From a virus (taxonomy: Duplodnaviria; Caudoviricetes), in the IMG/VR virus record IMGVR_UViG_3300025151_000039, positions 1 to 59,528 of that record: a stretch of 59,528 nt of DNA. The stretch is one strand, 5' to 3'. The position numbers were made by a program, and so were the translations under genes. Under the pieces are notes generated by a model. It had not been told where the DNA came from, did not search any database, and saw only the letters and a list, made by a program, of their open reading frames with translations. Numbering within the stretch: the stretch's first letter is position 1; each line of letters begins with the position of its first letter. This document shows, in pieces, positions 1-59,528 of the stretch.

Positions 1-9
1 GAGTAGACT
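1..9. repeat. Terminal direct repeat / circular overlap (GAGTAGACT), copy 1
   Basis: Bases 1-9 are identical to 59520-59528, and the minus-strand ORF stays in frame across the join. Confidence 0.85.
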
Positions 10-718
10 GTTGTACATTTTGATTTACCTGCTGTCTATTTTTCAATAAATGTAAGTCATCATATGTTAATTGAGTCGTCTTAGCATGATTTTCTAAATC
101 TTGCATTTGTTCTTCAGAGTAGTTCATTTTCTCCATAAAAGCTTGTCGAGCCTGAAGCCTGACTTGCTCTCTTTTAAAATGCTCTGCTTTTTGCCGTTCT
201 TGCTGTAAAGTATTATTAACAATATTTTGAGCTTTTCTCTCTACCATTTTGTTAAATAATTTACCACTATCTGATTCTGGATCTTTAGTCGCCTCATCCA
301 TATCAAATTCAAAATCTTCATCTAATTGAAGCTCTTTTTGCATGTTCTGAGGTACTTGACCACCATTTTTCAAATAACCTTGCAGTAATTCTACAGCACC
401 TGAATCTTCTTTCAAAAAGTTTATAACGGATTCAAAAGGTTGAAGCTCATCTAGCTTGGCTTTGTTTTTCCTACCTTCTTTACTTGAGTCATCATATCGC
501 TTCTTCCAATTTACATTGTTAGCAGCTTGTTCATTCCCTTGTTCGCCAGCTACTTCGGGGATCGCTTCTTGCGATGTTACCTGTTCTGGTTCAGGAGTTG
601 GGAGCTCCATTTTTTTTGTGCCCAATTGATCATCTAAAGTGTCAAAAAAGGCATTAGAATCAGTTAGGTCGGGGCCTTCAAAAGGGTTGCCGTCCACAAC
701 TTGTTCTTCATTATTCAT
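1..718 (-). CDS. Capsid scaffolding protein, N-terminal part (continues at 59519-59368 across the circular join; about 289 aa)
   Basis: ATG at 718 with GAGGA SD. MNNEEQVVDGNPFEG... is an acidic N-terminus followed by a coiled coil (NWKKRYDDSSKEG). It lies between portal and major capsid. Missing from the ORF track because it runs off the edge. Confidence 0.75.
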   Translation of the reverse strand, partial: MNNEEQVVDGNPFEGPDLTDSNAFFDTLDDQLGTKKMELPTPEPEQVTSQEAIPEVAGEQGNEQAANNVNWKKRYDDSSKEGRKNKAKLDELQPFESVINFLKEDSGAVELLQGYLKNGGQVPQNMQKELQLDEDFEFDMDEATKDPESDSGKLFNKMVERKAQNIVNNTLQQERQKAEHFKREQVRLQARQAFMEKMNYSEEQMQDLENHAKTTQLTYDDLHLLKNRQQVNQNVQQST

Positions 719-743
719 ATATCCTCATATATTTAATGGCTGT

Positions 744-773
744 AACTTAAAATACTTATTCTTTAGTTTGCAA
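744..773 (-). promoter_or_regulatory. Putative promoter TTGCAA-N18-TAAGTT upstream of scaffold/capsid genes
   Basis: Same TTGCnn-18 bp-TAAGTT architecture as at 4650-4679 and 6085-6114. Confidence 0.6.
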
Positions 774-3056
774 ATCTTTTTTAGAATTATTTATTTCCAT
801 TTGAAGTTCTTTCTTTTTAGTGTCTACTTCATTATTCATAACGTTCCGAAGAAGTTTTTGCTTACCTTCTGTCTCAATATATTGTTTATTTAACCCGGAC
901 TTTACTTCTTCTTTCTTTTTATTTATTTCAACTTCTGCTTGCATGACTTTACCTTTAATACCAGCTTGAACAAGCTGTCTTTCAAGGGTTTCAATCGTGC
1001 CGTCCTTATCTTTGACCGCTTCAGAAAGTTGTTGAACTTGCCCCGATAACTGTGCATATAGTGACTTCCTTTGTACAATTTGCTCTTTATTTCTAATATC
1101 AGTTTCAGCTAAAACTGCAACATCATCAATCACTCCTTGCTGCAATAATTCTTTTAATTCAGCCAAGTAAGCCCATCTGTTAACTGGGAGAGTAGATCCT
1201 GATATAATCCTTACGTCAAATTTAGCTGCAGCATAATCTTTCCATTTTCCAATTGCTTCTCCCATATCATTGTAAATAGGAATATTAATTTCAGCTGTTT
1301 TCTCTTCCTGAATAGCATTTGGCTGGACAATTCTAAATACTTTATTAGCTGTATATACAACTTGAGAATATTGCTTAACCACTTCTCCTAGCTGTCTCAG
1401 TGCTGGCTCTATGCAGTTTTTCATCCAGTATTTAATTCTTCTAGTACCATACTCATCCATTGCAAGCATTCCTCTAAAGGTTTCATGTTGCTGCCCAGTA
1501 TCTCCTTGCATTGAAGAATAAATTCCTGCTAGATATTCCATATCTCCTTTACCCTGTTGTACTATTCCGAAAAATGCATTAGGTAATGGCATTGGCTGTA
1601 CTGGTGAAGGAGGTTGATGTCCTGGTCTGTATTTCAACATAGCTCCTGGAGATGATGAGTATTTTTCCCACTCATCTTCCTCTATAGCTCCTTCTTCGTA
1701 CATCCATCTCAAACTAGACCCTAAAGAAGCGTTATGTACTAATAATTGGTGAGCTTTATTTAATTCCTTTTGCTTTCCTATTAAAGGAGCAACTGCTGAC
1801 ATTGGGTAAGGTGTTCCAGTCCATTTGTAATGAAATGGAATTATAGGATAGTCAACTATTTTCTCATCTAATATTTTTTCATACAACAGAATATCTGAAA
1901 CAACACAGGTCTGCTTTATTCTAGTTGTATGATAAGGGATAGCGCTTATGACATTTTTTTGAAAAACTTCATCTTTTATTAAAATATCAAATTCTTTTTT
2001 AGAAATAGTAATGTTTTCAGTTTTAGAAGCTTGCTCTTGCAATTTAGCCATCATCTCTTGCTCAGCAATTTGAATCTGAGTTTGAGCTTCGTCTTGAGCT
2101 TTTCTTATTTCGAGCTCTGCTCTTTCTGGAAGCATTCCCCCGGATTGCACTGCTTGTTGTAAAGAAACCTGTGTTTCTTTTAATTTAACCTCCATCTCAG
2201 CCTGAAGAACAGATATTTGTTTTGAAAGTTGTTGTTTTATTTGAGTTAACTGTTCAGGGGATGGAGGAACTCTATGAAATACTGATACAAAAGGAACTTT
2301 AATTTTTTCAAACAATTCGTAAAGTTCAACCATTGCTTCTGTCTTCATTCCATCTTCCATATCGACAGGATCATCTGTATCATATATAGTAAAATCTTTT
2401 TGATCTGAATCTTTTGGTTTTACAGAGTAATCAAACTCTGAATAATTCATACTAGTGGCTTTGTTTATTTTAGCTTCCATTCCTGGGAATAACTGCTTTA
2501 CATGGGATTTAGGCAGCACTTTTCTAATCATAATATATGAAGCATCTTTAAAAAGTATATCTCTAGATTTAGGGTCTACGAATAGATCGAAAGGATGAGG
2601 TTGAATTATTTTAACCTCCCCTAAACCTCTATCTGCATCTGGATCCACTGTAACCTGTAAATAACCTACAGATTTATTAACAGCATCATTTATACAGTTC
2701 GATAGAAGAGTTTCTCCATGAGAATTGTGCCAAATATAATCAGCTATATCTGAAAACACTGCGGCTACATCTGAATCAGAACCATCTGCGCCTATTGCTT
2801 GCCATCTAGGGTTATTTGCAGTTGCATAGAAGTTTAACATTTCTATAATAGGTATAATTCTATTAATTGTAAATGTAGGCATACCTGCTTCTTGCAAAGC
2901 TGTTTTTTCTGCATTAGTAATTTGATTATCATTGGCAAAATCTTCACCCTTTTGATTTATAGCTTGCCACTGTACTCTCGTGCCATTATTTGCAGTATTG
3001 AATACTTCTCTAATTCTATCTGCTGCTTTTTTTCTCGCCATTATGCTATTACCCAA
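756..3056 (-). CDS. Portal protein (P22/podovirus-like, with long coiled-coil extensions)
   Basis: 766 aa, directly downstream of terL. Segments PTFTINRIIP, FVDPKSRD..F.DA.Y and LIGKQKELNK are typical of P22-like portals. Confidence 0.85.
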   Translation of the reverse strand: MGNSIMARKKAADRIREVFNTANNGTRVQWQAINQKGEDFANDNQITNAEKTALQEAGMPTFTINRIIPIIEMLNFYATANNPRWQAIGADGSDSDVAAVFSDIADYIWHNSHGETLLSNCINDAVNKSVGYLQVTVDPDADRGLGEVKIIQPHPFDLFVDPKSRDILFKDASYIMIRKVLPKSHVKQLFPGMEAKINKATSMNYSEFDYSVKPKDSDQKDFTIYDTDDPVDMEDGMKTEAMVELYELFEKIKVPFVSVFHRVPPSPEQLTQIKQQLSKQISVLQAEMEVKLKETQVSLQQAVQSGGMLPERAELEIRKAQDEAQTQIQIAEQEMMAKLQEQASKTENITISKKEFDILIKDEVFQKNVISAIPYHTTRIKQTCVVSDILLYEKILDEKIVDYPIIPFHYKWTGTPYPMSAVAPLIGKQKELNKAHQLLVHNASLGSSLRWMYEEGAIEEDEWEKYSSSPGAMLKYRPGHQPPSPVQPMPLPNAFFGIVQQGKGDMEYLAGIYSSMQGDTGQQHETFRGMLAMDEYGTRRIKYWMKNCIEPALRQLGEVVKQYSQVVYTANKVFRIVQPNAIQEEKTAEINIPIYNDMGEAIGKWKDYAAAKFDVRIISGSTLPVNRWAYLAELKELLQQGVIDDVAVLAETDIRNKEQIVQRKSLYAQLSGQVQQLSEAVKDKDGTIETLERQLVQAGIKGKVMQAEVEINKKKEEVKSGLNKQYIETEGKQKLLRNVMNNEVDTKKKELQMEINNSKKDLQTKE

Positions 3057-4624
3057 TCCTTTGCTTTACGCTTCTTTTTAGTAAATCCCTCTTTATTCTC
3101 TTCAAGCCCTTTTGGTGGATATGCAAATTTGCACGCATACGCAAGTCCATCAATTGCATCATCATGAGCCATTCTAGGTCCAAATGTTATAATCTCTCTT
3201 TGAAGTGAATAGTGAGTTTTTTTAATATGGATTTGACCCACAGAGAACCTTTGAGCAAGTATCTCTTGAATCCTATCCCTTTTTGACATTCTTGTTCCCG
3301 GTTTCTCTTCTCTCCACCTAAGGCTAAAATCGTTCCGTCTAAGGCTCTCTGCTCTGATTGCTTGGAAGAGAGGTTTTGACATTGTCGTGTCTTCAACCGT
3401 AAATACCCGTGGGTGATAAATCTTGTTGGTTTCATACATGTAATCCACAATTCCCTTCTTGTCAGAGCCAGGTATCCCCAGTACAGGCAAAGAACGCTTA
3501 CGTATATAGTCAAGCACATAAATGTTATTGTCCATATCCACTGCGACAGTAATAATAACGCTGAAATCACTATCTCTCCTTACCGAATCGGTTGCTGGAT
3601 CAACGCCAGAAAAAGTAAGCACTGGCTTAGCAGTACCATTAACAACAACATAGCTAATTCCCGACTCGTTATCATGTCGAAAATCACCTTCCCAGTATTT
3701 GATATGCTCTCTTGTAAAGATTGCGTCATCTTCACTTTGTACCTCCATAAGGTATTCTTGATAGAATTTTTGAGGTTGACCACTATCTGCATAGAACTTT
3801 TTCTTCCTTTCAATTTCTTCTTTAGGGAACCAACTAGGCCAAAGAATATTGCCTTTTTTATCAATAGCTTTTCTAAAAAATACATCCCAGCTAAAATCTT
3901 CATTCTTACTTAAGGCTTGTTCATGACCAACTATAAGATTATTAACAAAAGAGTCAAAATGTACAGGAGTACCATTGACCCTAAGACGGCCATCAGCAGG
4001 CTCCAAAGCAGGAAACACAACAGCAGTGACCAGAGTACTATTCTTATCGCGGGCCTCAGCGGTAATGGTATTATTTTCGTCTTCAAAATCATCCAAGACC
4101 ACAAGGTCGTACCTCTTGTGCAGCTTTGCTCCTCCTCGGATACCTGAGATATTTGATCTTGAGATGAGTTTCGACCCATCAGATGTCTCTATGTCCTGCT
4201 CTGTCCACTTCTTGCCCTTTATATCACCGAAGTAATACTTTATTTTTTCGTTATATTCTAGATGATGTTTAACATAGTCCATATTACCCGTTGCAAGTTT
4301 CTGTGTAGCTGATACCCAGCCATAAAAATAAGGACCTCCCTTCTCTGTAAAGCCCCACTCTTTAGCTTTTGCAGAAAATGCCAAGTCACGTACTATATCT
4401 GCTTTTGTAAATACAGTTTTACCGTGACCACGAGACATAATAATTGCTAACTGTCTTATGGATTTATCGTCTATTTTATCTGCTAATTCATAATGGAATA
4501 CAGGCGTTTCGGATCGCATAAAGTCTTCTGGCAAAAACAGCTTACCAAAAGATATTACATCATTAAATGCTTGTTTAAGGAGTAATTCTTCCTTAGAAAC
4601 GTTGTGAAAGTTTACATTTGCCAT
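3041..4624 (-). CDS. terL: Terminase large subunit
   Basis: Walker A SRGHGKT, Walker B VVLDDFE, coupling motif VNGTP, FYQEY, and nuclease motifs GVDPA and HDDAIDGLAY. Confidence 0.95.
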   Translation of the reverse strand: MANVNFHNVSKEELLLKQAFNDVISFGKLFLPEDFMRSETPVFHYELADKIDDKSIRQLAIIMSRGHGKTVFTKADIVRDLAFSAKAKEWGFTEKGGPYFYGWVSATQKLATGNMDYVKHHLEYNEKIKYYFGDIKGKKWTEQDIETSDGSKLISRSNISGIRGGAKLHKRYDLVVLDDFEDENNTITAEARDKNSTLVTAVVFPALEPADGRLRVNGTPVHFDSFVNNLIVGHEQALSKNEDFSWDVFFRKAIDKKGNILWPSWFPKEEIERKKKFYADSGQPQKFYQEYLMEVQSEDDAIFTREHIKYWEGDFRHDNESGISYVVVNGTAKPVLTFSGVDPATDSVRRDSDFSVIITVAVDMDNNIYVLDYIRKRSLPVLGIPGSDKKGIVDYMYETNKIYHPRVFTVEDTTMSKPLFQAIRAESLRRNDFSLRWREEKPGTRMSKRDRIQEILAQRFSVGQIHIKKTHYSLQREIITFGPRMAHDDAIDGLAYACKFAYPPKGLEENKEGFTKKKRKAKDWVIA

Positions 4625-4649
4625 ATATTTTAGCTAAAAACAGAAGCTT

Positions 4650-4679
4650 AACTTACAATTTTAAGCTATTTTATGGCAA
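4650..4679 (-). promoter_or_regulatory. Putative promoter TTGCCA-N18-TAAGTT upstream of terL
   Basis: Matches the repeated motif at 744-773 and 6085-6114. Confidence 0.6.
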
Positions 4680-4689
4680 TAAAAGAATT

Positions 4690-5103
4690 TTATCTTTTTA
4701 TATAGAGATCTTCCGGGCTAATCTTTGGAAGAGTTTTTTGATGATAAAGCATTGCTTCTTTATTTTGCTTTAAATAGTTTGGATTATTAGGAAAATGTGT
4801 TGCTCTATAATTTTCAACAGTTTTTTCCATATTTACAGCAGAATCATCATTTCTTTTCATATTATATAATTTTAAGAATAAATCGTGAGCAATCTTAGTA
4901 TGCTTACCATACTGCCCATCAGCGCTTATAACGTTAATATGAGCACCACCATGTTTATTTTGCTCAGTAGCAAACTCTCCTAATAACTCTTGCAGTTTTA
5001 AAACACTTTCAGGGTCGTCAGTATTTAAAGTCCTTGACGCTGATGCTACATCACTCATCAATCTAATTTTGTCTCTAGTCATCATCCATCTACCTTCACT
5101 CAT
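4690..5103 (-). CDS. Protein with putative peptidoglycan-binding (PG_binding_1-like) domain
   Basis: SVLKLQELL...ADGQYGKHTKIA resembles the V..LQ..L...DG.fG..T..A consensus. Confidence 0.5.
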   Translation of the reverse strand: MSEGRWMMTRDKIRLMSDVASASRTLNTDDPESVLKLQELLGEFATEQNKHGGAHINVISADGQYGKHTKIAHDLFLKLYNMKRNDDSAVNMEKTVENYRATHFPNNPNYLKQNKEAMLYHQKTLPKISPEDLYIKR

Positions 5104-5831
5104 TCTTCTAACTCCATAATTTTTTGTACAGCGTCTATACTTTCAGGTTTAAAGCCTTGGAAACCCACCATGGCTACACCAGATTGTTTAGTGCCTTTGT
5201 CTTCAATTTCTAATATATCTACTAGTTTTAAGAAGGCTTTTAAGCGCTCGCCGTCTTGACGTGCTGTTAAAGCTATGTCTCGTATACCTCTTAATACAAA
5301 GTCTTCATTGATACCAAGTTCTTTAAGTACTGGTTTTATCTCTTCTTTCACAGATTTCTTAATCCTTTCTGTCTTAAGTAAAAGCATTGCTTTCTTCTCT
5401 GCATATTTAGGATTATCAGTCTTATATGCATTCATGTAAGCCTTCACTGGATCTACTCCTTGAGCTATATATAAAGAAAATAACTCTTCTCTGCCATTAG
5501 TCTTTTCTCTATCAAATAACTGTTTTGAAGAAGTCTTAGCACCTCCAAAGCTATAAATATTGTGTCGCTTCTCTGTATCCATCTTGTTGGAATCTACCAC
5601 CATAAATGTTCCTGTACAGGTACCTACATATTCTCTTGCATGCCTCTTATGTTTCCTATGCGGTTTCATTTTGTTGCGACGTAAAATCTGTATATAACAG
5701 CCATCATCTGCTATGACCCAGTCTCCTATCTGACCTTCTCTCCAGTTAGCTTTGTAAATAAAGTTATCCGGTAGTTCGTCAGAGCTATCATATACTATGT
5801 GTTCTGTACCCTTGATACTGTATGTTCTCAT
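5100..5831 (-). CDS. terS: Terminase small subunit (with N-terminal extension)
   Basis: Upstream of terL. FSLYIAQGVDPVKAYMNAY...AEKKAMLLLKTERIK is HTH-like, and RLKAFLKLVDIL resembles the TerS oligomerisation helix. Confidence 0.7.
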   Translation of the reverse strand: MRTYSIKGTEHIVYDSSDELPDNFIYKANWREGQIGDWVIADDGCYIQILRRNKMKPHRKHKRHAREYVGTCTGTFMVVDSNKMDTEKRHNIYSFGGAKTSSKQLFDREKTNGREELFSLYIAQGVDPVKAYMNAYKTDNPKYAEKKAMLLLKTERIKKSVKEEIKPVLKELGINEDFVLRGIRDIALTARQDGERLKAFLKLVDILEIEDKGTKQSGVAMVGFQGFKPESIDAVQKIMELEE

Positions 5832-5834
5832 TAA

Positions 5835-6080
5835 TTATGCCTTCCGATTAAACGTAAAAAGCCCATTAGGGTGTCTTCGACGAATTTCACTCTTTTTTGC
5901 TGGAAAGCTTTAGATAATATTAAAAGCGATTCTCTATTTTTTATAGGCTTACGATCCTAGACTTTACTACGATTCAGAGAAGTTTGGTCAGGTAGATTAC
6001 CCCTCTCTGACGCCCTGCGAGCCCTTGGTATTGGCTGGTCAACTATTAACTGACAAGGCTGTTGTGGAGATTTCCAACGC
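5835..6080 (-). ncRNA. Structured ~250-nt 5' leader (or sRNA) upstream of terS
   Basis: No ORF. Stems on the minus strand: TCAGAGAGG/CTTCTCTGA, and CCTTG/CAAGG enclosing the hairpin GTCAGTTAATAGTTGAC. It begins just after the predicted promoter at 6085-6114. Confidence 0.45.
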
Positions 6081-6084
6081 GGAT

Positions 6085-6114
6085 AACTTACATAAATATA
6101 TATTCCAAAAGCAA
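6085..6114 (-). promoter_or_regulatory. Putative promoter TTGCTT-N18-TAAGTT driving the packaging module
   Basis: Third copy of TTGCnn-N18-TAAGTT, located at the strand-switch region. Confidence 0.6.
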
Positions 6115-6164
6115 GGTTTCAAAAATTGCCGGATTTTAATACGTGGTCTTATTTCATTTGTATA

Positions 6165-6179
6165 CCCCCTATAAGGGGG
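6165..6179. promoter_or_regulatory. GC hairpin CCCCCT-ATA-AGGGGG followed by a T-rich tract at the divergent strand switch
   Basis: Perfect 6-bp inverted repeat with a 3-nt loop; T-rich run at about 6192-6230. Function is inferred only. Confidence 0.35.
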
Positions 6180-6256
6180 ATTTCACTAACGTTTTTTCGT
6201 TATTTTTGATTTTGTTTTTTTAGGTTTTTTAGTCTAATTAAATAGGAGATAAATAG

Positions 6257-6565
6257 ATGAGCAAGTTTTACGGTGAGTTGAATGACAATAAAGCTGTGAA
6301 TGTAGATAATATTACGATTAGTCCTGCGCAAGCAAGACATAATATTAATGTAATGCTATTAAGATCACAGAAAGAATTGTCTGTTCAAGATCATATAAGA
6401 TTTACTAATGCTATCAAAGTTGAGCAAGATCCTCAAGATATGAAAGCAATGGAAGCATCATACGCAGCTGATGAGCGTAGAAAAATTGTTAAAGATATGA
6501 TTGCAAAAGGTAAATCTGAAAAAGAGATCAAAAGAGCTCTTAGAATTTATGATAATTGTGTTTAA
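6257..6565 (+). CDS. Hypothetical protein (first gene of the early arm)
   Basis: 102-aa ORF with AGGAG SD. Confidence 0.75.
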   Translation: MSKFYGELNDNKAVNVDNITISPAQARHNINVMLLRSQKELSVQDHIRFTNAIKVEQDPQDMKAMEASYAADERRKIVKDMIAKGKSEKEIKRALRIYDNCV

Positions 6566-6768
6566 AAAGTAAGTCATGACCCTGTAGTGATTAAAAGAGA
6601 GAGTAATCGAAGCTCTCTCTTCACTACTTGTATAGTAGTTTAGTTGATTCGATACTACTTGCACCATAACATGCTAGCTCGTACTTCTTCTCTCTAATGT
6701 ATCTATTATGTATATATGCTCTACATTCTCTAATATATATCTAATAAACACTACAATAAACTAGTGTA

Positions 6769-6829
6769 ACTCGTCACGGCGAGTATAAATAGCCACTTAG
6801 GCCGTGAGCGTTGATAATATCAGGTGTGG
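6769..6829 (+). ncRNA. Pistol self-cleaving ribozyme (predicted cleavage G6824|U6825)
   Basis: P1 ACTCG/CGAGT with loop TCACGG pairing to CCGTGA (pseudoknot), linker ATAAATAG, P2 CCAC/GTGG, TTAGG, GCG, P3 TTGAT/ATCAG, then a GT cleavage dinucleotide. This matches the published pistol consensus element by element. Confidence 0.93.
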
Positions 6830-7327
6830 AGATGCAATTGAACTATTTACTAAGTTAAGAGCGGACATGTCGCCGGGCATGCTTAGCAAAGTAATTAGAT
6901 GTAGATTGTATCAACATTAAATCAAGCTTTCATACCATACTAATATTACCTGTATGGACTCAATTTGAAAGAGGAGGATGTGCTGCCTTGAGAAAGCAGT
7001 GTAGTTAATCATAGCGTAGTGAACTATGTATCATGGTATTCATTAAAAGTATCGTAGCGATAACAAGCTCATACAGAATCGGAATACCACAACTGTTACG
7101 TTGTAAATATGATGTGGACGCGAGCCGAAAGTGCTCCACAGTGAACTCCCTGTTCTAGGGTTCATCGTTAGTGATGATTAAGGCGTGAGAATCGTGCGTC
7201 TAGAACAGTTTTATCAATAACTTGAGTTGTAACCCACAAGGCAGTTAATAGCTGACAGGGCAGTAGCAATAGCTGAGTCGCAATCAGTGAGCGTTTGGAC
7301 TGTCAAAGGGGCTCTACAATTTAAGTT
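6825..7327 (+). ncRNA. Large structured non-coding RNA 1 (~500 nt), family unassigned
   Basis: No ORF. Stems: GATGCAATT/GATTGTATC, CTTTCA/TGAAAG, CCATAC/GTATGG, TGGTATTC(7034)/GAATACCA(7082), CTGTTCTAG(7150)/CTAGAACAG(7200), AACTTGAGTTGTA(7219)/TACAATTTAAGTT(7315), TGACAG/CTGTCA. Confidence 0.65.
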
Positions 7328-7342
7328 CTAAAAGGAGGTGTA

Positions 7343-7534
7343 ATGTTAAAATTAATAACTTATGTTCCATTAGGTCTAATAAGTTTATTAGCAACTATTC
7401 CATTCTTATCTATAGCTTTCGATTACTTCTTTAAAGAAAGTTATTATTTAAGCTTCATGTTTTGCTTAATAGCATCATGGATAATAATAAACTTTATTCA
7501 CTTAATAATAGAGGAGTTTGAAATATGGAAATAA
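7343..7534 (+). CDS. Small membrane protein (2 TM)
   Basis: AAGGAGG SD; two hydrophobic stretches. Confidence 0.7.
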   Translation: MLKLITYVPLGLISLLATIPFLSIAFDYFFKESYYLSFMFCLIASWIIINFIHLIIEEFEIWK

Positions 7535-7641
7535 TGTTGCATGTATTATTATTATTTGGCTCAATTGCATTAGCAATAGGGATATTGTGGTTATTTTTAT
7601 TCTTAGTTATTAAATTATTTATGTTTTTAGAGCGATTATAA
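7525..7641 (+). CDS. Small single-TM peptide (38 aa, MEIMLHVLLLFGSIALAIGILWLFLFLVIKLFMFLERL)
   Basis: GAGGAG SD upstream; hydrophobic; below the ORF-track cutoff. Confidence 0.55.
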   Translation: MEIMLHVLLLFGSIALAIGILWLFLFLVIKLFMFLERL

Positions 7642-7697
7642 TGGGTGAAGAAAAGAGGGGAGTAGTACGAAACTAACGACTCTCCTCTCTTATTTAT

Positions 7698-7771
7698 AGC
7701 GGATGGGTGAAACGGAAAATCATACAAGCCTCATAAGCTTGTGATAGCAGGTTCGACTCCTGTGTCCGCTA
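7698..7771 (+). tRNA. tRNA with CAU anticodon (elongator Met or Ile2)
   Basis: Acceptor AGCGGAT/GTCCGCT+A, D stem GTGA/TCAT, anticodon stem CAAGC/GCTTG with loop CT-CAT-AA, T arm GCAGG-TTCGACT-CCTGT. No encoded CCA; G at position 8. Confidence 0.88.
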
Positions 7772-7798
7772 CTATTTTTAAAATAAAATGGAGGTATA

Positions 7799-7969
7799 AT
7801 GTCAGAACAACTGACCAATAAGAAGTTAGCTCAAGATAAAGGCTGTACTTCACGACAAATCAGCAAAAGTCGTAAAAGAGGCTGGATATGGGTTGAAGAC
7901 ATCGGTAAAGGTATTGGTGCAGTTAAGAAAGTTAATTATACAGCTCCTACAGCTGTGAGGAAGCCATAA
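7799..7969 (+). CDS. Small basic HTH-like protein (56 aa)
   Basis: GGAGG SD; MSEQLTNKKLAQDKGCTSRQISKSRKRGWI has an HTH-like pattern; TAATG coupling to the next gene. Confidence 0.6.
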   Translation: MSEQLTNKKLAQDKGCTSRQISKSRKRGWIWVEDIGKGIGAVKKVNYTAPTAVRKP

Positions 7970-8544
7970 TGACTGTAATAACTGATAAAACAACTATAAA
8001 AGAATCAAATGTTCATAAAGTTGATCCAATGAATGAAATCGTGTTAGTCAGAGGTCTTCCAGGGAGTGGTAAGACTACTGTAGCTAATATGATGTATAAA
8101 CCAAAATATATAAAGTATGCTGTTCCTGGAGTTCATTCTGCAGCAACAGATGATTGGTTTACTGATGATGAAGGCAATTATGATTTTAAACCTGCTGACC
8201 TAGTTGTTAATCATGCAGCTTGTCTAAATTGGTTTGAAAATAGAGTAAATAAAGCTATAGCAGCAAATACTATCATTGTTCATAATACTTTCACCATGTT
8301 TTGGGAGTTACATCCTTACATTTCATATGTGCAAGGGTTAGACACTTACAAAGATAGATTTAGAATTACCGTCATTGACATTTATGATGGTGGACTATCA
8401 GATGATGAGTTAGCAGAGCGTAATACTCATGGTGTAGGTGTAGAAGCTATTGGAAGAATGCGTGATCGTTGGGTCACATGGTCTTGGAAAGACTATGAGC
8501 ATTATGTTGGTGGAATTGAATCCCAGGGAAAGCGCTGGGCATAA
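7969..8544 (+). CDS. P-loop kinase, AAA_33 / N4BP2-type polynucleotide-kinase-like
   Basis: LVRGLPGSGKTT Walker A, TDDWF...Y.F, IIVHNTF...WE..PY and LAERNTHGV....I.RM..RW. Confidence 0.8.
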   Translation: MTVITDKTTIKESNVHKVDPMNEIVLVRGLPGSGKTTVANMMYKPKYIKYAVPGVHSAATDDWFTDDEGNYDFKPADLVVNHAACLNWFENRVNKAIAANTIIVHNTFTMFWELHPYISYVQGLDTYKDRFRITVIDIYDGGLSDDELAERNTHGVGVEAIGRMRDRWVTWSWKDYEHYVGGIESQGKRWA

Positions 8545-8720
8545 ATCTTAATAACGATTGAAAGATACCTCGTTGAGATGTGGTCATGGACCTGATTCGA
8601 CAGTACAGGGAATAAATGATTCAATCCTTATTATTCAAAGTTATTGAGCTCTTCGAGGGAAGTCGACGTCCTGACAAGAGCTTCATAACTCTTTTAAAAA
8701 TTAAATAGGAGGTATAAACG

Positions 8721-8846
8721 TTGGAAAATAACAACGAATCACCAAATTGGTGGCAAGATGAATACGAGCTTCAGCATCAAAAGCATGAGATTTCTTATGG
8801 AAAGTATCAACGAACTTATGAAATTTTAGGCTGGTATAAAATTTAA
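8721..8846 (+). CDS. Small hypothetical protein (41 aa, TTG start)
   Basis: AGGAGG SD 8 nt upstream of TTG; open frame MENNNESPNWWQDEY...GWYKI. Confidence 0.55.
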   Translation: MENNNESPNWWQDEYELQHQKHEISYGKYQRTYEILGWYKI

Positions 8847-9443
8847 CCCGAGTTGAGTGATAGGGTTAAAATTGCTATTAAGTTAGCATTTCTTAGGTTG
8901 GCTAGAACCAGTAGCGGTATCCTTGGACTGGGAGACAACGAGCCAGGTTTAGAGAGTCAACCTATAGATTTAAAATAATTAGTAGAAGTAAGCATTATCC
9001 GGCCAGGTAATGATTATTTTGTAGCATAATCCTGAGAACGATCTGTGGTGAGCAGCGCAGACTCAGGGCACACTTTATAGGTCTACAGGCCTATCTAATA
9101 TTGCTAAATGGTAGTATTAGCCTCGTAAGGGGATTGCGTAATACATGTACGGTAGCAGCAACTTAATATAGAAAAGTTGATCGTGGGAACTCAAAGCTGG
9201 GAGGACAAGGGAGTCCTAAGGTAGCTTAAACTCAATAAACAAAGTGACTTAATAGCGAGCAATTGCTAGTGGTCCTTTGCAGTAATGTATCTGAAGAGAT
9301 ATGAGCTGAGGTCAGTAATGATGAGAGGAGTTCGACGTGTGAAAGCACAACACCAAATATCCCGCTACTTGTTAGGTAACGATTTGAGAGAGTCAAAAGC
9401 TCCTCTATGCCCTATTTGTAAAGAATAGGTGAACTATCGGGTT
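8845..9443 (+). ncRNA. Large structured non-coding RNA 2 (~600 nt), family unassigned
   Basis: No ORF. Closing stem AACCCGA(8845)/TCGGGTT(9437); 14-bp stem TTGCTATTAAGTTA(8872)/TGACTTAATAGCGA(9245); TAGGTTGGCT/AGTCAACCTA; CCTGAG/CTCAGG. Several GNRA-capped hairpins: CCTC-GTAA-GGGG, TGCA-GTAA-TGTA, TCA-GTAA-TGA, GTGT-GAAA-GCAC. Confidence 0.7.
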
Positions 9444-9474
9444 TAAATCTAACTATGTGCTATTTATTTTATTA

Positions 9475-9704
9475 TTAACCGCCAGAGAGCAATGCAATCG
9501 TGTGCGGAAACTTGCTGGCATGCCAAGACAGAAGACTAGGAGCTCAGTCAGTATGTAAGTATGCCAATAATTAACGCCATTCCAATGGTGTTCAGACCAG
9601 GGGAAAGTGAGGTGTTCTAAATGTTACGCTTACCTAGGATGATAATAATTTCTGAGGTATAATCTACCAAAACAGAAGCCTTTCACCCCCTGCTCTGTGG
9701 TTAA
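9475..9704 (+). ncRNA. Structured non-coding RNA 3 (~230 nt)
   Basis: Closing stem TTAACCGCCAGAG/CTCTGTGGTTAA; internal GGCATG/TATGCC, ACGCCATT/AATGGTGT, GGGGAAAG/CTTTCACCCC. Confidence 0.55.
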
Positions 9705-9716
9705 AACAGGAGAACT

Positions 9717-9878
9717 ATGAGAACTGATTTTTATAATATAAGATCAAAATTACCATCTGAGTTTCATGTTAGATGTGAGACTGTAAAGTGTCCTAATTAT
9801 TACAATACTAAGTATAAAAATGCTAATGGCTATTGTAAACCTTGTAATGATAAAAGAAAAGAGAAAGGAAAGGCATAA
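9717..9878 (+). CDS. Small zinc-finger protein (53 aa)
   Basis: AGGAG SD; CETVKC...YCKPC; TAATG coupling to the next ORF. Confidence 0.65.
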   Translation: MRTDFYNIRSKLPSEFHVRCETVKCPNYYNTKYKNANGYCKPCNDKRKEKGKA

Positions 9879-10297
9879 TGGCTCAAGTTGGACCAGGTTT
9901 ATGTATTAAATGCAAGGTAAAACCTAGACCAAAAAGATCTGATAGGAAGAATGCTTGGAGATCTATATGCTGGGGTTGTGCAGAGAAAACAAGGCCTAAT
10001 AGAAAAAAAGTAACAACAAAACAAAGATTTCCTAAAATTCATAAAAGACCATTTAGTCTTATTTGTGATATTTGCAATATTAAACCAAAAATTAAAAGAA
10101 CTGATAGAGAAAATTCCTACAGAATTTATTGCAGTAGTTGTGCTGCAAAAGTGTATTACACAAACTTAGATAAAAATTCTGATGTTTATATATCTAGACT
10201 TATAAAATCAAATGGATATACAGGTGAAATAACTAAAGAATTAATAGAAACAAAGAGACTTTCTTTAATGCTTTTTAGAGCTTTAAAAAAAGTTTAA
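9878..10297 (+). CDS. Basic tandem zinc-finger protein
   Basis: Four CxxC pairs in two similar repeats (CIKC..R.DR.N..RSICWGCA / CDIC..R.DR.N..RIYCSSCA). Confidence 0.75.
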   Translation: MAQVGPGLCIKCKVKPRPKRSDRKNAWRSICWGCAEKTRPNRKKVTTKQRFPKIHKRPFSLICDICNIKPKIKRTDRENSYRIYCSSCAAKVYYTNLDKNSDVYISRLIKSNGYTGEITKELIETKRLSLMLFRALKKV

Positions 10298-10330
10298 TGT
10301 TAAACAACAACAACCAATAAAGGAGGCCAA

Positions 10331-10645
10331 ATGGCTGGAAGTAAAGTAATAACAACACCAAAGAACAATCGTTCTTTAATTCCTAAAACAACAGCAATTG
10401 CTTTAGATCAAATAGAGCAATTATCTCAAGGAAAAGGGGACGTAAGGACAGCTAATGCTGTAATGAGTGGTGTGAGAACTATCCATAACGCTATCAAATT
10501 ACAAATGACATTCTGTGAAAAAGCAGGTATTGCTATGACAGGTGTTGAATTTCAAGGTCCAGGTGGATCCGATAGGAAACCTCAAGTTTTAGGAGCTGCT
10601 AAAGCAACTAAAGTAAAGAAAAAGGTTTCTAAGAAAAAGAAATAA
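10331..10645 (+). CDS. Hypothetical basic protein with Lys-rich tail
   Basis: AGGAGG SD; C-terminus KKKVSKKKK. Confidence 0.75.
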   Translation: MAGSKVITTPKNNRSLIPKTTAIALDQIEQLSQGKGDVRTANAVMSGVRTIHNAIKLQMTFCEKAGIAMTGVEFQGPGGSDRKPQVLGAAKATKVKKKVSKKKK

Positions 10646-10838
10646 GGGGACTACGACTACCACACTTATGCATGGAGTCTATACCTCCTCCATGAACCAA
10701 CAGTAGTTCCCTCCTAATTACTTAGGAAGCGGAAAACGGATAGAATATAAGGCAGGCCCGGCAATTTAACACTGGGTTTTCATTTTCCTCCAGACTTTAG
10801 GGTCTGCCTTATTTAACGATAATTAAACAGGAGACTAA

Positions 10839-12779
10839 ATGGATAATAGTATACCATTCTTTCAATCTCAGGATAATCGTGGAGTTACTCAAAAAGCAGA
10901 AGCTTTATTACCAGATAATTTAGCTAGTTTTAGAGAAGTGACACTTTCTGATATTGAAAAGCAAGAGTTTAAATGTAAAGCTATTGCAACAATATTAAAT
11001 TACTTTCTAGGTTGGTATTTAAATGAAACTGATCTTCAAAGTAAACTGGGTCAATGTGAGACTCAAAGGGAAATTGAGGAAATATCTTCTATAAGACCTA
11101 TAAAATATACTGATACATTCAGAATGGCTCCTGGTGAAGCAAAGAGAGTGGCTGAAAGATTACAGTATATTCCATTAGTGTGGAGAGAAGATAGACTTGC
11201 TTATTATTATAATTACAGAGGTAGTAGAAATGTTTTACCTACTTCTAAATTGATCAAAAAGATCGACAGAAACCCTGCTGTCATAATTAATAAGTATAAA
11301 GTCAGGGGTAGTAGGAGCAATTATTACAATTCTACAAGAATGTTAGAAATTGCTAGTAATTTTTGGGATCCTGATTTTAATAATCAATGGGAACGATTGT
11401 TAGATCATCATCATAGAAATAACTATCCTGCAAGAGGTGTAGATAGAGATTATGAAGATTTAAGGTTAGAATATTTAATTAGATTTATTAGTCCAGGTAC
11501 TGTAGACTGGAATAATTATGATGGAGAGACTATCCAAAGTTCATACTATCAAAAAACTTCATTTGCTGCAGATTTATTCAACTATCTTAAAGATTCTTTA
11601 ACTATAAGAAGAAACACTCCTGAAATAGACTATTCTGACGAAGAAGACTATACAGAATTGAGAGAATTTCTTATAGAAAGATCTGAAGCTATGAATAAAG
11701 CCAATACTTTACTTAATGGAAAAGTTGAAATTACTGATGCTAGATTAATTAAAACAGCTCGTATGCTTAATATAGTATATAGAACTAAGTTAATTGAACC
11801 AAGTGTTATAATTAGACATCCTAGTGGTAATACTGATTACCCCGATTATGAACGTAAAGTAAAAGATGCTCATGGTGTAATTCATGATTTTATAGTTGGA
11901 ACTAGAGTGGGCATAGCTAAAACTTCAAATGGTTGGAGAGTTAGTAATATAAACATAGCTGGATACTCAACATCTACTCATCACAGGCCTGTATTATATA
12001 ATACTCACAATGTATTATCTAGGACTTCTAACAGCTTAAGACAAGTATTTGATGGAACTTCAGATTGTGTAGACTCTTTTGCAAATAATAATTGCTTTAG
12101 TGATCATGAGCCTACAATTAGAAGAAATACCAAAAAGCATGACTATCTTAGTCAAGGTTTGAATTTGCTAAGTTGGTATCAGATATATGTACCAGGAAGA
12201 ACTAATCCTTATGCTCAAACTAGAGATATATTCTTTGGTATTGGCAGAGATATTCCAGAATGGTATAAATCTCTTCATGACAGTGATACTAATTCTTGTA
12301 GATCTTTAATTAGAAGAAATTATGCTCATACTGTGGAGGGAAATCCAGCCCCTATATCTGAAATTGATGGTGAGATTTTAAAGAATATCAGCATTAATCA
12401 TTGCAACAATTGCTTTCATAGAAGCAGTGGAGCTGGTTGTGATGTGTTTGGCAGCATAGTTAGTAATAACTGGGGTGGAATCAATGAATATCAAAGAGTT
12501 ATTAGATCTTTAGATTCTGCAGAAGTTTGTGAACCAACTCCGGCAGCTATAGAAACTGTAGTTGAAGAAGTTTTAGGTTGTGAACACGGCAACTCTGGTC
12601 CTTCTAATTGTTTAGATTGCGATGAAGCTATAACAAATGGACTTACAGCTGCAGCGGAACCTGTATGTGAATCTATCACATTGGAAGAATCTATAGCTCA
12701 AAGAGTTGAGGAAGAAGAGGAAGCAGAACAGAGACGAATGATGGAACTAATGCAAGCCTGGAGTCAGGCAGAAAGGTAA
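10839..12779 (+). CDS. Multidomain protein with putative prokaryotic E2-like (UBC-fold) domain and Cys-rich C-terminus
   Basis: First gene of an operon with JAB, E1 and Ubl. NNC419FSDHEPTI...DY....LL.W...Y....TNPY resembles the Cys-plus-helices end of divergent prokaryotic E2s. HCNNC...C and CEH...CLDC clusters follow. The E2 call rests mainly on context. Confidence 0.5.
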   Translation: MDNSIPFFQSQDNRGVTQKAEALLPDNLASFREVTLSDIEKQEFKCKAIATILNYFLGWYLNETDLQSKLGQCETQREIEEISSIRPIKYTDTFRMAPGEAKRVAERLQYIPLVWREDRLAYYYNYRGSRNVLPTSKLIKKIDRNPAVIINKYKVRGSRSNYYNSTRMLEIASNFWDPDFNNQWERLLDHHHRNNYPARGVDRDYEDLRLEYLIRFISPGTVDWNNYDGETIQSSYYQKTSFAADLFNYLKDSLTIRRNTPEIDYSDEEDYTELREFLIERSEAMNKANTLLNGKVEITDARLIKTARMLNIVYRTKLIEPSVIIRHPSGNTDYPDYERKVKDAHGVIHDFIVGTRVGIAKTSNGWRVSNINIAGYSTSTHHRPVLYNTHNVLSRTSNSLRQVFDGTSDCVDSFANNNCFSDHEPTIRRNTKKHDYLSQGLNLLSWYQIYVPGRTNPYAQTRDIFFGIGRDIPEWYKSLHDSDTNSCRSLIRRNYAHTVEGNPAPISEIDGEILKNISINHCNNCFHRSSGAGCDVFGSIVSNNWGGINEYQRVIRSLDSAEVCEPTPAAIETVVEEVLGCEHGNSGPSNCLDCDEAITNGLTAAAEPVCESITLEESIAQRVEEEEEAEQRRMMELMQAWSQAER

Positions 12780-12782
12780 CTT

Positions 12783-13718
12783 ATGGAAAATAATTTCATA
12801 ATATCTCAAAATGATTGGGATACAATTATCGCTTATGCTCAAATGAGCTATGATAAGTGGAAAACTGAGATCGGCGGTATGTGTGTTGCCATTCTCGACA
12901 AAGAAACCAAAACAATGGTTATAAAAGACCCTGTAATAGGCAAGCAGGAAGTGTCTGGTACGCTTTGCACCTTGGATAAAGGATGGCTTGCTGATTATTA
13001 CATGGAAATGGCCATGAAGCATGGTACTGATGTTAGGTTTGTTTGGTGGCATAGTCATCATATGATGGGTGTGCAATGGTCAGGTACTGACACCTCTACA
13101 ATGAAAGAAGGTTCTAGCGGAGATTACTCTATGAGCTTAGTAGTCAATCTAAAGGGTGAACATACTTTCAGAGTTAGTTGGTGGAAACCAATGGCAGGTC
13201 ATATTGATACTAAAGTTAAAATAGCCGGTCCTGAATTTAGTGTAACTAAAGAGATGGAAGACAACTTTAACAATTTAGTGACAAAGGAAACTCGTGCTAT
13301 AGTTAAGACAACTACTTATGGTAACCGGTATAATGGTTATCATGATTGGAGAACTAAGTACAAACAACCTGGAAATTATGGACCTGGTTATGTAGATGCT
13401 GAACTCATGGATAAAACAGAATCTCTTCAAGAGAAATACTGTAACACCATGGAGTCCTTAATGGAAGAAGTATTTACTGATCAATTAAAATGGCCTCAGT
13501 TTATGAAGAGATGGGATAAAATTATAGAAGATGCTGGCGCACATGATATAATTATAGAACCATTTGAAAAGGATGATTATTCAGATATTTTATTAAAGGG
13601 ATTAATTCCAGATGCAACAGACTACTTTGAAAGCCCAGAACCCGGACTCTCTCTTCACAGAGACAGAGGAATCGGTGGATATGGGAATCCGTTACAGAAA
13701 AATCTGTGGGACGTTTGA
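12783..13718 (+). CDS. JAB/JAMM (MPN+) metallo-isopeptidase
   Basis: E29 ... H90-S-H92-x7-S100-xx-D103 (WWHSHHMMGVQWSGTD) is a complete JAMM motif. Confidence 0.92.
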   Translation: MENNFIISQNDWDTIIAYAQMSYDKWKTEIGGMCVAILDKETKTMVIKDPVIGKQEVSGTLCTLDKGWLADYYMEMAMKHGTDVRFVWWHSHHMMGVQWSGTDTSTMKEGSSGDYSMSLVVNLKGEHTFRVSWWKPMAGHIDTKVKIAGPEFSVTKEMEDNFNNLVTKETRAIVKTTTYGNRYNGYHDWRTKYKQPGNYGPGYVDAELMDKTESLQEKYCNTMESLMEEVFTDQLKWPQFMKRWDKIIEDAGAHDIIIEPFEKDDYSDILLKGLIPDATDYFESPEPGLSLHRDRGIGGYGNPLQKNLWDV

Positions 13719-14343
13719 TAAACATTTCTTTAGCATATTTGGTTGCGGCGCTATAGGTAGTGCTGCAGCCTTATGCTTGGTTAAACATAATGCTAAGAAT
13801 ATAGCTATTTATGATAATGATACAGTTAGTCCTGAAAATATAGGTATTAGTATGTATGAAGATCGAAATATAGGTGAAACTAAAGTCGATGCTTTGAAAT
13901 TAATACTTGAATCAGGTGGAACTAATAGAGATTTGCAGGTAGAAACTCATAAAGAGTGGCTAGACTATAACTCTTCGTTTAAAAGTCATAAAGGTAGCTT
14001 AAATATTGGCATTTTATGTTTTGATAACATGTTTTCTCGAAAAGAGATAGCAGGTTTGTGTTTTAGAGATAATTTTGATTATATAATAGATGCACGTATG
14101 GGTCGTGAACAGATTCAGTTGTATACTGTTAAAGATATTCAAACTTATGAGAGTTATTGGTATCCAGACTCTCAGGCAAGCGAAGATACTTGCGAAGAAA
14201 AAGGGACGCCAGATGTATCAATGATTTCAGGGTCATTAATAACATCTCAAATTAGAAAGATTATTAACAAGTCTTTCTACCCTGAAGAAATTTGTTTCCA
14301 CATTCCTAGTATGGCACTAGAATGTACAACCATGGTAAAATAA
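13681..14343 (+). CDS. ThiF/MoeB/E1-family ubiquitin-like activating enzyme
   Basis: IFGCGAIGS nucleotide-binding loop, YDNDTVSPENIG, GETKVDAL, CFDNMFSR, IDARMG and candidate catalytic Cys in EDTCEEK. Start placed at ATG 13681 (GGTGG upstream) rather than the track's 13612. Confidence 0.92.
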   Translation: MGIRYRKICGTFDKHFFSIFGCGAIGSAAALCLVKHNAKNIAIYDNDTVSPENIGISMYEDRNIGETKVDALKLILESGGTNRDLQVETHKEWLDYNSSFKSHKGSLNIGILCFDNMFSRKEIAGLCFRDNFDYIIDARMGREQIQLYTVKDIQTYESYWYPDSQASEDTCEEKGTPDVSMISGSLITSQIRKIINKSFYPEEICFHIPSMALECTTMVK

Positions 14344-14356
14344 CAAGGAGGGCTAT

Positions 14357-14563
14357 ATGCCTAGTATTCACTTAATGCATAACAGTGATTCATTTAACGC
14401 TACAGATGTTGATGCAACAAATGTAGGTGATCTTAAATCAGAGTTGGGAGTTCCAGCTACATCTCGTGTTAATGTTAACACTTCTGTAGCTCAGGATACA
14501 ACTTCTTTGAATGATGGTGACATTGTTGCTGTTGTTGCGAAAGATAAAAAAGGTGGAAAGTAA
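14357..14563 (+). CDS. Ubiquitin-like (beta-grasp, ThiS/MoaD-like) protein with C-terminal GG-K
   Basis: 68 aa; AAGGAGG SD; NVGDLKSELGV...VNVN......SLNDGDIVAVV..KKGG-K. Confidence 0.88.
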   Translation: MPSIHLMHNSDSFNATDVDATNVGDLKSELGVPATSRVNVNTSVAQDTTSLNDGDIVAVVAKDKKGGK

Positions 14564-14578
14564 GTATTAACTTACTGT

Positions 14579-14630
14579 CTCGGGAGGTTTTGGTTTACCT
14601 AGCCACATTTCTCCTCCCGAGGCCTTTTTT
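14579..14630 (+). terminator. Hairpin plus U-tract ending the Ubl operon
   Basis: CTCGGGAGG/CCTCCCGAG stem with an unusually large loop, followed by GCCTTTTTT. Confidence 0.55.
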
Positions 14631-14640
14631 AGGAGTATTT

Positions 14641-14835
14641 ATGCATCATGATAAAAAAATATATGATAGATTCAAAAAAGAATCCGGTGGCAAATGGTGG
14701 CTTGAGAGATATTTTAAAATGTCGTTCGCTCAATTAAGACTTGCTAAGTCTGCAGCTAATAAAAAGTTGAAAAAAGTTGATGTTAAAGAAAAAAACATGA
14801 AAGGCGTATGGGATTTTATAAACAAGCTGAAATAG
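14641..14835 (+). CDS. Small basic hypothetical protein
   Basis: AGGAG SD before ATG 14641 (the track start at 14590 lies in the hairpin). Confidence 0.65.
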   Translation: MHHDKKIYDRFKKESGGKWWLERYFKMSFAQLRLAKSAANKKLKKVDVKEKNMKGVWDFINKLK

Positions 14836-15119
14836 AAAATCAAGAACTAAATCTTGACACATGGGAAGATATTGAATTTAGAAGAAATATGGAGGAAGAG
14901 CAATTGCTTCAAGTCGAACGTGACGAAAAGATGTTAACGTACCCTATAATTGGAAAAGCTTATGATGTTACTACAAATCAAGGTAATATTCATAAGAATA
15001 TTGTATTTCTTGGCTATTCAAATGGAGTAGCTAAACCGAAATATTTATTTAAGAAAGAAAATGGCAATACTGTTTCTGTAAACCCTTCTTATGAGGTGGA
15101 AATGGAACAAATTAATTGA
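14808..15119 (+). CDS. Hypothetical protein
   Basis: 103-aa ORF in the operon. Confidence 0.65.
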   Translation: MGFYKQAEIENQELNLDTWEDIEFRRNMEEEQLLQVERDEKMLTYPIIGKAYDVTTNQGNIHKNIVFLGYSNGVAKPKYLFKKENGNTVSVNPSYEVEMEQIN

Positions 15120-15144
15120 TAAATTCTTAGGATATTTGTAAATT
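15116..15144 (+). promoter_or_regulatory. Putative sigma70-type promoter TTGATA-N17-TAAATT for replication genes
   Basis: Consensus-like hexamers with a 17-bp spacer directly upstream of the ATPase gene. Confidence 0.5.
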
Positions 15145-15189
15145 ATGAGCCTTTTTCGGGTATAAATCACACTATTATGGAGGACGTAA

Positions 15190-15882
15190 ATGTCTGGTTT
15201 AATTGAGGTGCGAGAAGCGCCAAGATCAGAAAATCCTGGATTGCTGTTGCTTTATGGAGCAAAAAAAGCCGGGAAAACAACAAAGCTAGGTGAATTAGAT
15301 AACTGTTTAATAATTGACACTGAAAATGGTGCCAATTTCATATCTGGACACATAGCTTCAATAAATTCTTTAGCTGAAACTAGAGAGCTTTGCAATCATT
15401 TGTTTGAACAAAAACAAAAAGGCAAAACATATGACTATATTGCAATAGATACTTTGAATAAAGTTGTTGAATGGATCGAAGAATCTATAGTAATAGAGCA
15501 TAATAATTCAAATAGCGCTAAAATAGAGTATTTTGGTGACCTTGCGTTTGGTAAAGGGCATGGAATGGTTAGAAATAAAGTTGACAAGCTTATCGAAACA
15601 TTCAGAGCACTATCAAATGTAGTGATATTAGTAGGTCATAATAAACTTGCAAGCGCTTTATCGGAAAACTCAACCTTAGTAGATCCTGCATCATTGGACT
15701 TAACTGGAAAGCTTAAGAATATGATAATGGCGAAGTGCGATAGTATTGGTTTTGTTTTTCGTAATGACGATAATGAGCTTCAAATCTCATTTCAGGCTAA
15801 CAATGCTTTAGAGGCGGGCTCACGTAGTCCGCATTTAAAAGGTCAAGTGATACCATTTGACTGGTCTAATATATTTATTTAA
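15190..15882 (+). CDS. AAA_24 / Sak4-like recombination ATPase
   Basis: LLYGAKKAGKTT Walker A, LIIDTENG, YDYIAIDTL Walker B, FGKG, ILVGH; followed by an SSB-like gene. Confidence 0.85.
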   Translation: MSGLIEVREAPRSENPGLLLLYGAKKAGKTTKLGELDNCLIIDTENGANFISGHIASINSLAETRELCNHLFEQKQKGKTYDYIAIDTLNKVVEWIEESIVIEHNNSNSAKIEYFGDLAFGKGHGMVRNKVDKLIETFRALSNVVILVGHNKLASALSENSTLVDPASLDLTGKLKNMIMAKCDSIGFVFRNDDNELQISFQANNALEAGSRSPHLKGQVIPFDWSNIFI

Positions 15883-15899
15883 GTTAACTAGGAGCAATT

Positions 15900-16484
15900 A
15901 TGTTAGATATACCAACATTCTCTTCAACTAAAAGTGCTGGAGCAGGTCCATTATATGTGAACTCTGCAACAGTTACTGATATTAAAGCAGAGAAAGGTAA
16001 ATTCTCAGAAATAAGTCTAATCGTTAAGGCAGTAATGCATAATGAGCAGCGCTGGGAAAGAACTTTCTACTTTAATGGTGGATGGGAAAGAGATGCTTCA
16101 GGTAAAATTATAGGATGGGGACAAGTGTCAAGAGAAATCTTACCTTTCTTCAAAGCTGTAGGAGTACCTGAAGAAGTGTTACAAAAGTTAGACGAAACTG
16201 GAATTTCTGGAGCATTTGCTGACGCACTGCAAAAAGATTTCTCGTTTATAAGTTATTTAAATGAGGATAATAAATCCAGAACTTCAAAAATCGTTGGTCC
16301 AATGGATGATGATGAAAATCTTATGGAGAAATTCAAAGAAAATCATATGTATTGGACTCAGAAAGCTAGAAAGAAAATGTGGTGGCCGAAAGACTTTAAA
16401 GGGTTTAACGCCGAGGACAAAACTCAGTTTGAAATGAACAATAGCGTTCAACAAGCAGAGACTACCGCTTCAATGCCTTTCTAG
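15900..16484 (+). CDS. Putative single-stranded DNA-binding protein
   Basis: Between Sak4-like ATPase and primase; ends in ...MPF, an SSB-like tail. Confidence 0.55.
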   Translation: MLDIPTFSSTKSAGAGPLYVNSATVTDIKAEKGKFSEISLIVKAVMHNEQRWERTFYFNGGWERDASGKIIGWGQVSREILPFFKAVGVPEEVLQKLDETGISGAFADALQKDFSFISYLNEDNKSRTSKIVGPMDDDENLMEKFKENHMYWTQKARKKMWWPKDFKGFNAEDKTQFEMNNSVQQAETTASMPF

Positions 16485-16502
16485 AGAACCTGTGTTAGTT
16501 CG

Positions 16503-16530
16503 AGGGGTCGTATCTTATATGGCCCCTTTT
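16503..16530 (+). terminator. Rho-independent terminator
   Basis: AGGGGTCGTAT-CTT-ATATGGCCCCT followed by TTT. Confidence 0.65.
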
Positions 16531-16551
16531 CGTTTACATTAAGGAGGTAAA

Positions 16552-18366
16552 TTGGAAAAAATATTCAAAGAATTTGTTACAGGGCCTGTAAGGCATACTG
16601 CTGACATAAAAGAATTAACAGAAATTGCTAATTATGCTAATACAGCTAATGGCGAATCAATGTACATGAGTGTTTATGATTTCACTGAAGATTATGTTGA
16701 GTATGTTAAAGAGAAAAAATCAGTATCCGGCTATAATGGTTCCGTTTCCATTTCTAAATTATTCTTTGATATAGACATGGGAAAAGGTACAGAAAATATG
16801 TGCCTAACAAAAGCAAGGAATCTAGTAGATGAACTTGTTAATGGATGGGACTTAGATCCTCAATATATCCAACCTTGGTTTAGTGGTAAAGGATTTCATA
16901 TTATAACTCCAGACTTCTTTGGATTCGGAGTTGGAAGTGATGTTCCTGATAAAGTAAAGAACACTCTAACACATTATTTTAAAGATATTGACCCAGTAGT
17001 CTATGATACTATTCGACTCCTTAGAATGGGGAATAGCAAGCATGAGAAAACTGGATTATATAAAGTACCTTTAACAATTAATGAGTTAATGTCTTTTTCT
17101 TATAGTGATATTCAAGATATTGCAAAACAGAAAAGAGATAATCCTAGGTTTTTAGTTGATTGGAGTGGATTTGTTGCAGAAAATGAAGACAAAATCATTG
17201 AAAAGCAAACATTTGAAACTCCTAAACACACTGCAAGTTTTGAAAGAACTGCTACAGACTCAACGTGTTATATGACTTGTTGTCAAAAGATGTATAACCA
17301 GGGGCCTGTTAAAGGTGAAAGGCACACGACTCTTCTCAGATTAGGATCTTGGTTAAAGCGAACCGGTATGACTGAAAGCGTAGCCGTCAAAATATTACTA
17401 GAATGGGGCTCTGCAGAAATAGCTGATCCTAGTACTAGTTTTAATGAGACTGAAATTACCAAAATTATCCGCAATGTTTACGACAAAGGTTATACTTATT
17501 GGTGTAGCGATGAATTGATGTCTAAATACTGCGAAGAGAAGTGTGTTTATTTTCAAAACAGAGAAAATCATGTAGCCTTTAAGAACAATGAACAAGTTTC
17601 TAACGAGTTTATTGATTGGTTTACAGGTTTTAATTATGATGATTCTGTAGATATAGGGACGTTTTGTGGCTCTCATGTACCATGGTGGGCTAATCCTAAA
17701 GAACTTATTGTTGTCTCAGGTGATTCTGGAGCAGGTAAGTCAGCTTTTATGCAAAACTTAATGCTTAAAAGTGGATTAAGAACCGCTTATTATCAGATGG
17801 AGATGGGTGAAGAATTGGATCGCTTAAGATTTAATAAAATGTATTTCCAGATGGACGATGAACAGTTGAAGGATCACTTTAAAGGGATGAGCAGGCAAGA
17901 ACTGATGGATAGCCAGAAAGTTTTCGACGAGATATACTTCAAAAGCGCAGCTCCAAGTATTGATTTTATCAAGAAAGAAGTTGCTATGTTTGAGCCTAAG
18001 ATTATCGTCATTGATACTATGGATATGATTAATAGTAGAGCTCGTAGTAGACTTGACCAACAAAGAGATATTGTTATTAAGTTGAAACGTTTAGCTATCG
18101 AGACTGATAGTATTGTATTTGCAATAGCTCATAAGACTAAATCATCTTCTGATGTTCATTCAGAATTTTATAATAATTCAAATAATGCAATTGCTGGTGA
18201 TGGAGCAATCTTTCAAAAAGCTGATAAAATATTATTCGTAACTACACCTAGAGGACAAGGGTCTCGAGAGAGATCTATTGTGTCATCTAAAAATAGAAAC
18301 GAAGGTCTTCTTAATGAGAAGATGTTATTTATTGGTGAAAAGATGCTTTATAAACCAGCTCAATAG
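16552..18366 (+). CDS. Primase-polymerase (AEP) - PriCT-like - SF4/RecA-type helicase fusion
   Basis: FFDID, WFSGKGFH and RLLRMGNSKHEKTGLYK (AEP); GERHTTLLRLG; SGDSGAGKS Walker A, IVIDT Walker B and KNR. TTG start with AAGGAGG SD. Confidence 0.9.
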   Translation: MEKIFKEFVTGPVRHTADIKELTEIANYANTANGESMYMSVYDFTEDYVEYVKEKKSVSGYNGSVSISKLFFDIDMGKGTENMCLTKARNLVDELVNGWDLDPQYIQPWFSGKGFHIITPDFFGFGVGSDVPDKVKNTLTHYFKDIDPVVYDTIRLLRMGNSKHEKTGLYKVPLTINELMSFSYSDIQDIAKQKRDNPRFLVDWSGFVAENEDKIIEKQTFETPKHTASFERTATDSTCYMTCCQKMYNQGPVKGERHTTLLRLGSWLKRTGMTESVAVKILLEWGSAEIADPSTSFNETEITKIIRNVYDKGYTYWCSDELMSKYCEEKCVYFQNRENHVAFKNNEQVSNEFIDWFTGFNYDDSVDIGTFCGSHVPWWANPKELIVVSGDSGAGKSAFMQNLMLKSGLRTAYYQMEMGEELDRLRFNKMYFQMDDEQLKDHFKGMSRQELMDSQKVFDEIYFKSAAPSIDFIKKEVAMFEPKIIVIDTMDMINSRARSRLDQQRDIVIKLKRLAIETDSIVFAIAHKTKSSSDVHSEFYNNSNNAIAGDGAIFQKADKILFVTTPRGQGSRERSIVSSKNRNEGLLNEKMLFIGEKMLYKPAQ

Positions 18367-18385
18367 ATACTGCCAAATAGAGCGT

Positions 18386-18510
18386 TATAGAAACTAACTT
18401 GGACTCGCACGTAGGGCACGTAGGCTCTGTTTTATTGGGTGTTGATTTTCACTACAAACAGTAAGTCTCCTACAGTCCGTGGTTGAGAAACCATCATAAC
18501 TAGTTCTATA
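18386..18510 (+). ncRNA. Structured intergenic element (~125 nt)
   Basis: Nested stems TTATAGAA-CTA/TAG-TTCTATAA, GGACT/AGTCC, GTAGG/CCTAC, CTGTTT/AAACAG; TGGTT-GAGA-AACCA GNRA hairpin. Confidence 0.5.
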
Positions 18511-18671
18511 AATTATACATTGATTGGACTAGGGGATTACGAGCTTCTAAAATGTATCAGTATCTAAGATTTATGATACCTCCTTGGTAGCGTAATAAAT
18601 AAGAGAGAGATGCGCAAGGTATAAGAAAAATGCTAGCAACTCTCTCTCTTATAATCATTAGAAAGGAATAT

Positions 18672-18833
18672 ATGGCACACACAATCAAAGAAGATATGCA
18701 TAGAGCAAAACGAGAATACCTTGTTTCTTTAAAGCAAAGGATGTTAAAATTAATTGATGATGAAATCGAGAAATGCGACATTCTTATAGATAAAGAACAA
18801 AGGAAAATACACTATGATAACGATAGGAATTGA
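18672..18833 (+). CDS. Small coiled-coil hypothetical protein (53 aa)
   Basis: AAAGGA SD before ATG 18672. Confidence 0.6.
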   Translation: MAHTIKEDMHRAKREYLVSLKQRMLKLIDDEIEKCDILIDKEQRKIHYDNDRN

Positions 18834-19275
18834 CCCTGGTAAAGGAGGGGGAATAGCTTTTATACGTGACGGGGGACTTGCTCACGCATTTAAATGCCCT
18901 TCTACTCCAGAGGAAGCTGTTAGAATTATAAAGCAAGAAACTAAGGGTTTTAGAAAAAAACGCGCTATTATAGAGAAAGTACACAGTATGCCAAGAGACG
19001 GCGTTGTTAGTGCTTTTAGTTTTGGGCGTAATTATGGAGAGTGGTTAGGTATATTAGCAGCGCTAAGGATACCTGTTTCTCATGTAAGGCCTCAAGAATG
19101 GCAAAAATTCTACGGAAAACTTCCTAAAGAAAAAAAATCTCGCAAGCATAAATTAAAAAATTTGGCTTTTGAACTGTATCCAGGGGCCAAGAACACACTG
19201 GCAACAGCCGACGCTATTTTAATTGGGCATTATTTCTTAAATTTAAGCATAGTAAAAGTCGGAGTTTTTAAATGA
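18814..19275 (+). CDS. RuvC-like Holliday junction resolvase
   Basis: IGIDPGKGGGIA, IIEKV, SAFSFG..YG, V.PQEWQK and ADAILI. Confidence 0.9.
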   Translation: MITIGIDPGKGGGIAFIRDGGLAHAFKCPSTPEEAVRIIKQETKGFRKKRAIIEKVHSMPRDGVVSAFSFGRNYGEWLGILAALRIPVSHVRPQEWQKFYGKLPKEKKSRKHKLKNLAFELYPGAKNTLATADAILIGHYFLNLSIVKVGVFK

Positions 19276-19448
19276 TTGCCCAATCAGATAAAATTAAACA
19301 TACAATAGAACAGTGGTGTGACAAAGGGTGTATTGACCCTCATACAGAGTTAATATGCAGAACTGGACATGCTATTGTTAAAGAACAAGAGAGAACAAAT
19401 TTATTACTTTTGGAGTTACTAAATAGAACAGTCAAAAACGACAAATGA
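19272..19448 (+). CDS. Small hypothetical protein (58 aa)
   Basis: GGAG SD; MIAQSDKIKHTIEQWCDKGC...; overlaps the resolvase stop. Confidence 0.55.
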   Translation: MIAQSDKIKHTIEQWCDKGCIDPHTELICRTGHAIVKEQERTNLLLLELLNRTVKNDK

Positions 19449-19653
19449 ATGCTGGACCTGTGTTTATCAGGCTTTAAAAGGTAATACTTTTCTTGGAAAC
19501 TGCCTATTCTTTAGAGTTTTAGGTCAAGATCCAAAGCCTATTCCAGAAGATATAGTAGATAAAGGCTGCGCTAACTGGAAGAAAAAAAGTAAAGAAAATC
19601 ATCCTCTACTTATAGAGGTTATAAAAACATTTAAAGGGAAAGTTCTTTTATGA
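19423..19653 (+). CDS. Small Cys-containing protein (about 76 aa), probable non-AUG start
   Basis: Open frame ...ECWTCVYQ...GNCLFF...KGCANW...; GGAG 7 nt before ATA 19423; stop overlaps the next ATG (ATGA). Confidence 0.45.
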   Translation: MEQSKTTNECWTCVYQALKGNTFLGNCLFFRVLGQDPKPIPEDIVDKGCANWKKKSKENHPLLIEVIKTFKGKVLL

Positions 19654-20366
19654 TAGATTTTGAAAAAATCTTAGGTGATTGGATGGAATTATGCAATGAA
19701 TCGAATCGCTTAGAAAGATATGAGGGTATGGAGAAATGGTTTGGAGGCTCTTCTAGCGGAAGCTGCAGGAGAAAACTCTACTATAAAGCCAACTCTTATG
19801 ATAAAACAAATGAAACAAGTCAATCTTCTTTAAGAAAAATGCGCTTAGGGACTATATTTCATGAAGATATGGAACAAGCACTTGATTTATTTAATAACAA
19901 TAGTCAGTCAGAAGGATGGCAAGATGGCAAATTCCACATAGAAAAAGAGCTTAGAGTTGAAAAGCTTAATCTTAGAGGTTTTGCTGATGCTATATTTGAA
20001 GCTCCAACAGGAGAAATCTTTCTGTATGACTTTAAAACTGCAGGTAGTTTTCCTTGGAAGCTTAAGTTTGGAAAGACAGGAAACCCTAATGACGAAAGAT
20101 ATGCTCTACAGCTAGGCTCTTATGGTGAAGCTGTTAAACAGAACTTTGGAAGGCTAGATGGAATGTATCTTGTTTATTATAACAAAGATAACTCTGACAT
20201 GCGGACCGTAGAAGTACCACTTCATTATACTGATAAAGCGGTAGAATGGTGGACTGAGACAGGTTTAGTGCACGCAGGTGGACTACCTCCTCTTAAACCA
20301 GGAGAAAATCCTTCTGCAGCATGGGAATGTAATTACTGTGAATGGAAAGACTTATGTCTTAATTAA
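19650..20366 (+). CDS. Cas4-like / PD-(D/E)XK exonuclease with 4-Cys cluster
   Basis: SCRRK, LGTIFHE, GFADAI, YDFKT, QLGSY and C-terminal CNYCEWKDLC. Confidence 0.88.
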   Translation: MIDFEKILGDWMELCNESNRLERYEGMEKWFGGSSSGSCRRKLYYKANSYDKTNETSQSSLRKMRLGTIFHEDMEQALDLFNNNSQSEGWQDGKFHIEKELRVEKLNLRGFADAIFEAPTGEIFLYDFKTAGSFPWKLKFGKTGNPNDERYALQLGSYGEAVKQNFGRLDGMYLVYYNKDNSDMRTVEVPLHYTDKAVEWWTETGLVHAGGLPPLKPGENPSAAWECNYCEWKDLCLN

Positions 20367-20389
20367 GCTAACTAATACAAAGGAGGACA

Positions 20390-20683
20390 ATGTATTACAA
20401 CACAACTAATCAGAGTGGAAGAGCTCTGCAAGAAAGCCGCACGAAGGCTGAAAGTCAAGAAGATAAAATCTTAAAAATATTCAACTTAGTCCCCGAGAGA
20501 CCTATGGGGCCAAACATGGTTATGAAAATGTACAATAATCATTTCACAGCAACACCTATTACTTCAATCAGAAGAGCTATAACTAATCTAACTATTAAAG
20601 GTAAGTTGGCTAAGCATGATGAGATGGAAATGGGGGGTTATGGAAAAATGGAGCATACCTGGAAATTACCAGAAGATGCATAA
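20390..20683 (+). CDS. Winged-helix DNA-binding protein
   Basis: ITSIRRAITNLTIKGKL recognition-helix/wing pattern; AGGAGG SD. Confidence 0.65.
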   Translation: MYYNTTNQSGRALQESRTKAESQEDKILKIFNLVPERPMGPNMVMKMYNNHFTATPITSIRRAITNLTIKGKLAKHDEMEMGGYGKMEHTWKLPEDA

Positions 20684-21008
20684 GCCTACATTTGATTACT
20701 TGATGAAAGAAGAGATATTGCCTGCAGTAACCAATACTCGTGAAGAGGGGCAGAAAGAATATGCTCATGATGTAAAAAACATATTTGCTAATTTTGAGCG
20801 TGTTTCAGGCACTTTATCTATTAAACGGGAGAAAGTATTAATGACTTATTTTCTCAAGCATATAGACGGCATTATGGCCCATATTGATGGACATGAGAGT
20901 CAAAGAGAATCAGTTTATGGAAGACTAACTGATGCGATAGTATATTTAACTTTATTATGGGGAATGTTTCGAGATGAAGAAGTCAAGAATAAAAAACTGG
21001 AAAGTTAG
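20676..21008 (+). CDS. All-alpha nucleotide pyrophosphatase-like protein (DUF1599/Nmad1-like)
   Basis: QKEYA....IFANFE, LKHID.I and ES..GRLTDAIVYL.LL patterns. Start placed at ATG 20676. Confidence 0.6.
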   Translation: MHKPTFDYLMKEEILPAVTNTREEGQKEYAHDVKNIFANFERVSGTLSIKREKVLMTYFLKHIDGIMAHIDGHESQRESVYGRLTDAIVYLTLLWGMFRDEEVKNKKLES

Positions 21009-21186
21009 TGTAGTCACTAGAGCTTTTAAAGAAATAGAGGCTGAATCTTTAGTAGAAGCTGGTGATAAAGTAGCTAAATGGGCTGATGAAAATCCATATG
21101 AATTATGGAATTGGTTTAGCCAAAAAGGCCACACTATTTCAGGTGAAAGTATTGAAGAAATTAGCAATGAAAAAACCGAATCTTAA
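20974..21186 (+). CDS. Hypothetical protein
   Basis: 70-aa ORF in a tightly packed operon. Confidence 0.55.
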   Translation: MKKSRIKNWKVSVVTRAFKEIEAESLVEAGDKVAKWADENPYELWNWFSQKGHTISGESIEEISNEKTES

Positions 21187-21391
21187 AGAATACCGTAGAC
21201 TAGCCAGAGAGTACGCAGAGAAAAGGGGTCGCTCGATCCCTTTTAGCGTGCTCGGAACTAAATTTACATTAAGTGATTTAGTTAGAGCTTTTAGAAGAAA
21301 CCCTCATTGGATAGAGTTTAAAGATAAAGAATGGAGGATTCTTGATAAATATTTCCCAGAATTTAAAAAACAAAATGATAAAAAGTTGTAA
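21167..21391 (+). CDS. Basic hypothetical protein
   Basis: Likely start MKKPNL at 21167, overlapping the previous ORF end. Confidence 0.55.
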   Translation: MKKPNLKEYRRLAREYAEKRGRSIPFSVLGTKFTLSDLVRAFRRNPHWIEFKDKEWRILDKYFPEFKKQNDKKL

Positions 21392-21458
21392 TCAATGTGG
21401 ATCATCATTACACATACAGCAATGTACTTGCCCTGCATGTGGATATGAAGATGACTGA
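21375..21458 (+). CDS. Minimal zinc-ribbon peptide (27 aa)
   Basis: MIKSCNQCGSSLHIQQCTCPACGYEDD has two CxxCG knuckles. Confidence 0.5.
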   Translation: MIKSCNQCGSSLHIQQCTCPACGYEDD

Positions 21459-21477
21459 GGTGTGACTATTTATCAGG

Positions 21478-21660
21478 ATGATAAAGATGCCAAGAAGCCA
21501 AGAAGAGATATTAAAAGAAATGGATGATACTAGTATGACCTTAGATAAATTGAGGTCATCAGGTGCTCCTCCAGAATCTTTAGAATTTTACGAAGGTTGG
21601 CTGCAGGCATTAGCTTGGGTTTTAACAAATAATAATATAGATGAAGAAGGAGAGACTTAG
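21478..21660 (+). CDS. Hypothetical protein
   Basis: 60-aa ORF, with EGWLQALAWVL helix. Confidence 0.6.
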   Translation: MIKMPRSQEEILKEMDDTSMTLDKLRSSGAPPESLEFYEGWLQALAWVLTNNNIDEEGET

Positions 21661-21821
21661 TGAAGTTTAACACTCAAAATAGACGAGAGCAGAAAGACTA
21701 TATATTAAAAGATATGGATAATTATAAACGAAAACTTAAGTATGCAAATACAAAAAACGAAGTGTATGTATTAATAAAAGATCTGTACTCTTCCCTCAGG
21801 AGACTTTTAACGTTAGTTTAA
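21660..21821 (+). CDS. Small basic protein (53 aa, GTG start), last gene of the plus arm
   Basis: AAGGAG SD; open frame overlapping the convergent stop of the 931-aa gene. Confidence 0.5.
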   Translation: MKFNTQNRREQKDYILKDMDNYKRKLKYANTKNEVYVLIKDLYSSLRRLLTLV

Positions 21822-24608
21822 AAGAGCTTCTAACGCTTGATTAATTTGACTTTTCCTGCGATCTTGATCTTTAGGTTGCAGGTCAAAAGTCTTCACTACT
21901 TTATCTCTAAATTGCTTCCCAGCCTCTGCAATGTATTTATTCCTAGTGTGTAATCCTAGCTCAGACATAATAGCTTTCTCTCTATTTCCTCTAAAAAATG
22001 ATGGCAGTGTATAGTTTAAACGAGTGGCCATCGAACCATTTAAAAGCCTGGTCATCTTATATCTTTTAGAAAGATCATCTAAATCCTTAACATCTTCATC
22101 CATAAACTTTTTAATAGGAAATAGAGAACCCTCTTCTAGTTCGTAAAAATTAAAAAGCCTCCCAATATCAACACCTGCATTAAAAGATGGGCCTAGATTG
22201 CTTAACAAGCCAGATCTATATAAAGAATCTCGAATTGTACGCTGACCTTCTTCTGTGTTAGGGTCTGCAGTTAAAGCTCTATAATGATCTGTTATCATTT
22301 TTAAAGATTCAATTGCTATAAAATTACTAAATCCATATCCGGTAGCTGCAGAAGCAAGGCCGGCCATTGTATAGCCAAAACCTATTCTGTATAATTTTTT
22401 AGCATCTTCACCAGTCCATCGACCAGCTCTCATATCTCTTAAGCCGTGCTTAGCTAAATTGTATTGCATATCAGTCATAAATGCAAGATAATGCTTATAC
22501 TGACCTATGACGGATCCTACATTCGTGGTTAAGGCATGTGGTTTACTTATATTAGAGTAATCACCATGTATATTAATAGTCATATTATAAGCTTCTCTAC
22601 CAGCTTTATTATTTATTCGAGCATTAAGATCAGCTTCAGATGCTTTTGGTGAATTAAACTCTCTACGCTTCCATTCTAAAGGGCGATCCATTAAATTTTT
22701 ATGTATCCTGCCAAATACAGCTTTAAAGGTACCTGTTCTATTATAATTCTCTACAATAGTATGAAACGCACCTGATTTAGCAGATATTTTCTCAATAGTT
22801 TGAAGTGTTTTTTCAAATAAACCTTCATTAACTATGTCTATTTCAACGCGCTCATTACCGGCGTCATCTTTTACTACCTTTCTTCTTAACCCAGGGACAA
22901 CAGCCTCTTCTAGGTCTCCTCTAAATGAGTTGGTATTAGATACTTCCGATTTCATGATCTGATAAATTTTTGCCAAGCTTGTATTATCACTAGCCCATTT
23001 TAACCCATGAGCTCTTAACTGGTCTTGATATATAGCTTCCATATTGTTGGAAGACAAATACTCTTTAGCCTCAGATCTAGCTCCTGCCCCTAAGTGAACG
23101 TATTCCCAGAACCGTTGAGCAGCGTTTTGAATTGGAGACTTAACTGATAAACCTATATTTCTAAAGAAAGCTGTTGCTGTTAAGAATCTCTTAGCATTAT
23201 TCCCGAAAGAGCCTTGCTCACCTGTTCCAATAAAAGCTTTTTCTTGTATCCTTTGAATAGATCTAAAAGCCTCGTCAACGTAAGTATCAACCCATTCTTT
23301 ATCAGAAGTAGCTAGCATTTTACCATTCTTTTGAACTCTGGTTAAATAATCAACTGTTTCATATATAGCATCATTCATGTTAGTTTTGTAGTTGTAAAAA
23401 GAAACATCATTCATATATTTTTCAATGATATAAAACGGATCTTTACTATGATACTTATCAGTCAAAGTACCTCTTCTCTTCATGCTGTCTATTTTGTTTT
23501 GAAAATTCATCAAAGTAGATTCAACTGCCTCCTGGGCAGTCATAGTGCTGTTATTATTTTCTAAATTTCTTCTAACCTCTCTAGCTAATGGTATAAAGTC
23601 TAAAACATAATGAGGCATATACTCAGAAGATATTTGATGCTTTTGTTTTTTATCAAGGCCATATTTATTAATATCATTCATATCTAAGTCATAAACTTTT
23701 GCAATACCTTGTACATTAGACTTAATTTCCATCTCCATTATTTGAGATTTTAACTCTTCAATCAATCTAGATGATTGCTTTTGATTGCCTATTCTACTTT
23801 CAATCTTCTTAATGTATGCAATCTCTGTTTCCATGCCTCTAGTAAGCGTTCTAAGGAGGTTTTTTCTCATAGAGACCCAACCATCCCTTATGTTTTTAAA
23901 ATGCTTTTTATGGGTCATACTCCAATCGGTAGCAATTCCTGTTTTAGGATGTGAGTATTGAAGAGATTCAATAGGAGCTCCCTCCATTACATTTGCAATA
24001 GTATTATAGAATTGACCAGCCATAGCTCTTCCGCCTGGAGAATCCATTGACTTTAAATAAAAGTCTAAATCTGCCTTAGCTTTTAATTTAGCTTCTTTAG
24101 AAGGAGCTTTAAGGTAAGATGCTTCTAACTTAGATAATTCTGACAATTCAATCTTTAAATCTTTAGCAATAGCAGAGACACCTTTCAGTATCTGCTCCTT
24201 ACCTCGACTATTTTCCACTCTATTTTCGTTTTTATAAGACATAATAGACGCGATTCGTCCATAAAGCTCTTTACCTTGTGGCAGTTTTCTTAAGACAGCC
24301 TGCAAAACTTTAAAATCATTAAACCCTGGATTGAAACCCTTAGACATTTCACTAGATCTAGCTCTTAGATCCATCATAGCAACTTTCCAATCTTGCTTGT
24401 TCATAGGCTCAATAGTAATATCCTTGCCAGTAGCCTCTCTAAGCCAGGAATTTGCTATATCTAAATCATTGTTAATAACTAGCTTTTTAAAAATTGGATC
24501 TTGAGAGAACTTTTTTAAATAAGCCATGTAGTTTTTACCTTCACCCTTGAAATCTCTATCGTCAAACTTAGGGTCAAAGGATTTAGGATTTTTGCATAAA
24601 AAATTCAT
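21813..24608 (-). CDS. Large internal virion / ejected protein
   Basis: 931 aa, helical, last in the block of giant virion genes. Confidence 0.55.
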   Translation of the reverse strand: MNFLCKNPKSFDPKFDDRDFKGEGKNYMAYLKKFSQDPIFKKLVINNDLDIANSWLREATGKDITIEPMNKQDWKVAMMDLRARSSEMSKGFNPGFNDFKVLQAVLRKLPQGKELYGRIASIMSYKNENRVENSRGKEQILKGVSAIAKDLKIELSELSKLEASYLKAPSKEAKLKAKADLDFYLKSMDSPGGRAMAGQFYNTIANVMEGAPIESLQYSHPKTGIATDWSMTHKKHFKNIRDGWVSMRKNLLRTLTRGMETEIAYIKKIESRIGNQKQSSRLIEELKSQIMEMEIKSNVQGIAKVYDLDMNDINKYGLDKKQKHQISSEYMPHYVLDFIPLAREVRRNLENNNSTMTAQEAVESTLMNFQNKIDSMKRRGTLTDKYHSKDPFYIIEKYMNDVSFYNYKTNMNDAIYETVDYLTRVQKNGKMLATSDKEWVDTYVDEAFRSIQRIQEKAFIGTGEQGSFGNNAKRFLTATAFFRNIGLSVKSPIQNAAQRFWEYVHLGAGARSEAKEYLSSNNMEAIYQDQLRAHGLKWASDNTSLAKIYQIMKSEVSNTNSFRGDLEEAVVPGLRRKVVKDDAGNERVEIDIVNEGLFEKTLQTIEKISAKSGAFHTIVENYNRTGTFKAVFGRIHKNLMDRPLEWKRREFNSPKASEADLNARINNKAGREAYNMTINIHGDYSNISKPHALTTNVGSVIGQYKHYLAFMTDMQYNLAKHGLRDMRAGRWTGEDAKKLYRIGFGYTMAGLASAATGYGFSNFIAIESLKMITDHYRALTADPNTEEGQRTIRDSLYRSGLLSNLGPSFNAGVDIGRLFNFYELEEGSLFPIKKFMDEDVKDLDDLSKRYKMTRLLNGSMATRLNYTLPSFFRGNREKAIMSELGLHTRNKYIAEAGKQFRDKVVKTFDLQPKDQDRRKSQINQALEALLN

Positions 24609-24623
24609 ATTATATATTCCTGT

Positions 24624-27600
24624 TTATTTTGTACAAGATTTAGATATTTTTCTATAAAACTCAGCGCCATCTCTAAGGATTTCTTTCCTTTTCTTAAAGC
24701 CTAATTTACGACTTCTACCCATAAACTCATTCTCAACAATTTGATCATTTTTAAGCTTTTTAGACCTGTTGTTAACTATAATATCACTAACACCCTCTGG
24801 ACCTCTTTGCGAAGCTCTAATGTCTTCAGCATATCTATAGGCATCCGTAGGAGATAGGTATCTTTCACCATTAATAAATTCGTTAATAGCTCTTATCTGA
24901 TGATCAGCTCCAAGGCCAGTCTTAACATCTCTATTTAATGATGCATTTTTAAGTCTATTCATTAGTCGATTTTTAGGATTATAAGAGAAGTCCATATTCA
25001 TTAAAGGAAGTCTATCATAACTATTATTCATATATGCACGACTCTGCATAGAAATAACCTTTCTTAATACATCTCCAAACATCATTGCCGTATCATGGTG
25101 TAGCTTAGTAAAATTGGTTTTATTACTAGCTTCATTCAAGTAGGTCATAACCGCTTTAGAGATCCCTGGGACTTCATAATAAGCGGCATCATAAGCATCG
25201 TAACCATCATGTATCTTATATTGAGCAACAACCTTTCTATTTATCTCAGGAGAAAGCATTCGATATACAAGCGCTTCTACTGCTAAAGGATCTGTAGGGC
25301 TAATACTTAGACCGTGTTTAGTTTGATTTCCACCTGTTAAATATTGATGAACTAAATTCCTTCTAGCAACACTTAACGCCATAGGATCTCCTTTGTGCAC
25401 ATCTGTTAAAGCGCTAAATTCATCTCTAAAAGAATCATAAAGAGGTTTAATTACAGACTCCATCTTGTTTCTATCAAAAACAACGTCTCCGCTTGTTGGC
25501 ATTGTATTAAAGGCTTGGTATTTTGATTTTAATATCCTGTTTTGCTCGGGATGAGTAATTTCAAATCTTCTTCCATTCATTATAGCGATGTCACTTTTTG
25601 CAATAGGAAGCCTATTAGTAGAGCCTTTTCTAATAACCTGCTTGATATTCTTACCCTTACTATCCCATACTACGTAAGTGTTCTTACCAGCATTATACTC
25701 ATTAGCTCCAAAACCCTTATTAAATGTAACTTTATTAATATCTTGCATTTTATCTATTTCAGACCCAAGTACCATCTGTAAGTCAGAGGCAGCTTCATTT
25801 AGTTCATTTAGGGATTTTCTAACACTTTGAAGTTCTGCCTCTCTATCGTACTTAGAATTTGATAAATAGCTTTCTTGCGATTTTAAATATCTTATTTTAT
25901 CATTAAGTTTTGATAGTTCAACAAAAGAGCCTTCTTGTTTGACATATTTATATAAATCTGAAGCTAATGTAGATGAATAATCAGTTTCATTTAATAGCTT
26001 ATTTTCAGCTTGAAGTAGTATTTTAGATATTCCAAACGTATCATTTGCATTTTTTCTGCTATAATTAGAGTTATATATCCTAGCTAATTGATCAGTAGCT
26101 ATGTCAAAAGGATTTCTTGATATTTTAAAATAATCCTGAACCTGCTTAATGCCTGAAGTAAGATCTACAGAAAGATCTGTATCGTCTGTCTTCCCAAGCT
26201 TTGTATTCCAGTTATTCTTAGGATCAAAAGAGTTCTCTAAGTCTAATCTTCCAAAGTAAATATCTTTTAACTTTAAAGCTTTAGATGATACACCATCAGA
26301 AACTTCACCTCTATTATATCTTAAATATTTTGATAACGGAGATATTACTTTAAAATTAATAAAATCTCTAACACTATCTCTATCTCTAATAGAAAGAACT
26401 TTTTGCTCGTTTTTGGTATCAACCATTTCAAATATGCCATTAAAATCTCTACCTGCTTCACTAGACCAAGATCGTCCTTTTCTAGTACCAAAGAATATGT
26501 CACTTATAAACATCTCTATCTGGTCTGCAGATGGCGGTTTTTCATAACTATCAATAAACTCTTTTGTAGCGCCAGATATTTCGCCAACAGCATCTAAATA
26601 AGCATCAACATCTTTCATTCTTAATGTATACTCTTGAGTACCCATCTTAACTCTTCCTAGCTCACCATTCATCCCAATTGCATTTTGGAGATATGTAAAT
26701 ATATTATGAAGCTTAACAAATCTTCCTCTAGTAACCAGCGACTGCTGTTGAACACTTCCCCAGTTCCTTATATCAGCACTGTTCTGAATGTTTGTATCAA
26801 ACCTTTCTAGTAATAAATTTAGATTAGATTGACGAGCTCCATAACCACTTCTAGCCGCTGCCTCAAAAAGCAGGCGAGAAGGCATTGCTCCGTAAGCGCT
26901 TGATTTGTCAAAGTCAAAATCTGCATCTTGTGGAGATATTGCATCTATTATATTCTGACGCCCAATATTACCTACATCAGTATGCTCCTCGACATAATTA
27001 ACCGCTTGATCTTTTAATTCTCTTATAAGTTTTTTGTGAGCATCGCTACCCTCTATATATATGACCTTATCATCACCTCTCCTTTTACCATCTTTGTTGA
27101 TAAACATATCTCGCAATATATAAGAGCCATCTTTTCTGCGTTTAATCTTTTTAGCGAATCTTAATTTACCACCTCTAGCTATTGCCCCTTGCTGCATTGA
27201 CTCTAGCTGTCTTTGAGCTTCTATTGGAATATAACGGTTATTCAGGCCTGGAGACACAATCCAAATATCCAGAGGCTCGCCATCTGCTGATTTTATAGTA
27301 GGATGCTCTCTCATATCTACATGAACATCATATATTTTTTTACCAGAGCTATCACGATACACAGAACCTTTTGTTCTTCCTTTTGGATCAAGAGGGAGTA
27401 CATCTCCTTGAACACCTGCTCCTTTTGTTTTAGAAGGAGGTACTACTTTGTTAATAACAATATCATTTATCTCATTACGAGGCTGTCTATTATTAGCCAT
27501 TCCTATGTTAATCTTGTTTGTAAAACCAAGGTTGTCAATTAAGTTTTGAACTTGATAGTTGGTCAAAGCAACTTCTTCTCCATGCTCTGAAGCTTTGCGA

Positions 27601-30600
27601 ATATCATCTATTTCTTTGGAAATTAAATCGTCTAAAGCTTTATACTCGTCAAGAATATCTTTTCTTACTTTTGCATTATAATCTTTACTGTCTTTGTTCC
27701 CTAATTTTTCCAGATCTTTAGGCTTAGGGTCTCCTTTTTTAGAAGAAGCTAGAGGGTCTCTTAGCGAGCCATTCTCCATTAACTCATATCCGTCTACCAT
27801 TATAGTAAACTTTTTACCCTCTCTACCTTGTCCTAACTCAGGAATAACAATCATATCAGATGAGATTTCAGTATCTTCAAACATCCCTTTAAATTTCTTT
27901 CCAGAAAATATAAAGAATCCACCTGACCCAGGATCAGAACCGTCGTGAATACCAAACCTTGAAAAGTCCATAGACATATGTCTAGAAGAAGGAGAATATG
28001 TACCAAAAAATCTTTGTGAATATTTTTCACTAGTCATTCCATTGATACTTTTATTAGACTCAACCAATCTAATAGGAAGTGATTGCTCTGAAATTTTCCC
28101 ATGTAAATCAGGAGCCATTGGTGCATAATCTGATGAAAATGCTTCACCTGATGCAATCTTGCTTTGACTAAAGAAGTGAGTAAACAGCTTATCTGCAGAC
28201 ATATCACCCATCCAAGAATCCAATATTAAGCCACTAGTTTCCATCACAGCTTCAAGTGGAGAAGAGTTTAAATAATTATCACCTTCTATTCGTTTTAAAT
28301 CTAAAAGTTTTTGAGTTATTCCTGTAAGATTTTCAGGATTAGTATTCATCTGTCTAAGTACAGTTCCGAAAGTATGTAAGGTTTTATCAAGACCTATATG
28401 ATCTCTAACGCCTAAATCGTGAGGAAGATGAACGCCAATATTAGCTCCAAAATTAGCATTATGCTCTCTACTTAAATTGCCTATTGTAGTAGCGTTATAA
28501 GGAACCTCTATTATCATATCTGAGTTAGTAGAGCTATTAATATAATCCCCTATATTTTCTACCATAGTGTTTTTTACATTACCCGGAGTATCAATCATTT
28601 TGGCAAATCCACCGTCTGTTTCACCTGCTTTTCTATGTCTATTGACTTTTGCCCCGGTATTAAATGCTAGAGCATCTGCACCCGCTTCTTTTAACATTAA
28701 GTCTATAATTGGATCGTAGAAAAAAGCTGTTTTATTATAGAACATACTAACAGCACCATCTTGCATTACTTCAGAATATCCAACTTTTGGTTTTATCGCG
28801 CCAATCTTAACACTGCTTATGTTGCCATCACCGTCTAAGTTAAACCACTCTCTTCGTGCACCTATAGTAGATAGGAATAATAAATAATCTTCCTTTGTTA
28901 AATAAGTGGGAGCATCTGTAGCACTTTTAGCAACTTTAGCGTGTCTGTCTTTAACTTGCTTTATTTGCTCTGCTGTTAGATTGTGATCCGCAGCTCTGTC
29001 ATTTAAGAATTTATCTAAAATTCTATTACTATCAAATACAGATCCATCAGACTCATCATTAATAACTAAATACTTTTGCTTTTTCTTTACACCTGCAGCA
29101 TCACCGATTCTATCAAGCTGTGTTGTAATTTCTTTTATCCAAGGATCTGTATTAGTATCAACTTTATTATATACATGCCGTAAAAGACCGTAATAATTAT
29201 CCTCTAATACCTTTCCATTCAAAGAGCCTATTAATTTTCTTCTTTTAACTAGGTTGGCATCTGCTTTTTGAGCTTCTGCTTTTGTATATAAAGGCATTGT
29301 AACTGACTGATATATCATTTGTATTGCATCAGCTAGGTCTGTATTAGACATGTCTTTACTTGTAAACCTAGGGTCAATGTCTTGGCCTAATAAATCCTTT
29401 AATTCTTTTATCTTACCACCTTCAGACAGAGACTCTCTGACGTAATTAACAGCTTTTTCAGTTGGAACTAATAAAGTTACAGACTCATTTAAATAAACTC
29501 TAGTCATCGCTTCTTTTTCTACAACATTCTCAGCTATAGATTTTAGCTCAGCATCAGAAGTACCTTCCAGCATAGCTTGAACCCTGGTTCTTCTAGAGTC
29601 TTTTTGAAGCTCTCCAGACTGCAGCCTAGCATCCATATCTATAGATTCTTGATTACTAGGTAGTATGTCATCTTTCCAAGTTTGAGTGCCATCTTTCAAG
29701 GTTACAGGAGATTTGATTACTTTATCCATTAAATACCAGTCAGATGACCCTATGAGATCAAACATCTTCATAATACCGTGGCCAGCATCAATAACCCTAT
29801 CCTTACTAAACTCTAGATGAGTGCCATGATATGCAAGTTTTTTAACTTCTCTTTTTGTAGATGCATGCATTATCTGTAATACATCTGTTACCAAGTCAGA
29901 AGTAAGAGGTTTTGCATCAGGCATAACTGCGGGACCCATTTCAGGAGAGTATCCTGTAGTAGCTCGCTCTATTAAAATGTCTGCAGTATCGTAGAGAATG
30001 CCTAAAGCACCGGCCTCATCTCCTTGCTTCATATAGCTTTCATAAATATCAGAAGTATTTTTTATAATCGTCTGAACATCTGAAGTAGGCAGGTTGTAGT
30101 TATTAGCAAATTTATCTATCGTTGTTGTAACATCCATTTCATGATGCTTATCTTTCAACTCAGGACGAACTTTGTCTAGCTCTTTCTTAATATTTTCTCT
30201 TAGAAGATGGTAGTTTGTTTCGTTTCCTGCTAAATTATTTTGAATATCTGTTAAGAAATGAGTAGTCAATGCATTATTTTTCCAAGCCTTAGCAAGGGCT
30301 GCATCAAAAGTATCAACACCTTCTTTCGTAGCTTTTTGTATAAACTTATTTATCTGATCAACAAAATCGCTTTTAGTTATTGATGTTAGTTGAGCAATTC
30401 TTTCATAATCTCTCAATATAAATAAATCAGATATATGATTCTTAATATCATCAAGCTCTTTTAATAAAGCTCCAATTTTTTTAACCCCTTCATCCTTTAA
30501 GTTTTGATTTACAAACTCATTGTCTGCTATTAAAGATTTGTTTTCTTTTAAAGAATTTGCAATTTTTCCTCCAAGAGCAGATACATCTTTTATACCTCCC

Positions 30601-33600
30601 AAGGCATATCTTGCTTGAGATCTTCTTAAGAATGCAACCATTTCAGTTCCAACTGCGTCTTTTCCAACTGCATTTTTAATTGTTTTTAAAGTGTTTTCTC
30701 CACCAGAAAACTTAAGCATATTAGATGTCCCTGCAGCGTCTACAGCACTTTCTAGTGTTCTGTAAAACTGCATAAGCTCATTAACAACATCGACATCTTG
30801 GCCATCATTAATCAAGAATCTTTCCAACTCTTTAGATGAAGGCATTTCATATCTTCCATTTCTTTTTGTAGCAAAATAATCTCTAATTGGAGAAGCTGAG
30901 CTACCACTTGAACTGAAATCAGTTATAAGAGAAGATATACCTTGAGAAATTGAGAATCTTGCATCACTATCTAACAATCTTAGGTTATTAATAAACTCAC
31001 TTTGCATATAGTTTTTAACATCACTAAAGCCTTTATCACTAAAAGTGTCAATACCAAGGGTGCCTTCAGCGACTTTTTTAAGCTCATTTATCTTTTCTAA
31101 TGATATTTCTGACACACCTTTATCAGCATTACCTCCTGAAGCAGCATGCAGCTCTTTTACTCTAGTTAAAAAAGTATTAGCTTCTGCTATAGCTTCTGCA
31201 CTAGCATTGGAGTCGCCTATAAGTATTGATGTATTAGAGCCTACTCTGATTTCTTGAAGCTTGTCTCTTAAACGCTGGGAAGCTTCTTTATCTAAAAATG
31301 TCATTTTGTTAAGAGAAATATCTGAAAATATAGAAGCTGCGTTTATTGACTGCTCTAAAGTTCTTCCTTGAACATAAGCAGCCCTCATAGTTCTATCTGA
31401 AAGTATATACTTATCAATATAGTTATGCTCTTGGTTGCCCCATATTTCATACTGCATTGTTTCATTAGCGTTTGTAAACGCTTTTTCAATCATCGCAACT
31501 CGTTCAGGAGTTAGATCTGCAAGCTCTCTTTTGCCTCCAAGCTTAATAGTTCCATCAGCAACACCGTCTCTAACTAAAGTATTTAATACATCGGCAATGA
31601 TAACACCATCTTTAGATTGAAATTTAGCGCCATTGATATTTGTAAAATCCGGTATCGTCATCCTGCCATTTGAATCAAATTCAATAGTTTGACCTGTTAG
31701 CTGTTGATAAACATCTCGAACAAAATTCCCTGTAGCTGCACTATAAGTATCACTTGTCTTTACAATCGCCTCAGCTTCGATCTCTCTTAGAGTCATGTCT
31801 ATATCTTTAGAATCTCTGACAGCAGGTATGCTATTTAGTTCTTTAATTACCTGGCCAGCACCATCTTTAGACATTAGTTTTTGCAAATAATCTTTAGACA
31901 CAACGTGATTGTCGTAATGATTAAATACCTTTAAAGCTTTATTATACTTTCTTTGAGCATCTGCTTGCTGATCTGCAGGTAAAGACCTAACCCAGTCCAT
32001 GCCGGCAAGTTCAAAAGATTGAGAGTCTGGGCCTACATCACCTATCTCTTCCATGTGAGTATACTCTTTGCCTAAAACCTCATCTATGCCTTCATAGCTA
32101 GATGTTTTTAATAACTTAGTCTTTATAATATTTTGACCATTTGACTGCTCTCTAAAGAAGCCAGTTTTTTGTAATGGCTCTAACATTGAAAGTGATTTTT
32201 GCATTTGATCAACAGCTTCTCTGCTAGCTAAAACTCTTTGTTCGTAATCCTTTCCACCTCCTGGTCCTAGAAATCTTTTAGGCCCTTTAGTGCTATGCTC
32301 GAACATCCAAAATCCACCTTCTGTATTATGAGTACTTCTTCCACCTTTAGATAGGACCATGCCCATCATCATGTTGGTTAGTATTTCAGGAGTATCTGAG
32401 CCTAATGCATTCCATACTTTCCAGTCACCACCTGTTGCTTTATAGTAATCAGCAAAAGCAGGTATATTCATGGCGACACCACCTGCAAGCATTCTAGGTG
32501 TACTTCCCCAGACATCTCTCATGAGCTCACTACCAATATTATTTCTTAATCTTTTTCCAAACTCTTTCCTAGTATCAAACATCATTTTACGGAGCTCTTT
32601 TGTTTTAACACCTTTATCAGCAGCATAATCAAGAAGACTTTTCTTTCCTAGCGCTTTCTCAAACAATAAAGATACTTCTCCTTTAGATGCTCCAGGGACT
32701 TTAGATACTTGATCTATAAAGTGTAAAGCATTGCCCATTTCTCCTCTAGTCATATTCTTGATAGGTGTATAAGACTTTCTTACAGCGGACCAATTATTTT
32801 TAATGTCATCCCATAATCCTACTCTACCACCTTTAATTAATCTAGCCGGGCCAGTAATACCAAACATTAAAGCATGGTGTTGTATATTTCGGATTCTCTC
32901 ACCTAGATCACCTTTTAAGGCTATTCTATGCTCTTCGTTTTGAGGAAGATTTAGAAGAGAGTCATCTATTGTGCCTTTCTCTCCATATACACGCTTCATA
33001 GCTTCTTCTGTGCCCATTTTAATTAATTGACCAGCGCTATGATATGTAATACCAAGTGTCGCCTCGGCTAAAGCCGCATCAACAACTGCTTTAAATGTTT
33101 TATTTTTCATACCTAAAGGAAGCGCATCTGCTAATCTTTCAGTGCCCATTCCTATTAATTTATGATAATCTCTAGAATTGTACTTTAAAGCTTTTTGAAC
33201 AATGCCTGATGCTAGTTCTTGAGCGGCTTCTGTAGATATTTTTTCACCACCTTCTTTTAAAATAGCAGCGCTTATATCATCTGTAGCTTTAGTTATAGCT
33301 TGCATGTTATTTTTAAATACACCTCTATTGCCAACTTCAGATAGCATTTCCTGGCCAATTTTAATATATGGTTGTAATCCAGCCTCAAAAGCCTCTTTAG
33401 ACCCAGCTTCTACTCCTTCACCAACTATTTGAAATGCTTTAGGGATATTATTAGTTACTGTTGCTGTGGCATATTTATCTGCAAGCTCAGAGCCCATTCT
33501 CTTTTGCAGGCCTTTAGATATAGGACTAGCTACTTTAGACAATGTGTTTGACCCAGCTCCTAAAAGCTTACCAGCCCAGCCGAATGAAAAAGCCATTCCC

Positions 33601-33986
33601 AGTCCTTGACCAAGTATATAACCCACTCTTCCTGAAGCAGACTGCTCTTCCCATGGGCGATAAGTACCAAAAGCTATTTTTTCTCTAGCTGCTTGCCCTT
33701 TTTCAGTCAAAGCGGCAACATCTAGCGCTCCCCACGAGGCTCCAGAAGCAGTTCCCCATACTACATTACCGAGGAAGTCTTGAACCATACCTGTGTCAGA
33801 TTCAGTAACTTGCCCAGGATTTGATAGAGCTTGATATTCTTTCATAAATAAAGAATGTGCGTCTGAATTTTGACTTATAGGCTCATCCGCGTTAATATTA
33901 AAAGAATCAGGATTTTGAACACCAAATTTATTAACCTTATTTAGCTCTCTTAAAAGCTCCATTTCTTCCATTAATGTTCTAGCCAT
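24624..33986 (-). CDS. Giant virion protein with putative double-psi beta-barrel RNA polymerase (crAss/phi14:2 gp66-like)
   Basis: DAD2356FDFD2360K catalytic-type loop, upstream R2167QP, and DALAFNTGAK1780V / YNKTAF lysine-containing segments; located among internal virion genes. Confidence 0.75.
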   Translation of the reverse strand: MARTLMEEMELLRELNKVNKFGVQNPDSFNINADEPISQNSDAHSLFMKEYQALSNPGQVTESDTGMVQDFLGNVVWGTASGASWGALDVAALTEKGQAAREKIAFGTYRPWEEQSASGRVGYILGQGLGMAFSFGWAGKLLGAGSNTLSKVASPISKGLQKRMGSELADKYATATVTNNIPKAFQIVGEGVEAGSKEAFEAGLQPYIKIGQEMLSEVGNRGVFKNNMQAITKATDDISAAILKEGGEKISTEAAQELASGIVQKALKYNSRDYHKLIGMGTERLADALPLGMKNKTFKAVVDAALAEATLGITYHSAGQLIKMGTEEAMKRVYGEKGTIDDSLLNLPQNEEHRIALKGDLGERIRNIQHHALMFGITGPARLIKGGRVGLWDDIKNNWSAVRKSYTPIKNMTRGEMGNALHFIDQVSKVPGASKGEVSLLFEKALGKKSLLDYAADKGVKTKELRKMMFDTRKEFGKRLRNNIGSELMRDVWGSTPRMLAGGVAMNIPAFADYYKATGGDWKVWNALGSDTPEILTNMMMGMVLSKGGRSTHNTEGGFWMFEHSTKGPKRFLGPGGGKDYEQRVLASREAVDQMQKSLSMLEPLQKTGFFREQSNGQNIIKTKLLKTSSYEGIDEVLGKEYTHMEEIGDVGPDSQSFELAGMDWVRSLPADQQADAQRKYNKALKVFNHYDNHVVSKDYLQKLMSKDGAGQVIKELNSIPAVRDSKDIDMTLREIEAEAIVKTSDTYSAATGNFVRDVYQQLTGQTIEFDSNGRMTIPDFTNINGAKFQSKDGVIIADVLNTLVRDGVADGTIKLGGKRELADLTPERVAMIEKAFTNANETMQYEIWGNQEHNYIDKYILSDRTMRAAYVQGRTLEQSINAASIFSDISLNKMTFLDKEASQRLRDKLQEIRVGSNTSILIGDSNASAEAIAEANTFLTRVKELHAASGGNADKGVSEISLEKINELKKVAEGTLGIDTFSDKGFSDVKNYMQSEFINNLRLLDSDARFSISQGISSLITDFSSSGSSASPIRDYFATKRNGRYEMPSSKELERFLINDGQDVDVVNELMQFYRTLESAVDAAGTSNMLKFSGGENTLKTIKNAVGKDAVGTEMVAFLRRSQARYALGGIKDVSALGGKIANSLKENKSLIADNEFVNQNLKDEGVKKIGALLKELDDIKNHISDLFILRDYERIAQLTSITKSDFVDQINKFIQKATKEGVDTFDAALAKAWKNNALTTHFLTDIQNNLAGNETNYHLLRENIKKELDKVRPELKDKHHEMDVTTTIDKFANNYNLPTSDVQTIIKNTSDIYESYMKQGDEAGALGILYDTADILIERATTGYSPEMGPAVMPDAKPLTSDLVTDVLQIMHASTKREVKKLAYHGTHLEFSKDRVIDAGHGIMKMFDLIGSSDWYLMDKVIKSPVTLKDGTQTWKDDILPSNQESIDMDARLQSGELQKDSRRTRVQAMLEGTSDAELKSIAENVVEKEAMTRVYLNESVTLLVPTEKAVNYVRESLSEGGKIKELKDLLGQDIDPRFTSKDMSNTDLADAIQMIYQSVTMPLYTKAEAQKADANLVKRRKLIGSLNGKVLEDNYYGLLRHVYNKVDTNTDPWIKEITTQLDRIGDAAGVKKKQKYLVINDESDGSVFDSNRILDKFLNDRAADHNLTAEQIKQVKDRHAKVAKSATDAPTYLTKEDYLLFLSTIGARREWFNLDGDGNISSVKIGAIKPKVGYSEVMQDGAVSMFYNKTAFFYDPIIDLMLKEAGADALAFNTGAKVNRHRKAGETDGGFAKMIDTPGNVKNTMVENIGDYINSSTNSDMIIEVPYNATTIGNLSREHNANFGANIGVHLPHDLGVRDHIGLDKTLHTFGTVLRQMNTNPENLTGITQKLLDLKRIEGDNYLNSSPLEAVMETSGLILDSWMGDMSADKLFTHFFSQSKIASGEAFSSDYAPMAPDLHGKISEQSLPIRLVESNKSINGMTSEKYSQRFFGTYSPSSRHMSMDFSRFGIHDGSDPGSGGFFIFSGKKFKGMFEDTEISSDMIVIPELGQGREGKKFTIMVDGYELMENGSLRDPLASSKKGDPKPKDLEKLGNKDSKDYNAKVRKDILDEYKALDDLISKEIDDIRKASEHGEEVALTNYQVQNLIDNLGFTNKINIGMANNRQPRNEINDIVINKVVPPSKTKGAGVQGDVLPLDPKGRTKGSVYRDSSGKKIYDVHVDMREHPTIKSADGEPLDIWIVSPGLNNRYIPIEAQRQLESMQQGAIARGGKLRFAKKIKRRKDGSYILRDMFINKDGKRRGDDKVIYIEGSDAHKKLIRELKDQAVNYVEEHTDVGNIGRQNIIDAISPQDADFDFDKSSAYGAMPSRLLFEAAARSGYGARQSNLNLLLERFDTNIQNSADIRNWGSVQQQSLVTRGRFVKLHNIFTYLQNAIGMNGELGRVKMGTQEYTLRMKDVDAYLDAVGEISGATKEFIDSYEKPPSADQIEMFISDIFFGTRKGRSWSSEAGRDFNGIFEMVDTKNEQKVLSIRDRDSVRDFINFKVISPLSKYLRYNRGEVSDGVSSKALKLKDIYFGRLDLENSFDPKNNWNTKLGKTDDTDLSVDLTSGIKQVQDYFKISRNPFDIATDQLARIYNSNYSRKNANDTFGISKILLQAENKLLNETDYSSTLASDLYKYVKQEGSFVELSKLNDKIRYLKSQESYLSNSKYDREAELQSVRKSLNELNEAASDLQMVLGSEIDKMQDINKVTFNKGFGANEYNAGKNTYVVWDSKGKNIKQVIRKGSTNRLPIAKSDIAIMNGRRFEITHPEQNRILKSKYQAFNTMPTSGDVVFDRNKMESVIKPLYDSFRDEFSALTDVHKGDPMALSVARRNLVHQYLTGGNQTKHGLSISPTDPLAVEALVYRMLSPEINRKVVAQYKIHDGYDAYDAAYYEVPGISKAVMTYLNEASNKTNFTKLHHDTAMMFGDVLRKVISMQSRAYMNNSYDRLPLMNMDFSYNPKNRLMNRLKNASLNRDVKTGLGADHQIRAINEFINGERYLSPTDAYRYAEDIRASQRGPEGVSDIIVNNRSKKLKNDQIVENEFMGRSRKLGFKKRKEILRDGAEFYRKISKSCTK

Positions 33987-34795
33987 TATTTATCTCCATA
34001 AACATAACCATTAGGGTCCGCAGGTTTTTCTTGGAACTTACCATCAACATACATATCTTTATTAGTAAGCTTCTCCCATGTTTTCTTTTTTATATTTAAG
34101 TCTTTAATTTCATCTTCAATTTTCCACAAATCAGTTCTATCACTTTTTCCGTGCATATGAGTAGGCATTCCATATTCTTTTAAAGTTGTCTCTGAACCAC
34201 CATACACCTCTCTGTGAAGCTTTTTATTTTCAGCCCTAAGCGCATCCATACTTTTTGTTAGATCATTAATTAAATCGCCTTTAGGAAATACATTAAATGC
34301 GGTCCTAAAAAATCCTCCAACACCCGTATATGATTCTTCTAATGTATCGAAATCGCTCTGCATACCTTCAAGCTTTATTCTATTAGCTGCTATAATAGAC
34401 TCTTTATCTGAAATCTTTTTTATTTGCGCTTCGTGAATAGATTGAAGATTTTCTAAAGCGCTCTCTGCTCCTGTTATTTTGCTATTTAGATTACTTTGAA
34501 AGTTATAATCATTTAAAACCCTATCACTTGGTCTGTATTGGCCTACATTAGCAGGAGTAATTTGGTAATTTTCGCTTTTTGTTTCATTTCCAGGAGCTGT
34601 GTCTTTTACAGTTTTATATAAAGCAAATGTAAGACTATCATCTGCTGTCCATCCGCCTTCAGGCTTACCCACATCAAATGAGCCATAAAATTGATCTATA
34701 GTAGGATTATTAGGGGCATAGCCCTTAGACACCATCTCATTGTACAGGCTTGTAATTTCTTTTGATCTTTGATCGCTCATATTATCTTTTTCCAA
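33986..34795 (-). CDS. Coiled-coil putative internal virion protein
   Basis: 269 aa, translationally coupled to its neighbours. Confidence 0.55.
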   Translation of the reverse strand: MEKDNMSDQRSKEITSLYNEMVSKGYAPNNPTIDQFYGSFDVGKPEGGWTADDSLTFALYKTVKDTAPGNETKSENYQITPANVGQYRPSDRVLNDYNFQSNLNSKITGAESALENLQSIHEAQIKKISDKESIIAANRIKLEGMQSDFDTLEESYTGVGGFFRTAFNVFPKGDLINDLTKSMDALRAENKKLHREVYGGSETTLKEYGMPTHMHGKSDRTDLWKIEDEIKDLNIKKKTWEKLTNKDMYVDGKFQEKPADPNGYVYGDK

Positions 34796-37298
34796 TTAAT
34801 TTTTTCATTTGAGTTTTCATATCATCTTGCTCAGATCTTCCGGCTAAAGCATCTAATTCAGAAACTATTGCATCTATTCCAGACTCTTTGTAGTAATTAT
34901 TTCTTGCATCATTGGTTTTTCTACCTAAAGCTTCTATAGATTGTATTGATTCGCTAGAAAGTGAATACTCTCTTAATTGAGCTATTAAATTCATTCTATT
35001 AGAGAATATGCCTTGCGCAAGTTCTTTCACAACATCTTCATCTTCAACGTTTAAACCTGCAGATGCAGCGTTAGCAATTACATTGTTGAAAAATTGTTCA
35101 CTCGTTATAAAGGCCTCTACTTCCTTTGGATTATTTAAATTTACAGAATTAGCCATGCTTGCAACTTTAGCTATAATGCTTTTAGTAGAAGTTCTCTCTG
35201 CGTCTTTCAAGCTTGTTTCAGCCATTATATCCGCGTAAGCAGCCGGGCCACCTATCATATATGCAATATCTGATGTTAGTGCTGCCATTTTAAATTGCGT
35301 TTCCTCTGCATCAGTAATATTTTTACCTGCCAATTGAGTTCCAAGATTTAATGCATCCATTCTAATATTTTCAGCAATAGGATTCCTGTTAAGTTCTATA
35401 TTTTCTTGCTTGACTGCCAGATTATATTTATCCAAAGTTTTAGTTATTCTAGCATCTTTTCCAGTTGTAAGAGTCTCTAGCAATACAGGATTTTTAGATA
35501 GCTTTTCAAAATCAACAGGCGTCTCTTTAGTTGTTGGAATTTTCTCATAATCAGCTAGTATTTTAGCTCTATACTCAGTATTTTCAACTCCAGCTGGAAG
35601 AGACCCTATTTCACTGAGTGATGTATCGACTGTTCCTGGCCCCGCATTATATACAGAAAGAGCAATCTCTTCATCTGAGATACCTTTAAGCTCTTTTGGA
35701 TATTTATTCCTAAGATTAACCGCATAATTATCTTTAGACCTTTGTAAATAGAAAGTGCCTACTTCTATATTCTTTTCAGCATCTTTCATATCTTCCATTG
35801 TATATTCTTTGCCATCTTTATTATATTTATTAAAATCTGCAAGAGCCCCTTGAGGCATAATCTGCATTAATCCTGTAGCACCTATAGAATTTACAGTATC
35901 GGCGATGGCTGGTTCATTCTCTTTATGCATTACTAATTTTACAAGATTAGGGTCTAACTTATTATCGTCAGAGTATTTTTTAATAAGACCATCAAATTTG
36001 TTATTAAGAATTTGCTTACCTTCACTATCTGTACCAGAGTAAAGACCTTCTTTTTTAGCAAACTCTAAGTTCTCAAAAGACATTTGTAAATCTTCAGCAT
36101 CATAACCATAGGCGTCAGTACCACCTTCGTATCCAATATTATATAAATCAGTAGTTATTTTACCTAAATCTTCTGTCCCAGATTCTTTTATATTTTCTAA
36201 TGCATCTAGATGAGCTGTTAAATCTGCTAAGCCTGATTTGTAATTACTAATAGCTTCTGTAGCTGTCTCTAAAGGTGTGTCTTTAACCTCAAAAAAGTTT
36301 CTATCTTCTTCATATTTATCAAATTTAAAGACTCCCCCTTTAAGTTCTTTTTCCAAAGCCCTAACTTCTTGTAGTTTTTCAGAATATTTACTAGAGACTT
36401 CTCTTTCTAGGGCAGTTGACACTTTTAATTGCTCTGCATCTTGAGCAACAAAAGTTTTATTTAACTCTGCAATTGCTGTAGGGCTCGCAAATTGATTTTT
36501 CATATTTTCAAGAACCAACATAGTATCTTCGTCATATTCTTTACCCTTGACAAATCCTTTAAAGACAGCATCTATGTCTGTTTTATCAACTCTTTTAGGA
36601 TTATTTCCTTTAGCCTTACCTCCAGCATTAGGATCTACTTGTGTAAAAACACCGCTTAAATCATCTGAGAATGCATCTATTGCCTCAAGCTTGATAAGCA
36701 ACTCCTCTAGACCGTCTCTTTCTCCTTTTCTAAGAGTAAGTTTTTCGCTCCAAGCAAGCAAATCGTTCTTGCCTTTTTCGGCTATTTTTTTACCATCACT
36801 AGATGCTTCTACATCATTATTATTATAGCTATTAATAATACTTCTATAGCCAAGCCCAGTTTCAGCATATTTGTCAATTTTGCCTTGAATCTTATCTATA
36901 TCATCACTGACTTCACCATATCTAATTCTTAAATCGGTTTCACTCTTGTTATCTTCAATTCTTTTATCTGTTTTTGTTTGTCTTGCAAGTTGATTTAAAT
37001 ATTTTTGCTCATTATCATTATATACCTGCTCTCTCCACTCTTTATCCTCTATATCCTTTTTCTCTCGATACTTTCTTGTCTCTTCCCTTTCGGCTCTAGT
37101 TGCTTCTCTTTCAGCTTCTAAATTTTCACGAGTAATTTGCCTTTCTATTCTAGCAGTATCAGCTTGCTCTTCTCTAAACTCAATATCTTTTAAGGTTTTA
37201 TATGCCGCTGCAAATTCTTTTCTTTTTTCTGCACGAGCATTCTTTTTACCTTGCATTTCTGCAGCTAATTTGCTAAGCTGGTCTAATTTAAAAGCCAT
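34782..37298 (-). CDS. Internal virion protein with lytic transglycosylase (SLT) domain
   Basis: LDPNLVKLVMHKEN, GATGLMQIMP, NIEVGTFYL and YNAGPG motifs within a coiled-coil protein. Confidence 0.85.
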   Translation of the reverse strand: MAFKLDQLSKLAAEMQGKKNARAEKRKEFAAAYKTLKDIEFREEQADTARIERQITRENLEAEREATRAEREETRKYREKKDIEDKEWREQVYNDNEQKYLNQLARQTKTDKRIEDNKSETDLRIRYGEVSDDIDKIQGKIDKYAETGLGYRSIINSYNNNDVEASSDGKKIAEKGKNDLLAWSEKLTLRKGERDGLEELLIKLEAIDAFSDDLSGVFTQVDPNAGGKAKGNNPKRVDKTDIDAVFKGFVKGKEYDEDTMLVLENMKNQFASPTAIAELNKTFVAQDAEQLKVSTALEREVSSKYSEKLQEVRALEKELKGGVFKFDKYEEDRNFFEVKDTPLETATEAISNYKSGLADLTAHLDALENIKESGTEDLGKITTDLYNIGYEGGTDAYGYDAEDLQMSFENLEFAKKEGLYSGTDSEGKQILNNKFDGLIKKYSDDNKLDPNLVKLVMHKENEPAIADTVNSIGATGLMQIMPQGALADFNKYNKDGKEYTMEDMKDAEKNIEVGTFYLQRSKDNYAVNLRNKYPKELKGISDEEIALSVYNAGPGTVDTSLSEIGSLPAGVENTEYRAKILADYEKIPTTKETPVDFEKLSKNPVLLETLTTGKDARITKTLDKYNLAVKQENIELNRNPIAENIRMDALNLGTQLAGKNITDAEETQFKMAALTSDIAYMIGGPAAYADIMAETSLKDAERTSTKSIIAKVASMANSVNLNNPKEVEAFITSEQFFNNVIANAASAGLNVEDEDVVKELAQGIFSNRMNLIAQLREYSLSSESIQSIEALGRKTNDARNNYYKESGIDAIVSELDALAGRSEQDDMKTQMKKLIGKR

Positions 37299-37308
37299 GT
37301 TAACCTCC

Positions 37309-38106
37309 TTAAACGCCTAATGCTTCTGGAATATATTCGTACCATTCTTTATCGTACATATCTGCAGTTACTTGAGCTTGAACACCTTGAGCATATAAGT
37401 TGTCATACATAGTAGTAGCTTGATCCCGCTTGCCTAAGTAAGAAGCTTTCATTTTTTCAGCTTGCATCTCTAATCCTGGTATAGCAGTTCCGACTTTATC
37501 ATCTATAGTATTATATAACTTACTTGCTATAGTTGCGCTCATTATACCTTCTTTTTCATACTGATCAACAAGACTGCTTGTTTGAGTTTCAAAAGTATCT
37601 CTCATCGTTCCTAGAGCAAAATTATACTTCCTACCTCCTTGCTCCCAAGCATTAGCATCAGACTGGTATCCTTTAGCAAAATTTTTCCAAGTTTTAGATA
37701 AATCCATAGCTTCTTCGCCTATCTTGGAATAAGCGTCTCGCGTTCTTTGATCAGTATTATAAGACCCTACAGCACTGGCCACATTTCCTGCCACCTGAAG
37801 AGCAGCGAAAGCTGGATTACTTGAGTATCCTAGCATTGCGAGCTGATCTCCAAAACCTCCCCCAGCTGATTCAGCGGAAGAGAAAGATGAAGGTTGAAAG
37901 TTGTAATTTGATGGCGCATACTGAGACTGTACCATAGGAGGTTGATTGTTGACTTGTAATCCAATACCACTGTCCATACTACTCATATTACTCATATTAG
38001 GATTGATTTCTCCAAATTGATATGCATTTGGTGAATATTGTGATTGATTGAAAACTACATTGCTTGCTTGATTAAATCCGATTCCGATTCCGCTTCCGTT
38101 TGCCAT
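37309..38106 (-). CDS. Putative internal virion / ejection protein
   Basis: Low-complexity N-terminus and Gly/Ala hydrophobic segment; first gene of the ejected-protein block. Confidence 0.5.
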   Translation of the reverse strand: MANGSGIGIGFNQASNVVFNQSQYSPNAYQFGEINPNMSNMSSMDSGIGLQVNNQPPMVQSQYAPSNYNFQPSSFSSAESAGGGFGDQLAMLGYSSNPAFAALQVAGNVASAVGSYNTDQRTRDAYSKIGEEAMDLSKTWKNFAKGYQSDANAWEQGGRKYNFALGTMRDTFETQTSSLVDQYEKEGIMSATIASKLYNTIDDKVGTAIPGLEMQAEKMKASYLGKRDQATTMYDNLYAQGVQAQVTADMYDKEWYEYIPEALGV

Positions 38107-38167
38107 ATTCTTTTCCTTTTTAGAATAAATTTATGTTGTATAATTTAAGAAAATATTGTATAAACAT

Positions 38168-38428
38168 CTAACCTATCTTTGTTCTTACGATATTATTATT
38201 GCCGTCTAAAAGATCTGCCCATCCGTTTTTAGTTCTTATTTGAAGCTTATCTCCTTCTGAAGCAGAAATAACTCGAATATCCCCCTCTTTTCCTCCTGTA
38301 TTAGAGACAGCTTCAGTGTTAGGCTGATTCACAGCATCTATTAATTCATTTAAATGATTATAAATATCATTAATTGCTCTTTGTAAGTCAGGGTCTGATA
38401 CAGTAGCTCCTCTTTTTTTACTTATCAT
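38168..38428 (-). CDS. Small virion-associated hypothetical protein
   Basis: 86 aa, coupled to the 1281-aa tail gene. Confidence 0.6.
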   Translation of the reverse strand: MISKKRGATVSDPDLQRAINDIYNHLNELIDAVNQPNTEAVSNTGGKEGDIRVISASEGDKLQIRTKNGWADLLDGNNNIVRTKIG

Positions 38429-41400
38429 TTTATAGACTTTCTTCTATAAACAATACTTAAAGATTCAACCTCTGTATCTACATCACCTATTATTTTTAGC
38501 TGAATATTTTTTTGCTTTTTATTAGAAGCTTCTAATTTATGAGAAAATAAACCTGAAGAAGCGTCATTATTAGATAAAGATATAGCAGGATTGCTATTAT
38601 CAGATAAAGCAGCTGTAACTACTGGCTCTGTTCCAGAATAAGTCATCTTGACTTTATAAAAATATTTTTCAAGAGTCGCTGCCCCTAAGGTTATTTTTTT
38701 ACTAACCCATTCCCAGGCATTATTAGTTGATGAGCTTAACCATTTTTTTGATTTATTACCTGAAGATGGATCATAGTACATAAAATTAATATCATTCTCT
38801 TCATCTATATACGTATCATTATACAAATTAACCGCATTAACCGTATTTTCATATATAGGATACTGTAAAAAATCCCATCTTTTCTTCAATATATGATACG
38901 TTAAAGCCATTCCTTTATAGTCAGTACCTGTTAAAGTTTTACCCAAAACACTTATAGAATTTCTTTTTGGGGAGTATATCATTTTATAGTTATGCTTTCC
39001 ATTTGAAGAGTTTTCAATACTATCTTGATAGGTTTGAATCATTGCTTGCCAATATATAGACCAGGTTTTATTAAATACTCCTCCAGCTTTTATAATCGGA
39101 GAACCTATAGGCGATATAGCGCTTCCATTGAAATGATATATATTACTTTTATCACACCAGTATAAACCATAATCAGTGCTAACAACACAATTGTTATTCA
39201 AGCAGCCTATTCCTTCATAGGTATCTTCTAAATAAAACCCATTAGAATCAATTCTATACATTTCATTAATAGCAAAAGCATAAATCTTTCCTTTAAAATA
39301 AGATAAAGCTGTTATTTCTTTTGGAAGAGATAATACATTTTCAATCCAATTAAACGTATCAAACTTTCCATGCTTAGACTTAAATATATATTTAGAAAAA
39401 TCATCAGAAGCTATAGGGTCATAACAGTCAGCTATAACTAAGTGGTTTTGAGCTATAGTAGATATTCCATAGTTGACAATTGTTTTATCTAAGGATTCTG
39501 GAATACCAGTAATAGCTTCATATGAAGCCCCAGCTCGACCGTAATCAACTACACTTGATCTATATATATCATCTGACCCAAGAACAAATTTTTTCTTAAA
39601 ATCGAGCCTCTTCACAAGTCTATAAGGCAAATCTACAGAATCTGCTCTATATACATTAATAGAGGTTAGTCTTTTCATTGTATCTGCAATACTTTTTTTA
39701 AGAGTAAGATTAATCTTCATAGATTTTGCATAAGTAACAGCTCCCCAGGACATTGTAGAGCTATCCCAATGAGAGCTAGATATAGGAGATTCTTGATAAC
39801 CATCAAACTCATAAGAAACTTTCCAGAATTTAGTTTCAGAATCAGAGACATTAGTTGAAGATTTAAAAAAATAATCATTAGATTGCCCTGTATCGAATAT
39901 TTGCAAATCTAGCCCAGAGTCGCCTAGCCTTAAATTCGTCAAAGTTGTTCCTAAGGAAAGTAATGGAAATCCACCTAAAGCAATGCTAATACTAGCATTT
40001 ATATGAGCAGTTCTTAAATCCCCTGTAGTATCCGCTAAGAGCATAGATTGAGAATTTGAAAAAAATACTCTTGAATCTAATTCAGCAATAATTGGAGATT
40101 CTACAGTAGGAGAGTCAGTCGTTAAATCTGAAGATCCAGATCCAATATCTATCTCTGCCTGCCCTCCAGTTAATAAGTTTGCAAAACCGTGGCCATTAGA
40201 CCCAATATACTCATTCCAATATTCTAAGTTTCTTATTTGTATGGAGCTTTTATCTGTCTCATTTCCATAAAGTATTACAGCTGTAGGGTTAGAGTCTGAA
40301 CCTCCGCTAGCTCTTTGAAACTGTCCTGGCAATAATGCTATTCTAGTAAATGGAGTACCTCCATCTATTGCCCTGAATGCAGTATAAGGTCTTTCATTTG
40401 CAGGATTTACAGCTGCGCCATGAGGCAATAATTCTATTTGCTCTATAAATTTAACATTTCCAAAAAAAGGATTTCCAGTTGATCCAGAGTAAGACCCTAA
40501 AGAAGTCCTAAGAGATTCTGTAGAATTAACAGCATTACTACTGTCCATGTCGTCATTTTCAGTATAATCAACTGTATATAATTGCAATCCAGACATATTT
40601 TGAGTTGTTGCGGCAAATTGAGGTACACCTGATGAAAAATTAACAGTCCCTCCTGTTAGCATTTTAGCATCATCATTAAATCTTATTAAGCATGTTACAA
40701 AATGAGATGCAGATCCTGAAGACGAGTATTTATTGCTGGCAGAAAGAGTATATGGATAAACTCTCCATCTCACATTGTAAGGACCTTCAATTATAGTATC
40801 TGTATCTATATTTCTATTATGATATAGCCATCCAGATCCGCAGTCAGAATTATCTATTGTTATACTTGGATCGCTTCCAGAATAAGAAGAATCATAATAA
40901 GATTGATCATTTGCGTCTCCTCTATCACCATCAGATTCTGACCATTTATACGAATGCTGTCCAGTACTAGTATTTCTATACCCTTTAAGCGCAACAGATA
41001 AGCTTGCAGCTGAAACTATGCTTAAAGATGAAGGATTAGTACTTGAATCAATATGGTCAGTTTCTAAAGTAATATATCTAGCGGGAAAACTGTGATTTCT
41101 AAAATCATTCATAGCTGTATTTCTTGGCTCACCATCACTAAGTACCGTTTTAGTTGCAAATAAAAATGAATGTAAAGGGTCCGCATAATCAGAATTTTCA
41201 CCTGTTTTAAAAGTTCTATACATTGGTCTCATACCAGACTCATCCCATCCAGACCAATCAGTATGAGCAACTTGTAGCCATATAACTCCATCATGATTTT
41301 GACCTGTTTCTACCATACCAGCTACGCTTAAATATTGCTTTATATTTACAGATCCATCTGCGCTTAACGCAAAATCCCCTCTGCCTGTTGTTGATGTATA

Positions 41401-42270
41401 CGCAGGAGCCTCTAGTGAAGAATGATAGCTTAATGCATATTCAGTAGTAGAGCTACTTACGGTAGAAAGATTTGCCCAAGTAGTAGCACTTTCAAATGTA
41501 GAATCACTACCAAGACTAACTCTGTATAATGTTCCTAAAGATGTTGCTATATCGGTAGAGGCTTTTAAAACCCATAAAAACAACTCATCATCACTGGCAG
41601 ATACAGATACACATTCTGCTATATCTTGTATATCAAACCCTAAATTACCAGACTTTTCTTGAGTATGATTTGTTTTATGTATTCTATACAAACAAGGATC
41701 TCCAGCTTTAAAAGCATAGCAGTAAGGATGAACTGATGTACCATTTGACTTGTTTCTAAATCCTATAACTTTAGTATAATTATTTGCAAATGTTTCAGAT
41801 CCAGGTCCTCTAACTTCGGCATCTTCAACAACAAGATTAGATTCATCAGTACCCACATATCCTACCCATTTAGGAGAGGTATTTCCTGATCCTATATGCA
41901 GCTCTTTATTGTTTTGAGTGATAGTTTTAGGTACATAGTTTTGACCTAAAGTTCCTTTTTCCTTAAAAACTGTACCTGAAGTACCAGATAAACCGGTGCT
42001 ATAAACCTTTCCATCACTAGCAAAAGCAACATTTTCACTCCTTATAGTTGAAGTCTTTTTTATTTCAGCTGGAGTTACAGATGCATCACTGCTATCAAGA
42101 AATGAAATATTGTTATCAGAATCACCAGGGGTTCCTATTAAAGCTCCATCTCTAGATGTGCAATCTATATTCTTGCTATAAACTGCTGAATCTTCGGATA
42201 TATCACCTGATTCAGGTGTGGAAACAACTCCTTTATGAAATTTGTTTATCTGAAAAAGTTCTTTTGGCAT
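38425..42270 (-). CDS. Tail stabilisation / nozzle-like protein (beta-rich)
   Basis: 1281 aa; N-terminal INKFHKGVV...D...N motif, YGLYWCDKSNIYHFNG, and C-terminal WVSKKI.LG...K.FYKVK; immediately precedes the internal proteins. Confidence 0.65.
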   Translation of the reverse strand: MPKELFQINKFHKGVVSTPESGDISEDSAVYSKNIDCTSRDGALIGTPGDSDNNISFLDSSDASVTPAEIKKTSTIRSENVAFASDGKVYSTGLSGTSGTVFKEKGTLGQNYVPKTITQNNKELHIGSGNTSPKWVGYVGTDESNLVVEDAEVRGPGSETFANNYTKVIGFRNKSNGTSVHPYCYAFKAGDPCLYRIHKTNHTQEKSGNLGFDIQDIAECVSVSASDDELFLWVLKASTDIATSLGTLYRVSLGSDSTFESATTWANLSTVSSSTTEYALSYHSSLEAPAYTSTTGRGDFALSADGSVNIKQYLSVAGMVETGQNHDGVIWLQVAHTDWSGWDESGMRPMYRTFKTGENSDYADPLHSFLFATKTVLSDGEPRNTAMNDFRNHSFPARYITLETDHIDSSTNPSSLSIVSAASLSVALKGYRNTSTGQHSYKWSESDGDRGDANDQSYYDSSYSGSDPSITIDNSDCGSGWLYHNRNIDTDTIIEGPYNVRWRVYPYTLSASNKYSSSGSASHFVTCLIRFNDDAKMLTGGTVNFSSGVPQFAATTQNMSGLQLYTVDYTENDDMDSSNAVNSTESLRTSLGSYSGSTGNPFFGNVKFIEQIELLPHGAAVNPANERPYTAFRAIDGGTPFTRIALLPGQFQRASGGSDSNPTAVILYGNETDKSSIQIRNLEYWNEYIGSNGHGFANLLTGGQAEIDIGSGSSDLTTDSPTVESPIIAELDSRVFFSNSQSMLLADTTGDLRTAHINASISIALGGFPLLSLGTTLTNLRLGDSGLDLQIFDTGQSNDYFFKSSTNVSDSETKFWKVSYEFDGYQESPISSSHWDSSTMSWGAVTYAKSMKINLTLKKSIADTMKRLTSINVYRADSVDLPYRLVKRLDFKKKFVLGSDDIYRSSVVDYGRAGASYEAITGIPESLDKTIVNYGISTIAQNHLVIADCYDPIASDDFSKYIFKSKHGKFDTFNWIENVLSLPKEITALSYFKGKIYAFAINEMYRIDSNGFYLEDTYEGIGCLNNNCVVSTDYGLYWCDKSNIYHFNGSAISPIGSPIIKAGGVFNKTWSIYWQAMIQTYQDSIENSSNGKHNYKMIYSPKRNSISVLGKTLTGTDYKGMALTYHILKKRWDFLQYPIYENTVNAVNLYNDTYIDEENDINFMYYDPSSGNKSKKWLSSSTNNAWEWVSKKITLGAATLEKYFYKVKMTYSGTEPVVTAALSDNSNPAISLSNNDASSGLFSHKLEASNKKQKNIQLKIIGDVDTEVESLSIVYRRKSIK

Positions 42271-42271
42271 T

Positions 42272-42469
42272 TTAAGCCTCTATTACAGCCTCTGAGATAG
42301 CTTCTTGCATAGCTTCATATAAACCCTCAATTAATTCTTTTTCGGTGTCTTCGCCGATCATAGGGATGTTAATTTTTTCATTTAACTTAGCGACAATTTT
42401 ATCTTTCGTTTCGTCGTTTAAAACCATTTCAACAGCAATCTTTTTTATCGCAGCAACTAACTTTTGCAT
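42272..42469 (-). CDS. Small hypothetical protein
   Basis: 65 aa, LNEKINIPMIGEDTEKEL. Confidence 0.6.
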   Translation of the reverse strand: MQKLVAAIKKIAVEMVLNDETKDKIVAKLNEKINIPMIGEDTEKELIEGLYEAMQEAISEAVIEA

Positions 42470-42641
42470 CGCACTTTTCCTTTATCTTTGTTATTTGTTT
42501 CTCAATGTCTTTAAATCTATTTTCTTGTTCTTGAAAGACATCAGTAATTTCATCTATAATAGGAAATCTTTTTCCTAGTTTATCATCAATAGCGCTTAAT
42601 GCTATTTGAGTGATTTTCTTTCTCAAACCATCGCCTATCAT
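42429..42641 (-). CDS. Small coiled-coil protein with Cys-rich end
   Basis: 70-aa ORF overlapping the downstream gene. Confidence 0.5.
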   Translation of the reverse strand: MIGDGLRKKITQIALSAIDDKLGKRFPIIDEITDVFQEQENRFKDIEKQITKIKEKCDAKVSCCDKKDCC

Positions 42642-42716
42642 TTACATCTCCGATATTAAATAAGCCCACAGGCCTATAAAAAAAATTAAAAATACTATAA
42701 ATATAATCCAATCCAT
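42642..42716 (-). CDS. 24-aa hydrophobic peptide (MDWIIFIVFLIFFIGLWAYLISEM)
   Basis: Fills exactly the gap between the tRNA 3' end and the next ATG; single TM; no SD. Confidence 0.4.
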   Translation of the reverse strand: MDWIIFIVFLIFFIGLWAYLISEM

Positions 42717-42717
42717 G

Positions 42718-42801
42718 CAGTAAGGGTAGGACTCGAACCTACACAAGCTCTCGCTTATATCCTAAACAGGGATACGTGTCTGCCAATTCCACCACCTTAC
42801 T
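42718..42801 (-). tRNA. Atypical type II (long variable arm) tRNA with GUU (Asn) anticodon
   Basis: Acceptor AGTAAGG/CCTTACT+G73, D arm GTGGAATTGGCAGACAC, anticodon stem TATCC/GGATA with loop CT-GTT-TA, variable hairpin TAAGC-GAGA-GCTTG, T arm GTAGG-TTCGAGT-CCTAC. Confidence 0.85.
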
Positions 42802-43048
42802 ATTCCTTCGCTTTGCTATCATGCTTGAACCAGAAATCTATCACCTTTCCAAATGAAGCCAAGAATGTACCAATAATAATATTAAGCAAATCTCTAAAGC
42901 TCCCTTCTAATCTCAATGTTGGATGAAATAAAAGCCATATTATCCAAATAAAACATCCAAAGATGAGAATAGAAATAGCAAATTGCATCCAATCTGGAAG
43001 ACCATCTCCTCCATGTAAGATGTCCAGTCTTGATTCTTCATCTGTCAT
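42800..43048 (-). CDS. Two-TM membrane protein (holin-like)
   Basis: Two hydrophobic helices, ...LNIIIGTFLASFGKVIDFWF. Confidence 0.55.
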   Translation of the reverse strand: MTDEESRLDILHGGDGLPDWMQFAISILIFGCFIWIIWLLFHPTLRLEGSFRDLLNIIIGTFLASFGKVIDFWFKHDSKAKE

Positions 43049-43109
43049 AGTGATTGTAAAAAATCCAATTTAATAGCTAAAAGTCCTTGCTGAAAATACA
43101 AAGTAATCA

Positions 43110-43931
43110 CTAAATAATTCCTTCAAGTTTTAACGCTCTAGCCATTCTATTAACTCCGATTCCTCCACCAAATCTTGGAAAGAAATCATAGCTTAAAAAT
43201 TTATCAAGTTCTTGCATTACTCTATTTTTACCAAATCTTCTGAAAAGTAACTCTGAATACTCTCCATCAGTTTGATTTAAAAAGTTATATCTCATTACAT
43301 CTTTATCACAACTTCTTTCAGCAGAACCAATAGTCTCTTGTCCATGAAGAATAACATCTACTTTATGAAATATGCCTTTAACTGGATTTTCTTCCATATT
43401 CCAAAAAGGATGTGTTCTCTTTGGAAAGTTTTTAAGAAACAACTTGCTGCTAATTTCTTTATTCATTCTTTCTTCATGCTCTGCTTCAAGTATATCAGTT
43501 TCATATCTATCACACAAGCCATCATAAGTGCAGTGAACTGAGTCTTTTTCAAAGCCTAAAAATTCTAACAATTCTTCTTCAAGCTTTATCATGTCTTTCA
43601 TGTTCCCTTTAGTTTCAAATTCAAACATTGGGAATATCTTTTGATGCCTTCCATCTATAGGGTTAGGCTCGTTTCTATAACTTGTTGATACGCAGAAAAA
43701 ACCATCAACATCAGGATTAGTTAAAAGTTCATGCTCTAGCCACATTTGTCCAGTTTGAGGTAAAGGATAGTCAATACCGTCAAAATTGAACTGTGCTATT
43801 GTCTTGGGATCTTCACAAGCAGCTAGTATGCTTAATCTGCTTTGTGTAGGAACTTCTATAAAACCTTTTGCGTCTTTAAAAAATCTCCTCAATTTCTCTA
43901 CAGTTTTATTGTAATCAAATGTTTCGTACAT
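43110..43931 (-). CDS. Asn/Asp-tRNA synthetase-like class IIb catalytic domain, without anticodon-binding domain
   Basis: Motif 1 LRRFF...GFIEVPT, LPQTGQMWLE, motif 2 SYRNE....GRH..IFPMFEFE, ETIGSAER, motif 3 GGGIGVNR; only 273 aa. Confidence 0.88.
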   Translation of the reverse strand: MYETFDYNKTVEKLRRFFKDAKGFIEVPTQSRLSILAACEDPKTIAQFNFDGIDYPLPQTGQMWLEHELLTNPDVDGFFCVSTSYRNEPNPIDGRHQKIFPMFEFETKGNMKDMIKLEEELLEFLGFEKDSVHCTYDGLCDRYETDILEAEHEERMNKEISSKLFLKNFPKRTHPFWNMEENPVKGIFHKVDVILHGQETIGSAERSCDKDVMRYNFLNQTDGEYSELLFRRFGKNRVMQELDKFLSYDFFPRFGGGIGVNRMARALKLEGII

Positions 43932-44068
43932 TAATCTTCGTCTTCCTTTTTCTTTTTTTTCTTTTTAGGTTCCGATTCAATAACAGCACCTTCTTCTTCA
44001 GACCAATTTGGATTTATAGACAAAGTCCCGTCTTCTTCTTGTATATATTTAGGATGATGATATGACAT
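43931..44068 (-). CDS. 45-aa charged peptide with poly-Lys tract
   Basis: MSYHHPKYIQEEDGTLSINPNW...KKKKKKKEDED; TAATG-coupled on both sides. Confidence 0.55.
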   Translation of the reverse strand: MSYHHPKYIQEEDGTLSINPNWSEEEGAVIESEPKKKKKKKEDED

Positions 44069-44172
44069 TACTTGCCTTTCTTTTTAGGTGCAGCTTTTTT
44101 CTTAGGTTTAGCTTTTGTAGGAGTAACTTTCTTTACAGAACCATCCTCTTGTTGTACATATTTATATCTCAT
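44068..44172 (-). CDS. 34-aa Lys/Pro/Ala-rich peptide
   Basis: MRYKYVQQEDGSVKKVTPTKAKPKKKAAPKKKGK; TAATG-coupled on both sides. Confidence 0.55.
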   Translation of the reverse strand: MRYKYVQQEDGSVKKVTPTKAKPKKKAAPKKKGK

Positions 44173-44687
44173 TATATTCCTATCTTTTCTAATTCATCAT
44201 TAACTACTTCCATGAAAGACTCTGTATCCCTATCTTTCATCTTTTGCACTGTATCTTTATAAGCCATGATAAATGTCTGTGAAGATATACACATTCCAAT
44301 TATCTGTGCCTTATACTCCTGAAGGAGAGTTATAATCCCTTCAAAATTTATATTTAACCCGAAAGTCTCATTAATAAGCTGCAGAGACTCCAAAGTAGAT
44401 GGATTAAAAACAAAACTATCAATGGCGAAGAGAAGCCCAAAAATAGATCCACCATTAATTGCAAACCCACTGGCTTGGATTCCCTTTGCTTTTCGTAACT
44501 TAGCACCCAATCTTTCTTGTCTAAGTAGCTGTTCTTTATCGAGCCTAACAGGCTCTTTAACTTCTTCTTCAACTTCCTCTACCTTGTCTTCAGGCCTTCG
44601 AGAGAACATTTCAGGCTCTTTTTCTTTTGCCTTAAAATTCCTCTTTCTATCAAAACTTATGCCTCCGTCTTTATTAAGACCGGACAA
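44172..44687 (-). CDS. Putative membrane protein
   Basis: Charged N-terminus and hydrophobic central segments. The track start is non-ATG, so the start is uncertain. Confidence 0.5.
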   Translation of the reverse strand: MSGLNKDGGISFDRKRNFKAKEKEPEMFSRRPEDKVEEVEEEVKEPVRLDKEQLLRQERLGAKLRKAKGIQASGFAINGGSIFGLLFAIDSFVFNPSTLESLQLINETFGLNINFEGIITLLQEYKAQIIGMCISSQTFIMAYKDTVQKMKDRDTESFMEVVNDELEKIGI

Positions 44688-45002
44688 TTATTCTTTCCTT
44701 AAATACTTCAAAAGCGTATCTAAACTACTTTCTAAAGCATTGATGTCCTCTCCAATCTCTCTCTGATTTGAAATAAGTTTTTCAACTATTCCATAAACTT
44801 TGTTATTGCTTTCAGTTATATTTTGTTGCATCTCAGCTATCTCTCTGAGCATTTCAACAAACTGTCTATCTAGTTTGTGTATATATTGAGTTGCTAGCCA
44901 TCGAGCTACTATACCAATTCCTGCAAGAAATGTTATAACCAAAAATGTTGGCAATCCTTCTTCGGATAAAATGTATAGAAAGTCTTCCATAAGCAACTCC
45001 AA
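44688..45002 (-). CDS. Single-TM plus coiled-coil protein (holin-like)
   Basis: GLPTFLVITFLAGIGIVARWL TM followed by heptad repeats; in the lysis region. Confidence 0.55.
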   Translation of the reverse strand: MELLMEDFLYILSEEGLPTFLVITFLAGIGIVARWLATQYIHKLDRQFVEMLREIAEMQQNITESNNKVYGIVEKLISNQREIGEDINALESSLDTLLKYLRKE

Positions 45003-45005
45003 TCA

Positions 45006-46199
45006 TTATATTACTACTTGAATAATTGTCTTGTTTTTATGATTCTTAGAAGCAGATTTAGCATTATAAGCTGCTAAAGAATCATCTATTTCGTACCCTG
45101 TTTTAGGTACATTTTGTAAATCTATCTTAATACCATCTCTATTACCATCTTTATAAAAGATATAGCAATTCTGAGAAGCTCTACTAATTAAATTTAAACC
45201 TTTATCACTATAATCGTTAGCTCCCGCCAAGCTTGCAGAACGAGCATAATTATCCCCAACGGATGCGGAATGAACATGACCCATGATGACATAGTCAACT
45301 TTTATTCCTTTCATTGCAAATCTACCAATAACTTGATTAATAGATTTATCTAACGCTGCATGTCTTATAGAGCAATTACCATGCATTAGTAATAAGTTTT
45401 GCCCGGCAACTTCGACAACTAACTCAGTAGGATCTCCTTCGACAAACTTAATGTCTGAATCCTTAAAAATATACTTTAATATATTGAATATAGTAAAGTC
45501 GTAGTTATCTGTAGCTACAATCGGGGACCAACCGGGCTCTTTATTTACTCTTCCTTCGTTGCCAGTAACGCAAGCAACATTAATATTAAAATCTTTATGC
45601 AATTCTCTTATTAATTGCTGTAATAAATCAACAGCTAAGAAAGTTGCTTGAGAGCGATTTGTAGCCTCGTTTAATAACTCATCTAATCTTCTATCGGAGT
45701 TCATAAGATCTCCCGTTAGAGCTATCAATACGTTCGTTATTTTATGAGCTTTGAAGTAAAGTTTACACTTAGATACTAAATGCTTTAATCTTCTAGCTGC
45801 TACTTTAAAATCGTACTTATTGTCTTGTAGTGAGATTAATTCATTAAAGTGGACATCACTTAGCTGAATTACCCCAGCCGCAGATGTGTTTAATTTAGAA
45901 GAACTTACTCTCTTATGTAACTTGTTTTTTTTAAATATTTTAACAAGTTGCTCAGAATAAGCCTCAATAGCATTTTCAATTCGAGCAAATTCTCGAAAAG
46001 ATTTATTAGCTATCCTGTTTTTGTCCTGTAGAGCTTGTTTCTGCTTTGCTAGCCTTACATTCTCTACTATAACTTCGTCAAAAGGTTTTTGTGCCCCAGT
46101 CCCGCACTCTGTACACCTAAACCTTTGCATCGTAATACCGGTAGATTTATTAAATCTTGTTCCGTCACGATGCATATTGTTTCCGCATTTACATAGCAT
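45006..46199 (-). CDS. Zinc-ribbon plus calcineurin-like metallophosphoesterase
   Basis: CKCG...QRFRCTECG; LSDVHF, TGDLM, TGNEGR, MHG and MGHVH. Confidence 0.85.
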   Translation of the reverse strand: MLCKCGNNMHRDGTRFNKSTGITMQRFRCTECGTGAQKPFDEVIVENVRLAKQKQALQDKNRIANKSFREFARIENAIEAYSEQLVKIFKKNKLHKRVSSSKLNTSAAGVIQLSDVHFNELISLQDNKYDFKVAARRLKHLVSKCKLYFKAHKITNVLIALTGDLMNSDRRLDELLNEATNRSQATFLAVDLLQQLIRELHKDFNINVACVTGNEGRVNKEPGWSPIVATDNYDFTIFNILKYIFKDSDIKFVEGDPTELVVEVAGQNLLLMHGNCSIRHAALDKSINQVIGRFAMKGIKVDYVIMGHVHSASVGDNYARSASLAGANDYSDKGLNLISRASQNCYIFYKDGNRDGIKIDLQNVPKTGYEIDDSLAAYNAKSASKNHKNKTIIQVVI

Positions 46200-46401
46200 A
46201 TAGGTACCTTATTCATTTACTTATAATCTCTCTATAGGTCTTTACAATTAATCCAATTAAAATAACAAAGGAAATGAGTACTCTTAATACCCATGGAATA
46301 AACTCTATATAAGTTATTCCTATACCTCCAGCTCCTATAGCGACTTTGTGTATCGTAGAATCAATCACCGCTTTTATCGTATCCATATTTCTACTCCGTT
46401 T

Positions 46402-46842
46402 TTACTTATTAGCTTCTAAAAAGTGCTCAATCGTACCACGACCAAGCTCTGTATTATAAAACTTTTTCCAATACTTTGCTTGTGATTCTTTATCATCAGC
46501 TTTTGGTAAAGGATCTTTAAACCTTCTATATTGCAATCTTGCAAATGCTACTTGTAAGGCTATAGATGACATTATTGAATGTTTTAAGTCTCCATCATCT
46601 AGCCCAAGTGCATATAAATCTGTTTTTATTTGAGGGCGATAAAACACATAGTTATCCCAAACATCTTGGGCTGTAGCAGGCTCTACTTGAAAAAATCCTA
46701 CTGCAGGTCCACCCATTTGCTCTAATACTCGGTATCCTGACTCGGCTTTTCCTGTAGCAAATATCATTGCTCTTGCCTCTTCAGAGTCCATTCCCATTCT
46801 TCCTAAAACATATTTAATGATTTTTTTAATTGATTTTTCCAT
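46402..46842 (-). CDS. Putative endolysin (lysozyme-like/transglycosylase fold)
   Basis: TGKAESG...Q..GPAVGFFQVEPAT...ARLQY...YWKKFYNT..GRG pattern. Confidence 0.7.
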   Translation of the reverse strand: MEKSIKKIIKYVLGRMGMDSEEARAMIFATGKAESGYRVLEQMGGPAVGFFQVEPATAQDVWDNYVFYRPQIKTDLYALGLDDGDLKHSIMSSIALQVAFARLQYRRFKDPLPKADDKESQAKYWKKFYNTELGRGTIEHFLEANK

Positions 46843-46878
46843 TTTACCCTTTATTTTAAACTAGTTGTATATAGTGTA

Positions 46879-47109
46879 TTACTTTTTATGATAAGGATTA
46901 TCAGTTGGTTTTACATTAAAATTAGTAATGCAAAGATCGTAAATAACATTAACTTTTTCAGATAACTCGTTGATTTTGTCAAAAACTTCTTGAACTGCTT
47001 TAGATTCGTCTTCCAATATAACATGCTCAATACCTTCTGATAATTCTTGAGCTTTGTTTTTATCTGACTCTGGATCCCATGATAATTTTATTGTATCTAT
47101 TGATGCCAT
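46879..47109 (-). CDS. Hypothetical protein
   Basis: AAAGGAG SD; 76 aa. Confidence 0.6.
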   Translation of the reverse strand: MASIDTIKLSWDPESDKNKAQELSEGIEHVILEDESKAVQEVFDKINELSEKVNVIYDLCITNFNVKPTDNPYHKK

Positions 47110-47120
47110 AATACTCCTTT

Positions 47121-49874
47121 TTAATCGAACTCTATTTCAATGCTTTGACTTATATACCAATAAGTATAATCCGTGCTCCCTCCTGTTGGAGTAGCAGCTG
47201 TTACCAACAAGTCTCCTTGCGCTAAATTGACTCCACTTTCAAAACTTGTCGTTGATTGAGGAGCATGCATAGAAGATGTGTCTGTGGCTGCAATAAACTC
47301 TAATCCTCCTATATAATCACAAGTAAAATTACCTGCATGATTTGTCTGCGTAGCAGGAGTTACCTTCCATAATCCAATCAAGCAGTCTGCTGTAGAAGTA
47401 TTTTGATAAGCAGTAGCAGTGAATCTTTTAACCGTGCACGCTCTTGGAGCTACAAAATCCGAATAAGATAAAGAAGCCCATGCAGAACATCCTGTATCTG
47501 TGTAATTTGAGCCACTCTTTGTAGTAGTTAATCCCCAGTATTCTGAACTTTTATAATAATTTGAATTATAACCAGCAACCCATTTATTAGCCTTTAAAGA
47601 CCATCTCCACATATTTGATATAACAAATCTATCTGCACCACCTGCATTAGCATCTACATAAGCCTTTATGGATTGTTGAGTTGCTAAAGCTACATCTGAA
47701 TCGTGAGCCATATCATCTTCATCAAATATACCTACCATTTCAGTACCACCTGCTATTGATAGCTTATCAGTATCTAAAGAATCAACATTTGTAATATCAT
47801 TATCACCAAAATCAACATTACCTGTCATAGTACCACCACTTAAATTTAATTTAGTAGCCAATGCATCGTGTACTGCATTGTTTTCAACAGGATTAGTAGA
47901 GCCATCTGTTATAGAAGAGTCAACTGTAACACTTCCAGCATTATCATCTACATACTTCTTGGTAGCTATTTCATAGTCTGAACCAGGAGTATAGTTACCA
48001 CCATTGTCTTTAACATAAATATTTCCACTTGCAGCATCTAGAGTTATGTCTCCATCTGCATCTATAGTTACATGAGCCGCTGTTGCATCATCATCTACAG
48101 TTGAAATAATTGTTTCACCATGTGTTTTTGTTGTGATATTAAATAAATCACCTTCATCTGCATGAGATTCCATTTGAAACGAAGTGTTAATGGAAGCATT
48201 TTGATCTCCTGGAGTCAGCTTTATATGTCCTCTGTCTGCAGAAGTATACCCTATTGTATTCCTAGTAATCTTGAATAATTCTGCCCCTACATTTACAGTA
48301 GATCCCAAGCCAGTGCCCACATAAACGTCAACATTATTGTAAACATTGTCATTGCCTTGAGCTCTAAGAAATTCATGAGGAGATACATTTAAATCAGCGT
48401 AATCATTTCCCATCGCATAAAAAGACATACGCCCTTCTTCGCTATTCTCCGTAACATCGCCAGCAGAACATGCAATTTTTCCAAATGTTACCATTTCACC
48501 ATTATCATCCTTGGACTTAAACAGTATGTCTCCAATCATATCTCCATCTGACATATTACCGTTAGGGTTAGTGCTATGTTCCACTTGGAGTACTATGGAA
48601 GGCCCTGTTGATGTATGTGTTTTTTGTAACAAGAGAGACTGATCTGATACAATTCCGCCAGTTGTATCGAAAATAGCTTTACCGCTTGATGTTATCTTTA
48701 AATCTGTACCGTCACCCGTGATATACTCATCAACGTGTCCAAATATAATTTTATCATTATTCGGCATAGTAATATCACCCGTCATAGTACCACCTGCAAG
48801 AGGTAATTGAGCATCATTAGTTACATTGCTAAGGCCAACATCTGCCTTGGCTAAAGATAAATCTGATTTTAATTCAGCAAATGTTCTTCCTTTGACATGT
48901 GAAGTACCCATCACCATAACATCATCAGTAGCTAAAGCTTCTTCACTTTTTAAAGAATTTCCACTACTTTTACCAAACGTTAATGCATCTTGCTTAGCAT
49001 TCCATGTCGCAGCGCTTGATATTTTGCCATCAGCTATAGCATCACCGTTCCAGGTTCCTGTACCAATATCTCCAACAGTGTCTATATTAGCACTGCCTCC
49101 GAATGTATCAATATAGCTAAAAACTCCGTGGCTTTTAACTAAATTATTACTATTCTCGGTAGGATATTGATCTATAGGCACTTCCTCGGCATCCCCGGAT
49201 TGCCCAGGCCCACTAGTTATATTGCCTATAACTTTATAAGCGTTAATCTCTGGTAATTTACTTAAGGCTATAGAGTGATCTGCTACAGTTGCGGTATTAT
49301 CTATAGTATCTACTTCAAAATAGGTAGGAGCTCCATGTTGGAATTTTATCTGAGTAGTACTATGACCTGTAGTTGTTGAAGAGTATGTAAACCATCTTTT
49401 ATTTGTAGAAGAGTCGACAGCTGTAACGACTGTAGAATCAGAATAGGCGACATTATAACCGGCTATACTTGAGTTAGTTATAACAAAATGATCACCTACA
49501 CTTAATTTATGATATTCTAAAGGGGGCATAGTAACCGTAACATGAGAGCCATTCCCAGCCACGGTTACATTAATTTGCGGATCAACTTTGGCGATTGATA
49601 AAACTTTACCAATATCAGAATCCCCGATAGTAGACATATCTTTACTAGAAAGAATAGTGCTCCTAAGATGATCTGATCCACTGTCTGGGTTTCCAGTAGT
49701 ACTAGTATTGACCCAAACCCAATCGCCTTGGTGATTTAAACAATGAGTGCCTGTAGCACCATGCCCGATAGTATGCCCAGGGATTGTGAATTGTTTTCCA
49801 GCTGCCTGACTTGAGCTTTGTCCGCTGAAGACTTCGATCTCATCGGCAACTATTAACCTTTTCCATGTAGACAT
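47121..49874 (-). CDS. Tail fibre protein
   Basis: Fibre motifs AKADVGLSNVTN, LPLAGGTMTG, IATKKYVD, LNLSGGTMTG and ALATQQSIKAYVD. Confidence 0.85.
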   Translation of the reverse strand: MSTWKRLIVADEIEVFSGQSSSQAAGKQFTIPGHTIGHGATGTHCLNHQGDWVWVNTSTTGNPDSGSDHLRSTILSSKDMSTIGDSDIGKVLSIAKVDPQINVTVAGNGSHVTVTMPPLEYHKLSVGDHFVITNSSIAGYNVAYSDSTVVTAVDSSTNKRWFTYSSTTTGHSTTQIKFQHGAPTYFEVDTIDNTATVADHSIALSKLPEINAYKVIGNITSGPGQSGDAEEVPIDQYPTENSNNLVKSHGVFSYIDTFGGSANIDTVGDIGTGTWNGDAIADGKISSAATWNAKQDALTFGKSSGNSLKSEEALATDDVMVMGTSHVKGRTFAELKSDLSLAKADVGLSNVTNDAQLPLAGGTMTGDITMPNNDKIIFGHVDEYITGDGTDLKITSSGKAIFDTTGGIVSDQSLLLQKTHTSTGPSIVLQVEHSTNPNGNMSDGDMIGDILFKSKDDNGEMVTFGKIACSAGDVTENSEEGRMSFYAMGNDYADLNVSPHEFLRAQGNDNVYNNVDVYVGTGLGSTVNVGAELFKITRNTIGYTSADRGHIKLTPGDQNASINTSFQMESHADEGDLFNITTKTHGETIISTVDDDATAAHVTIDADGDITLDAASGNIYVKDNGGNYTPGSDYEIATKKYVDDNAGSVTVDSSITDGSTNPVENNAVHDALATKLNLSGGTMTGNVDFGDNDITNVDSLDTDKLSIAGGTEMVGIFDEDDMAHDSDVALATQQSIKAYVDANAGGADRFVISNMWRWSLKANKWVAGYNSNYYKSSEYWGLTTTKSGSNYTDTGCSAWASLSYSDFVAPRACTVKRFTATAYQNTSTADCLIGLWKVTPATQTNHAGNFTCDYIGGLEFIAATDTSSMHAPQSTTSFESGVNLAQGDLLVTAATPTGGSTDYTYWYISQSIEIEFD

Positions 49875-50245
49875 ATTTCAGCTTCCTAAGAAGCTTCAGG
49901 TTGCTGTGGCTGCTCAGATTCTATTTTTTCATAAAGCTTCTGTAGCTTCGCCATAACTTTTGACACCATAATAGCATCTTTAGCCTTTATACTACAGTTT
50001 TGACAAGCTTGCAATATAAACACTAATTCATTAGGTTCGTCTAACTTTAAGTTCACTTAAACATCTCCTCTTTTGTTATTCTCTGTATCTCTTGTAACTT
50101 CTTAGTCGTTTTGACTAACTCTTCTAAATCAGAGCCATGTAGATTTAATGAGTTATAAATTACTTTCAATAAGCAGTCTATATTATTTAAACCAAGCTCT
50201 GGTTTCTTCTCTTTATTCTTTGAAATCAAAAAAAGCCTCTTCTCT

Positions 50246-52573
50246 TTAAGTTGGTATTGCGCCGGTAGGATCTATAAGCTCTGCGAAAGGAGTTTCTTCA
50301 GGTAATGTTCTTAACCATACTTTAGTTCTACCATCTTGAGTCCTAGATGTCATTTGCCCTAAAGCTACAGGATAAGCAGAACTAGGTCCAGTATTAAAAG
50401 AATCCAGTGTTGTGTTCCAATCTTTATGAAGAGTAGCCCAAGAAAGTCCCCCACCAACATCAGTAGGAATGCCTACAGGTGCTTCATTATCATCTGTTAA
50501 GCCATTCCCAGAAACTGTTTGAGAATTTCTAAATACTATCGTAGCTGAATGATCTATAGTCCAATCATTGTCGTGCATATTTAAAATCATAAGTCTTTGA
50601 TTTACAGATGTGTTAGTATACATATCGTATTGCATATAAGCTACATAAGGATTTAAATCTTGCTCTGTTGTAAACGAAGTATCATAATTCTCAAGCATTG
50701 CTGATACTACAAAATTACGCATAATATTAGCTAAGGCACTTTTAGCTGCTGATTTAGCATTATCACTTGGAGTGGCAGAATTACCAATCTGTTGAGCCAG
50801 TCTAAACCATACTTCATCCATATCAAATCCAATAATTGGACCCTCTGTCCATCTTGAATCAGCACTTGTAATATACCTGAACATATATGGATAAATAACA
50901 TCCATATCCACCGAAGTATTATCTGGTAAAGTCATCATTGCCCCGTGCGCACTATCATAAGTAATAACCCCTTCAATCCTATTACTATTCACATCAGTGA
51001 AGCACCATCTATCAACTTGAGGATTAGCAACATCAGTTATAGAGCTAAGCGCACTATTATCGAACCGGAAGAAATGATTAGATAAAAAATCACCATTTGT
51101 TAAATTTTGATTACCAAACTTACCAAGTACAGGGTTTTGCCATCCTTCAGTATTTACAGGCATATAGATCGTATTGCCTGTTGAAGTTACACTGCTACCT
51201 GATGAGCTAAAAGTTGCAGTGTCTTGTATATATGTTTCAATTAGATTGCCAAAGGATACATTAAGATTGTCATTGTCAATCCATTGGCTATTTGCAGCAT
51301 CAGTATTTGCAGAAAGAAGCTTACATTTACCGAAGAAATGAAGCATATTAAAGCTACCTACATTATCAATATCCCAAGTAGCAACTCCTCCATCATTTTT
51401 TATCTTTAAGCCTGACCACCAGCCTTGGTTGTGTAATGTAAAATCCTCAGTAGGAGTAAAATTATAGCCATCTTCGGTAATTGTTACAGCCGGATTTAAC
51501 CCAAGAGTATTTGCCGCAGTATCCCAAAGACCTGCAACATTTCCAGCATCATTCTGCATTTCTAGAGTAGATGTATTATCTGGGTGGAATATTACATTGG
51601 CAGCTGAAAATTCAGGAGTCTCGCCTGGATCTACAAAAGTATGATCAAAATCTACAGTAAGTCCAGTTTCCCAATTTGCATGCAACAAGTTGCTTGTGTC
51701 TACTGTTGGACCGAAAAAATCTTGTCTAACCCATTTAAAACCCGTATAAAGAGCATTAGCAGTTCTAGGGTCAGCTTCAATTATAGTCGAAGTATAATCC
51801 TGGCCAGTAGGCGAAGACCAATCACCTACAATACCACTAGCTCCTTCTGGGTTTGTCATAACATCGAAATCATCTGCAACAAGCAACCAGTTTGGGTATA
51901 AATTAGAATTTGGCTGACCATTACCATGCTGATATAGATCAGCTACACTTCTTTCACCAGCTATATTTGCACCGCCGCTACTTAAGCCAAAGGTTGCAGG
52001 TATAAAATGATTTGCAGAAACCTCTGTCTGCGTCTCTACGCCATTATTTCCTTTGAAAAATTTAGCACCAGCAACAATAGGGCCTAATCTAGCCGCCATT
52101 GCATTAGCATGAGCAGCTATACCACCATCATGATAGAACCTGAATCCTCCTCCACCAGCATCTGAAAGCTGTGATGGATAAGATTGTAAACTCCAACCAG
52201 TATCTACAGTTCTTGCAGCGTTCATTATAACTCTTGGTTCAAAAGTGCCAGGGTCTAGTATGTTTTCTGCAGTAGGAACGTCTTGTAAAATATGACTAGT
52301 ATTAGGGCCATAAGTCTTAGAAGGCTCCTCTATTACAATAGATTTCCATGTAGGATTTAAATTTTCGGTCGTAGAATTAACCCATTTAGGATTTGTTTTT
52401 GCAAGATGCTCCCAAACACTAGAATCCCAATCTCGTATTGTAAATTCATCAAATCTATTTTTTAGCTCAGCATGACCTAAATCATTAATTAGTTTAGCTT
52501 CTGCCGGTAAAGATGGAAGCAAACCCGATTCTGAGTGCTCTGTAACACCTTTTGTATATATTGAACCTGACAT
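50246..52573 (-). CDS. Putative tail/virion structural protein
   Basis: 775 aa, Asn/Thr/Gly-rich, within the tail cluster. Confidence 0.55.
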   Translation of the reverse strand: MSGSIYTKGVTEHSESGLLPSLPAEAKLINDLGHAELKNRFDEFTIRDWDSSVWEHLAKTNPKWVNSTTENLNPTWKSIVIEEPSKTYGPNTSHILQDVPTAENILDPGTFEPRVIMNAARTVDTGWSLQSYPSQLSDAGGGGFRFYHDGGIAAHANAMAARLGPIVAGAKFFKGNNGVETQTEVSANHFIPATFGLSSGGANIAGERSVADLYQHGNGQPNSNLYPNWLLVADDFDVMTNPEGASGIVGDWSSPTGQDYTSTIIEADPRTANALYTGFKWVRQDFFGPTVDTSNLLHANWETGLTVDFDHTFVDPGETPEFSAANVIFHPDNTSTLEMQNDAGNVAGLWDTAANTLGLNPAVTITEDGYNFTPTEDFTLHNQGWWSGLKIKNDGGVATWDIDNVGSFNMLHFFGKCKLLSANTDAANSQWIDNDNLNVSFGNLIETYIQDTATFSSSGSSVTSTGNTIYMPVNTEGWQNPVLGKFGNQNLTNGDFLSNHFFRFDNSALSSITDVANPQVDRWCFTDVNSNRIEGVITYDSAHGAMMTLPDNTSVDMDVIYPYMFRYITSADSRWTEGPIIGFDMDEVWFRLAQQIGNSATPSDNAKSAAKSALANIMRNFVVSAMLENYDTSFTTEQDLNPYVAYMQYDMYTNTSVNQRLMILNMHDNDWTIDHSATIVFRNSQTVSGNGLTDDNEAPVGIPTDVGGGLSWATLHKDWNTTLDSFNTGPSSAYPVALGQMTSRTQDGRTKVWLRTLPEETPFAELIDPTGAIPT

Positions 52574-52586
52574 ATTTTCTCCTTAA

Positions 52587-53351
52587 TTAAGATACAGATG
52601 TGCAGATATATAAATTGCCATCTGATGCTGCAAATCCCATTTGACCTTCTACAACCCAGTCAGTTGAAACAGTTCCATTTGTAAAATTATCAGTAGTTCC
52701 AAACTTCATAGTATGGATCCTTTGATACCCAAGGCTATCAACAGTTCCTCCATCATCATTATAAGTAACCCATTGTCCTTTAAAATTAGCAAGAGCTGTT
52801 GTTGCAGAGGATGGATGTATATATTTTATATGAGACTTAGTACTCGCTCCAGTATGAATCTCTAAACCAGCCTGATCACTACCAGCAGTACTAGCAAATC
52901 CACTTCCATCCGAATTAAGAACAATAGTATTACCTGTAGTATACTGATATTCACTACCATAAATAATAGCCTCATCAACACTCAATGTACCAGCTATAGC
53001 TACATTATTAAAAGATACATTAGAATCTGTAGTAACATAGTTGCTTAAATCTACAGCTTCACCAGTAGGTTGATCTATAAATTCAAATGTTTGTGTGCTA
53101 ACATTAAATGTTAAAACTTGCTCATCTGCAGTAGGTGCAGCTTTTTCAAAAGTATTTGAAGTATTATTGTACCATAACAGTCCATGAGCAGGTTGGTCAT
53201 TATTCGTTGTATGTAGATCATTTCTACCAGTACCACCTTGTGATATAGGTATAGTAGCAGTTATACTTCCAGCATATCCTGTAGTATGTTGTGATATTGA
53301 GCCGTTATTTTCGGCATTTGTTTCAGTTACGACCTTTTTCCATGTTGACAT
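52587..53351 (-). CDS. Short tail fibre-like protein
   Basis: IPISQGGTG and IVLNS...AGLEI motifs; N-terminus MSTWKKVV is similar to the 917-aa fibre (MSTWKRLI). Confidence 0.65.
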   Translation of the reverse strand: MSTWKKVVTETNAENNGSISQHTTGYAGSITATIPISQGGTGRNDLHTTNNDQPAHGLLWYNNTSNTFEKAAPTADEQVLTFNVSTQTFEFIDQPTGEAVDLSNYVTTDSNVSFNNVAIAGTLSVDEAIIYGSEYQYTTGNTIVLNSDGSGFASTAGSDQAGLEIHTGASTKSHIKYIHPSSATTALANFKGQWVTYNDDGGTVDSLGYQRIHTMKFGTTDNFTNGTVSTDWVVEGQMGFAASDGNLYICTSVS

Positions 53352-53372
53352 TCTTAGTTCTCCTTAATATTA

Positions 53373-54002
53373 TTAGGTTACATTTACCAATTCTTGAACA
53401 GCAGTATCTATCGCGCTCACTATAGCGTTTTTTTCAGTAGTTTTTGTTGTTCTTGTGTTTGTACTTCTTGATACATCACCTATTTGTAATGCATTTGCAA
53501 TTAGTACTTCGTAAAGGTTATTTACCTTTACCGCCATAGCAGGAGGCATTTTATATAAATACTCTCCCCATACAATATGAGGAACTGGCATGTATCCTCC
53601 GTAAAACTTTAATTTACCAGCAGCAGCTACTGTTAGTAGAGATGATGGTGTATATTTTAAACCATTTGTCGCTTTATTTGCAACCCATGTGCTTTTCGCG
53701 CCTTGAGACCAATTTCCAGCGGTCTTTTTTTGATTAAATCCTAAAGTGCCTGGAGACACTGTATAATTATAAGGAGCAGAACCAGTACCTGTGTAAGTTA
53801 TAGTATAACTTGAGCCGTCAGATGCTTTGGCTGAATCGTTCATCAAGTTTTTAAAAGCAACATCTAATATACTTTTAAAATCTTTACTGCTACCAATAGC
53901 TTTACCATTAACTGGAAGTAAATCAGAAGCTCTAGTGGCAATGCTAGCGCCACTCATAATAGCATCATATTTTGTATGTGCAACTTTTAATAAATTTTTC
54001 AT
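53373..54002 (-). CDS. Hypothetical virion protein
   Basis: 209 aa in the structural operon. Confidence 0.55.
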   Translation of the reverse strand: MKNLLKVAHTKYDAIMSGASIATRASDLLPVNGKAIGSSKDFKSILDVAFKNLMNDSAKASDGSSYTITYTGTGSAPYNYTVSPGTLGFNQKKTAGNWSQGAKSTWVANKATNGLKYTPSSLLTVAAAGKLKFYGGYMPVPHIVWGEYLYKMPPAMAVKVNNLYEVLIANALQIGDVSRSTNTRTTKTTEKNAIVSAIDTAVQELVNVT

Positions 54003-54004
54003 TT

Positions 54005-54508
54005 CTAACCTTTTATTTTTAATTCCCCGTTAACAAAAGCAATAGAGCCATCATCTAAGCCTTCTGGTTCTTCATTTGTTTCTAAAATATTTAGCGCGCC
54101 TGTATTATATATCTTAACTTTATTATCAAAATTAAATAAAACAGCATCAGATGGAGGTTCTATATTAGCATCAAATTGAAATGAATTAAAATACAGAGTT
54201 GTCCCATCAGTGCTAATTCCATGCTGATACTCGTCTCCAAAAAATAAAGCACCACCTGTTGGGATTGATTGATTAAACTCTGGTAAATCAAATTCATTTG
54301 TAGTAGTTGTTTGAGTTTGAGGCAATGTATTCTCAACACCCCAAGATATTTCATCTGGTATTTTATTTGTCCAAGATGTATTAACAGTAACATCTGACTC
54401 TATAACACTTGAGCCTGGTATACCAGGAGCAGTAGAAGTAGCGTTAGAACCTTCGGAAGATCCCCAATTTGTTGTTACGCCGTTTTTATGTCCCCAATTA
54501 GTACTCAC
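54005..54508 (-). CDS. Hypothetical virion protein
   Basis: 167 aa, acidic/Thr-rich. Confidence 0.55.
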   Translation of the reverse strand: MSTNWGHKNGVTTNWGSSEGSNATSTAPGIPGSSVIESDVTVNTSWTNKIPDEISWGVENTLPQTQTTTTNEFDLPEFNQSIPTGGALFFGDEYQHGISTDGTTLYFNSFQFDANIEPPSDAVLFNFDNKVKIYNTGALNILETNEEPEGLDDGSIAFVNGELKIKG

Positions 54509-54897
54509 GATCTCATTACCCAGTTACTTTTAACTATTCTTGCTCCACCTGCTCTAGTTGCTCCAAACCTAGAAACCTGATCTCTAAATTTCATCATAAA
54601 ATATTCTCTCATTTTTGGATCATCAGCTAGCTCTGACTTAACATAATCAACCAAAGCATTTTCTAAAGATTCAGGTATAGGTAAGGTTTTTGACTCATCT
54701 GTTATAGTAGAGAAGTCAGGAACCCTAGTTACCTCTAGCTGCAGACCATCGTAAACTACAGGGTCTGTACCAGTTATTGCAACCTTTATTTCTTTAGTAG
54801 GTTTTACTAAATAACCATCATCATTCATTTCGTATAGATAGATATATTTGCCTTCTACATACCAATAATATTTTCTTTCATTAATAGTATAGGCCAT
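54505..54897 (-). CDS. Putative head-tail adaptor/ring protein
   Basis: LPIPESLENALVDYVKS pattern typical of adaptor C-termini; position after capsid genes. Confidence 0.5.
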   Translation of the reverse strand: MAYTINERKYYWYVEGKYIYLYEMNDDGYLVKPTKEIKVAITGTDPVVYDGLQLEVTRVPDFSTITDESKTLPIPESLENALVDYVKSELADDPKMREYFMMKFRDQVSRFGATRAGGARIVKSNWVMRS

Positions 54898-55163
54898 TAT
54901 TTTTCCTCTATATGATTAGTTTCATATATTCTAGAGATTGGATAGTATTTATCATCATCTAAGTTTAAAACTTTTAATTCGTTAATTCTAATAAAAGAAG
55001 GATCTATAGCATACTGATGAACACCTACTTCAATACCTGTAGTCATTTTATCAACATTATCTTTAGTTGTTTGTTGTATTTCAGCAATACCGTCTTTAGC
55101 TAAAGCCTTTACTAAATTAAATCTTGTTTCTCCAACTCTTTCCATTAATTCTTGCATTGTCAT
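54897..55163 (-). CDS. Putative head-tail adaptor-related protein
   Basis: MTMQELMERV...GVHQYAIDPSFIRI resembles adaptor N-terminal halves. Confidence 0.45.
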   Translation of the reverse strand: MTMQELMERVGETRFNLVKALAKDGIAEIQQTTKDNVDKMTTGIEVGVHQYAIDPSFIRINELKVLNLDDDKYYPISRIYETNHIEEK

Positions 55164-55168
55164 AATTC

Positions 55169-56722
55169 TTAATTCCTTGTCTGAGCTTGTTGTGGTACGC
55201 CTAGTATTTCTGCAAACTCATTTTTAAGAGTAATATAAAGCTGTGTATTTATCTCAACTTCTTTAGAGACTTTATTTAATAAAGCTGAATACTTTGCACT
55301 AGTAGTTTGAGTTTCAGTGGAAAGCTCACTTAATTTAGTAGAAATATAATTTAACCTAGCTGTATTCATTTCACTATCTTCTTCTGTGCTAATCCAGGTA
55401 TTGGCATCTGTAAAATCAGAAGCTAAATCTGCAGATAGACTGCTAAATGCATCACTAGGAAGACTTGCTATTGCTGTTTTTATATTGTGCAAACAAACCC
55501 TACTAGCAGCATGAACCACTACAGCTCTGTCATACTTTTTAGGGAAATTTCCTACAAACTCTCTTTCTGAATTTGTAGCAGCTAACCTAAACTTTCCTCT
55601 CCCATAATCAAAATATTGCTTTGTCCATGTATGACTAGGGTCTATTTCATCATCGCCCGGCTCTTCTTGCTCAGTCCCGCTAAAAGACGGTATTGAGACT
55701 ATATGGGCAAGAGCTTTTGTAATTCTTACTCTATATCCTTGGCCTGAATAATTTCTATTCCAAAAATAAATATTACCTTTTTCTGAATAAGGAGTTGAGG
55801 TATCTTTAAACCACGACCACCATCTATAGTTTATACCTCCAGCAGTATCTTCTTTTAAAAAATTAGTTCTAACAGCATCAACGGCTGATACAAAAGCATC
55901 GTAATTAGCAAAACTACCATCTGCTATTATATCTGCTTGCATAAAAAATTCATTAAAATAAACAGGGATAGTAACAGTATTATCACCAACAGCTATTATA
56001 TTCCAAGGACCGCCTAAAAGAGCTGATGGATTGCCGTAAAAAGTTTTTGTTAATTTTCTATTTTCATTTCTTGCATCATTCTGGACTATAGTAATCTGAT
56101 CTCCAGTAGAAAAATTATGAGCTACTTTTGCAGAATTAGCAATACCTGCTTGAATAACATCTGGAATATTATCATAAGTTCCATCTCCAACGGTCCAGGC
56201 ACCAGTATCATTAGTATTGTCATTGTGAAGCTTTGTAGCTAAATAAGTATCTGGTAAAGCCCCAAAGGTTAAATCTGTATAATGGTTTCCCGATGCATCG
56301 GTAGTAATTGATTGGCTGAAAAATATATGAGTATCGTCATTTTCCACAGCAGCAGTAGTAGTACTAACTCTAGGAAGAACTCTTATCTTTCCACCTTCTT
56401 TGTAAAAAGCAGGATATTCAACGGTTGCATATTCTAAACTATTGGAATCAGCAGCCCTATTTTTTAAAGATGGAGCTATTTCTCTGCAAGTTTTGTAAGA
56501 CCCAGAATTATCTGCTCTTTCAACATATCTTACAATACCTGTTCCATCATCTACTCCAGAATCATCTAAGAATACAGCAGTAGTTGTAAATAAATCTAAA
56601 TCTACAGGATTGGTTTTTTGAAGAGTTTGTATTACAGCTAAACCAGCATCTTCTATCCACTGTAAAAGACTAAGTCCACCTGGTACAGACGTTATAGATG
56701 CTATTTCTGTTTCGTAGTTCAT
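55169..56722 (-). CDS. Virion structural protein (ring/neck-like with insertion)
   Basis: YATVEYPAFY.EGGKIRVLP ... FPKKYDRAVVVHAA with a coiled-coil C-terminus. Confidence 0.5.
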   Translation of the reverse strand: MNYETEIASITSVPGGLSLLQWIEDAGLAVIQTLQKTNPVDLDLFTTTAVFLDDSGVDDGTGIVRYVERADNSGSYKTCREIAPSLKNRAADSNSLEYATVEYPAFYKEGGKIRVLPRVSTTTAAVENDDTHIFFSQSITTDASGNHYTDLTFGALPDTYLATKLHNDNTNDTGAWTVGDGTYDNIPDVIQAGIANSAKVAHNFSTGDQITIVQNDARNENRKLTKTFYGNPSALLGGPWNIIAVGDNTVTIPVYFNEFFMQADIIADGSFANYDAFVSAVDAVRTNFLKEDTAGGINYRWWSWFKDTSTPYSEKGNIYFWNRNYSGQGYRVRITKALAHIVSIPSFSGTEQEEPGDDEIDPSHTWTKQYFDYGRGKFRLAATNSEREFVGNFPKKYDRAVVVHAASRVCLHNIKTAIASLPSDAFSSLSADLASDFTDANTWISTEEDSEMNTARLNYISTKLSELSTETQTTSAKYSALLNKVSKEVEINTQLYITLKNEFAEILGVPQQAQTRN

Positions 56723-57064
56723 TTATGAATAAACTATTGTTACCGAGCAAGTTGCGCTACCAGTCAAAGTAACATCTGCATAAATAGCTGATGTGAACTC
56801 TACTCCAGCTGATGGAGAAAACATCCATGATTGAGCTGCAGCAGTAGCTACGAAAGAAAGAAGTGCAGTACCTGAGTTATCTGCGCTATTTTTAATTTCT
56901 ATTTTATCCCCGGCAGTAGCCCCGTTAACTGAGACCATTACAGAATGAACAGTTCCAGCAGTAGCTTTCACCTGACCATCTGCTGTAAGAACTTTCGCAG
57001 AAACACCGCCTACAATTTGGTTTAAAGCTTCTTGAGATGTGTATTTAGTTATATTTGATGCCAT
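56723..57064 (-). CDS. Small beta-rich virion protein
   Basis: 113 aa, GVEFTSAIYADVT. Confidence 0.55.
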   Translation of the reverse strand: MASNITKYTSQEALNQIVGGVSAKVLTADGQVKATAGTVHSVMVSVNGATAGDKIEIKNSADNSGTALLSFVATAAAQSWMFSPSAGVEFTSAIYADVTLTGSATCSVTIVYS

Positions 57065-57219
57065 TTAATTCTCCGCTAATATAAGGCTCGCCCCGAGAGG
57101 AGGACGCTGTGAACTCAAGAAATGCACAAGAGAAAGAGCGAGCCCTAATAATTAATTAATTGTAACCTTATAGGGATAGAAATCCCAATAGTCCTCAGGT
57201 AATGTGATTGTCGCTATTA

Positions 57220-57534
57220 TCATGCTTCGTAATATGTTTTATTCGGAACAACCAATGCATGTGCTGTAAATGCACCAAGGTCAACTGCGCCTCCAGTACT
57301 ATTACTTAAAGTAAGAGTAACTGTATCTGCCGCCGTAACTGAAGCACTTACTGATAGATCTTCTGGATCTATACTGATGCTCCCTAAGACAAAGTCTCCT
57401 AAAGCCGCACCTGCTACAGTTATAGAAACATCTATAACATCATCATTAGCAAGTGATGCAGGATCAGATACAGCTACAGATCCTTGCAACAATTTTCCTT
57501 CCGGGTGTTTGGCAAACCAATAATTTTTAGCCAT
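57220..57534 (-). CDS. Putative capsid decoration / minor head protein
   Basis: Directly after the major capsid gene; ITVAGAALGDFV...ASVTAADTVTL.L.N.TGGAVDL. Confidence 0.6.
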   Translation of the reverse strand: MAKNYWFAKHPEGKLLQGSVAVSDPASLANDDVIDVSITVAGAALGDFVLGSISIDPEDLSVSASVTAADTVTLTLSNSTGGAVDLGAFTAHALVVPNKTYYEA

Positions 57535-57553
57535 AATTTATCCTTTCTAAGTT

Positions 57554-57577
57554 AAAAGAGCCCTCCGAAGAGGGCTC
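57554..57577 (-). terminator. Rho-independent terminator after major capsid gene
   Basis: GAGCCCTC-TTCG-GAGGGCTC-TTTT on the minus strand (UUCG loop). Confidence 0.85.
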
Positions 57578-57592
57578 AAATTAATTGTTATG

Positions 57593-59308
57593 TTATAACC
57601 AAACTGCGTGAGTTTCAGGAGCAGAGAACTCAAATCCAAGATCAGCTTGAATTAAATCTACTCTATAATCTTCACCGGAGTTTTTAACAGTTTTAACACC
57701 AGGATAAACAGTCACATCACGATTAACACCGTTACCAATTAATGGTCTAATTGCACATGCGCTCATATTAGCACAGATCATTTTCACATTTGTTTGATCT
57801 AAGTGAATGTCTCTAACAAGTTTAATAGTTGTGCCATCAACATCGAATGAACGATATTTAACACCAGCCATTTTTCCTGTTCCTGAAAACTGAATATTAT
57901 AATTAGGGCTAATTTCAGCATTATTCTTCATGAATCCACCTAATTTAGCATGCCAGTTCCAAACCTCAGTATTACAATAGTATACTGAAGATTGTTTGCC
58001 ACCTACCATAAATCTAGGATCATGTAAAGCTGATAATTGCTCTAAGTAATCATCTACAGTGTGAGCAGAGCTCCATGAGAATGAGTTACCATTATTAAGA
58101 ATAAAGTTTACAATACCTTCAGTATATGTAATACCGTCATCATCAGTTTCTTGTTGCCCAAAATAACCTGCTTGACCAATTTCCCATGTCATTTCAGTCA
58201 TTTTATCTTTCCACTCATTAGCCCATGGATTTTCACCAAATTTAAGTTTAGTTGCCATCGCACGACCAGACATCATTGCTGTCTTTTTAAAGATTTGAGT
58301 TTGACCATAATCGGTTGAAAATGGTTGTTGCTTCCAAGTAGACCCATAACCACTTAATTCATGATAAGCAGTACCTGAGATATACATTCTCATTGGCTCT
58401 AATTTAGCAGCTAATGAAGTTGTAGAAGTTGCACCTGGATTTACATCAGGAATAACAGGAGAAGCGTGAGCTCCACCCATAGAGCAAGGAACTAAATCAG
58501 TAGTAGCTTTAACTAGTTTACATCTTAAAACAACACCCTCTGCAACGTCAGCTCCACTATGAACTGCTTTCCATTTAGCAACTGATGTAATTCGAGCTAA
58601 TGCATAATCTGTAGGTTTATTTGCATCTCCAACAGCATTTTTAACAGGTATTCTAACTACTTGGTTAGGTAAAAACCATGTAGGGGTAGTCATAGGACCA
58701 GCACAAGCTGCATTTCCAGAAGTGTTACCAATTTTATTTGTAATATTTCCATGAACTTTATAATCACCACCTACTAAAATACTAAAACCTGCATTTACAG
58801 CACTTGGTAAAGCATCATCGTCATGCGCAGCTGCAGCTAAATTTGTATCATCTTGAACAGCGGCTAAAGCAGCTGAGTTCCATGTAGCTCCACCTGCAGC
58901 AATATCAAGTTTTTCAGCTACAGCAGCATGTGAGTCTGTATTATTAACACCTAAAACATAACCATATCTTTTGAATGTTGCTAAATCTCTTTTAATAGCA
59001 TATTCAAATTTAAAGTCATCAGTTGGCTTCTTTTTGAATTTTGTTAATAAGTGAATAAAAGGATCTCTCTGAAAAGAAAGATTTGTGTAAGTATTACCAA
59101 AGTTATAGGCACGTCCAAGATCCCCTAAATCTGGAGAACTGTTTGTCCCTGTTCTTTGGTTCGTATTTGTAACATTAAAATTATCCCCTGCCCATGGGTT
59201 ATTTTGAACAGGATTCTCAATTGTATGTGGATTACCTGGAGATATTTGCGAACCTTCAACTTGGTTTCCACCACCAGGAGTTATCCCTGAATAGTCATTA
59301 TTAGCCAT
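57593..59308 (-). CDS. Major capsid protein
   Basis: 571 aa after the scaffold, followed by a strong terminator; YGQTQIFKKT, EIGQAGYFG, YTEGI and DLIQADLGFEFSAPETHAV are HK97-fold-type segments. Confidence 0.85.
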   Translation of the reverse strand: MANNDYSGITPGGGNQVEGSQISPGNPHTIENPVQNNPWAGDNFNVTNTNQRTGTNSSPDLGDLGRAYNFGNTYTNLSFQRDPFIHLLTKFKKKPTDDFKFEYAIKRDLATFKRYGYVLGVNNTDSHAAVAEKLDIAAGGATWNSAALAAVQDDTNLAAAAHDDDALPSAVNAGFSILVGGDYKVHGNITNKIGNTSGNAACAGPMTTPTWFLPNQVVRIPVKNAVGDANKPTDYALARITSVAKWKAVHSGADVAEGVVLRCKLVKATTDLVPCSMGGAHASPVIPDVNPGATSTTSLAAKLEPMRMYISGTAYHELSGYGSTWKQQPFSTDYGQTQIFKKTAMMSGRAMATKLKFGENPWANEWKDKMTEMTWEIGQAGYFGQQETDDDGITYTEGIVNFILNNGNSFSWSSAHTVDDYLEQLSALHDPRFMVGGKQSSVYYCNTEVWNWHAKLGGFMKNNAEISPNYNIQFSGTGKMAGVKYRSFDVDGTTIKLVRDIHLDQTNVKMICANMSACAIRPLIGNGVNRDVTVYPGVKTVKNSGEDYRVDLIQADLGFEFSAPETHAVWL

Positions 59309-59367
59309 TTATAGCCTCACTTTCATTTAGTGTTCTGAGGCTAGGATAAGAAAATTTTTACTTTAGC

Positions 59368-59528
59368 CTAGAACGGGTTATCGTCGTCTGCGAACGGATT
59401 ACCAAACATTGTCTGGAAATTCTGTTCTTCGCTAGTCATACCTTGACCAGCATTATTAGCGCCACCTATACTGGTGGGAATGTTTCTAACGGCTTGCATT
59501 TGATTCATCATTTCTTGTTGAGTAGACT
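59368..59528 (-). CDS. Capsid scaffolding protein, C-terminal part (continues from 718-1)
   Basis: ...QQSTQQEMMNQMQAVRNIPTSIGGANNAG...FADDDNPF* is in frame when the 9-bp overlap is merged. Confidence 0.75.
   Translation of the reverse strand, partial: STQQEMMNQMQAVRNIPTSIGGANNAGQGMTSEEQNFQTMFGNPFADDDNPF
59520..59528. repeat. Terminal direct repeat / circular overlap, copy 2
   Basis: Identical to bases 1-9. Confidence 0.85.

Follow-up and report, generated by a model that had tools for sequence, protein, structure and literature searches.

Few bacterial or phage RNAs of unexplained function are as large as GOLLD and ROOL, both of which have recently been shown to form RNA-only cages. GOLLD is described as a homo-oligomeric nanocage, a 14-mer by cryo-EM (PMC12286853). 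The marine GOLLD imaged by cryo-EM is located, in the same account, downstream of a Met-tRNA, and the 5′ half of GOLLD is reported to be poorly conserved (Kretsch 2025, PMC12286853). The average size given for ROOL is 581 nt (PMC5737381).

The DNA analysed here, hereafter the window, is a complete IMG/VR phage record of 59,528 bases. A sequence-only reading had proposed an unassigned multi-domain non-coding RNA of about 500 nt at 6825-7327, and had compared it with GOLLD and ROOL as large phage RNAs found near tRNAs. The RNA resembles GOLLD (RF02032) as a large structured phage non-coding RNA near a tRNA-Met, lying between the flanking anchors that bracket GOLLD in the closest relatives, and it is headed by a pistol ribozyme, as GOLLD is in other marine phages. 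It differs from GOLLD in lacking sequence or covariance-model similarity to either half, in its length (503 nt as compared with about 690-800 nt) and in the two small ORFs that stand between it and the tRNA. With ROOL (RF03087) it shares a similar size and a phage location near tRNAs; it differs in giving no model match and in having only two long hairpin domains that are well supported. Our preferred reading, held with middling confidence, is that 6825-7327 is a pistol-processed large structured phage RNA (~500 nt, + strand) that serves as a non-homologous stand-in for GOLLD. The idea of a stand-in draws on genomic context and on partial covariation, and the RNA could represent a new type among the large RNAs of phages.

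The genome is densely coding. Genes for the portal and for the large and small terminase subunits lie to the left of the RNA on the − strand, the divergently transcribed terminase genes being about 1 kb from it, and a block of + strand genes lies to its right (Table 1). The phage is marine, going by the labels of sequencing runs that share its words. In cultured phages, even the closest terminase is less than 26% identical to its own; uncultured relatives are many, a terminase relative being encoded in 598 of 599 pattern-matched stretches. Within 6668-7342 neither strand has an ORF that reaches 60 aa, and the longest in the ORF list that overlaps 6825-7327 has 44 aa. The only ORF-free stretch of the genome that is longer, 8545-9877, likewise shows conserved structure, with a conserved RNA at about 8961-9464. 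No paralogy was found between the RNA at 6825-7327 and this second non-coding region (8545-9716).

Table 1. Features at and around the RNA; z values are folding energies relative to shuffled sequences, with the strand in brackets.
Feature	Position	Strand	Remarks
Large terminase gene	3041-4624	−	
Small terminase gene	5100-5831	−	
102-aa ORF	6257-6565		upstream of the hairpins at 6584..6663
Two hairpins	6584..6663	+	after the stop of the 102-aa ORF; fold of 6566-6700 z −2.51
Pistol self-cleaving ribozyme	6769..6829	+	Rfam RF02679; 57.8 bits, gathering score 34.5
5′ hairpin domain	6825..6917	+	z −4.16 (+), −0.70 (−)
Central part	6918..7218	+	as a whole no better than shuffles on the + strand
3′ hairpin domain	7219..7327	+	closed by 13-bp stem; z −3.50 (+), +0.05 (−)
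ORF63	7343..7534	+	small hydrophobic protein; GGAGG 5 nt before ATG
ORF38	7525..7641	+	small hydrophobic; overlaps the end of ORF63
GC-rich hairpin followed by U-rich run	7653..7696	+	fold of 7640-7700 z −3.27
tRNA-Met (CAT)	7698..7772	+	ARAGORN; Rfam 46.4 bits

The ribozyme, the fold of the RNA and the downstream genes

The label 'unassigned' was borne out: a scan with Rfam 15 gave no family for 6825-7327 at E ≤ 10. Over 6400-7900 at the same threshold, only the pistol and the tRNA were found, six other rows being at chance level. GOLLD and ROOL gave no match at E ≤ 10 in a 1.5-kb search with lax filters, and neither was found at E ≤ 10 in the whole phage; the whole-phage result for ROOL is weak alone, as its control matched nowhere. 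Profile HMMs built from six 3′ domains of marine-phage GOLLDs and from nine GOLLD 5′ domains found nothing in the window at E ≤ 10. The 5′-domain HMM finds 17 loci elsewhere, with E values from 9.9e-9 to 4.6e-74, all but one of them at 4e-22 or below. None of the conserved 3′ blocks seen in aligned GOLLDs is present in the RNA. Six-frame translated pieces of 6566-7342, compared with about 115 loci, gave no match except by way of conserved pistol nucleotides, and a decayed gene was dropped as a candidate for want of translated similarity to these loci.

The sequence-only reading had overlooked the pistol ribozyme at the head of the RNA, the element that sets the predicted 5′ end. The match covers the full model, positions 1-68 of 68, with P1, P2 and P3 all present in the covariance-model alignment. 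A 6-bp pseudoknot between the P1 loop and the P2-P3 junction, CACGGC/GCCGUG, can be read from the sequence; its two strands both depart from the consensus, yet they pair with each other. Pistol ribozymes are reported to cut inside a 2-nt GU junction between P3 and P2 (Harris 2015, PMC4604425), and G6824-U6825 aligns to the two-base P3-P2 junction of the model. Cleavage is predicted between these two bases, which would make the first base of 6825-7327 the first base of the 3′ cleavage product. The pistol overlaps the first 5 bases of the RNA, and UGUGG alone would remain on it; the RNA considered here is the predicted 3′ cleavage product and not the ribozyme itself. Further upstream, the two hairpins that follow the 102-aa ORF could mark the end of the upstream transcript. 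Between 6584 and 6768 a consensus scan found neither a terminator nor a convincing promoter, promoter-like sites being at chance level.

Both helices that had been picked out by eye are present in the minimum free energy (MFE) fold of 6825-7327 on the + strand: the 13-bp closing stem (7219-7231:7315-7327, with two G-U pairs) and a 10-bp stem (7150-7159:7199-7208), which encloses two small hairpins. Most pairs of the 10-bp stem have an ensemble probability of 0.8-0.9 or more, the innermost two being lower. An alternative or pseudoknot pairing had also been noticed near 7143-7165. It is possible by sequence, as a hairpin between GAACUC (7143-7148) and GGGUUC (7159-7164); it overlaps the 10-bp stem, which dominates the ensemble, so the alternative is minor.

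On the + strand, 6825-7327 folds with z −2.64 and 1 of 100 shuffles is as good, as compared with z −1.01 and 20 of 100 on the − strand; a second set of 30 shuffles gave z −2.89 (+) versus −0.92 (−). The RNA folds more than expected by chance, not uniformly, and the support comes from the two end domains. The 5′ domain consists of five stacked helices (6826-28:6915-17, 6831-39:6904-12, 6843-45:6896-98, 6847-51:6890-94 and 6854-59:6882-87) with a further helix, 6866-71:6876-81, at its tip, and its pair probabilities are mostly 0.9 or more. For the 3′ domain, 0 of 200 shuffles fold as well on the + strand. Hairpins are predicted in the centre at 6935-40:6952-57, 7014-7029, 7035-7088, 7089-7104 and 7113-7140. 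Within it, 6973-7112 folds better on the − strand (z −0.99 on + versus −2.49 on −), and 7113-7208 gives z −1.55 (+) and −1.37 (−). Statistical support for structure is thus confined to the end domains; the centre on the + strand does not exceed its shuffles.

Downstream, ORF63 is, judged from sequence conservation, a real gene, and its ribosome-binding site is strong. It has two relatives of 81-82 aa, 79% and 73% identical, which carry an N-terminal extension, and a search of metagenome contigs found one locus (L115) with a relative. Positions 7394-7684 of the window align with 1633-1922 of L115 at 84% identity, and DNA contigs from two further runs match 7423-7641 but for 1-2 differences. The GC-rich hairpin and U-rich run that follow ORF38 form a possible terminator or processing site before the tRNA; the terminator scan passes over this hairpin because its loop exceeds 8 nt. 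The tRNA-Met found by ARAGORN lies 370 nt downstream of the RNA, in agreement with the supposed location near tRNAs.

A partial variant of the RNA and the slot in related phages

On the sequences compared, the RNA is rare, and the closest relatives of the region, L115 and L002, are without it. A blastn search for distant matches to 6560-7345 in 50,697 phage records found no homologue. When the RNA was compared by blastn and nhmmer with 80 terminase-relative loci, 29 pistol loci and loci collected later, only pistol or tRNA matches were returned. Exact scans of viral contigs with 6956-6974 and 7122-7139 found nothing, and a scan with 7259-7276 found two matches, both due to chance by nhmmer. 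Nothing was found in metagenome contigs scanned with 6958-6977 or in genome contigs scanned with a helix-A pattern, and the flanking proteins (the 102-aa ORF, an ATPase and the ORF63 alignment) had no relatives in viral contigs. Covariance models for the 5′ and the 3′ domain, each built from one sequence and run over 99 sources (882,633 bases), recovered the window itself only.

Seven public runs share words with 6600-7700, one of them probably the source of the record. The only relative found is a variant represented by contigs of 199 and 197 nt from two RNA-library runs of one sample (X5 and X6, with word depths of 15.3 and 3.3). A related sequence is thus present in RNA libraries; the contigs show neither strand nor level nor transcription. 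They align to 6862-7022, with 38 and 36 unaligned letters before 6862. The itemised differences in the aligned part are 6891 G>T, 6893 A>G, 6912 C>T, a G inserted after 6884 and the deletion of 6894; this part counts six differing letters, three of which are not itemised and could break pairs. The loose end was aligned by eye, 30 letters against 6831-6860, and its pairs were read by hand. It has changes at 6831, 6834, 6847, 6848, 6850, 6854 and 6856 and has lost 6861.

The pairing is kept throughout these itemised changes. In the variant, a G-C pair has become A-U at 6831:6912, and a G-U pair has become A-U at 6834:6909. Helix 6847-51 shifts by one register and pairs with 6893-6889 (C-G, A-U, A-U, U-A, U-A), and helix 6854-59 re-pairs as U-G, U-A, C-G (with the inserted G), A-U, A-U and G-C. 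With 12 itemised differences in three helices of the 5′ domain, all 20 pairs can still form, and the insertion and deletion offset each other, so that the 2x2 and 1x1 internal loops are retained. The G-U pairs of both the window and the variant fit the + strand only. There is no itemised difference between 6913 and about 6992. By this reading of the two sequences, compensating changes are seen in the 5′ domain alone, and the variant stops at 7022; covariation in favour of the proposed RNA amounts to three helices of one partial variant, read by hand.

When the loose letters are counted back, one variant contig begins near 6823 and the other near 6825, no more than 2 nt from the predicted cut. 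This gives a weak hint of an RNA 5′ end, as a contig need not end where the RNA does. On the other side the contigs of both runs stop at the same position, 7022, apparently at a break in the assembly. Two DNA runs (X2 and X3) cover 6500-6641, 7378-7641 and the tRNA, and not the RNA, a hole that proves nothing.

In the nearest relative, L002, whose terminase is 96% identical, two anchors bracket the region. On the small-terminase side, window positions 5100-6225 align with 5386-4269 of L002, and the tRNA region 7694-7787 aligns with 2114-2016. Between both anchors L002 carries GOLLD (183 bits), 8 nt from a tRNA-Met, and the tRNA-Met of the window is 93% identical to this GOLLD-adjoining tRNA. 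Two further relatives (L007 and L008) have GOLLD with the tRNA in this slot as well. Of the 48 terminase-relative loci extending at least 2.5 kb upstream, 9 have GOLLD or its 5′ domain. The tRNA-Met stands directly 3′ of GOLLD in L002 and directly 5′ of it, with gaps of 3-5 nt, in L057, L052 and L019.

The slot is occupied differently in other relatives. L005 has a relative of the window's second non-coding region in place of the RNA. L115, the only locus that shares both flanks closely, has there, in turn, an ORF, a stretch of about 360 bases free of ORFs, a twister-P1-like ribozyme (53.7 bits at E 1.5e-10, short of the gathering score of 67.2) and a second ORF; the ribozyme lies 28 nt before the first ORF of the operon that L115 shares with the window. 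As the content of the slot differs among relatives, the pistol and the RNA are a swapped-in module at a variable site. The kinship in kind with GOLLD and ROOL suggested by the sequence-only reading gains from the slot, from the tRNA-Met and from the preserved 5′ helices, the last seen in one partial variant.

Pistol placement elsewhere points in the same direction. A pistol-core scan of viral contigs yielded 29 records, 4 of which contain GOLLD, and in all four the covariance model places the pistol upstream of GOLLD on the same strand. The gaps from the pistol to the Rfam GOLLD 3′ domain are 300, 308, 790 and 1469 nt. The GOLLD 5′ domain spans about 320-340 nt, so in the two records with the shortest gaps the pistol directly adjoins GOLLD. 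The remaining two have small ORFs that follow the pistol and precede GOLLD; the order pistol-ORF-GOLLD in L097 embeds the large RNA in a polycistronic unit. By a rough estimate, the chance of four such placements in records of 14-92 kb would be below 1e-5. In bacteria, neither this RNA nor a marine-type GOLLD was found by nhmmer at 22 pistol-pattern loci, and the 20 of these searched with Rfam gave no GOLLD and no ROOL. The literature consulted yielded no link between pistol and GOLLD and no pistol-headed large non-coding RNA; the supplements of Weinberg 2015/2017, with their lists of pistol and GOLLD contexts, could already record a pistol next to GOLLD.

Proposed processing of the RNA and alternative readings

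We infer the transcription start, cleavage, 3′ end, function and oligomerisation of the RNA as follows. Transcription would run rightward from a promoter between about 6660 and 6768, and the pistol, if it behaves as its family membership implies, would cleave itself at G6824/U6825. The cut would remove the triphosphate-bearing leader and leave a 5′-hydroxyl RNA that keeps the five ribozyme bases UGUGG, of which GUG is predicted to pair with CAU at 6915-6917 and to close the 5′ domain. The product would comprise the conserved 5′ hairpin domain, a less defined centre and the 3′ domain with its 13-bp stem. By its position this RNA would take the place of GOLLD, its ends being matured by 'punctuation', with a ribozyme upstream and a tRNA or hairpin downstream. 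Its role, purely by conjecture, could be one of those proposed for GOLLD and ROOL, a self-assembling scaffold or cage late in infection.

A possible alternative, on the unlikely side, is that 6825-7327 serves the ORF63-ORF38 mRNA as a long structured 5′ leader and does not function independently; the sequence-only reading had not considered a leader. ORF63, a conserved gene, starts 16 nt downstream of the RNA, whose 3′ stem ends 6 nt before the ribosome-binding site. Neither Rfam nor a consensus scan found a terminator or a ribozyme in the gap from 7327 to the beginning of ORF63 at 7343; with no 3′ end element there, the RNA by default stays attached to the mRNA. An ORF of at least 40 aa starts within 130 nt downstream at 23 of 33 pistol sites, so pistols as a rule stand before an ORF and not before a large RNA. 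As the twister-like ribozyme of L115 heads the same operon, it would be a ribozyme at the operon head that is conserved, and not the RNA. In a fold extended downstream, GGAGGU at 7334-7339 pairs with 6926-6931 with a probability of about 0.6. A 5′-OH protects RNA from decay; in a leader, the 5′-hydroxyl and the stable 5′ hairpin would protect the mRNA from 5′-end-dependent decay, and translation would be adjusted by the 3′ stem or by base-pairing between 6926-6931 and the ribosome-binding site. If so, the locus would have a ribozyme-processed leader of unusual length and would illustrate how cleavage shapes the stability of phage mRNAs.

Several observations fit a leader poorly. At 500 nt it would far exceed the 25-130 nt of the leaders that follow other pistols, and the twister leader of L115 is short too. 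The compensating changes preserve a hairpin that is 430 nt away from the ribosome-binding site, and in relatives the same slot holds a bona fide non-coding RNA, GOLLD. The RNA-library contigs (about 6823-7022) cover none of the ORFs, which is a weak argument, since holes prove nothing. The leader and stand-in readings overlap, because large RNAs are embedded in polycistronic units of these phages.

It is improbable that the stretch is a non-functional spacer, either imported when recombination swapped the module or left over from a decayed gene, with a structure that arose by chance and composition. Such a spacer would account for the lack of a full-length homologue in any collection searched, for a centre that folds no better than shuffles, and for recombination being frequent at the site, whose content is not the same in L002, L005, L115 and the window. 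However, the 12 itemised differences of the variant all fall in helices and leave the pairing intact, and the inserted and the deleted base among them make up for one another; both end domains have z of −3.5 or lower, on one strand only; and the comparison with about 115 loci found no protein-level remnant. The only longer ORF-free stretch of the genome also shows conserved structure, and phage genomes rarely keep 500 nt of junk.

Very improbable, in our estimation, is homology to GOLLD (or ROOL) with a divergence too great for the models to detect. The slot and the tRNA-Met are the same, a pistol lies upstream as in other phages, and the poor conservation of the GOLLD 5′ half (Kretsch 2025, PMC12286853) would favour such an escape. 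Against this stand four negative model searches (Rfam models and the 3′- and 5′-domain HMMs, at E ≤ 10), and our own HMMs detect GOLLD in terminase relatives with E values no higher than 1e-8, nearly all of them no higher than 1e-22. The conserved 3′ blocks are missing as well, and 503 nt falls short of roughly 690-800 nt. Hardly conceivable is a DNA-level element, such as a packaging site or replication origin: the stretch lies 1 kb from the divergent terminase genes and is rich in inverted repeats, but its stability is strand-specific, its G-U pairs become A-C mismatches on the other strand, a ribozyme stands directly upstream on the same strand, and the variant was recovered from RNA libraries.

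If the RNA is indeed a non-homologous stand-in for GOLLD, its presence in the GOLLD slot would show that different folds can meet the function of that slot, and would give a comparative handle on what this function is. The pistol heads this RNA and, in two records, GOLLD, and in other relatives a tRNA-Met takes that position, which suggests that pistols could serve to mature the ends of large phage RNAs. End maturation by a pistol would leave these RNAs with a 5′-hydroxyl. We consider it unlikely, on present comparisons, that the RNA is a third unrelated class of self-assembling large phage RNA that can be exchanged for GOLLD, and 8961-9464 a fourth, swapped as cassettes by marine phages at one slot with ribozyme and tRNA-Met punctuation. 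Were this so, interchangeable pistol or twister ribozymes and tRNA-Met would trim large RNAs out of polycistronic transcripts, and pistol ribozymes would have a first defined biological job.

The RNA can also be set beside the RAGATH-type RNAs, which we take to be structured RNAs found near self-cleaving ribozymes. The likeness is that of a structured RNA close to a self-cleaving ribozyme in phage DNA; RAGATH-14 (RF03145) differs in having 190 positions, as compared with ~500 nt here, and no Rfam match to it was obtained for the RNA at E ≤ 10. In one locus (L127), RAGATH-14 itself was found 417 nt from a pistol.

Ribozymes ahead of GOLLD and of a shared operon

In all four viral records that carry both a pistol ribozyme and the large phage RNA GOLLD (L111, L112, L097 and L104), GOLLD lies downstream of the pistol on the same strand, and the pistol directly adjoins the GOLLD 5′ domain in two of them. 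At three other loci (L057, L052 and L019), GOLLD is preceded by tRNA-Met instead of a pistol. A literature search found no published description of a pistol placed upstream of GOLLD.

A twister-P1-like ribozyme was detected in L115, a locus that encodes a relative of ORF63. It is preceded by ∼360 bases without an ORF and lies 28 nt upstream of the first ORF of an operon that is syntenic with ORF63-ORF38-tRNA-Met, the genes downstream of RNA1 in the window. As judged from these sequences, the ribozyme class at the head of one operon differs between related phages, being pistol in one and twister-P1-like in the other.

Pistol ribozymes in other contexts

Three loci (L094, L085 and L083) carry pistol ribozymes in tandem, two or three each, at a spacing of 500–750 nt. 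Every tandem pistol of L094 and L085 is followed by an ORF within ∼40–120 nt, and the arrangement has the appearance of a polycistronic transcript punctuated by ribozymes. Downstream of the pistols of L106, L109 and L084 there are 500–1200 nt with few or no ORFs, in which no Rfam family reached its gathering score. Folding of the sense strand is good in all three, and these regions may be more long RNAs with a ribozyme at their head. Another case of a non-coding RNA paired with a ribozyme is the RAGATH-14 RNA of L127, a contig of an Acholeplasmataceae metagenome-assembled genome (MAG).

Positions of ribozymes, associated RNAs and other features
Feature	Locus	Position	Strand	Detail
Tandem pistols	L094	~677-1931
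Tandem pistols	L085	~1217-2030
Tandem pistols	L083	~536-1137
ORF-poor region after pistol	L106	~12878-13377	-	sense-strand fold z -4.4
ORF-poor region after pistol	L109	~1217-2216	-	sense-strand fold z -4.7
ORF-poor region after pistol	L084	4673-5672	+	sense -151 vs antisense -91 kcal/mol
Pistol / GOLLD	L111 (G020)	2550-2616 / 1867-2241
Pistol / GOLLD	L112 (G001)	5514-5580 / 5881-6263
RAGATH-14 RNA	L127	3622-3815	-	179.7 bits
Pistol	L127	3132-3205	-	417 nt downstream of RAGATH-14, same strand
Twister-P1-like ribozyme	L115	1252-1303	+	53.7 bits, E 1.5e-10; gathering score 67.2 not reached
tRNA-Asn (GTT)	window	42717-42801	-	85 nt; ARAGORN; Rfam tRNA 49.2 bits
ORF of 3120 aa	window	24624-33986	-	single ORF within 59.5-kb phage

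Long ORF-free and coding regions of the window

The window holds another stretch without ORFs (8545-9877, 1333 nt), longer than that of RNA1. Its core (~8961-9464, + strand) matches L005 3204-3664 (- strand; nhmmer E 8.9e-28), and this homologue occupies the GOLLD/RNA1 slot of L005, the site between shared flanking anchors near tRNA-Met. RNAalifold applied to the two sequences gave 113 pairs, 35 of which had changed on both sides with pairing kept; no Rfam match was obtained at E<=5. The stretch probably encodes a further large phage RNA outside known families.

The 3120-aa ORF is neighboured by further long ORFs on the - strand (931, 838 and 1281 aa). The tRNA-Asn, at 85 nt, exceeds the usual length of its tRNA class.

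What the first reader, a model, noticed from the sequence alone, without database searches (positions are those of the whole stretch)
8845..9443. Unassigned ~600-nt ncRNA 2 rich in GNRA tetraloops
Seen: the ends pair with each other, a 14-bp long-range helix (8872/9245) encloses a ~360-nt domain, and at least four GNRA-capped hairpins occur. Known: GNRA loops typically mediate tertiary or intermolecular contacts in large ribozymes and ornate RNAs, and the size is similar to ROOL/OLE. Inference: a compactly folded RNA, possibly a new class or a distant ROOL/GOLLD relative.
Basis: partly seen in the sequence, partly recalled or inferred. Interest (0 to 1): 0.75.

Follow-up and report, generated by a model that had tools for sequence, protein, structure and literature searches.

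The report
New large structured RNA in marine phage
A marine phage carries a gene for a folded RNA of about 475 bases that matches no known RNA family and sits where related phages carry the giant GOLLD RNA, so it is a candidate new class of large phage RNA whose function is unknown.

Summary
There is a real structured non-coding RNA here, but its coordinates are about 8985-9460 (+), not 8845-9443.

- **Homologues:** two were found, L005 (67% identity) and L122 (90% identity). Similarity starts near 8972 and ends near 9460-9498.
- **Structure:** on the 3-sequence alignment, 151 predicted pairs are 95% paired. 42 pairs change on both sides, against 15.7±3.1 in shuffles and 3-8 in slid controls.
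- **GNRA hairpins:** 6 by pattern, against 0.42 expected.
the end pairing and the 8872/9245 helix are complementary only in this genome. They lie outside the conserved part and are not kept in the homologues.
- **Expression:** contigs from four marine RNA libraries (four studies) span only 8988-9460. This is a weak hint of a discrete transcript.
- **Coding:** no reading frame is conserved.
- **Known families:** no Rfam family matches, even at E≤10, including GOLLD, ROOL, OLE, introns, RNase P and tmRNA.
- **Context:** 6 of 17 related phage loci carry GOLLD in the same early region. This phage and L005 carry this RNA instead.

Best reading: a new family of trans-acting large phage RNA, perhaps self-associating through a conserved GGCC loop. 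Function is unproven.

The parts
8985..9460 (+). The structured non-coding RNA, about 475 nt (corrected extent)
   Evidence: The conserved block shared with L122 and L005 starts near 8972 and ends near 9460. RNA-library contigs span 8988-9460 at most. Of 151 predicted pairs, 42 change on both sides.
8971..8976 (+). -10-like hexamer TAAAAT, 8 nt before the first stem base. Candidate promoter element (inferred).
   Evidence: TAAAAT, TAAAAT and TACAAT stand at the same place in the window, L122 and L005. It is listed with TTTAGA at 8948-8953 as a 9-of-12 promoter-like site. The -35 is poor in L005. A rival reading pairs 8972-8983 with 9459-9470 (helix 1).
8985..9020 (+). 5' hairpin. The six-base loop 9000-9005 is CGGCCA, containing the palindrome GGCC.
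   Evidence: 14 pairs, 4 of them changed on both sides (helix 2). The loop reads CGGCCA, CGGCCA and UGGCCA in the three genomes.
9024..9458 (+). Body closed by helix P1 (9024-9028 GCAUA with 9454-9458 UAUGU)
   Evidence: 5 pairs, 3 changed on both sides, 100% paired (helix 3).
9031..9132 (+). Domain I: P2 (9031-9036/9062-9067 and 9042-9045/9058-9061, invariant stem with a variable tip), P3 (9077-9083/9088-9094), P4 (9095-9105/9110-9120), P5 (9121-9124/9129-9132, GUAA loop)
   Evidence: Helices 4-8. All 4 pairs of P5 change on both sides. P2 never varies.
9151..9369 (+). Domain II, closed by P6 (9151-9156 GGUAGC with 9364-9369 GCUACU). It contains P7, P8 (9187-9192/9328-9333), P9, P10 (GCAA loop 9259-9262), P11, P12 (GUAA loop 9315-9318) and P13 (GAAA loop 9341-9344), plus invariant joining strands.
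   Evidence: P6 appears in the separate single-sequence folds of the window and of L005 and in the 2-sequence consensus. It is invariant, so covariation does not test it. Helices 10-19 cover the rest.
9371..9453 (+). Domain III, closed by P14 (9371-9377 with 9447-9453). It contains P15 (9380-9383/9436-9439), P16 (9386-9393/9399-9405, absent in L005) and P17 (9411-9417/9423-9429, GUAAA loop 9418-9422).
   Evidence: Helices 20-23. The absence of P16 in L005 is seen.
8845..8984 (+). 5' part of the finding that is not part of the conserved RNA (local hairpins and a 41-codon ORF at 8853-8978)
   Evidence: No similarity to L122 or L005. z = -1.96.
7698..7772 (+). Context: tRNA-Met, 1.2 kb upstream. 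In relatives GOLLD abuts this tRNA.
6769..6829 (+). Context: Pistol self-cleaving ribozyme, 2.15 kb upstream
   Evidence: 57.8 bits against a gathering score of 34.5.

Best explanation
Window 8985-9460 (+) is a stand-alone gene for a stable, highly structured non-coding RNA of about 475 nt. It belongs to a family that is not in Rfam and is carried by an uncultured lineage of marine tailed phages.

**Fold (shown).** A 5' hairpin with a conserved YGGCCA loop is followed by a body closed by helix P1. The body holds three multi-helix domains, with four conserved GNRA tetraloops and one GUAAA loop. Four stems (P2, P6, P13, P14) and several joining strands are invariant.

**Mechanism (inferred).**
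- It is transcribed early in infection from its own promoter; a -10-like element lies at 8971-8976.
- Its 3' end is trimmed back to the base of P1.
- It acts in trans as a compact folded RNA particle, in the manner of GOLLD and ROOL, whose place it takes in the early-region RNA island of this phage lineage.
- The GNRA loops would make the tertiary contacts, and the palindromic GGCC loop is a candidate for a symmetric kissing contact between copies.

What it acts on in the cell is unknown.
For: **Conservation**
- Homologues are L005 (66.7% over 403 nt) and L122 (90.3% over 534 nt).
- The flanks are not alignable.
- Proteins flanking the RNA in the window and L122 are only 37-67% identical.

**Structure**
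- 151 pairs are 95.2% paired. 42 pairs change on both sides, against 15.7±3.1 in shuffles (0 of 500 reach it) and 3-8 when partners are slid.
- The two-sequence consensus already gave 33 of 110 pairs changed on both sides.
- Independent folds of the window and of L005 give the same layout.
- GNRA enrichment: 6 against 0.42.

**Variants in RNA-library contigs.** Of 20 substitutions, 8 are unpaired, 9 keep the pair and 3 break it.

**Expression (weak hint).** Six contig pieces of 195-477 nt, from four RNA libraries of four studies, begin at 8988-9002 and end at 9436-9460. There is one 9-nt loose end. The DNA assemblies (window, L122, L005) run on past both ends.

**Not coding.** A 2-nt indel and other indels break every frame.

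**Not a known family.**; ARAGORN.

**Context**
- GOLLD is present in 6 of 17 related loci, in the same early region and orientation.
- GOLLD is absent from this phage and from L005.
- Palindromic GGCC loops are intermolecular kissing loops in OLE and GOLLD (Kretsch et al. 2025, passages read).
Against: - There are only three genomic copies, and two are 90% alike, so the covariation rests mostly on one divergent comparison.
- The RNA-library evidence is from assembled contigs. It shows neither strand, nor level, nor true ends, and no DNA run was laid beside it.
- The promoter is a consensus match only, and the -35 is poor in L005. A rival pairing, 8972-8983 with 9459-9470, shows 4 both-side changes. 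If real, the primary transcript starts further upstream.
- All copies carry GGCC, so the loop shows no swap between palindromes. Self-association is therefore untested.
- The invariant helices P2, P6, P13 and P14 carry no covariation evidence.
- L005 and L122 have no tRNA in the DNA held, so the tRNA link typical of GOLLD and ROOL is weak here.
- No function was tested.
Confidence: 0.6

Rival explanations
1. A protein-binding decoy or regulator RNA. The folded RNA would sequester or mimic a substrate of a host factor, such as a defence nuclease, RNA polymerase, a ribosomal protein or a tRNA-modifying or tRNA-cleaving enzyme, as part of early host takeover. It would not form an RNA-only assembly.
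For: It lies in the early region among small ORFs. A weak Lar-like restriction-alleviation match stands 0.4 kb downstream. Invariant joining strands and loops could be protein contact sites.
Against: No neighbouring protein is shared by the three loci that carry the RNA, so there is no candidate phage partner. Many GNRA loops point to RNA-RNA tertiary packing more than to a simple sponge. Nothing was tested directly.
Confidence: 0.2
2. A large ribozyme, either self-processing or acting on another RNA. The invariant joining strands and stems would form its active site.
For: The size, the multi-domain fold, the invariant unpaired stretches beside freely covarying stems, and ends at the base of a closing helix are all compatible with it. 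The same genomic island carries small self-cleaving ribozymes: Pistol here and twister-like elements in L122 and L002.
Against: There is no match to group I or II intron, RNase P or any other ribozyme model. No split gene lies around it. No cleaved or joined form was seen (no joints). There is no chemical evidence.
Confidence: 0.1
3. A very divergent member of GOLLD or ROOL.
For: It is phage-encoded and large, it lies in the region where relatives carry GOLLD, and a tRNA-Met lies 1.2 kb upstream.
Against: No GOLLD or ROOL hit at E≤10, with relaxed filters, on a 741-nt slice. Model R1 of the central domain hits none of the GOLLD loci. The GOLLD consensus motifs and layout are absent. The length is about 475 nt, against more than 800 nt for GOLLD.
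Confidence: 0.04
4. Not an independent RNA: a 5' leader or cis-regulator of the downstream genes, a small-protein gene, or an intron.
For: It runs in the same direction as the early genes. ORFs of 41-54 codons overlap it.
Against: - The ORFs are not conserved; the frames are broken by indels.
- In L005 a terminator-like hairpin follows the RNA.
- The flanking genes differ among the three loci, so there are no conserved exons and no conserved regulated gene.
- No intron model matches.
Confidence: 0.04

Closest known systems
GOLLD RNA (Rfam RF02032)
   Same: A large, many-helix RNA of tailed phages. It occupies the same early region, divergent from the terminase genes, in 6 of 17 related loci. 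Marine GOLLD examples lie next to tRNA-Met (passages). GNRA and kissing-loop contacts and palindromic loops occur in GOLLD.
   Different: No sequence or model similarity. About 475 nt against more than 800 nt. A different layout: a 5' hairpin and a P1-closed three-domain body, against a variable 5' half and the conserved 3' half seen. It does not abut a tRNA.
ROOL RNA
   Same: Similar size class (about 500-600 nt), phage-encoded, ornate, and known to act without an identified protein partner (passages).
   Different: No hit by any Rfam model at E≤10. ROOL is described mainly from rumen and Firmicutes phages near tRNA islands. No shared motifs were seen. Whether Rfam 15 holds ROOL under the accession I recall was not checked.
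OLE RNA
   Same: Large and ornate. A palindromic GGCC-type loop in OLE makes a symmetric dimer contact (passages).
   Different: OLE is a bacterial chromosomal RNA of extremophilic Firmicutes with protein partners. There is no model match here.
Group I/II introns, RNase P RNA, tmRNA
   Same: Size range, a closing helix that joins the two ends (as in RNase P), and GNRA loops.
   Different: No model match. ARAGORN finds no tmRNA. There are no conserved flanking exons.

Membership tests
GOLLD (RF02032) | Match to the covariance model of the conserved 3' half (gathering score 150 bits) | tested here: not met
   No hit at gathering, nor at E≤10 in 5500-11000 or 8780-9520. The same model scores 158-183 bits in six related loci.
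GOLLD (RF02032) | Conserved 3'-half layout and motifs (long first hairpin, A/U-rich linker, long-range pseudoknot, terminal hairpins) | tested here: not met
   The consensus printed was compared by eye with the structure. No shared motif or order of helices was seen. R1 hits no GOLLD locus.
GOLLD (RF02032) | Phage-encoded, next to or enclosing tRNA genes | tested here: inconclusive
   Phage-encoded: yes. tRNA-Met lies 1.2 kb upstream with two ORFs between. There is no tRNA in L005 or L122.
GOLLD / ROOL | RNA-only homo-oligomeric cage | not testable with these tools
   This needs native gels, SEC-MALS or cryo-EM. Only a conserved GGCC loop is seen.
ROOL | Match to the Rfam covariance model | tested here: not met
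   No family other than two chance-level hits at E≤10 (CRISPR-DR36 at 19.7 bits, sR16 at 13.4 bits).
OLE | Match to the Rfam covariance model; Firmicutes chromosomal context with the partner-protein gene | tested here: not met
   No hit. The context is a marine phage.
Group I / group II intron | Model match and interruption of a conserved gene | tested here: not met
   No model hit. The flanking ORFs are unrelated among the three loci. No joined form was seen.
RNase P RNA / tmRNA | Model match; tRNA-like end with a tag frame (tmRNA) | tested here: not met
   ARAGORN finds only two tRNAs in the window.

The most novel reading that the evidence does not exclude
This is a further, unrelated class of self-assembling RNA-only particle. 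A marine-phage RNA of about 475 nt would oligomerise through its palindromic GGCC loop and GNRA contacts and would be functionally interchangeable with GOLLD in the same genomic island. Phages would then have invented the large-RNA-assembly solution at least three times. Together with the unassigned ~500-nt stretch upstream of tRNA-Met and the ~210-nt element found in nine related loci, the island would be a swap-site for such RNAs.
Probability: 0.25. Interest if true: 0.85.

Novelty: new variant of a known kind. Interest (0 to 1): 0.7.

Why it matters
Large ornate bacterial and phage RNAs are few: GOLLD, ROOL, OLE, raiA and HEARO. Their functions are an open question. Recent cryo-EM showed that GOLLD and ROOL build RNA-only cages.

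This RNA has no detectable similarity to those families, yet it occupies the GOLLD position in sister phages. That offers a natural comparison for asking what such RNAs do. Whatever GOLLD provides, this RNA may provide by another fold. At about 475 nt it is also small enough for structure work. Its presence in marine RNA libraries from several studies suggests that it is made in the sea.

Tried and rejected
**Homologue hunting**
- blastn (distant mode) of 8545-9720 against GenBank phages: no match.
- blastn and nhmmer against 80 loci of terminase relatives: only L005.
Two were protein look-ups: one search found no relative of the ATPase, and one search gave 80 terminase loci. Six were motif patterns and returned 39 stretches in all. 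Six of the 39 were the L005 contig. The other 33 gave no nhmmer match: 3, 3 and 27.
- The single metagenome scan gave 5 stretches: the L005 contig again, the new L122, and 3 chance matches.
- The single genome scan gave 1 chance match, in an Anaerolinea record.
- Whole records of five relatives: no homologue, only two 14-15-nt chance matches.

**Remote homology**
- R1 gave a 17.7-bit hit in L039 (E 0.015, rough).
- That region proved to be a separate conserved element of about 210 nt. Its own model, R2, finds 9 of 82 sources but not the window, L005 or L122.
- I therefore rejected homology between the two.

**Partners and flanks**
- No partner protein: the ATPase at 7969-8544 and the other neighbours are not shared among the three loci.
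- No flanking repeats that would mark a mobile element: only one 13-nt direct repeat, and no inverted repeats.

**Tertiary pairing**
- Candidate tertiary pairing: 9073-9078 with 9418-9423 is compatible in all three sequences, but the changes are on one side only. I left it as a lead.

**Sequencing runs**
- The flanks 8300-8987 and 9461-10000 had no cover in the four RNA libraries. The related phages in those samples may have unlike flanks, so I do not count this as evidence.

**Literature**
- Searches (listings and abstracts) name no such RNA.
- I read passages of Fremin et al. 2023 and of Kretsch et al..
This RNA may be listed there unnamed.

Full report
**Setting.** The window is a complete 59.5-kb virus record. 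It encodes a P22-like portal and large and small terminase subunits on the - strand at 756-5831. A long run of + strand genes starts at 6257. The best terminase matches among cultured phages are at or below 25.7% identity, so the lineage is uncultured. Between the terminase genes and the replication-type genes lies a region poor in ORFs. It holds a Pistol ribozyme (6769-6829), tRNA-Met (7698-7772), a 191-aa ATPase ORF (7969-8544) and then 1.2 kb without a convincing ORF (8545-9716). The finding lies in that last stretch.

**Homologues and true extent.**
- Of 80 loci fetched around relatives of the large terminase, only L005 holds a similar stretch. It is 66.7% identical over 403 nt, at the same distance and orientation from the terminase gene.
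- Pattern scans of IMG/VR returned only that contig plus chance matches.
- The one metagenome scan added L122, which is 90.3% identical over 534 nt (window 8970-9498).
- In the three-way alignment, similarity begins near 8972 and ends near 9460.
Both homologues carry compensatory changes there.

**Structure.**
- RNAalifold on two sequences gave 110 pairs, 33 of them changed on both sides. On three sequences it gave 151 pairs.
- Counted independently, 95.2% of cells pair. 42 pairs change on both sides, against 15.7±3.1 in shuffles (0 of 500). Sliding the partners by 1-3 columns gives 3-8 such pairs.
- Single-sequence folds of the window and of L005 reach the same layout.
- The layout is a 5' hairpin (8985-9020, loop CGGCCA), a closing helix P1 (9024-9028 with 9454-9458), and three domains: 9031-9132, 9151-9369 and 9371-9453.
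- Stems P2, P6, P13 and P14 and several joining strands are invariant, while their neighbours covary freely. That pattern suggests tertiary or functional constraint. It also means those four stems are untested by covariation.
- P16 is missing in L005.
- Caveat: two of the three sequences are 90% alike, so most of the signal comes from one divergent comparison.

**Variants and expression.**
- Of 24 runs listed for 8700-9720, 7 are on record as RNA, and 13 studies are named.
- I laid four RNA libraries from four studies on 8300-10000. They gave six contig pieces of 195-477 nt. The pieces start at 8988, 8988, 8999, 9002, 9192 and 9208 and end at 9175, 9205, 9436, 9456, 9459 and 9460. There is one 9-nt loose end and there are no joints.
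Contigs show neither strand, level nor true ends, and I laid no DNA run. The DNA assemblies I hold (window, L122, L005) do continue past both ends.
- The contigs differ from the window at 20 substitutions. 8 are unpaired in the model, 9 keep the pair and 3 break it. One of the three that break a pair lies beside a 7-nt insertion at the tip of P3.

**Not coding, not an intron.** ORFs of 41-54 codons overlap the element, but indels that are not multiples of three break each frame in L005. The genes on either side differ among the three loci. There are therefore no conserved exons, no conserved downstream target and no shared partner protein. In L005 a terminator-like hairpin follows the RNA.

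**Ends.** A -10-like hexamer (TAAAAT, TAAAAT, TACAAT) stands 8 nt before the first stem base in all three genomes. I read this as a promoter, by inference. A rival reading pairs 8972-8983 with 9459-9470, with 4 both-side changes in A/U-rich sequence. That would place the start further upstream, with later processing.

**Comparison with known families.** No Rfam family matches at gathering, at E≤10 in 5.5 kb, or at E≤10 on a 741-nt slice, where the filters are lax. ARAGORN finds no tmRNA. The useful surprise came from the relatives:
- GOLLD (RF02032) scores 158-183 bits in 6 of the 17 related loci scanned: L002, L007, L008, L018, L057 and L068. It lies in the same early region and orientation, and in several loci beside tRNA-Met.
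- The window and L005 have no GOLLD.
- A model of the central domain of the present RNA (R1) finds only the three known copies in 82 sources, and nothing in the GOLLD loci.
- The GOLLD consensus printed shares neither motifs nor helix order with this RNA.
- So this RNA is not a GOLLD member, but it occupies GOLLD's niche.

Between the window and L122 the RNA is 90% identical, while the neighbouring proteins are 37-67% identical. This points to strong constraint or to exchange as a cassette.

**Mechanism.** Shown: a conserved, covarying, GNRA-rich fold. Present as contigs in RNA libraries: yes. Inferred: a trans-acting compact RNA made early in infection that works as GOLLD and ROOL do. Kretsch et al. 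(passages read) report that GOLLD and ROOL form RNA-only cages held by kissing loops and A-minor contacts, and that palindromic loops such as GGCC make symmetric contacts in OLE and GOLLD. The conserved YGGCCA loop of the 5' hairpin is thus a concrete candidate for self-association, but it shows no swap between palindromes here. I give about 0.9 to 'a real structured RNA gene', about 0.8 to 'a family not yet described in Rfam', and about 0.25-0.35 to 'self-assembles'. The rivals are a protein decoy or regulator, a ribozyme, a divergent GOLLD or ROOL, and a leader, coding region or intron.

**Novelty.** Four literature searches name no such RNA.

Noticed in passing
window 6769-6829 (+); L122 15-66 (+); L002 4841-4928 (-): Small self-cleaving ribozymes stand in the same early region. 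The window has a Pistol ribozyme (57.8 bits, above gathering). L122 and L002 have twister-P1-like matches (54.5 and 54.9 bits, below the gathering score of 67.2, E about 1e-10). Pistol in the window and twister in L122 both lie about 2.1 kb upstream of the large RNA. In L002 the twister match lies in or just before the 5' half of GOLLD.
   Followed up: partly
window 6830-7342 (+): About 500 nt without an ORF lie between Pistol and a small hydrophobic ORF (7343-7534), upstream of tRNA-Met, where relatives carry GOLLD. The stretch 6830-7697 folds with z = -3.98. It has no Rfam hit and no similarity to any fetched locus. It may be another unassigned RNA.
   Followed up: partly
L039 700-900 (-), and L013, L069, L020, L044, L036, L023, L035, L042: A separate conserved non-coding element of about 210 nt lies in the same early region of more distant relatives. 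It occurs in 9 of 82 sources by model R2. 14 of 38 predicted pairs change on both sides. The six of these loci that were scanned gave no Rfam hit at gathering.
   Followed up: partly
window 9508-9702 (+) and L122 2959-3163: A non-coding block downstream of the RNA and upstream of ORF 9717-9878 is 72.6% identical between the two genomes. It may be a leader or a further small RNA.
   Followed up: no
L005 5655-5735 (-): Just upstream of the RNA in L005 there is a stretch with a perfect T-arm-like hairpin. ARAGORN and Rfam call no tRNA there. It may be a decayed tRNA.
   Followed up: no
window 10839-12779 (+): A 646-aa ORF has no Pfam or PHROG match, yet it is conserved in L122 (37%), L002 and L007 (27-28%).
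   Followed up: no
window 24624-33986 (-): A very long ORF of 3120 aa lies in the structural gene block. It was not examined.
   Followed up: no
window 8948-8960 and 9384-9396 (+): A 13-nt direct repeat (12 of 13 identical) links the region just before the RNA with helix P16, the helix that L005 lacks. It may be chance.
   Followed up: no

What the first reader, a model, noticed from the sequence alone, without database searches (positions are those of the whole stretch)
10839..14563. Phage-encoded ubiquitin-like conjugation operon: E2-like, JAB, E1, Ubl(GG-K)
Seen: four contiguous co-oriented genes closed by a terminator, with an intact JAMM motif, a ThiF/E1 with candidate catalytic Cys, and a 68-aa beta-grasp protein whose GG is masked by one extra Lys. 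No thiamine, molybdopterin, cysteine or tRNA-thiolation genes are present. Known: JAB proteases trim Ubl precursors to expose GG, and bacterial E1-E2-JAB-Ubl operons (Bil, Bub, CBASS Cap2/Cap3) conjugate proteins, in Bil as anti-phage defence. Inference: here a phage with no evident lysogeny genes carries the whole pathway in its early region. It could modify host proteins, counter host Ubl defences or exclude competing phages.
Basis: partly seen in the sequence, partly recalled or inferred. Interest (0 to 1): 0.92.

Follow-up and report, generated by a model that had tools for sequence, protein, structure and literature searches.

The report
Phage ubiquitin-like activation module, novel partner
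A marine phage carries, next to its DNA-replication genes, a small ubiquitin-like protein with the enzyme that activates it, a protease that trims or removes it, and a large cysteine-bearing protein of unknown fold. More than forty related phages share this four-gene set, and no comparable phage system turned up in my literature searches.

Summary
Four co-oriented genes (10839-14563) end at a real terminator hairpin. They encode a 646-aa protein (X), a JAMM/JAB peptidase with an intact motif, a minimal ThiF-type E1 with a conserved loop cysteine, and a 68-aa ThiS-like protein ending GG-K.

The module recurs in 43 other viral or metagenomic loci. In a distant subgroup the Ubl gene has moved to just upstream of X and ends exactly in GG. 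So the four genes are one unit, and JAB does more than unmask GG.

The "E2-like" label for X is not supported. Pfam, PADLOC, NCBIfam and a PDB profile search found nothing. A confident AlphaFold model (pLDDT 84) has no significant PDB fold match and no UBC match.

X does have an invariant Cys419 and four more conserved cysteines. It has no invariant acid, base or lysine, and it evolves much faster than its neighbours.

My best reading (about 0.5) is a phage Ubl conjugation and deconjugation pathway, with X as a new-fold Cys acceptor or ligase. The main rival (about 0.25) is a sulfur-carrier system.

crAss-like gut phages hold a JAB-ThiF pair in the same replication-module position. I rate this a new variant of a known kind, of high interest, with function unproven.

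The parts
10791..10815 (+). Terminator-like hairpin that closes the upstream gene and sits before the module. It is followed by an AGGAG ribosome-binding site for X.
   Evidence: Consensus scan; sequence read.
10839..12779 (+). Protein X, 646 aa. It has a novel fold, an invariant Cys419, a conserved Cys cluster, an acidic disordered linker (about residues 563-614) and a conserved C-terminal helix (M638, W641). It is a candidate Ubl acceptor or ligase.
   Evidence: ORF. No family hit. Family alignments A2 and A5. AF2 pLDDT 84.2. No PDB fold match.
12093..12095 (+). Codon of Cys419 of X, invariant in 55 of 55 aligned family members.
12297..12440 (+). Conserved Cys cluster of X (C487, C522, C525, C534). 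It is a putative metal site; whether Zn or Fe-S is undetermined.
   Evidence: C525 is invariant; C487, C522 and C534 are kept in >= 90% of 55 sequences. Coordinates.
12783..13718 (+). JAMM/JAB metallopeptidase, 311 aa. The catalytic domain spans about residues 1-166. The C-terminal half is variable.
   Evidence: Pfam Prok-JAB E 0.031 and PADLOC JAB E 0.002, both below cut-offs. Motif alignment to archaeal Rpn11-like 6fjv, E 0.14. Conservation analysis.
13050..13091 (+). JAMM motif H90-x-H92-x7-S100-x2-D103. The upstream Glu29 lies at 12867.
   Evidence: Invariant in 43 of 43 homologues. Coordinates.
13681..14343 (+). Minimal ThiF-family E1 adenylyltransferase. It is 220 aa from the ATG at 13681; the longest ORF starts at 13612 (243 aa). 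It overlaps the JAB gene.
   Evidence: Pfam ThiF 1.1e-16. PDB ThiF 1zud 2e-5. NCBIfam hits are all far below equivalog cut-offs. Start-site reading.
14191..14193 (+). Codon of the E1 loop Cys (Cys194 of the 243-aa ORF). It aligns with the ThiF loop Cys.
   Evidence: (40 of 42). It also aligns with a Cys of crAss001 gp76.
14357..14563 (+). ThiS-like ubiquitin-like protein, 68 aa, ending K64-G-G-K68.
   Evidence: Pfam ThiS E 1.9e-4, borderline. The nearest Atlas cluster is a virus-only 'ThiS family' cluster, score 0.96. Alignment A6.
14552..14560 (+). Codons of G66, G67 and K68: a diglycine masked by one basic residue.
   Evidence: The ending is GG-K or GG-R in 4 of 4 close relatives with the gene.
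14578..14632 (+). Intrinsic-terminator hairpin (9-bp GC-rich stem, long loop, U run) that closes the module.
   Evidence: Fold -26.8 kcal/mol, z -4.0. Sequence.

Best explanation
The four genes form one phage-encoded ubiquitin-like modification module, expressed with the replication genes.

Proposed steps, all inferred and none shown biochemically:
1. The JAMM peptidase removes Lys68 and exposes Gly66-Gly67 of the ThiS-like protein.
2. The minimal ThiF-type E1 adenylates Gly67 with ATP and probably takes the Ubl onto its loop Cys194.
3. The Ubl passes to protein X, most likely onto the invariant Cys419. X is a new-fold protein with a Cys4 metal site that does the job of an E2/E3-type carrier or ligase without being a UBC-fold E2.
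4. From X the Ubl goes to lysines of phage or host proteins.
5. The JAMM peptidase also reverses or edits these adducts.

The targets and the benefit to the phage are unknown. Candidates are host takeover, control of replication proteins, or interference with host Ubl-based defence.
For: Linkage:
- Across 43 other loci (4 metagenomic, 39 viral), the X-family gene is followed by JAB in 42 of 43 and by E1 in 41 of 43. The misses are loci that end too early.
- The close group keeps the order X-JAB-E1-Ubl.
- The distant group has Ubl-X-JAB-E1. The Ubl gene lies within about 5-200 nt upstream of X in 32 of 32 loci that have room.
- The Ubl gene changed place yet stayed in the module.

Activation chemistry:
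- GG is invariant (20 of 20).
- The E1 keeps the GxGxxG motif, two Asp, Lys, the Mg-site Asp, the N-terminal Arg and the loop Cys.

JAB is more than a maturase. In the distant group the Ubl already ends GG-stop in 30 of 32 loci (GG+9 and GG+11 residues in the other two), yet JAB is always present with an intact motif.

X as acceptor:
- Across 55 sequences the only invariant residues are C419, W446, P457, G467 and C525. C487, C522 and C534 are kept in >= 90%.
- There is no invariant Lys, Asp, Glu, His, Ser or Arg. This fits a thiol carrier with a metal site better than a small-molecule enzyme.

X evolves fast. X is 35% identical to the L003/L004 copy, against JAB 54%, E1 69%, Ubl 75%, Sak4 81% and primase 86%. 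This is as expected of a specificity or interface component.

Predicted X-Ubl complex: weak support only.
- Median score 0.40 (runs 0.40, 0.48, 0.39); best of 3 controls 0.00.
- The mark was reached by 58 of 80 solved complexes and 2 of 110 mismatched pairs. At scores of 0.60 or under it was reached by only 7 of those 80 and by both mismatches that passed.
- The runs share >= 88% of contacts and the partner pLDDT is >= 82. No interface was given.

No sulfur-acceptor or sulfur-mobilising gene was found in 38 scanned ORFs.
Against: - X is not a recognisable E2. There are no hits in Pfam, PADLOC, NCBIfam or the PDB profile search. The Foldseek PDB best E is 0.12 with no UBC chain among the 50 listed. 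A phage 'CBASS E2 domain' protein appears in BFVD only at rank 19, E 0.69, prob 0.09.
- ThiS-like Ubl + ThiF + JAB is equally the make-up of sulfur-carrier systems, including ones with residues after GG that a JAB removes (recalled: QbsCDE, HcyS/HcyD, CysO/Mec+).
- The best-scoring named relatives of the E1 are ThiF and MoeB models, all far below cut-off.
- The canonical Arg of the E1 'NLxRQ' ATP-contact motif is replaced (N-I-G-I-S). The role of that Arg is recalled.
- The beta-grasp assignment of the Ubl rests on a borderline Pfam score. Only 3 of 20 family members hit ThiS at E <= 0.01, and the PDB profile search found no Ubl.
- Five conserved cysteines could also be an Fe-S site of a thiolation enzyme.
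- The complex score is weak, and no conjugate, thioester or target has been observed.
Confidence: 0.5

Rival explanations
1. Sulfur-carrier system. The E1 adenylates the Ubl. A host persulfide donor converts it to a thiocarboxylate. X, through its conserved cysteines and perhaps an Fe-S cluster, uses that sulfur to thiolate a substrate such as phage DNA, a nucleotide or a tRNA. JAB trims Lys68 and hydrolyses covalent Ubl-product adducts.
For: - The Ubl's best family match is ThiS, and the E1's best matches are ThiF/MoeB models.
- The E1 is a minimal 220-aa ThiF-like enzyme with no E2-binding extras.
- JAB-dependent removal of residues after GG and hydrolysis of carrier-product adducts are known in sulfur-carrier pathways (recalled: QbsD, HcyD, Mec+). 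Iyer et al. 2006 discuss ThiS/MoaD-JAB-E1 neighbourhoods tied to sulfur assimilation (PMC1779556, passages read).
- X has five conserved cysteines and no UBC fold.
- The module sits among DNA-metabolism genes.
Against: - No rhodanese, cysteine desulfurase, PP-loop ATPase, ThiG, MoaE, PLP enzyme or other known sulfur acceptor was found in 38 scanned ORFs.
- X has no nucleotide-binding or PP-loop motif. It has no invariant polar catalytic residue other than Cys.
- X diverges far faster than its neighbours (35% against 81-86% identity), which is unusual for an enzyme of fixed small-molecule chemistry.
- No sulfur-containing modification is known to me for such phages (recalled, not searched).
Confidence: 0.25
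2. E2-independent conjugation, as in archaeal SAMP/UbaA/JAMM1 or Thermus TtuB. The E1 alone activates and transfers the Ubl. X is not a carrier but the main substrate, an adaptor, or a protein whose activity the Ubl regulates.
For: - The make-up (ThiS-like Ubl, single MoeB/ThiF-like E1, JAMM peptidase, no recognisable E2) is the same as in those systems. Their make-up is recalled. NCBIfam gives a weak hit to the SAMP-activating E1 UbaA, E 8.7e-4, far below cut-off.
- X has no UBC fold.
- The tight Ubl-X gene coupling in the distant group and the weak predicted X-Ubl contact (0.40 against controls 0.00, with the calibration caveats given above) fit a substrate as well as a carrier.
Against: - No lysine is conserved across the X family, so a fixed acceptor lysine on X is unlikely.
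- The invariant Cys419 then needs another explanation.
Confidence: 0.15
3. Assembly or processing device like lambda TAPI/TAPK. The Ubl domain is a chaperone-like module cut by JAB during morphogenesis. Alternatively the four genes are merely neighbours without a common pathway.
For: Phage Ubl + JAB pairs are known from lambdoid and T1-like tail-assembly clusters (PMC1779556, passages read).
Against: - The module is on the replication-gene strand block, beside the Sak4-like annealing protein and the primase-helicase. It is far from the portal, capsid and tail genes.
- It includes an E1, which tail-assembly clusters lack, and no NlpC/P60 domain.
- Synteny of all four genes in 32 of 32 and 42 of 43 loci argues against chance neighbourhood.
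Confidence: 0.05

Closest known systems
Archaeal SAMP / UbaA / HvJAMM1 and Thermus TtuB/TtuC systems (make-up recalled from the literature)
   Same: Both have a small ThiS/MoaD-like protein ending GG, one MoeB/ThiF-type E1, a JAMM peptidase that matures and deconjugates, and no UBC-fold E2. In those systems one Ubl can serve both sulfur transfer and protein conjugation.
   Different: Here the genes are viral and the E1 is a minimal 220-aa form. Its hit to the UbaA model is only E 8.7e-4, far below cut-off. A fourth, invariably linked 500-650-aa Cys-rich protein of unknown fold has no counterpart there.
Bil (BilABCD) anti-phage system (abstract of 10.1101/2023.09.04.556158 seen in the listing)
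   Same: Both are four-gene sets of Ubl, E1, JAB-type deconjugase and a Cys-bearing partner.
   Different: Bil is bacterial and defensive, and its partner is a UBC-fold E2. Here PADLOC gives only a weak BilD hit for the E1 (E 2e-5) and nothing for the Ubl or X. X shows no UBC fold. The carrier is a lytic-looking phage.
Type II CBASS Cap2 (E2-E1 fusion) / Cap3 (JAB) (abstract of PMC10097602 seen in the listing)
   Same: Both have a ThiF-type adenylation domain and a JAB peptidase acting on a C-terminal glycine.
   Different: This module has no CD-NTase and no E2 domain fused to the E1. The PADLOC 'E1-E2' hits (best 4.3e-10) cover only the Rossmann part of the phage E1. A separate ThiS-like Ubl is present.
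JAB-containing sulfur-carrier pathways: QbsCDE, HcyS/HcyD/HcyF, CysO/Mec+ (recalled)
   Same: Both have a ThiS-like carrier with extra residue(s) after GG that a JAB-type metalloprotease removes, and a ThiF-type E1.
   Different: Those operons include the acceptor enzymes (CysM, MetY, quinolobactin enzymes) and sulfur-supply genes. None is in this phage.
crAss001 gp79-gp78-gp77-gp76 and the same block in other Steigviridae (GenBank annotations)
   Same: - A JAMM metalloprotease (gp77; BLASTP to the window JAB E 5e-7 over the motif; Pfam Prok-JAB 4.9e-4) is followed by a ThiF protein (gp76; BLASTP 2e-14 with the loop Cys aligned and the same missing Arg).
- The block lies inside the replication module next to the primase.
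- It is preceded by an unannotated ~400-aa protein with a single invariant Cys and by a protein whose N-terminal ~90 aa end in a K-K-I-K-S-G motif.
   Different: Homology of gp78 to X and of gp79 to the Ubl is not shown (hhalign E 0.14 and 0.006, probabilities under 7%; BLASTP none). The crAss E1 and JAB are longer, the Ubl-like part is fused to a C-terminal domain, and it ends SG rather than GG.
Lambda/T1 tail assembly proteins TAPI (Ubl) and TAPK (JAB + NlpC/P60) (PMC1779556, passages read)
   Same: Both are phage-encoded Ubl and JAB pairs with a conserved C-terminal glycine.
   Different: TAPI/TAPK is a tail-module context with no E1 and with an NlpC/P60 domain. Here the context is the replication module, an E1 is present and there is no NlpC/P60.
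Bub pathways (PMC11601596, abstract and outline read)
   Same: Both are diverged, non-canonical bacterial-type Ubl pathways with an E1 and a peptidase.
   Different: According to that abstract, Bub works through oxyester intermediates and its operons encode a serine protease. The outline lists its peptidase-E1 fusion as lacking a catalytic cysteine. Here the E1 Cys and X Cys are conserved and the peptidase is JAMM.

Membership tests
ThiF/MoeB/E1 adenylyltransferase superfamily (the E1 gene) | Rossmann-type ATP-binding fold with GxGxxG, the Asp pair, Lys and the Mg-binding Asp | tested here: met
   Pfam PF00899 E 1.1e-16, 61 bits against a cut-off of 28. PDB ThiF 1zud E 2e-5 with the motifs aligned. 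The motifs are invariant in 42 of 42 homologues.
ThiF/MoeB/E1 adenylyltransferase superfamily (the E1 gene) | Arg of the 'NLxRQ' motif that contacts ATP (role recalled) | tested here: not met
   The aligned column is Ile within N-I-G-I-S. The same loss is seen in crAss001 gp76. The N-terminal Arg of the 'RY.R' motif is kept in 42 of 42.
Orthologue of ThiF, MoeB, UbaA or Cap2 (NCBIfam equivalogs) | Score above the curated equivalog cut-off | tested here: not met
   The best hit is TIGR02356 ThiF, 55.5 bits against a cut-off of 275. The others are lower.
JAMM/JAB (MPN+) metallopeptidases | The E ... HxH-x7-S-xx-D zinc and catalytic motif | tested here: met
   E29, H90, H92, S100 and D103 are invariant in 43 of 43. 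The motif aligns to archaeal Rpn11-like 6fjv. The family HMM scores are below cut-off (Pfam 14.6 against 25 bits).
ThiS/MoaD-type beta-grasp Ubl | A small beta-grasp domain | tested here: inconclusive
   Pfam ThiS 22.3 bits against a cut-off of 22.5. Only 3 of 20 family members hit at E <= 0.01. The PDB profile search found no Ubl. The nearest Atlas cluster is a viral 'ThiS family' cluster, score 0.96, with 25% of members carrying PF02597. No stand-alone structure was predicted.
ThiS/MoaD-type beta-grasp Ubl | C-terminal Gly-Gly | tested here: met
   GG is invariant in 20 of 20. It is at the very end in 30 of 32 distant loci, and followed by K or R in the 4 close ones.
   AF2 model pLDDT 84.2. 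Foldseek against PDB gives 0 matches at E <= 0.001, best 0.12, and no E2 among the 50 listed. BFVD lists a CBASS E2 domain protein only at E 0.69. This rests on a predicted model.
   No hit in Pfam at E <= 1, PADLOC at E <= 1, NCBIfam at E <= 0.1 or the PDB profile search at E <= 10.
   Cys419 is invariant in 55 of 55. That it is catalytic is not shown.
Bil (BilABCD) defence system | BilA, BilB, BilC and BilD homologues in a bacterial defence locus | tested here: not met
   PADLOC gives only BilD at E 2e-5 for the E1 and generic JAB models at E 0.002-0.04. There is nothing for the Ubl or X. The locus is a virus genome.
Type II CBASS Cap2/Cap3 | E2-E1 fusion with a CD-NTase partner | tested here: not met
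   The E1 is a stand-alone 220-243 aa protein. The PADLOC E1-E2 hits cover only its residues ~25-120. No CD-NTase family is found in the scanned ORFs.
Sulfur-carrier pathways (thiamine, Moco, CysO, Qbs, Hcy, TtuA/B) | An acceptor or sulfur-mobilising enzyme encoded alongside | tested here: not met
   None is found among the 38 scanned ORFs of the complete phage genome. Host enzymes could still serve.
Sulfur-carrier pathways (thiamine, Moco, CysO, Qbs, Hcy, TtuA/B) | Formation of a Ubl thiocarboxylate | not testable with these tools
   This needs biochemistry.
Lambda-type TAPI/TAPK tail-assembly Ubl-JAB | Tail-module context with a JAB fused to NlpC/P60 | tested here: not met
   The module lies between Lar-like genes and the Sak4-like and primase genes. 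No NlpC/P60 hit was found.

The most novel reading that the evidence does not exclude
A virus-specific ubiquitin-like conjugation pathway whose carrier or ligase is a new-fold Cys + Cys4 protein rather than a UBC E2. The pathway would be embedded in the replication module and shared, in diverged form, by a large clade of marine podophage-like viruses and by crAss-like gut phages (gp79-gp76 of crAss001). It would tag host or replisome proteins during infection. That would make Ubl conjugation a weapon of phages as well as of bacterial defence, and it would add an independently evolved E2/E3-like enzyme class.
Probability: 0.3. Interest if true: 0.92.

Novelty: new variant of a known kind. Interest (0 to 1): 0.78.

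Why it matters
- Ubl-E1-JAB systems in prokaryotes are known as sulfur carriers and, more recently, as anti-phage defences (Bil, CBASS type II, Bub). A complete activation and deconjugation set carried by lytic-looking phages, fixed next to their replication genes in more than 40 contigs, would turn that picture round. It raises the question of what a phage gains by tagging proteins, or by thiolating something.
- The obligate partner X has no relative in any curated library or solved structure, yet it folds confidently. This offers either a new enzyme class for Ubl transfer or a new Ubl-dependent sulfurtransferase.
- If the positional parallel in crAss001 is real, the question becomes testable in a cultured phage-host pair from the human gut.
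- In the window's clade K64 directly precedes GG. Trypsin would therefore leave a diGly remnant on targets, so standard K-epsilon-GG proteomics could find them (inference from the sequence).

Tried and rejected
- **First AF2 model of X.** With only 5 sequences it was unusable (pLDDT 43.4). I replaced it with the 55-sequence run.
- **UBC-like motif in X.** X and its distant relatives carry an 'H-P ... G-x-V-C-x-D ... W ... N-P-Y-N-x-P' pattern, which recalled the UBC 'HPN ... C ... W ... NP' pattern. That is a resemblance from memory only. Foldseek, the PDB profile and three HMM libraries do not back it. I do not file X as an E2, though a very derived UBC-like core cannot be excluded.
- **Atlas search with X.** No usable hit.
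- **Nucleotide similarity.** blastn of the module against GenBank phages gave no match.
- **X in GenBank phages.** tblastn of X and of a distant X (P0033) gave no match.
- **Related loci with single proteins.** The search for related loci on viral contigs with X, the E1 or P0021 found nothing. Only alignment-based patterns worked.
- **X in cellular genomes.** No X relative in 185,579 species-representative bacterial and archaeal genomes with patterns from A4 and A2. The patterns are narrow, so this is weak evidence of absence.
- **Homology to crAss001 proteins.** X against gp78 and Ubl against gp79 are not significant. I keep these as positional parallels only.
- **PHROGs.** Only unknown-function families matched the E1.
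- **Programmed frameshift fusing JAB to E1.** The genes overlap and E1 is in the +1 frame. I considered this but did not pursue it: relatives have differently placed overlaps and their own start codons.
- **Literature.** Eight full-text searches found no description of a phage E1-JAB-Ubl module in a replication region or of crAss ThiF function. Subscription papers and supplements are not covered. A term search of the Chambers et al. preprint for phage-encoded, prophage and viral-genome wording gave 0 occurrences.

Full report
**What the window is.** The window is a whole IMG/VR virus record: 59,528 bp, linear, CheckV 100%. It encodes a P22-like portal, a small-terminase-like protein, an SU10-type capsid protein and adaptor, an SLT-domain tail or injection protein and several giant proteins with no family, all on the minus strand. 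A plus-strand block (about 6-21.4 kb) holds Lar-like zinc-finger proteins, the finding, a Sak4-like annealing protein, a primase-helicase and a PD-(D/E)XK nuclease. No integrase or repressor family appeared among the 38 ORFs scanned. There is no nucleotide match to GenBank phages. Homologues come from marine metagenomes, including TARA entries.

**The observation.**
X and JAB are 3 nt apart. JAB and E1 overlap. E1 and Ubl are 13 nt apart with an AAGGAGG site.
- A terminator-like hairpin precedes the unit (10791-10815).
- A strong hairpin with a U run follows it (14578-14632; -26.8 kcal/mol, z -4.0). The consensus scan missed it because of its long loop.
- The JAMM motif is complete (E29, H90, H92, S100, D103) and invariant in 43 of 43 homologues.
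- The E1 is a ThiF-family protein (Pfam 1.1e-16). It aligns to E. coli ThiF through the ATP motifs and the loop Cys, and Cys194 is kept in 40 of 42.
- The E1 lies far below every NCBIfam equivalog cut-off. It is therefore not an orthologue of ThiF, MoeB, UbaA or Cap2.
- The E1 lacks the Arg of the 'NLxRQ' motif. It probably starts at 13681, where an SD-like sequence sits.
- The 68-aa protein is ThiS-like at a borderline score. Its nearest ESM-Atlas cluster is a virus-only 'ThiS family' cluster. It ends K-G-G-K.

**Relatives and linkage.**
- X has few close relatives (4). A profile search of 1.84 billion representatives found 14 proteins at E <= 1e-10, plus about a dozen ~500-aa proteins that match only residues ~414-550.
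- These led to a larger family and to 39 viral contigs.
- tblastn with the window's proteins shows JAB after the X-like gene in 42 of 43 loci and E1 in 41 of 43. The misses are truncated loci. A Sak4-like gene and usually the primase follow.
- The close group keeps X-JAB-E1-Ubl, with the Ubl ending GG-K or GG-R.
- In the distant group the Ubl gene sits directly upstream of the X-like gene in 32 of 32 loci with room. tblastn found 22 of these and ORF inspection found 10 more.
- There the Ubl ends exactly in GG in 30 loci, and in GG plus 9 or 11 residues in two.

Three conclusions follow:
- The four genes are a functional unit, because the Ubl gene moved but stayed inside it.
- The C-terminal diglycine is the constrained feature.
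- JAB cannot be only a maturase, because it is retained with an intact motif where nothing needs trimming.

**What X is.**
- X has no hit in Pfam, PADLOC or NCBIfam, only noise in PHROGs, and none in a PDB sequence-profile search.
- The first AF2 model was poor. With the 55-sequence alignment A5 the model is confident except for residues 122-126 and the acidic linker 563-614 (pLDDT 84.2, pTM 0.75).
- Foldseek against PDB gives nothing at E <= 0.001. The best match is 0.12, and the listed matches are cystatin/NTF2-like sheets and assorted others. No E2 appears.
- Against BFVD, seven matches at E <= 0.001 are uncultured-virus proteins: six without a name in the tables at hand and one called only 'Uncharacterized protein'. 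They are presumably family members. A phage 'CBASS E2 domain' protein appears only at E 0.69.
- So the UBC-fold claim fails the one fold test I could run, with the caveat that the model is predicted.
- Across 55 sequences the invariant residues are C419, W446, P457, G467 and C525. C487, C522, C534, P384, Y450, Y476, M638 and W641 are kept in >= 90%.
- No acidic, basic, His, Ser or Lys residue is invariant. That profile fits a thiol carrier with a metal-bound scaffold and a docking helix better than a classical enzyme. It also fits an Fe-S protein.
- X evolves much faster than its neighbours: 35% identity where Sak4 and primase are 81-86%. The divergence is spread evenly along the protein.
- A predicted X-Ubl complex gave weak support only: 0.40, 0.48 and 0.39 against 0.00 for three controls. 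See the calibration counts in the For line.

**Mechanism.** I commit to a Ubl conjugation and deconjugation pathway in which X takes the place of E2/E3 (confidence 0.5). The steps shown by sequence are the presence and conservation of the catalytic motifs and the GG end. Every chemical step is inferred. The sulfur-carrier reading (0.25) uses the same three core proteins and cannot be excluded. It is weakened by the absence of any acceptor or sulfur-supply gene in the complete genome, and by X's pattern of conservation and its rate of change. An E2-independent, SAMP-like scheme with X as substrate or adaptor gets 0.15. A tail-assembly-like role or mere neighbourhood gets 0.05.

**Comparison with known systems.** The module works most like the archaeal SAMP/UbaA/JAMM1 or Thermus TtuB systems (recalled), and like Bil in having four parts. 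It is a member of none: the Bil, Cap2 and UBC membership features were tested and not met. It differs from the lambda TAPI/TAPK pair described by Iyer et al. 2006 (passages read) in context, in having an E1 and in lacking NlpC/P60.

**An unexpected parallel.**
- tblastn of the E1 against GenBank phages hits 46 records, nearly all Crassvirales of the family Steigviridae.
- In crAss001 the ThiF gene (gp76, annotated 'thiamine biosynthesis protein') follows a JAMM metalloprotease (gp77). That follows an unannotated 444-aa protein (gp78) and a 225-aa protein (gp79), right after the primase.
- The same block is found in six other records.
- The gp79 N-terminal ~90 residues end in a conserved K-K-I-K-S-G motif. 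In phage cr106_1 this part is a separate 92-aa gene, cut off from the rest by an HNH endonuclease gene.
- gp78 has a single invariant Cys behind an invariant H-S-H.
- E1 and JAB homology to the window's proteins is significant. Ubl/gp79 and X/gp78 homology is not.

**Novelty.** Eight full-text searches found no description of such a phage module. Phage ThiF genes appear in annotations as 'thiamine biosynthesis'. I rate the finding a new variant of a known kind: a Ubl-E1-JAB core in a new carrier (phages), in a new context (the replication module), with a new obligate partner of unknown fold. Interest 0.78.

Noticed in passing
L045:2235-6645 (crAss001 gp79-gp76); L046-L050, L052: crAss-like phages of the Steigviridae carry, right after their primase, a block of four genes: a protein with a Ubl-like N-domain (ending K-K-I-K-S-G), a ~400-aa protein with one invariant Cys, a JAMM protease and a ThiF E1. 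This mirrors the Ubl-X-JAB-E1 order of the marine phages. Homology is shown only for JAB and E1.
   Followed up: partly
L052:665-1868 (uncultured phage cr106_1): The Ubl-like domain is a separate 92-aa gene ending K-S-G-K-F. An inserted HNH endonuclease gene splits it from the C-terminal part of the gp79 homologue. This natural split marks the domain boundary.
   Followed up: partly
window 42717-43931 (minus strand): A 272-aa class II aminoacyl-tRNA-synthetase-core protein (Pfam tRNA-synt_2, E 2.2e-16) lies next to a phage tRNA-Asn gene. It could be an AsnA-like or truncated AsnRS-like enzyme. A tRNA-Met lies at 7698-7772.
   Followed up: no
window 24624-33986 and 38425-42270 (minus strand): There are giant ORFs of 3120 and 1281 aa with no Pfam hit (the 1281-aa one also has no PHROG hit), in the structural block. 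No DNA polymerase was recognised anywhere in the genome.
   Followed up: no
window 9717-10297: Two small proteins rich in CxxC pairs lie just upstream of the module. The 139-aa one has weak Lar-like restriction-alleviation hits (Pfam E 0.0027; phrog_6795 E 8.8e-5).
   Followed up: no
window 13612-13718: The JAB and E1 genes overlap by 38 nt (107 nt for the longest E1 ORF), with E1 in the +1 frame. Overlaps of other lengths occur in relatives: 83 nt in L003 and 107 nt in L005.
   Followed up: partly
window 10839-12779 versus L003/L004: X is only 35% identical between phages whose Sak4-like and primase proteins are 81-86% identical. This suggests diversifying pressure or allele exchange at this gene.
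   Followed up: partly
L033, L038, L039, L042 and others, ~300 nt upstream of the Ubl gene: A small ORF (80-144 aa) ending in a conserved F-x-W-x-G-N-x-Y motif recurs just upstream of the Ubl gene in several distant-group loci. Its function is unknown.
   Followed up: no
window 12700-12779 (X C-terminus) and the gp79 C-termini in L045-L052: X ends in an acidic disordered linker followed by a conserved helix (M..W-A). crAss gp79 proteins end in a charged linker followed by a conserved E-I-x-x-M-F-x-F tail. These may be analogous docking tails. This is a resemblance by eye only.
   Followed up: no

Follow-up and report, generated by a model that had tools for sequence, protein, structure and literature searches.

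The window analysed here, a 59,528-nt stretch of marine phage DNA, carries a tRNA gene with an asparagine anticodon behind a gene for the catalytic core of a class IIb aminoacyl-tRNA synthetase. The arrangement raises the question of whether enzyme and tRNA constitute a dedicated pair, one of two options in a first-pass annotation, or whether each serves a separate purpose. Comparison with hundreds of genomes suggests that the enzyme feeds pyrimidine nucleotide synthesis and not the private charging of a tRNA.

The tRNA gene occupies 84 nt at positions 42718-42801 of the minus strand (Rfam tRNA model, 49.2 bits, E 6.5e-9) and was called by ARAGORN as tRNA-Asn(GTT) at 42717-42801 of the same strand. 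Direct reading of the sequence revealed an acceptor stem AGUAAGG/CCUUACU, with G2-C71 in this copy, a D stem of three pairs plus G13/A22 that encloses the D loop AAUUGGCAG, and an anticodon stem UAUCC/GGAUA whose loop, CUGUUUA, presents the GUU anticodon and U37. These elements are followed by a variable hairpin of five pairs, including one U-G, with the closing loop GAGA, and by a T arm GUAGG-UUCGAGU-CCUAC; the discriminator is G73 and CCA is not encoded. The Asn anticodon, G73, U37 and 5-bp variable hairpin reported by the first-pass annotation were thus borne out by ARAGORN, Rfam and sequence reading, and the D arm that it had described as Leu/Ser-type has a 3-bp stem and is Leu-like. The type II body resembles tRNA-Leu in its long variable arm, 3-bp D stem and the GG of its Leu-like D loop, but carries GUU and G73 in place of a Leu anticodon and A73. 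GUU and G73 are shared with bacterial tRNA-Asn, which, by contrast, has a type I body, a variable loop of 4-5 nt and a purine at position 37. We know of no canonical bacterial tRNA-Asn with a long variable arm.

This tRNA family is kept across phages, and its members include the cultured cyanophages P-SSM2, P-SSM5 and P-SSM7. In an alignment of eight homologues, pairing was observed in 192 of 192 cells over all 24 pairs, with compensatory changes in 19 of them, a value reached by none of 500 shuffles; controls in which the alignment was slid were only 40-51% paired. Given that all pairs hold, that compensatory changes are present and that both kinds of control fall short, a chance match can be rejected for the tRNA. 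GUU and G73 were invariant in all ten aligned homologues. A purine would be expected at position 37; of the 74 copies of the family that were counted, 65 have U, eight A and one C. A uridine there is odd for a decoding tRNA whose codons start with A. Members of the main clade have U1-A72, as in the L087 type I tRNA-Asn, and C2-G71 is present in many family copies.

Model R1 gave scores of 55-72 bits with tRNA-Leu genes; in the same phages, the genes for type I tRNA-Asn missed E 0.001. Its matches in the jumbo phages LR756501 and LR756508 and in a 436-kb provirus record were rejected as ordinary tRNA-Leu, Ser, Tyr and Pro genes; the tRNA-Asn genes of these three records are type I.

The enzyme gene lies at 43110-43931 on the minus strand, co-oriented with the tRNA gene and 308 nt upstream of it, in agreement with the spacing of ∼300 bp given at first pass. 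It encodes a class IIb catalytic core of 273 residues with the motif QTGQMWLE and no anticodon-binding domain. The protein matched PF00152 (E 2.2e-16) over profile positions 27-291 of 308, with the N-terminal domain absent, and phrog_29758 (E 1.2e-94), a family to which no function is assigned, over positions 9-266 of 267. Among 121 viral sequences, 91 of the 273 positions were at least 97% conserved, including R86, E88, R95, H96 and R262. The best structural matches of the AF2 model (pLDDT 91.9) were AsnRS (Z 27.4), archaeal AspRS (26.4), AS-AR (24.2) and GenX (23.4). Likeness to the archaeal/eukaryotic type of AsnRS extends from the core fold (human AsnRS, rmsd 2.5 over 249 residues) to motifs 2 and 3, which are present, and to the amino-acid motif Q..Q..LE and the arginine of GS.ER, both of which align. 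However, the N-terminal OB-fold is missing, such that the alignment of model residues 1-272 is confined to positions 243-532 of the human protein, identity is 20-23%, the NCBIfam asnS model NF003037 gave 27.2 bits against a curated cut-off of 414, and the gene context in cellular loci is that of pyrimidine synthesis. EpmA/GenX, the LysRS paralogue that lysylates EF-P, is likewise a core-only class IIb protein with a non-tRNA substrate, as the present enzyme probably has, but the latter has no family-level sequence match to it, has an AsnRS-like and not a LysRS-like pocket, occurs also in viruses of eukaryotes and showed no link to EF-P.

The enzyme belongs to a large, uncharacterised, AsnRS-derived family that consists of the catalytic core only. 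At 50% identity the family comprises 258 clusters (E below 1e-30), species-representative genomes contribute 369 stretches, and members are present in phages, in giant-virus bins and in bacteria and archaea that depend on hosts. Among 150 Chlamydiota genomes sampled, four contained the enzyme, a number too small for a correlation test.

Insight into the role of this family came from its cellular gene context. In 28 of 80 cellular enzyme loci, an immediate neighbour was pyrE, pyrD or pyrF; 27 such neighbours fall in one BLAST cluster, and one further locus came from the canonical PyrD cluster. The 148 immediate neighbours in the 80 loci included Pribosyltran (17), DHO_dh (11) and OMPdecase (5) domains, and NCBIfam assigned enzyme neighbours to PyrE, PyrF, PyrD and PyrD-like-PyrE(-PyrF) fusions. 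Fusions of the enzyme itself exist, both PyrD+enzyme and enzyme+PyrF. In 14 genomes with the enzyme beside pyr genes, PyrF exceeded the curated cut-off in all 14 and CarB in three, and neither PyrB nor either type of PyrC did so in any; in the 14 control genomes, PyrB passed its cut-off throughout, multimeric PyrC in 11 and dimeric PyrC in only one. Given that the dimeric PyrC model exceeds its cut-off in a single control, its blank carries little weight. One genome, G162, has PyrC-like and PyrB-like matches below cut-off. These MAGs may be incomplete, although the presence of PyrF in every one argues against gross gaps. PyrD was not found at E 1e-10 in three of ten enzyme-bearing genomes, and the enzyme is therefore not strictly bound to the pathway. 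No pyr gene was present among the ten ORFs scanned in the window. Among viral neighbours of the enzyme, the family met most often was ThyX, with 11 of 150 ORFs. In a smaller first sample of downstream viral neighbours no common family was observed, and ThyX surfaced in the larger tally.

These observations point to an unrecognised way into pyrimidine biosynthesis where PyrB and PyrC are both missing from the genome. The explanation preferred here, held with moderate confidence, is that an AsnRS-derived, adenylate-forming enzyme supplies dihydroorotate and shares a cassette with a type II tRNA-Asn that the host charges. Since the enzyme retains the ATP and amino-acid site, it is predicted to form an acyl-adenylate. 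The most likely product would be dihydroorotate, made along an ATP-driven route that needs neither aspartate carbamoyltransferase nor dihydroorotase, and during infection this would be passed to host PyrD, PyrE and PyrF. Such a role would resemble that of PyrC and PyrB, in whose place the enzyme stands in pyrD/E/F clusters of genomes without either, in the delivery of dihydroorotate to PyrD; by contrast, these proteins are an amidohydrolase and a transcarbamoylase, unrelated in fold and chemistry to the class II adenylate-forming enzyme, which is placed in the pathway from gene context only. The tRNA would be a functional phage-specific type II tRNA-Asn, in which a tRNA-Leu-like body bears the Asn identity set of GUU and G73, and would be charged with asparagine by the host, through either AsnRS or a non-discriminating AspRS plus GatCAB, and read AAY codons.

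An alternative casts the enzyme as an ammonia-dependent asparagine synthetase similar to AS-AR or AsnA, with the tRNA-Asn boosting decoding in an Asn-rich, A+T-rich phage. The phage is 35% G+C, and AAY codons account for 6.45% of the codons counted in the window. Like AS-AR (PDB 3P8T) and bacterial AsnA, the enzyme falls among class IIb core-only paralogues of ∼270-330 residues, and it is predicted to share their tRNA-free adenylate chemistry; its model matched 3rex/3p8t with Z 24.2 over 242 residues, and the sequence DGRH in the motif-2 loop is common to the enzyme and AS-AR. Of five enzyme genomes, none yielded AsnA and only one a real AsnB. However, the NCBIfam AsnA models NF005055 and NF005052 gave weak matches of 24.5 and 24.3 bits against cut-offs of 389 and 368, PF03590 (AsnA) was not among the Pfam matches at E 0.1, and the AsnRS-like pocket motif QTGQMWLE takes the place of THSMILHKQ in AS-AR. 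AS-AR accompanies AsnRS, whereas canonical AsnRS was present in only three of ten enzyme-bearing genomes and missing in seven; GatB was detected in all five genomes tested, three of which have no AsnRS. Given that AsnRS is mostly missing and GatB present, free asparagine would be of little translational use in these genomes. The neighbours, moreover, are pyrimidine and not amino-acid genes. Gene context thus disagrees with a protein that is only an asparagine synthetase, and this alternative is considered doubtful.

The physical association of the two genes bears on the dedicated pair, in which the core-only enzyme would act as a minimal synthetase for the type II tRNA(GUU), recognise its acceptor end and long arm, not its anticodon, and so provide the phage with an insulated supply of Asn-tRNA or with another aminoacyl donor. 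In 66 of 80 loci collected on the basis of the tRNA, the enzyme gene is directly upstream and co-oriented. The other 14 comprise nine with less than 400 nt of upstream sequence, two that are not tRNAs and three real exceptions; thus, among the 69 confirmed tRNAs that have room upstream, 66 sit directly behind the enzyme gene. The two false copies, L132 and L139, were among five loci initially listed as tRNA without enzyme and were rejected as chance pattern matches. In P-SSM2, P-SSM5 and P-SSM7 the tRNA lies right behind a gene named 'tRNA ligase', and in P-SSM7 and L080-L085 the enzyme gene is located within tRNA arrays. Such linkage, the agreement between the specificities of enzyme and tRNA, and the aaRS-type Q..Q motif that the enzyme keeps and AS-AR has lost all favour a dedicated pair, and the preferred pyrimidine reading explains poorly the striking match between an AsnRS-like enzyme and an adjacent tRNA of Asn identity.

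However, each gene also occurs alone. No enzyme was found in five of five whole records searched, two of which are 100%-complete phage genomes of ∼195 kb that have the tRNA, by a query that recovered the enzyme in ten of ten positive genomes. Conversely, the tRNA was present in only 13 of 80 viral loci collected on the basis of the enzyme, with the linked copies falling in just two clades when the enzymes are placed on a tree, and was found beside the enzyme in none of 80 cellular loci examined. Most phage clades and the giant-virus bins carry the enzyme without the tRNA, among them one 100%-complete and one 95%-complete phage record, and at loci of this kind the next ORF mostly begins ∼10-100 nt away. 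In this respect the system differs from PylS and tRNA-Pyl: tRNA and enzyme each occur alone in complete genomes. Positions 89 and 228 had appeared among viral sequences to mark tRNA-linked enzymes and were discarded when the same residues were observed in tRNA-less cellular homologues; comparison of viral and cellular homologues revealed no residue specific to the linked form. The absence of an anticodon-binding domain, and the cellular copies in pyr operons with their occasional PyrD and PyrF fusions, also argue against a dedicated pair, which is judged unlikely. The co-occurrence that the first-pass annotation had named as a check holds in other genomes, cultured cyanophages included, and asparagine is indicated on either side, by the AsnRS-like pocket of the enzyme and by GUU and G73 in the tRNA; an obligate orthogonal pair is not supported. 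tRNA and enzyme form a cassette whose members travel together, neither dependent on the other. They may have stayed adjacent through descent from one compact ancestral cassette or through a common tie to the asparagine/aspartate pool.

The 308-nt gap between the two genes is filled by an 82-aa ORF taken from the ORF list (42800-43048, minus strand) and absent from the earlier annotation, the stop codon of which overlaps the first two bases of the tRNA. It encodes a small protein with two hydrophobic helices, predicted to reside in the membrane, with no family match in Pfam, NCBIfam or PHROG. Within the clade of the window, it is kept in five of six members (the window, L006, L008, L009 and L011) and missing in L012.

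A bolder version of the preferred pyrimidine reading, to which only a small probability is attached, is that the enzyme constitutes a one-protein shortcut into pyrimidine synthesis. Here, asparagine would be activated to Asn-AMP as by AsnRS, CO2 would turn the adenylate into an N-carboxyanhydride, and the side-chain amide would close the ring to dihydroorotate, such that carbamoyl-phosphate synthetase, PyrB and PyrC would all be replaced. A simpler variant would be an AsnA-like, ATP-driven cyclisation of scavenged N-carbamoyl-aspartate. As free asparagine is drained, the phage type II tRNA(GUU) would sustain AAY decoding. Charging through a non-discriminating AspRS plus GatCAB, for which free asparagine would not be needed, fits the tRNA given its G73, its G34-U35, the lack of a t6A-capable A37 and, in the main clade, U1-A72.

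Charging of the type II body by SerRS or LeuRS, which would place Ser or Leu at Asn codons, is very improbable: the long variable arm, the Leu-like D arm, G73 as the tRNA-Ser discriminator and G2-C71 in the window copy are compatible with it, but the D-arm and variable-arm geometry, which we take to be Leu-like and not Ser-like, counts against it, and strong purifying selection on GUU and G73 in diverse phages ill fits proteome-wide missense. According to PMC9976931, transplanting the anticodon together with G73 confers Asn identity, G73 acts as an antideterminant for both LeuRS and TyrRS, and C2-G71, which many family copies carry, is a reported anti-SerRS element; the misreading of Asn codons by a host-charged tRNA, entertained at first pass, is accordingly unlikely.

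A literature search turned up no publication that describes the cassette or gives the enzyme a role in pyrimidine synthesis; PMC2938197 and PMC7824862 proved irrelevant. The only mention of the enzyme found, in a table of PMC3037559, lists it as 'tRNA ligase' (T4-GC 194). Relative to the literature searched, both the widespread type II tRNA-Asn and the very large, strongly conserved AsnRS-derived core-only family are new. To our knowledge, long variable arms in bacterial systems are confined to Leu, Ser and Tyr tRNAs (plus Sec), a rule that the type II tRNA-Asn breaks, and its presence in cultured cyanophages makes charging and decoding directly testable. If its proposed role is confirmed, the enzyme would close a gap in the pathway of Coxiellaceae-like, Chlamydiota, Dependentiae, CPR and DPANN genomes, and its gene would extend viral auxiliary metabolic genes by a new type.

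The viral record is 59,528 bp long with a G+C content of 35.3%. Its products include a portal protein, a large terminase and a primase-helicase, and ARAGORN detects two tRNAs: tRNA-Met(CAT) at 7698-7772 (+) and tRNA-Asn(GTT) at 42717-42801 (−). The Rfam tRNA model matched the latter at 42718-42801 (−; 49.2 bits, E = 6.5e-9). By direct reading, the acceptor stem has 7 bp (AGUAAGG/CCUUACU) and the D stem 3 bp, after which come G13/A22, and the D loop reads AAUUGGCAG. The anticodon stem UAUCC/GGAUA carries the loop CUGUUUA (hence GUU with U37), and there are a 5-bp variable hairpin with a GAGA closing loop, a normal T arm and discriminator G73; CCA is not encoded. A co-oriented 273-aa ORF (43110-43931, −), the enzyme considered here, lies 308 nt upstream, and the gap is filled by an ORF (42800-43048, −; from the ORF list) for a protein of 82 aa that has two hydrophobic helices; the end of this ORF overlaps the first tRNA bases, and the ORF is kept in the window and in compared loci L006, L008, L009 and L011. 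Given that the tRNA features and the co-oriented ORF matching PF00152 only were found as read (ARAGORN, Rfam, Pfam and direct reading), the first-pass annotation, which had described a long-arm tRNA(GUU) behind a core-only Asn/AspRS-like enzyme, was right in every element. Elsewhere in the window, a single 3120-aa ORF (24624-33986, −) is among the large ORFs without a PHROG match, and a ThiF-family (E1-like adenylyltransferase) ORF (13612-14343, +; PF00899, 1.1e-16) lies in the phage replication region.

As judged from its sequence, the window tRNA is a member of a conserved family. When eight divergent copies were aligned, 192/192 cells paired and 19 of 24 pairs showed compensatory changes; none of 500 shuffles matched this covariation, and slid controls paired at only 40-51%. 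U33-G34-U35-U36 and G73 were invariant in 10/10 sequences. Scanning IMG/VR with position 37 left free gave at least 120 stretches; among the 80 loci listed, 74 were family members, with U37 in 65, A37 in 8 and C37 in 1; the six other matches fell outside the family. Many family copies encode CCA after G73. With R1, the covariance model of this family, phage tRNA-Leu genes score 55-72 bits, and these phages' type I tRNA-Asn genes gave no match below E 0.001. On R1 scores, the tRNA body is Leu-like; its identity set is, by analogy with the determinants described in PMC9976931, Asn-like. According to that review, Asn identity can be transplanted to another tRNA by the anticodon and G73, G73 is an antideterminant repelling LeuRS and TyrRS, C2-G71 is an anti-SerRS element and U1-A72 is the GatCAB determinant.

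Linkage of the two genes was assessed from both directions. A tRNA-first search using a pattern with fixed U37 gave at least 119 stretches. Among the 80 loci taken from it, the enzyme was directly upstream and co-oriented in 66, the tRNA pattern mostly lying 23-46 nt past the enzyme match; 9 loci had <400 nt of upstream sequence, 2 were rejected as not being tRNAs (L132 and L139) and 3 held a real tRNA without the enzyme (L124, L160 and L165). Among the loci listed, the free-37 scan added 14 linked and 2 unlinked copies (L231 and L232). An 85-88-nt tRNA-Asn(GTT) likewise follows the enzyme homologue within ∼10 nt in the cyanophages P-SSM2, P-SSM5 and P-SSM7. In RefSeq NC_006883.2 (P-SSM2, L001), the tRNA-Asn feature is annotated at 6798-6883, inside CDS PSSM2_205; ARAGORN places the tRNA at 4786-4873, directly behind the 'tRNA ligase' and in agreement with locus-tag order (198, 199, 200), and the annotated coordinates appear to be shifted. 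Starting from the enzyme (the best 80 of 506 IMG/VR relatives), a downstream tRNA (>75 bits) was found in only 13/80 loci, and in tRNA-less loci the next ORF mostly starts ∼10-100 nt away. In a FastTree phylogeny built from 121 distinct viral enzymes, only 3-4 changes explain the tRNA label: tRNA-linked enzymes form one large clade (66-69 rows) and a separate window clade (7 rows). The tRNAs of the main clade have U1-A72 and those of the window clade A1-U72. The two genes may stay adjacent through shared ancestry as a compact cassette, which would explain this clade pattern.

At a distance of 0.5-2.7 kb, some tRNA-less enzyme genes are accompanied by tRNA-like elements (L059 666-745; L047/L048 2360-2449; L050 1013-1150; L076 5443-5600; L053/L055 318-415), all upstream except that of L076, which is downstream. 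These have R1-like D and T arms, the acceptor AGUCCUG/CAGGACU with A73 and a disrupted or much enlarged anticodon-arm region (80-158 nt), and may be intron-holding or relics. In L084, a tRNA array upstream of the enzyme includes a type II tRNA (2621-2710, +) called Ser by ARAGORN, with anticodon ACU and an unusual A34.

The two genes are separable. The enzyme was absent from 5/5 whole records behind unlinked tRNA loci, two of them ∼195-kb genomes rated 100% complete; the same query recovered it in 10/10 positive genomes. Conversely, two jumbo phages, a phage of 312 kb (100% complete) and a record of 436 kb (95% complete) bear the enzyme but no type II GUU tRNA, and none was found in any of 80 cellular enzyme loci (the best 80 of 369 stretches). 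Since each gene is met without the other in complete genomes, the tRNA must, on gene content, be usable without this enzyme and vice versa. Positions 89 and 228 were rejected as marks of tRNA-linked enzymes, the same residues occurring in cellular tRNA-less homologues.

In Pfam, the enzyme hits nothing but the class II (D, K, N) catalytic domain (PF00152, 2.2e-16); it also matches phrog_29758 (1.2e-94), a family without assigned function; the P-SSM2, P-SSM5 and P-SSM7 homologues are 53-54% identical and annotated 'tRNA ligase'. The family comprises 258 representatives at E <1e-30 and at least 8000 near-length hits, and its Atlas clusters are mostly viral, Nucleocytoviricota among them. Across the viral set, 91/273 positions are at least 97% conserved, and the motif-2 and motif-3 arginines are retained. 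A confident AlphaFold model (pLDDT 91.9) compared by VIA-align gave AsnRS as the best structural match (Z 27.4), followed by archaeal AspRS (26.4), the archaeal asparagine synthetase AS-AR (24.2), GenX (23.4) and LysRS (about 23); AsnRS was also top in Foldseek and profile searches. The enzyme motif QTGQMWLE aligns with AsnRS QSSQLYLE, whereas AspRS has Lys in place of the Glu. AS-AR shares DGRH in the motif-2 loop but has THSMILHKQ at the site of QTGQMWLE.

Cellular copies provided functional context. Among the best 80 of 369 enzyme stretches from species-representative genomes were Coxiellaceae-like and other Gammaproteobacteria, Chlamydiota, Dependentiae/Babeliales, Woesearchaeota, Nanoarchaeota, Pacearchaeota, Patescibacteria/Saccharibacteria, Bdellovibrio-like bacteria and a Rickettsiales symbiont, mostly host-dependent lineages; distribution is patchy (4/150 sampled Chlamydiota). 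Among 148 immediate neighbours, tallied from our own ORF calls, the top Pfam families were Pribosyltran (17), DHO_dh (11), FecR (7), Dus (6) and OMPdecase (5), and pyr neighbours occurred in 28/80 loci (27 in a single BLAST cluster, 1 in a canonical PyrD cluster). NCBIfam analysis of ten neighbour proteins identified PyrE (241.8 bits; cut-off 208), quinone-dependent PyrD (467; cut-off 457), PyrF, and PyrD-like-PyrE and PyrD-like-PyrE-PyrF fusions; one of the ten matched no NCBIfam family. Rare proteins fuse the enzyme itself to PyrD or PyrF. In L285 (Dependentiae MAG), a 720-aa ORF (4597-6759, −) comprising divergent PyrD-like, PyrE and PyrF adjoins the enzyme gene, and L259 has a 568-aa PyrD-like-PyrE fusion. 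A conserved divergent neighbour of 248-351 aa lies upstream on the minus strand in Coxiellaceae-like genomes (L265, L267, L269, L270, L273, L286 and L301); the one member tested, L269:1805-2800, matched no NCBIfam family.

With curated cut-offs, 14 genomes with the enzyme beside pyr genes were compared with 14 controls. PyrF passed in 14/14 enzyme genomes and 8/14 controls, whereas CarB passed in 3 versus 14, PyrB in 0 versus 14 and multimeric PyrC in 0 versus 11. The blank for dimeric PyrC (0/14) adds little because its model passed in only 1/14 controls. Gaps in the MAGs may contribute to these absences, although PyrF at 14/14 speaks against gross ones. In enzyme genome G162, PyrC-like and PyrB-like matches fell below cut-off. 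For 81 viral loci, our ORF calls gave 212 distinct neighbours; among the 150 scanned, ThyX was the commonest family (11). PyrD was not found at E 1e-10 in 3/10 enzyme-bearing genomes, which is evidence against a strict tie between enzyme and pathway.

An AS-AR-like free-asparagine synthetase would agree with the shared DGRH, and AsnA was found in none of five enzyme-bearing genomes tested and real AsnB in one. GatB was present in all five. Canonical AsnRS was found in only 3/10 enzyme-bearing genomes, and free Asn would be of little translational use in the other seven, so this reading is weakened. The best account of the enzyme is that it derives from AsnRS, forms an adenylate and would provide PyrD, PyrE and PyrF with dihydroorotate where the first pathway steps are missing. 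Two chemistries would, we infer, fit its modelled fold: AsnA-like activation of the N-carbamoyl-aspartate beta-carboxylate followed by ring closure, or AsnRS-like formation of Asn-AMP, CO2 capture to an N-carboxyanhydride and then attack by the amide of the side chain. The tRNA, for its part, is most readily understood as a tRNA-Asn that the host charges and that serves AAY codons, which make up 6.45% of 15,301 codons in the long ORFs of the window (AAT 778, AAC 209). The matching asparagine specificity suggests that enzyme and tRNA are linked through the asparagine pool, and in phages the enzyme would boost pyrimidine supply.
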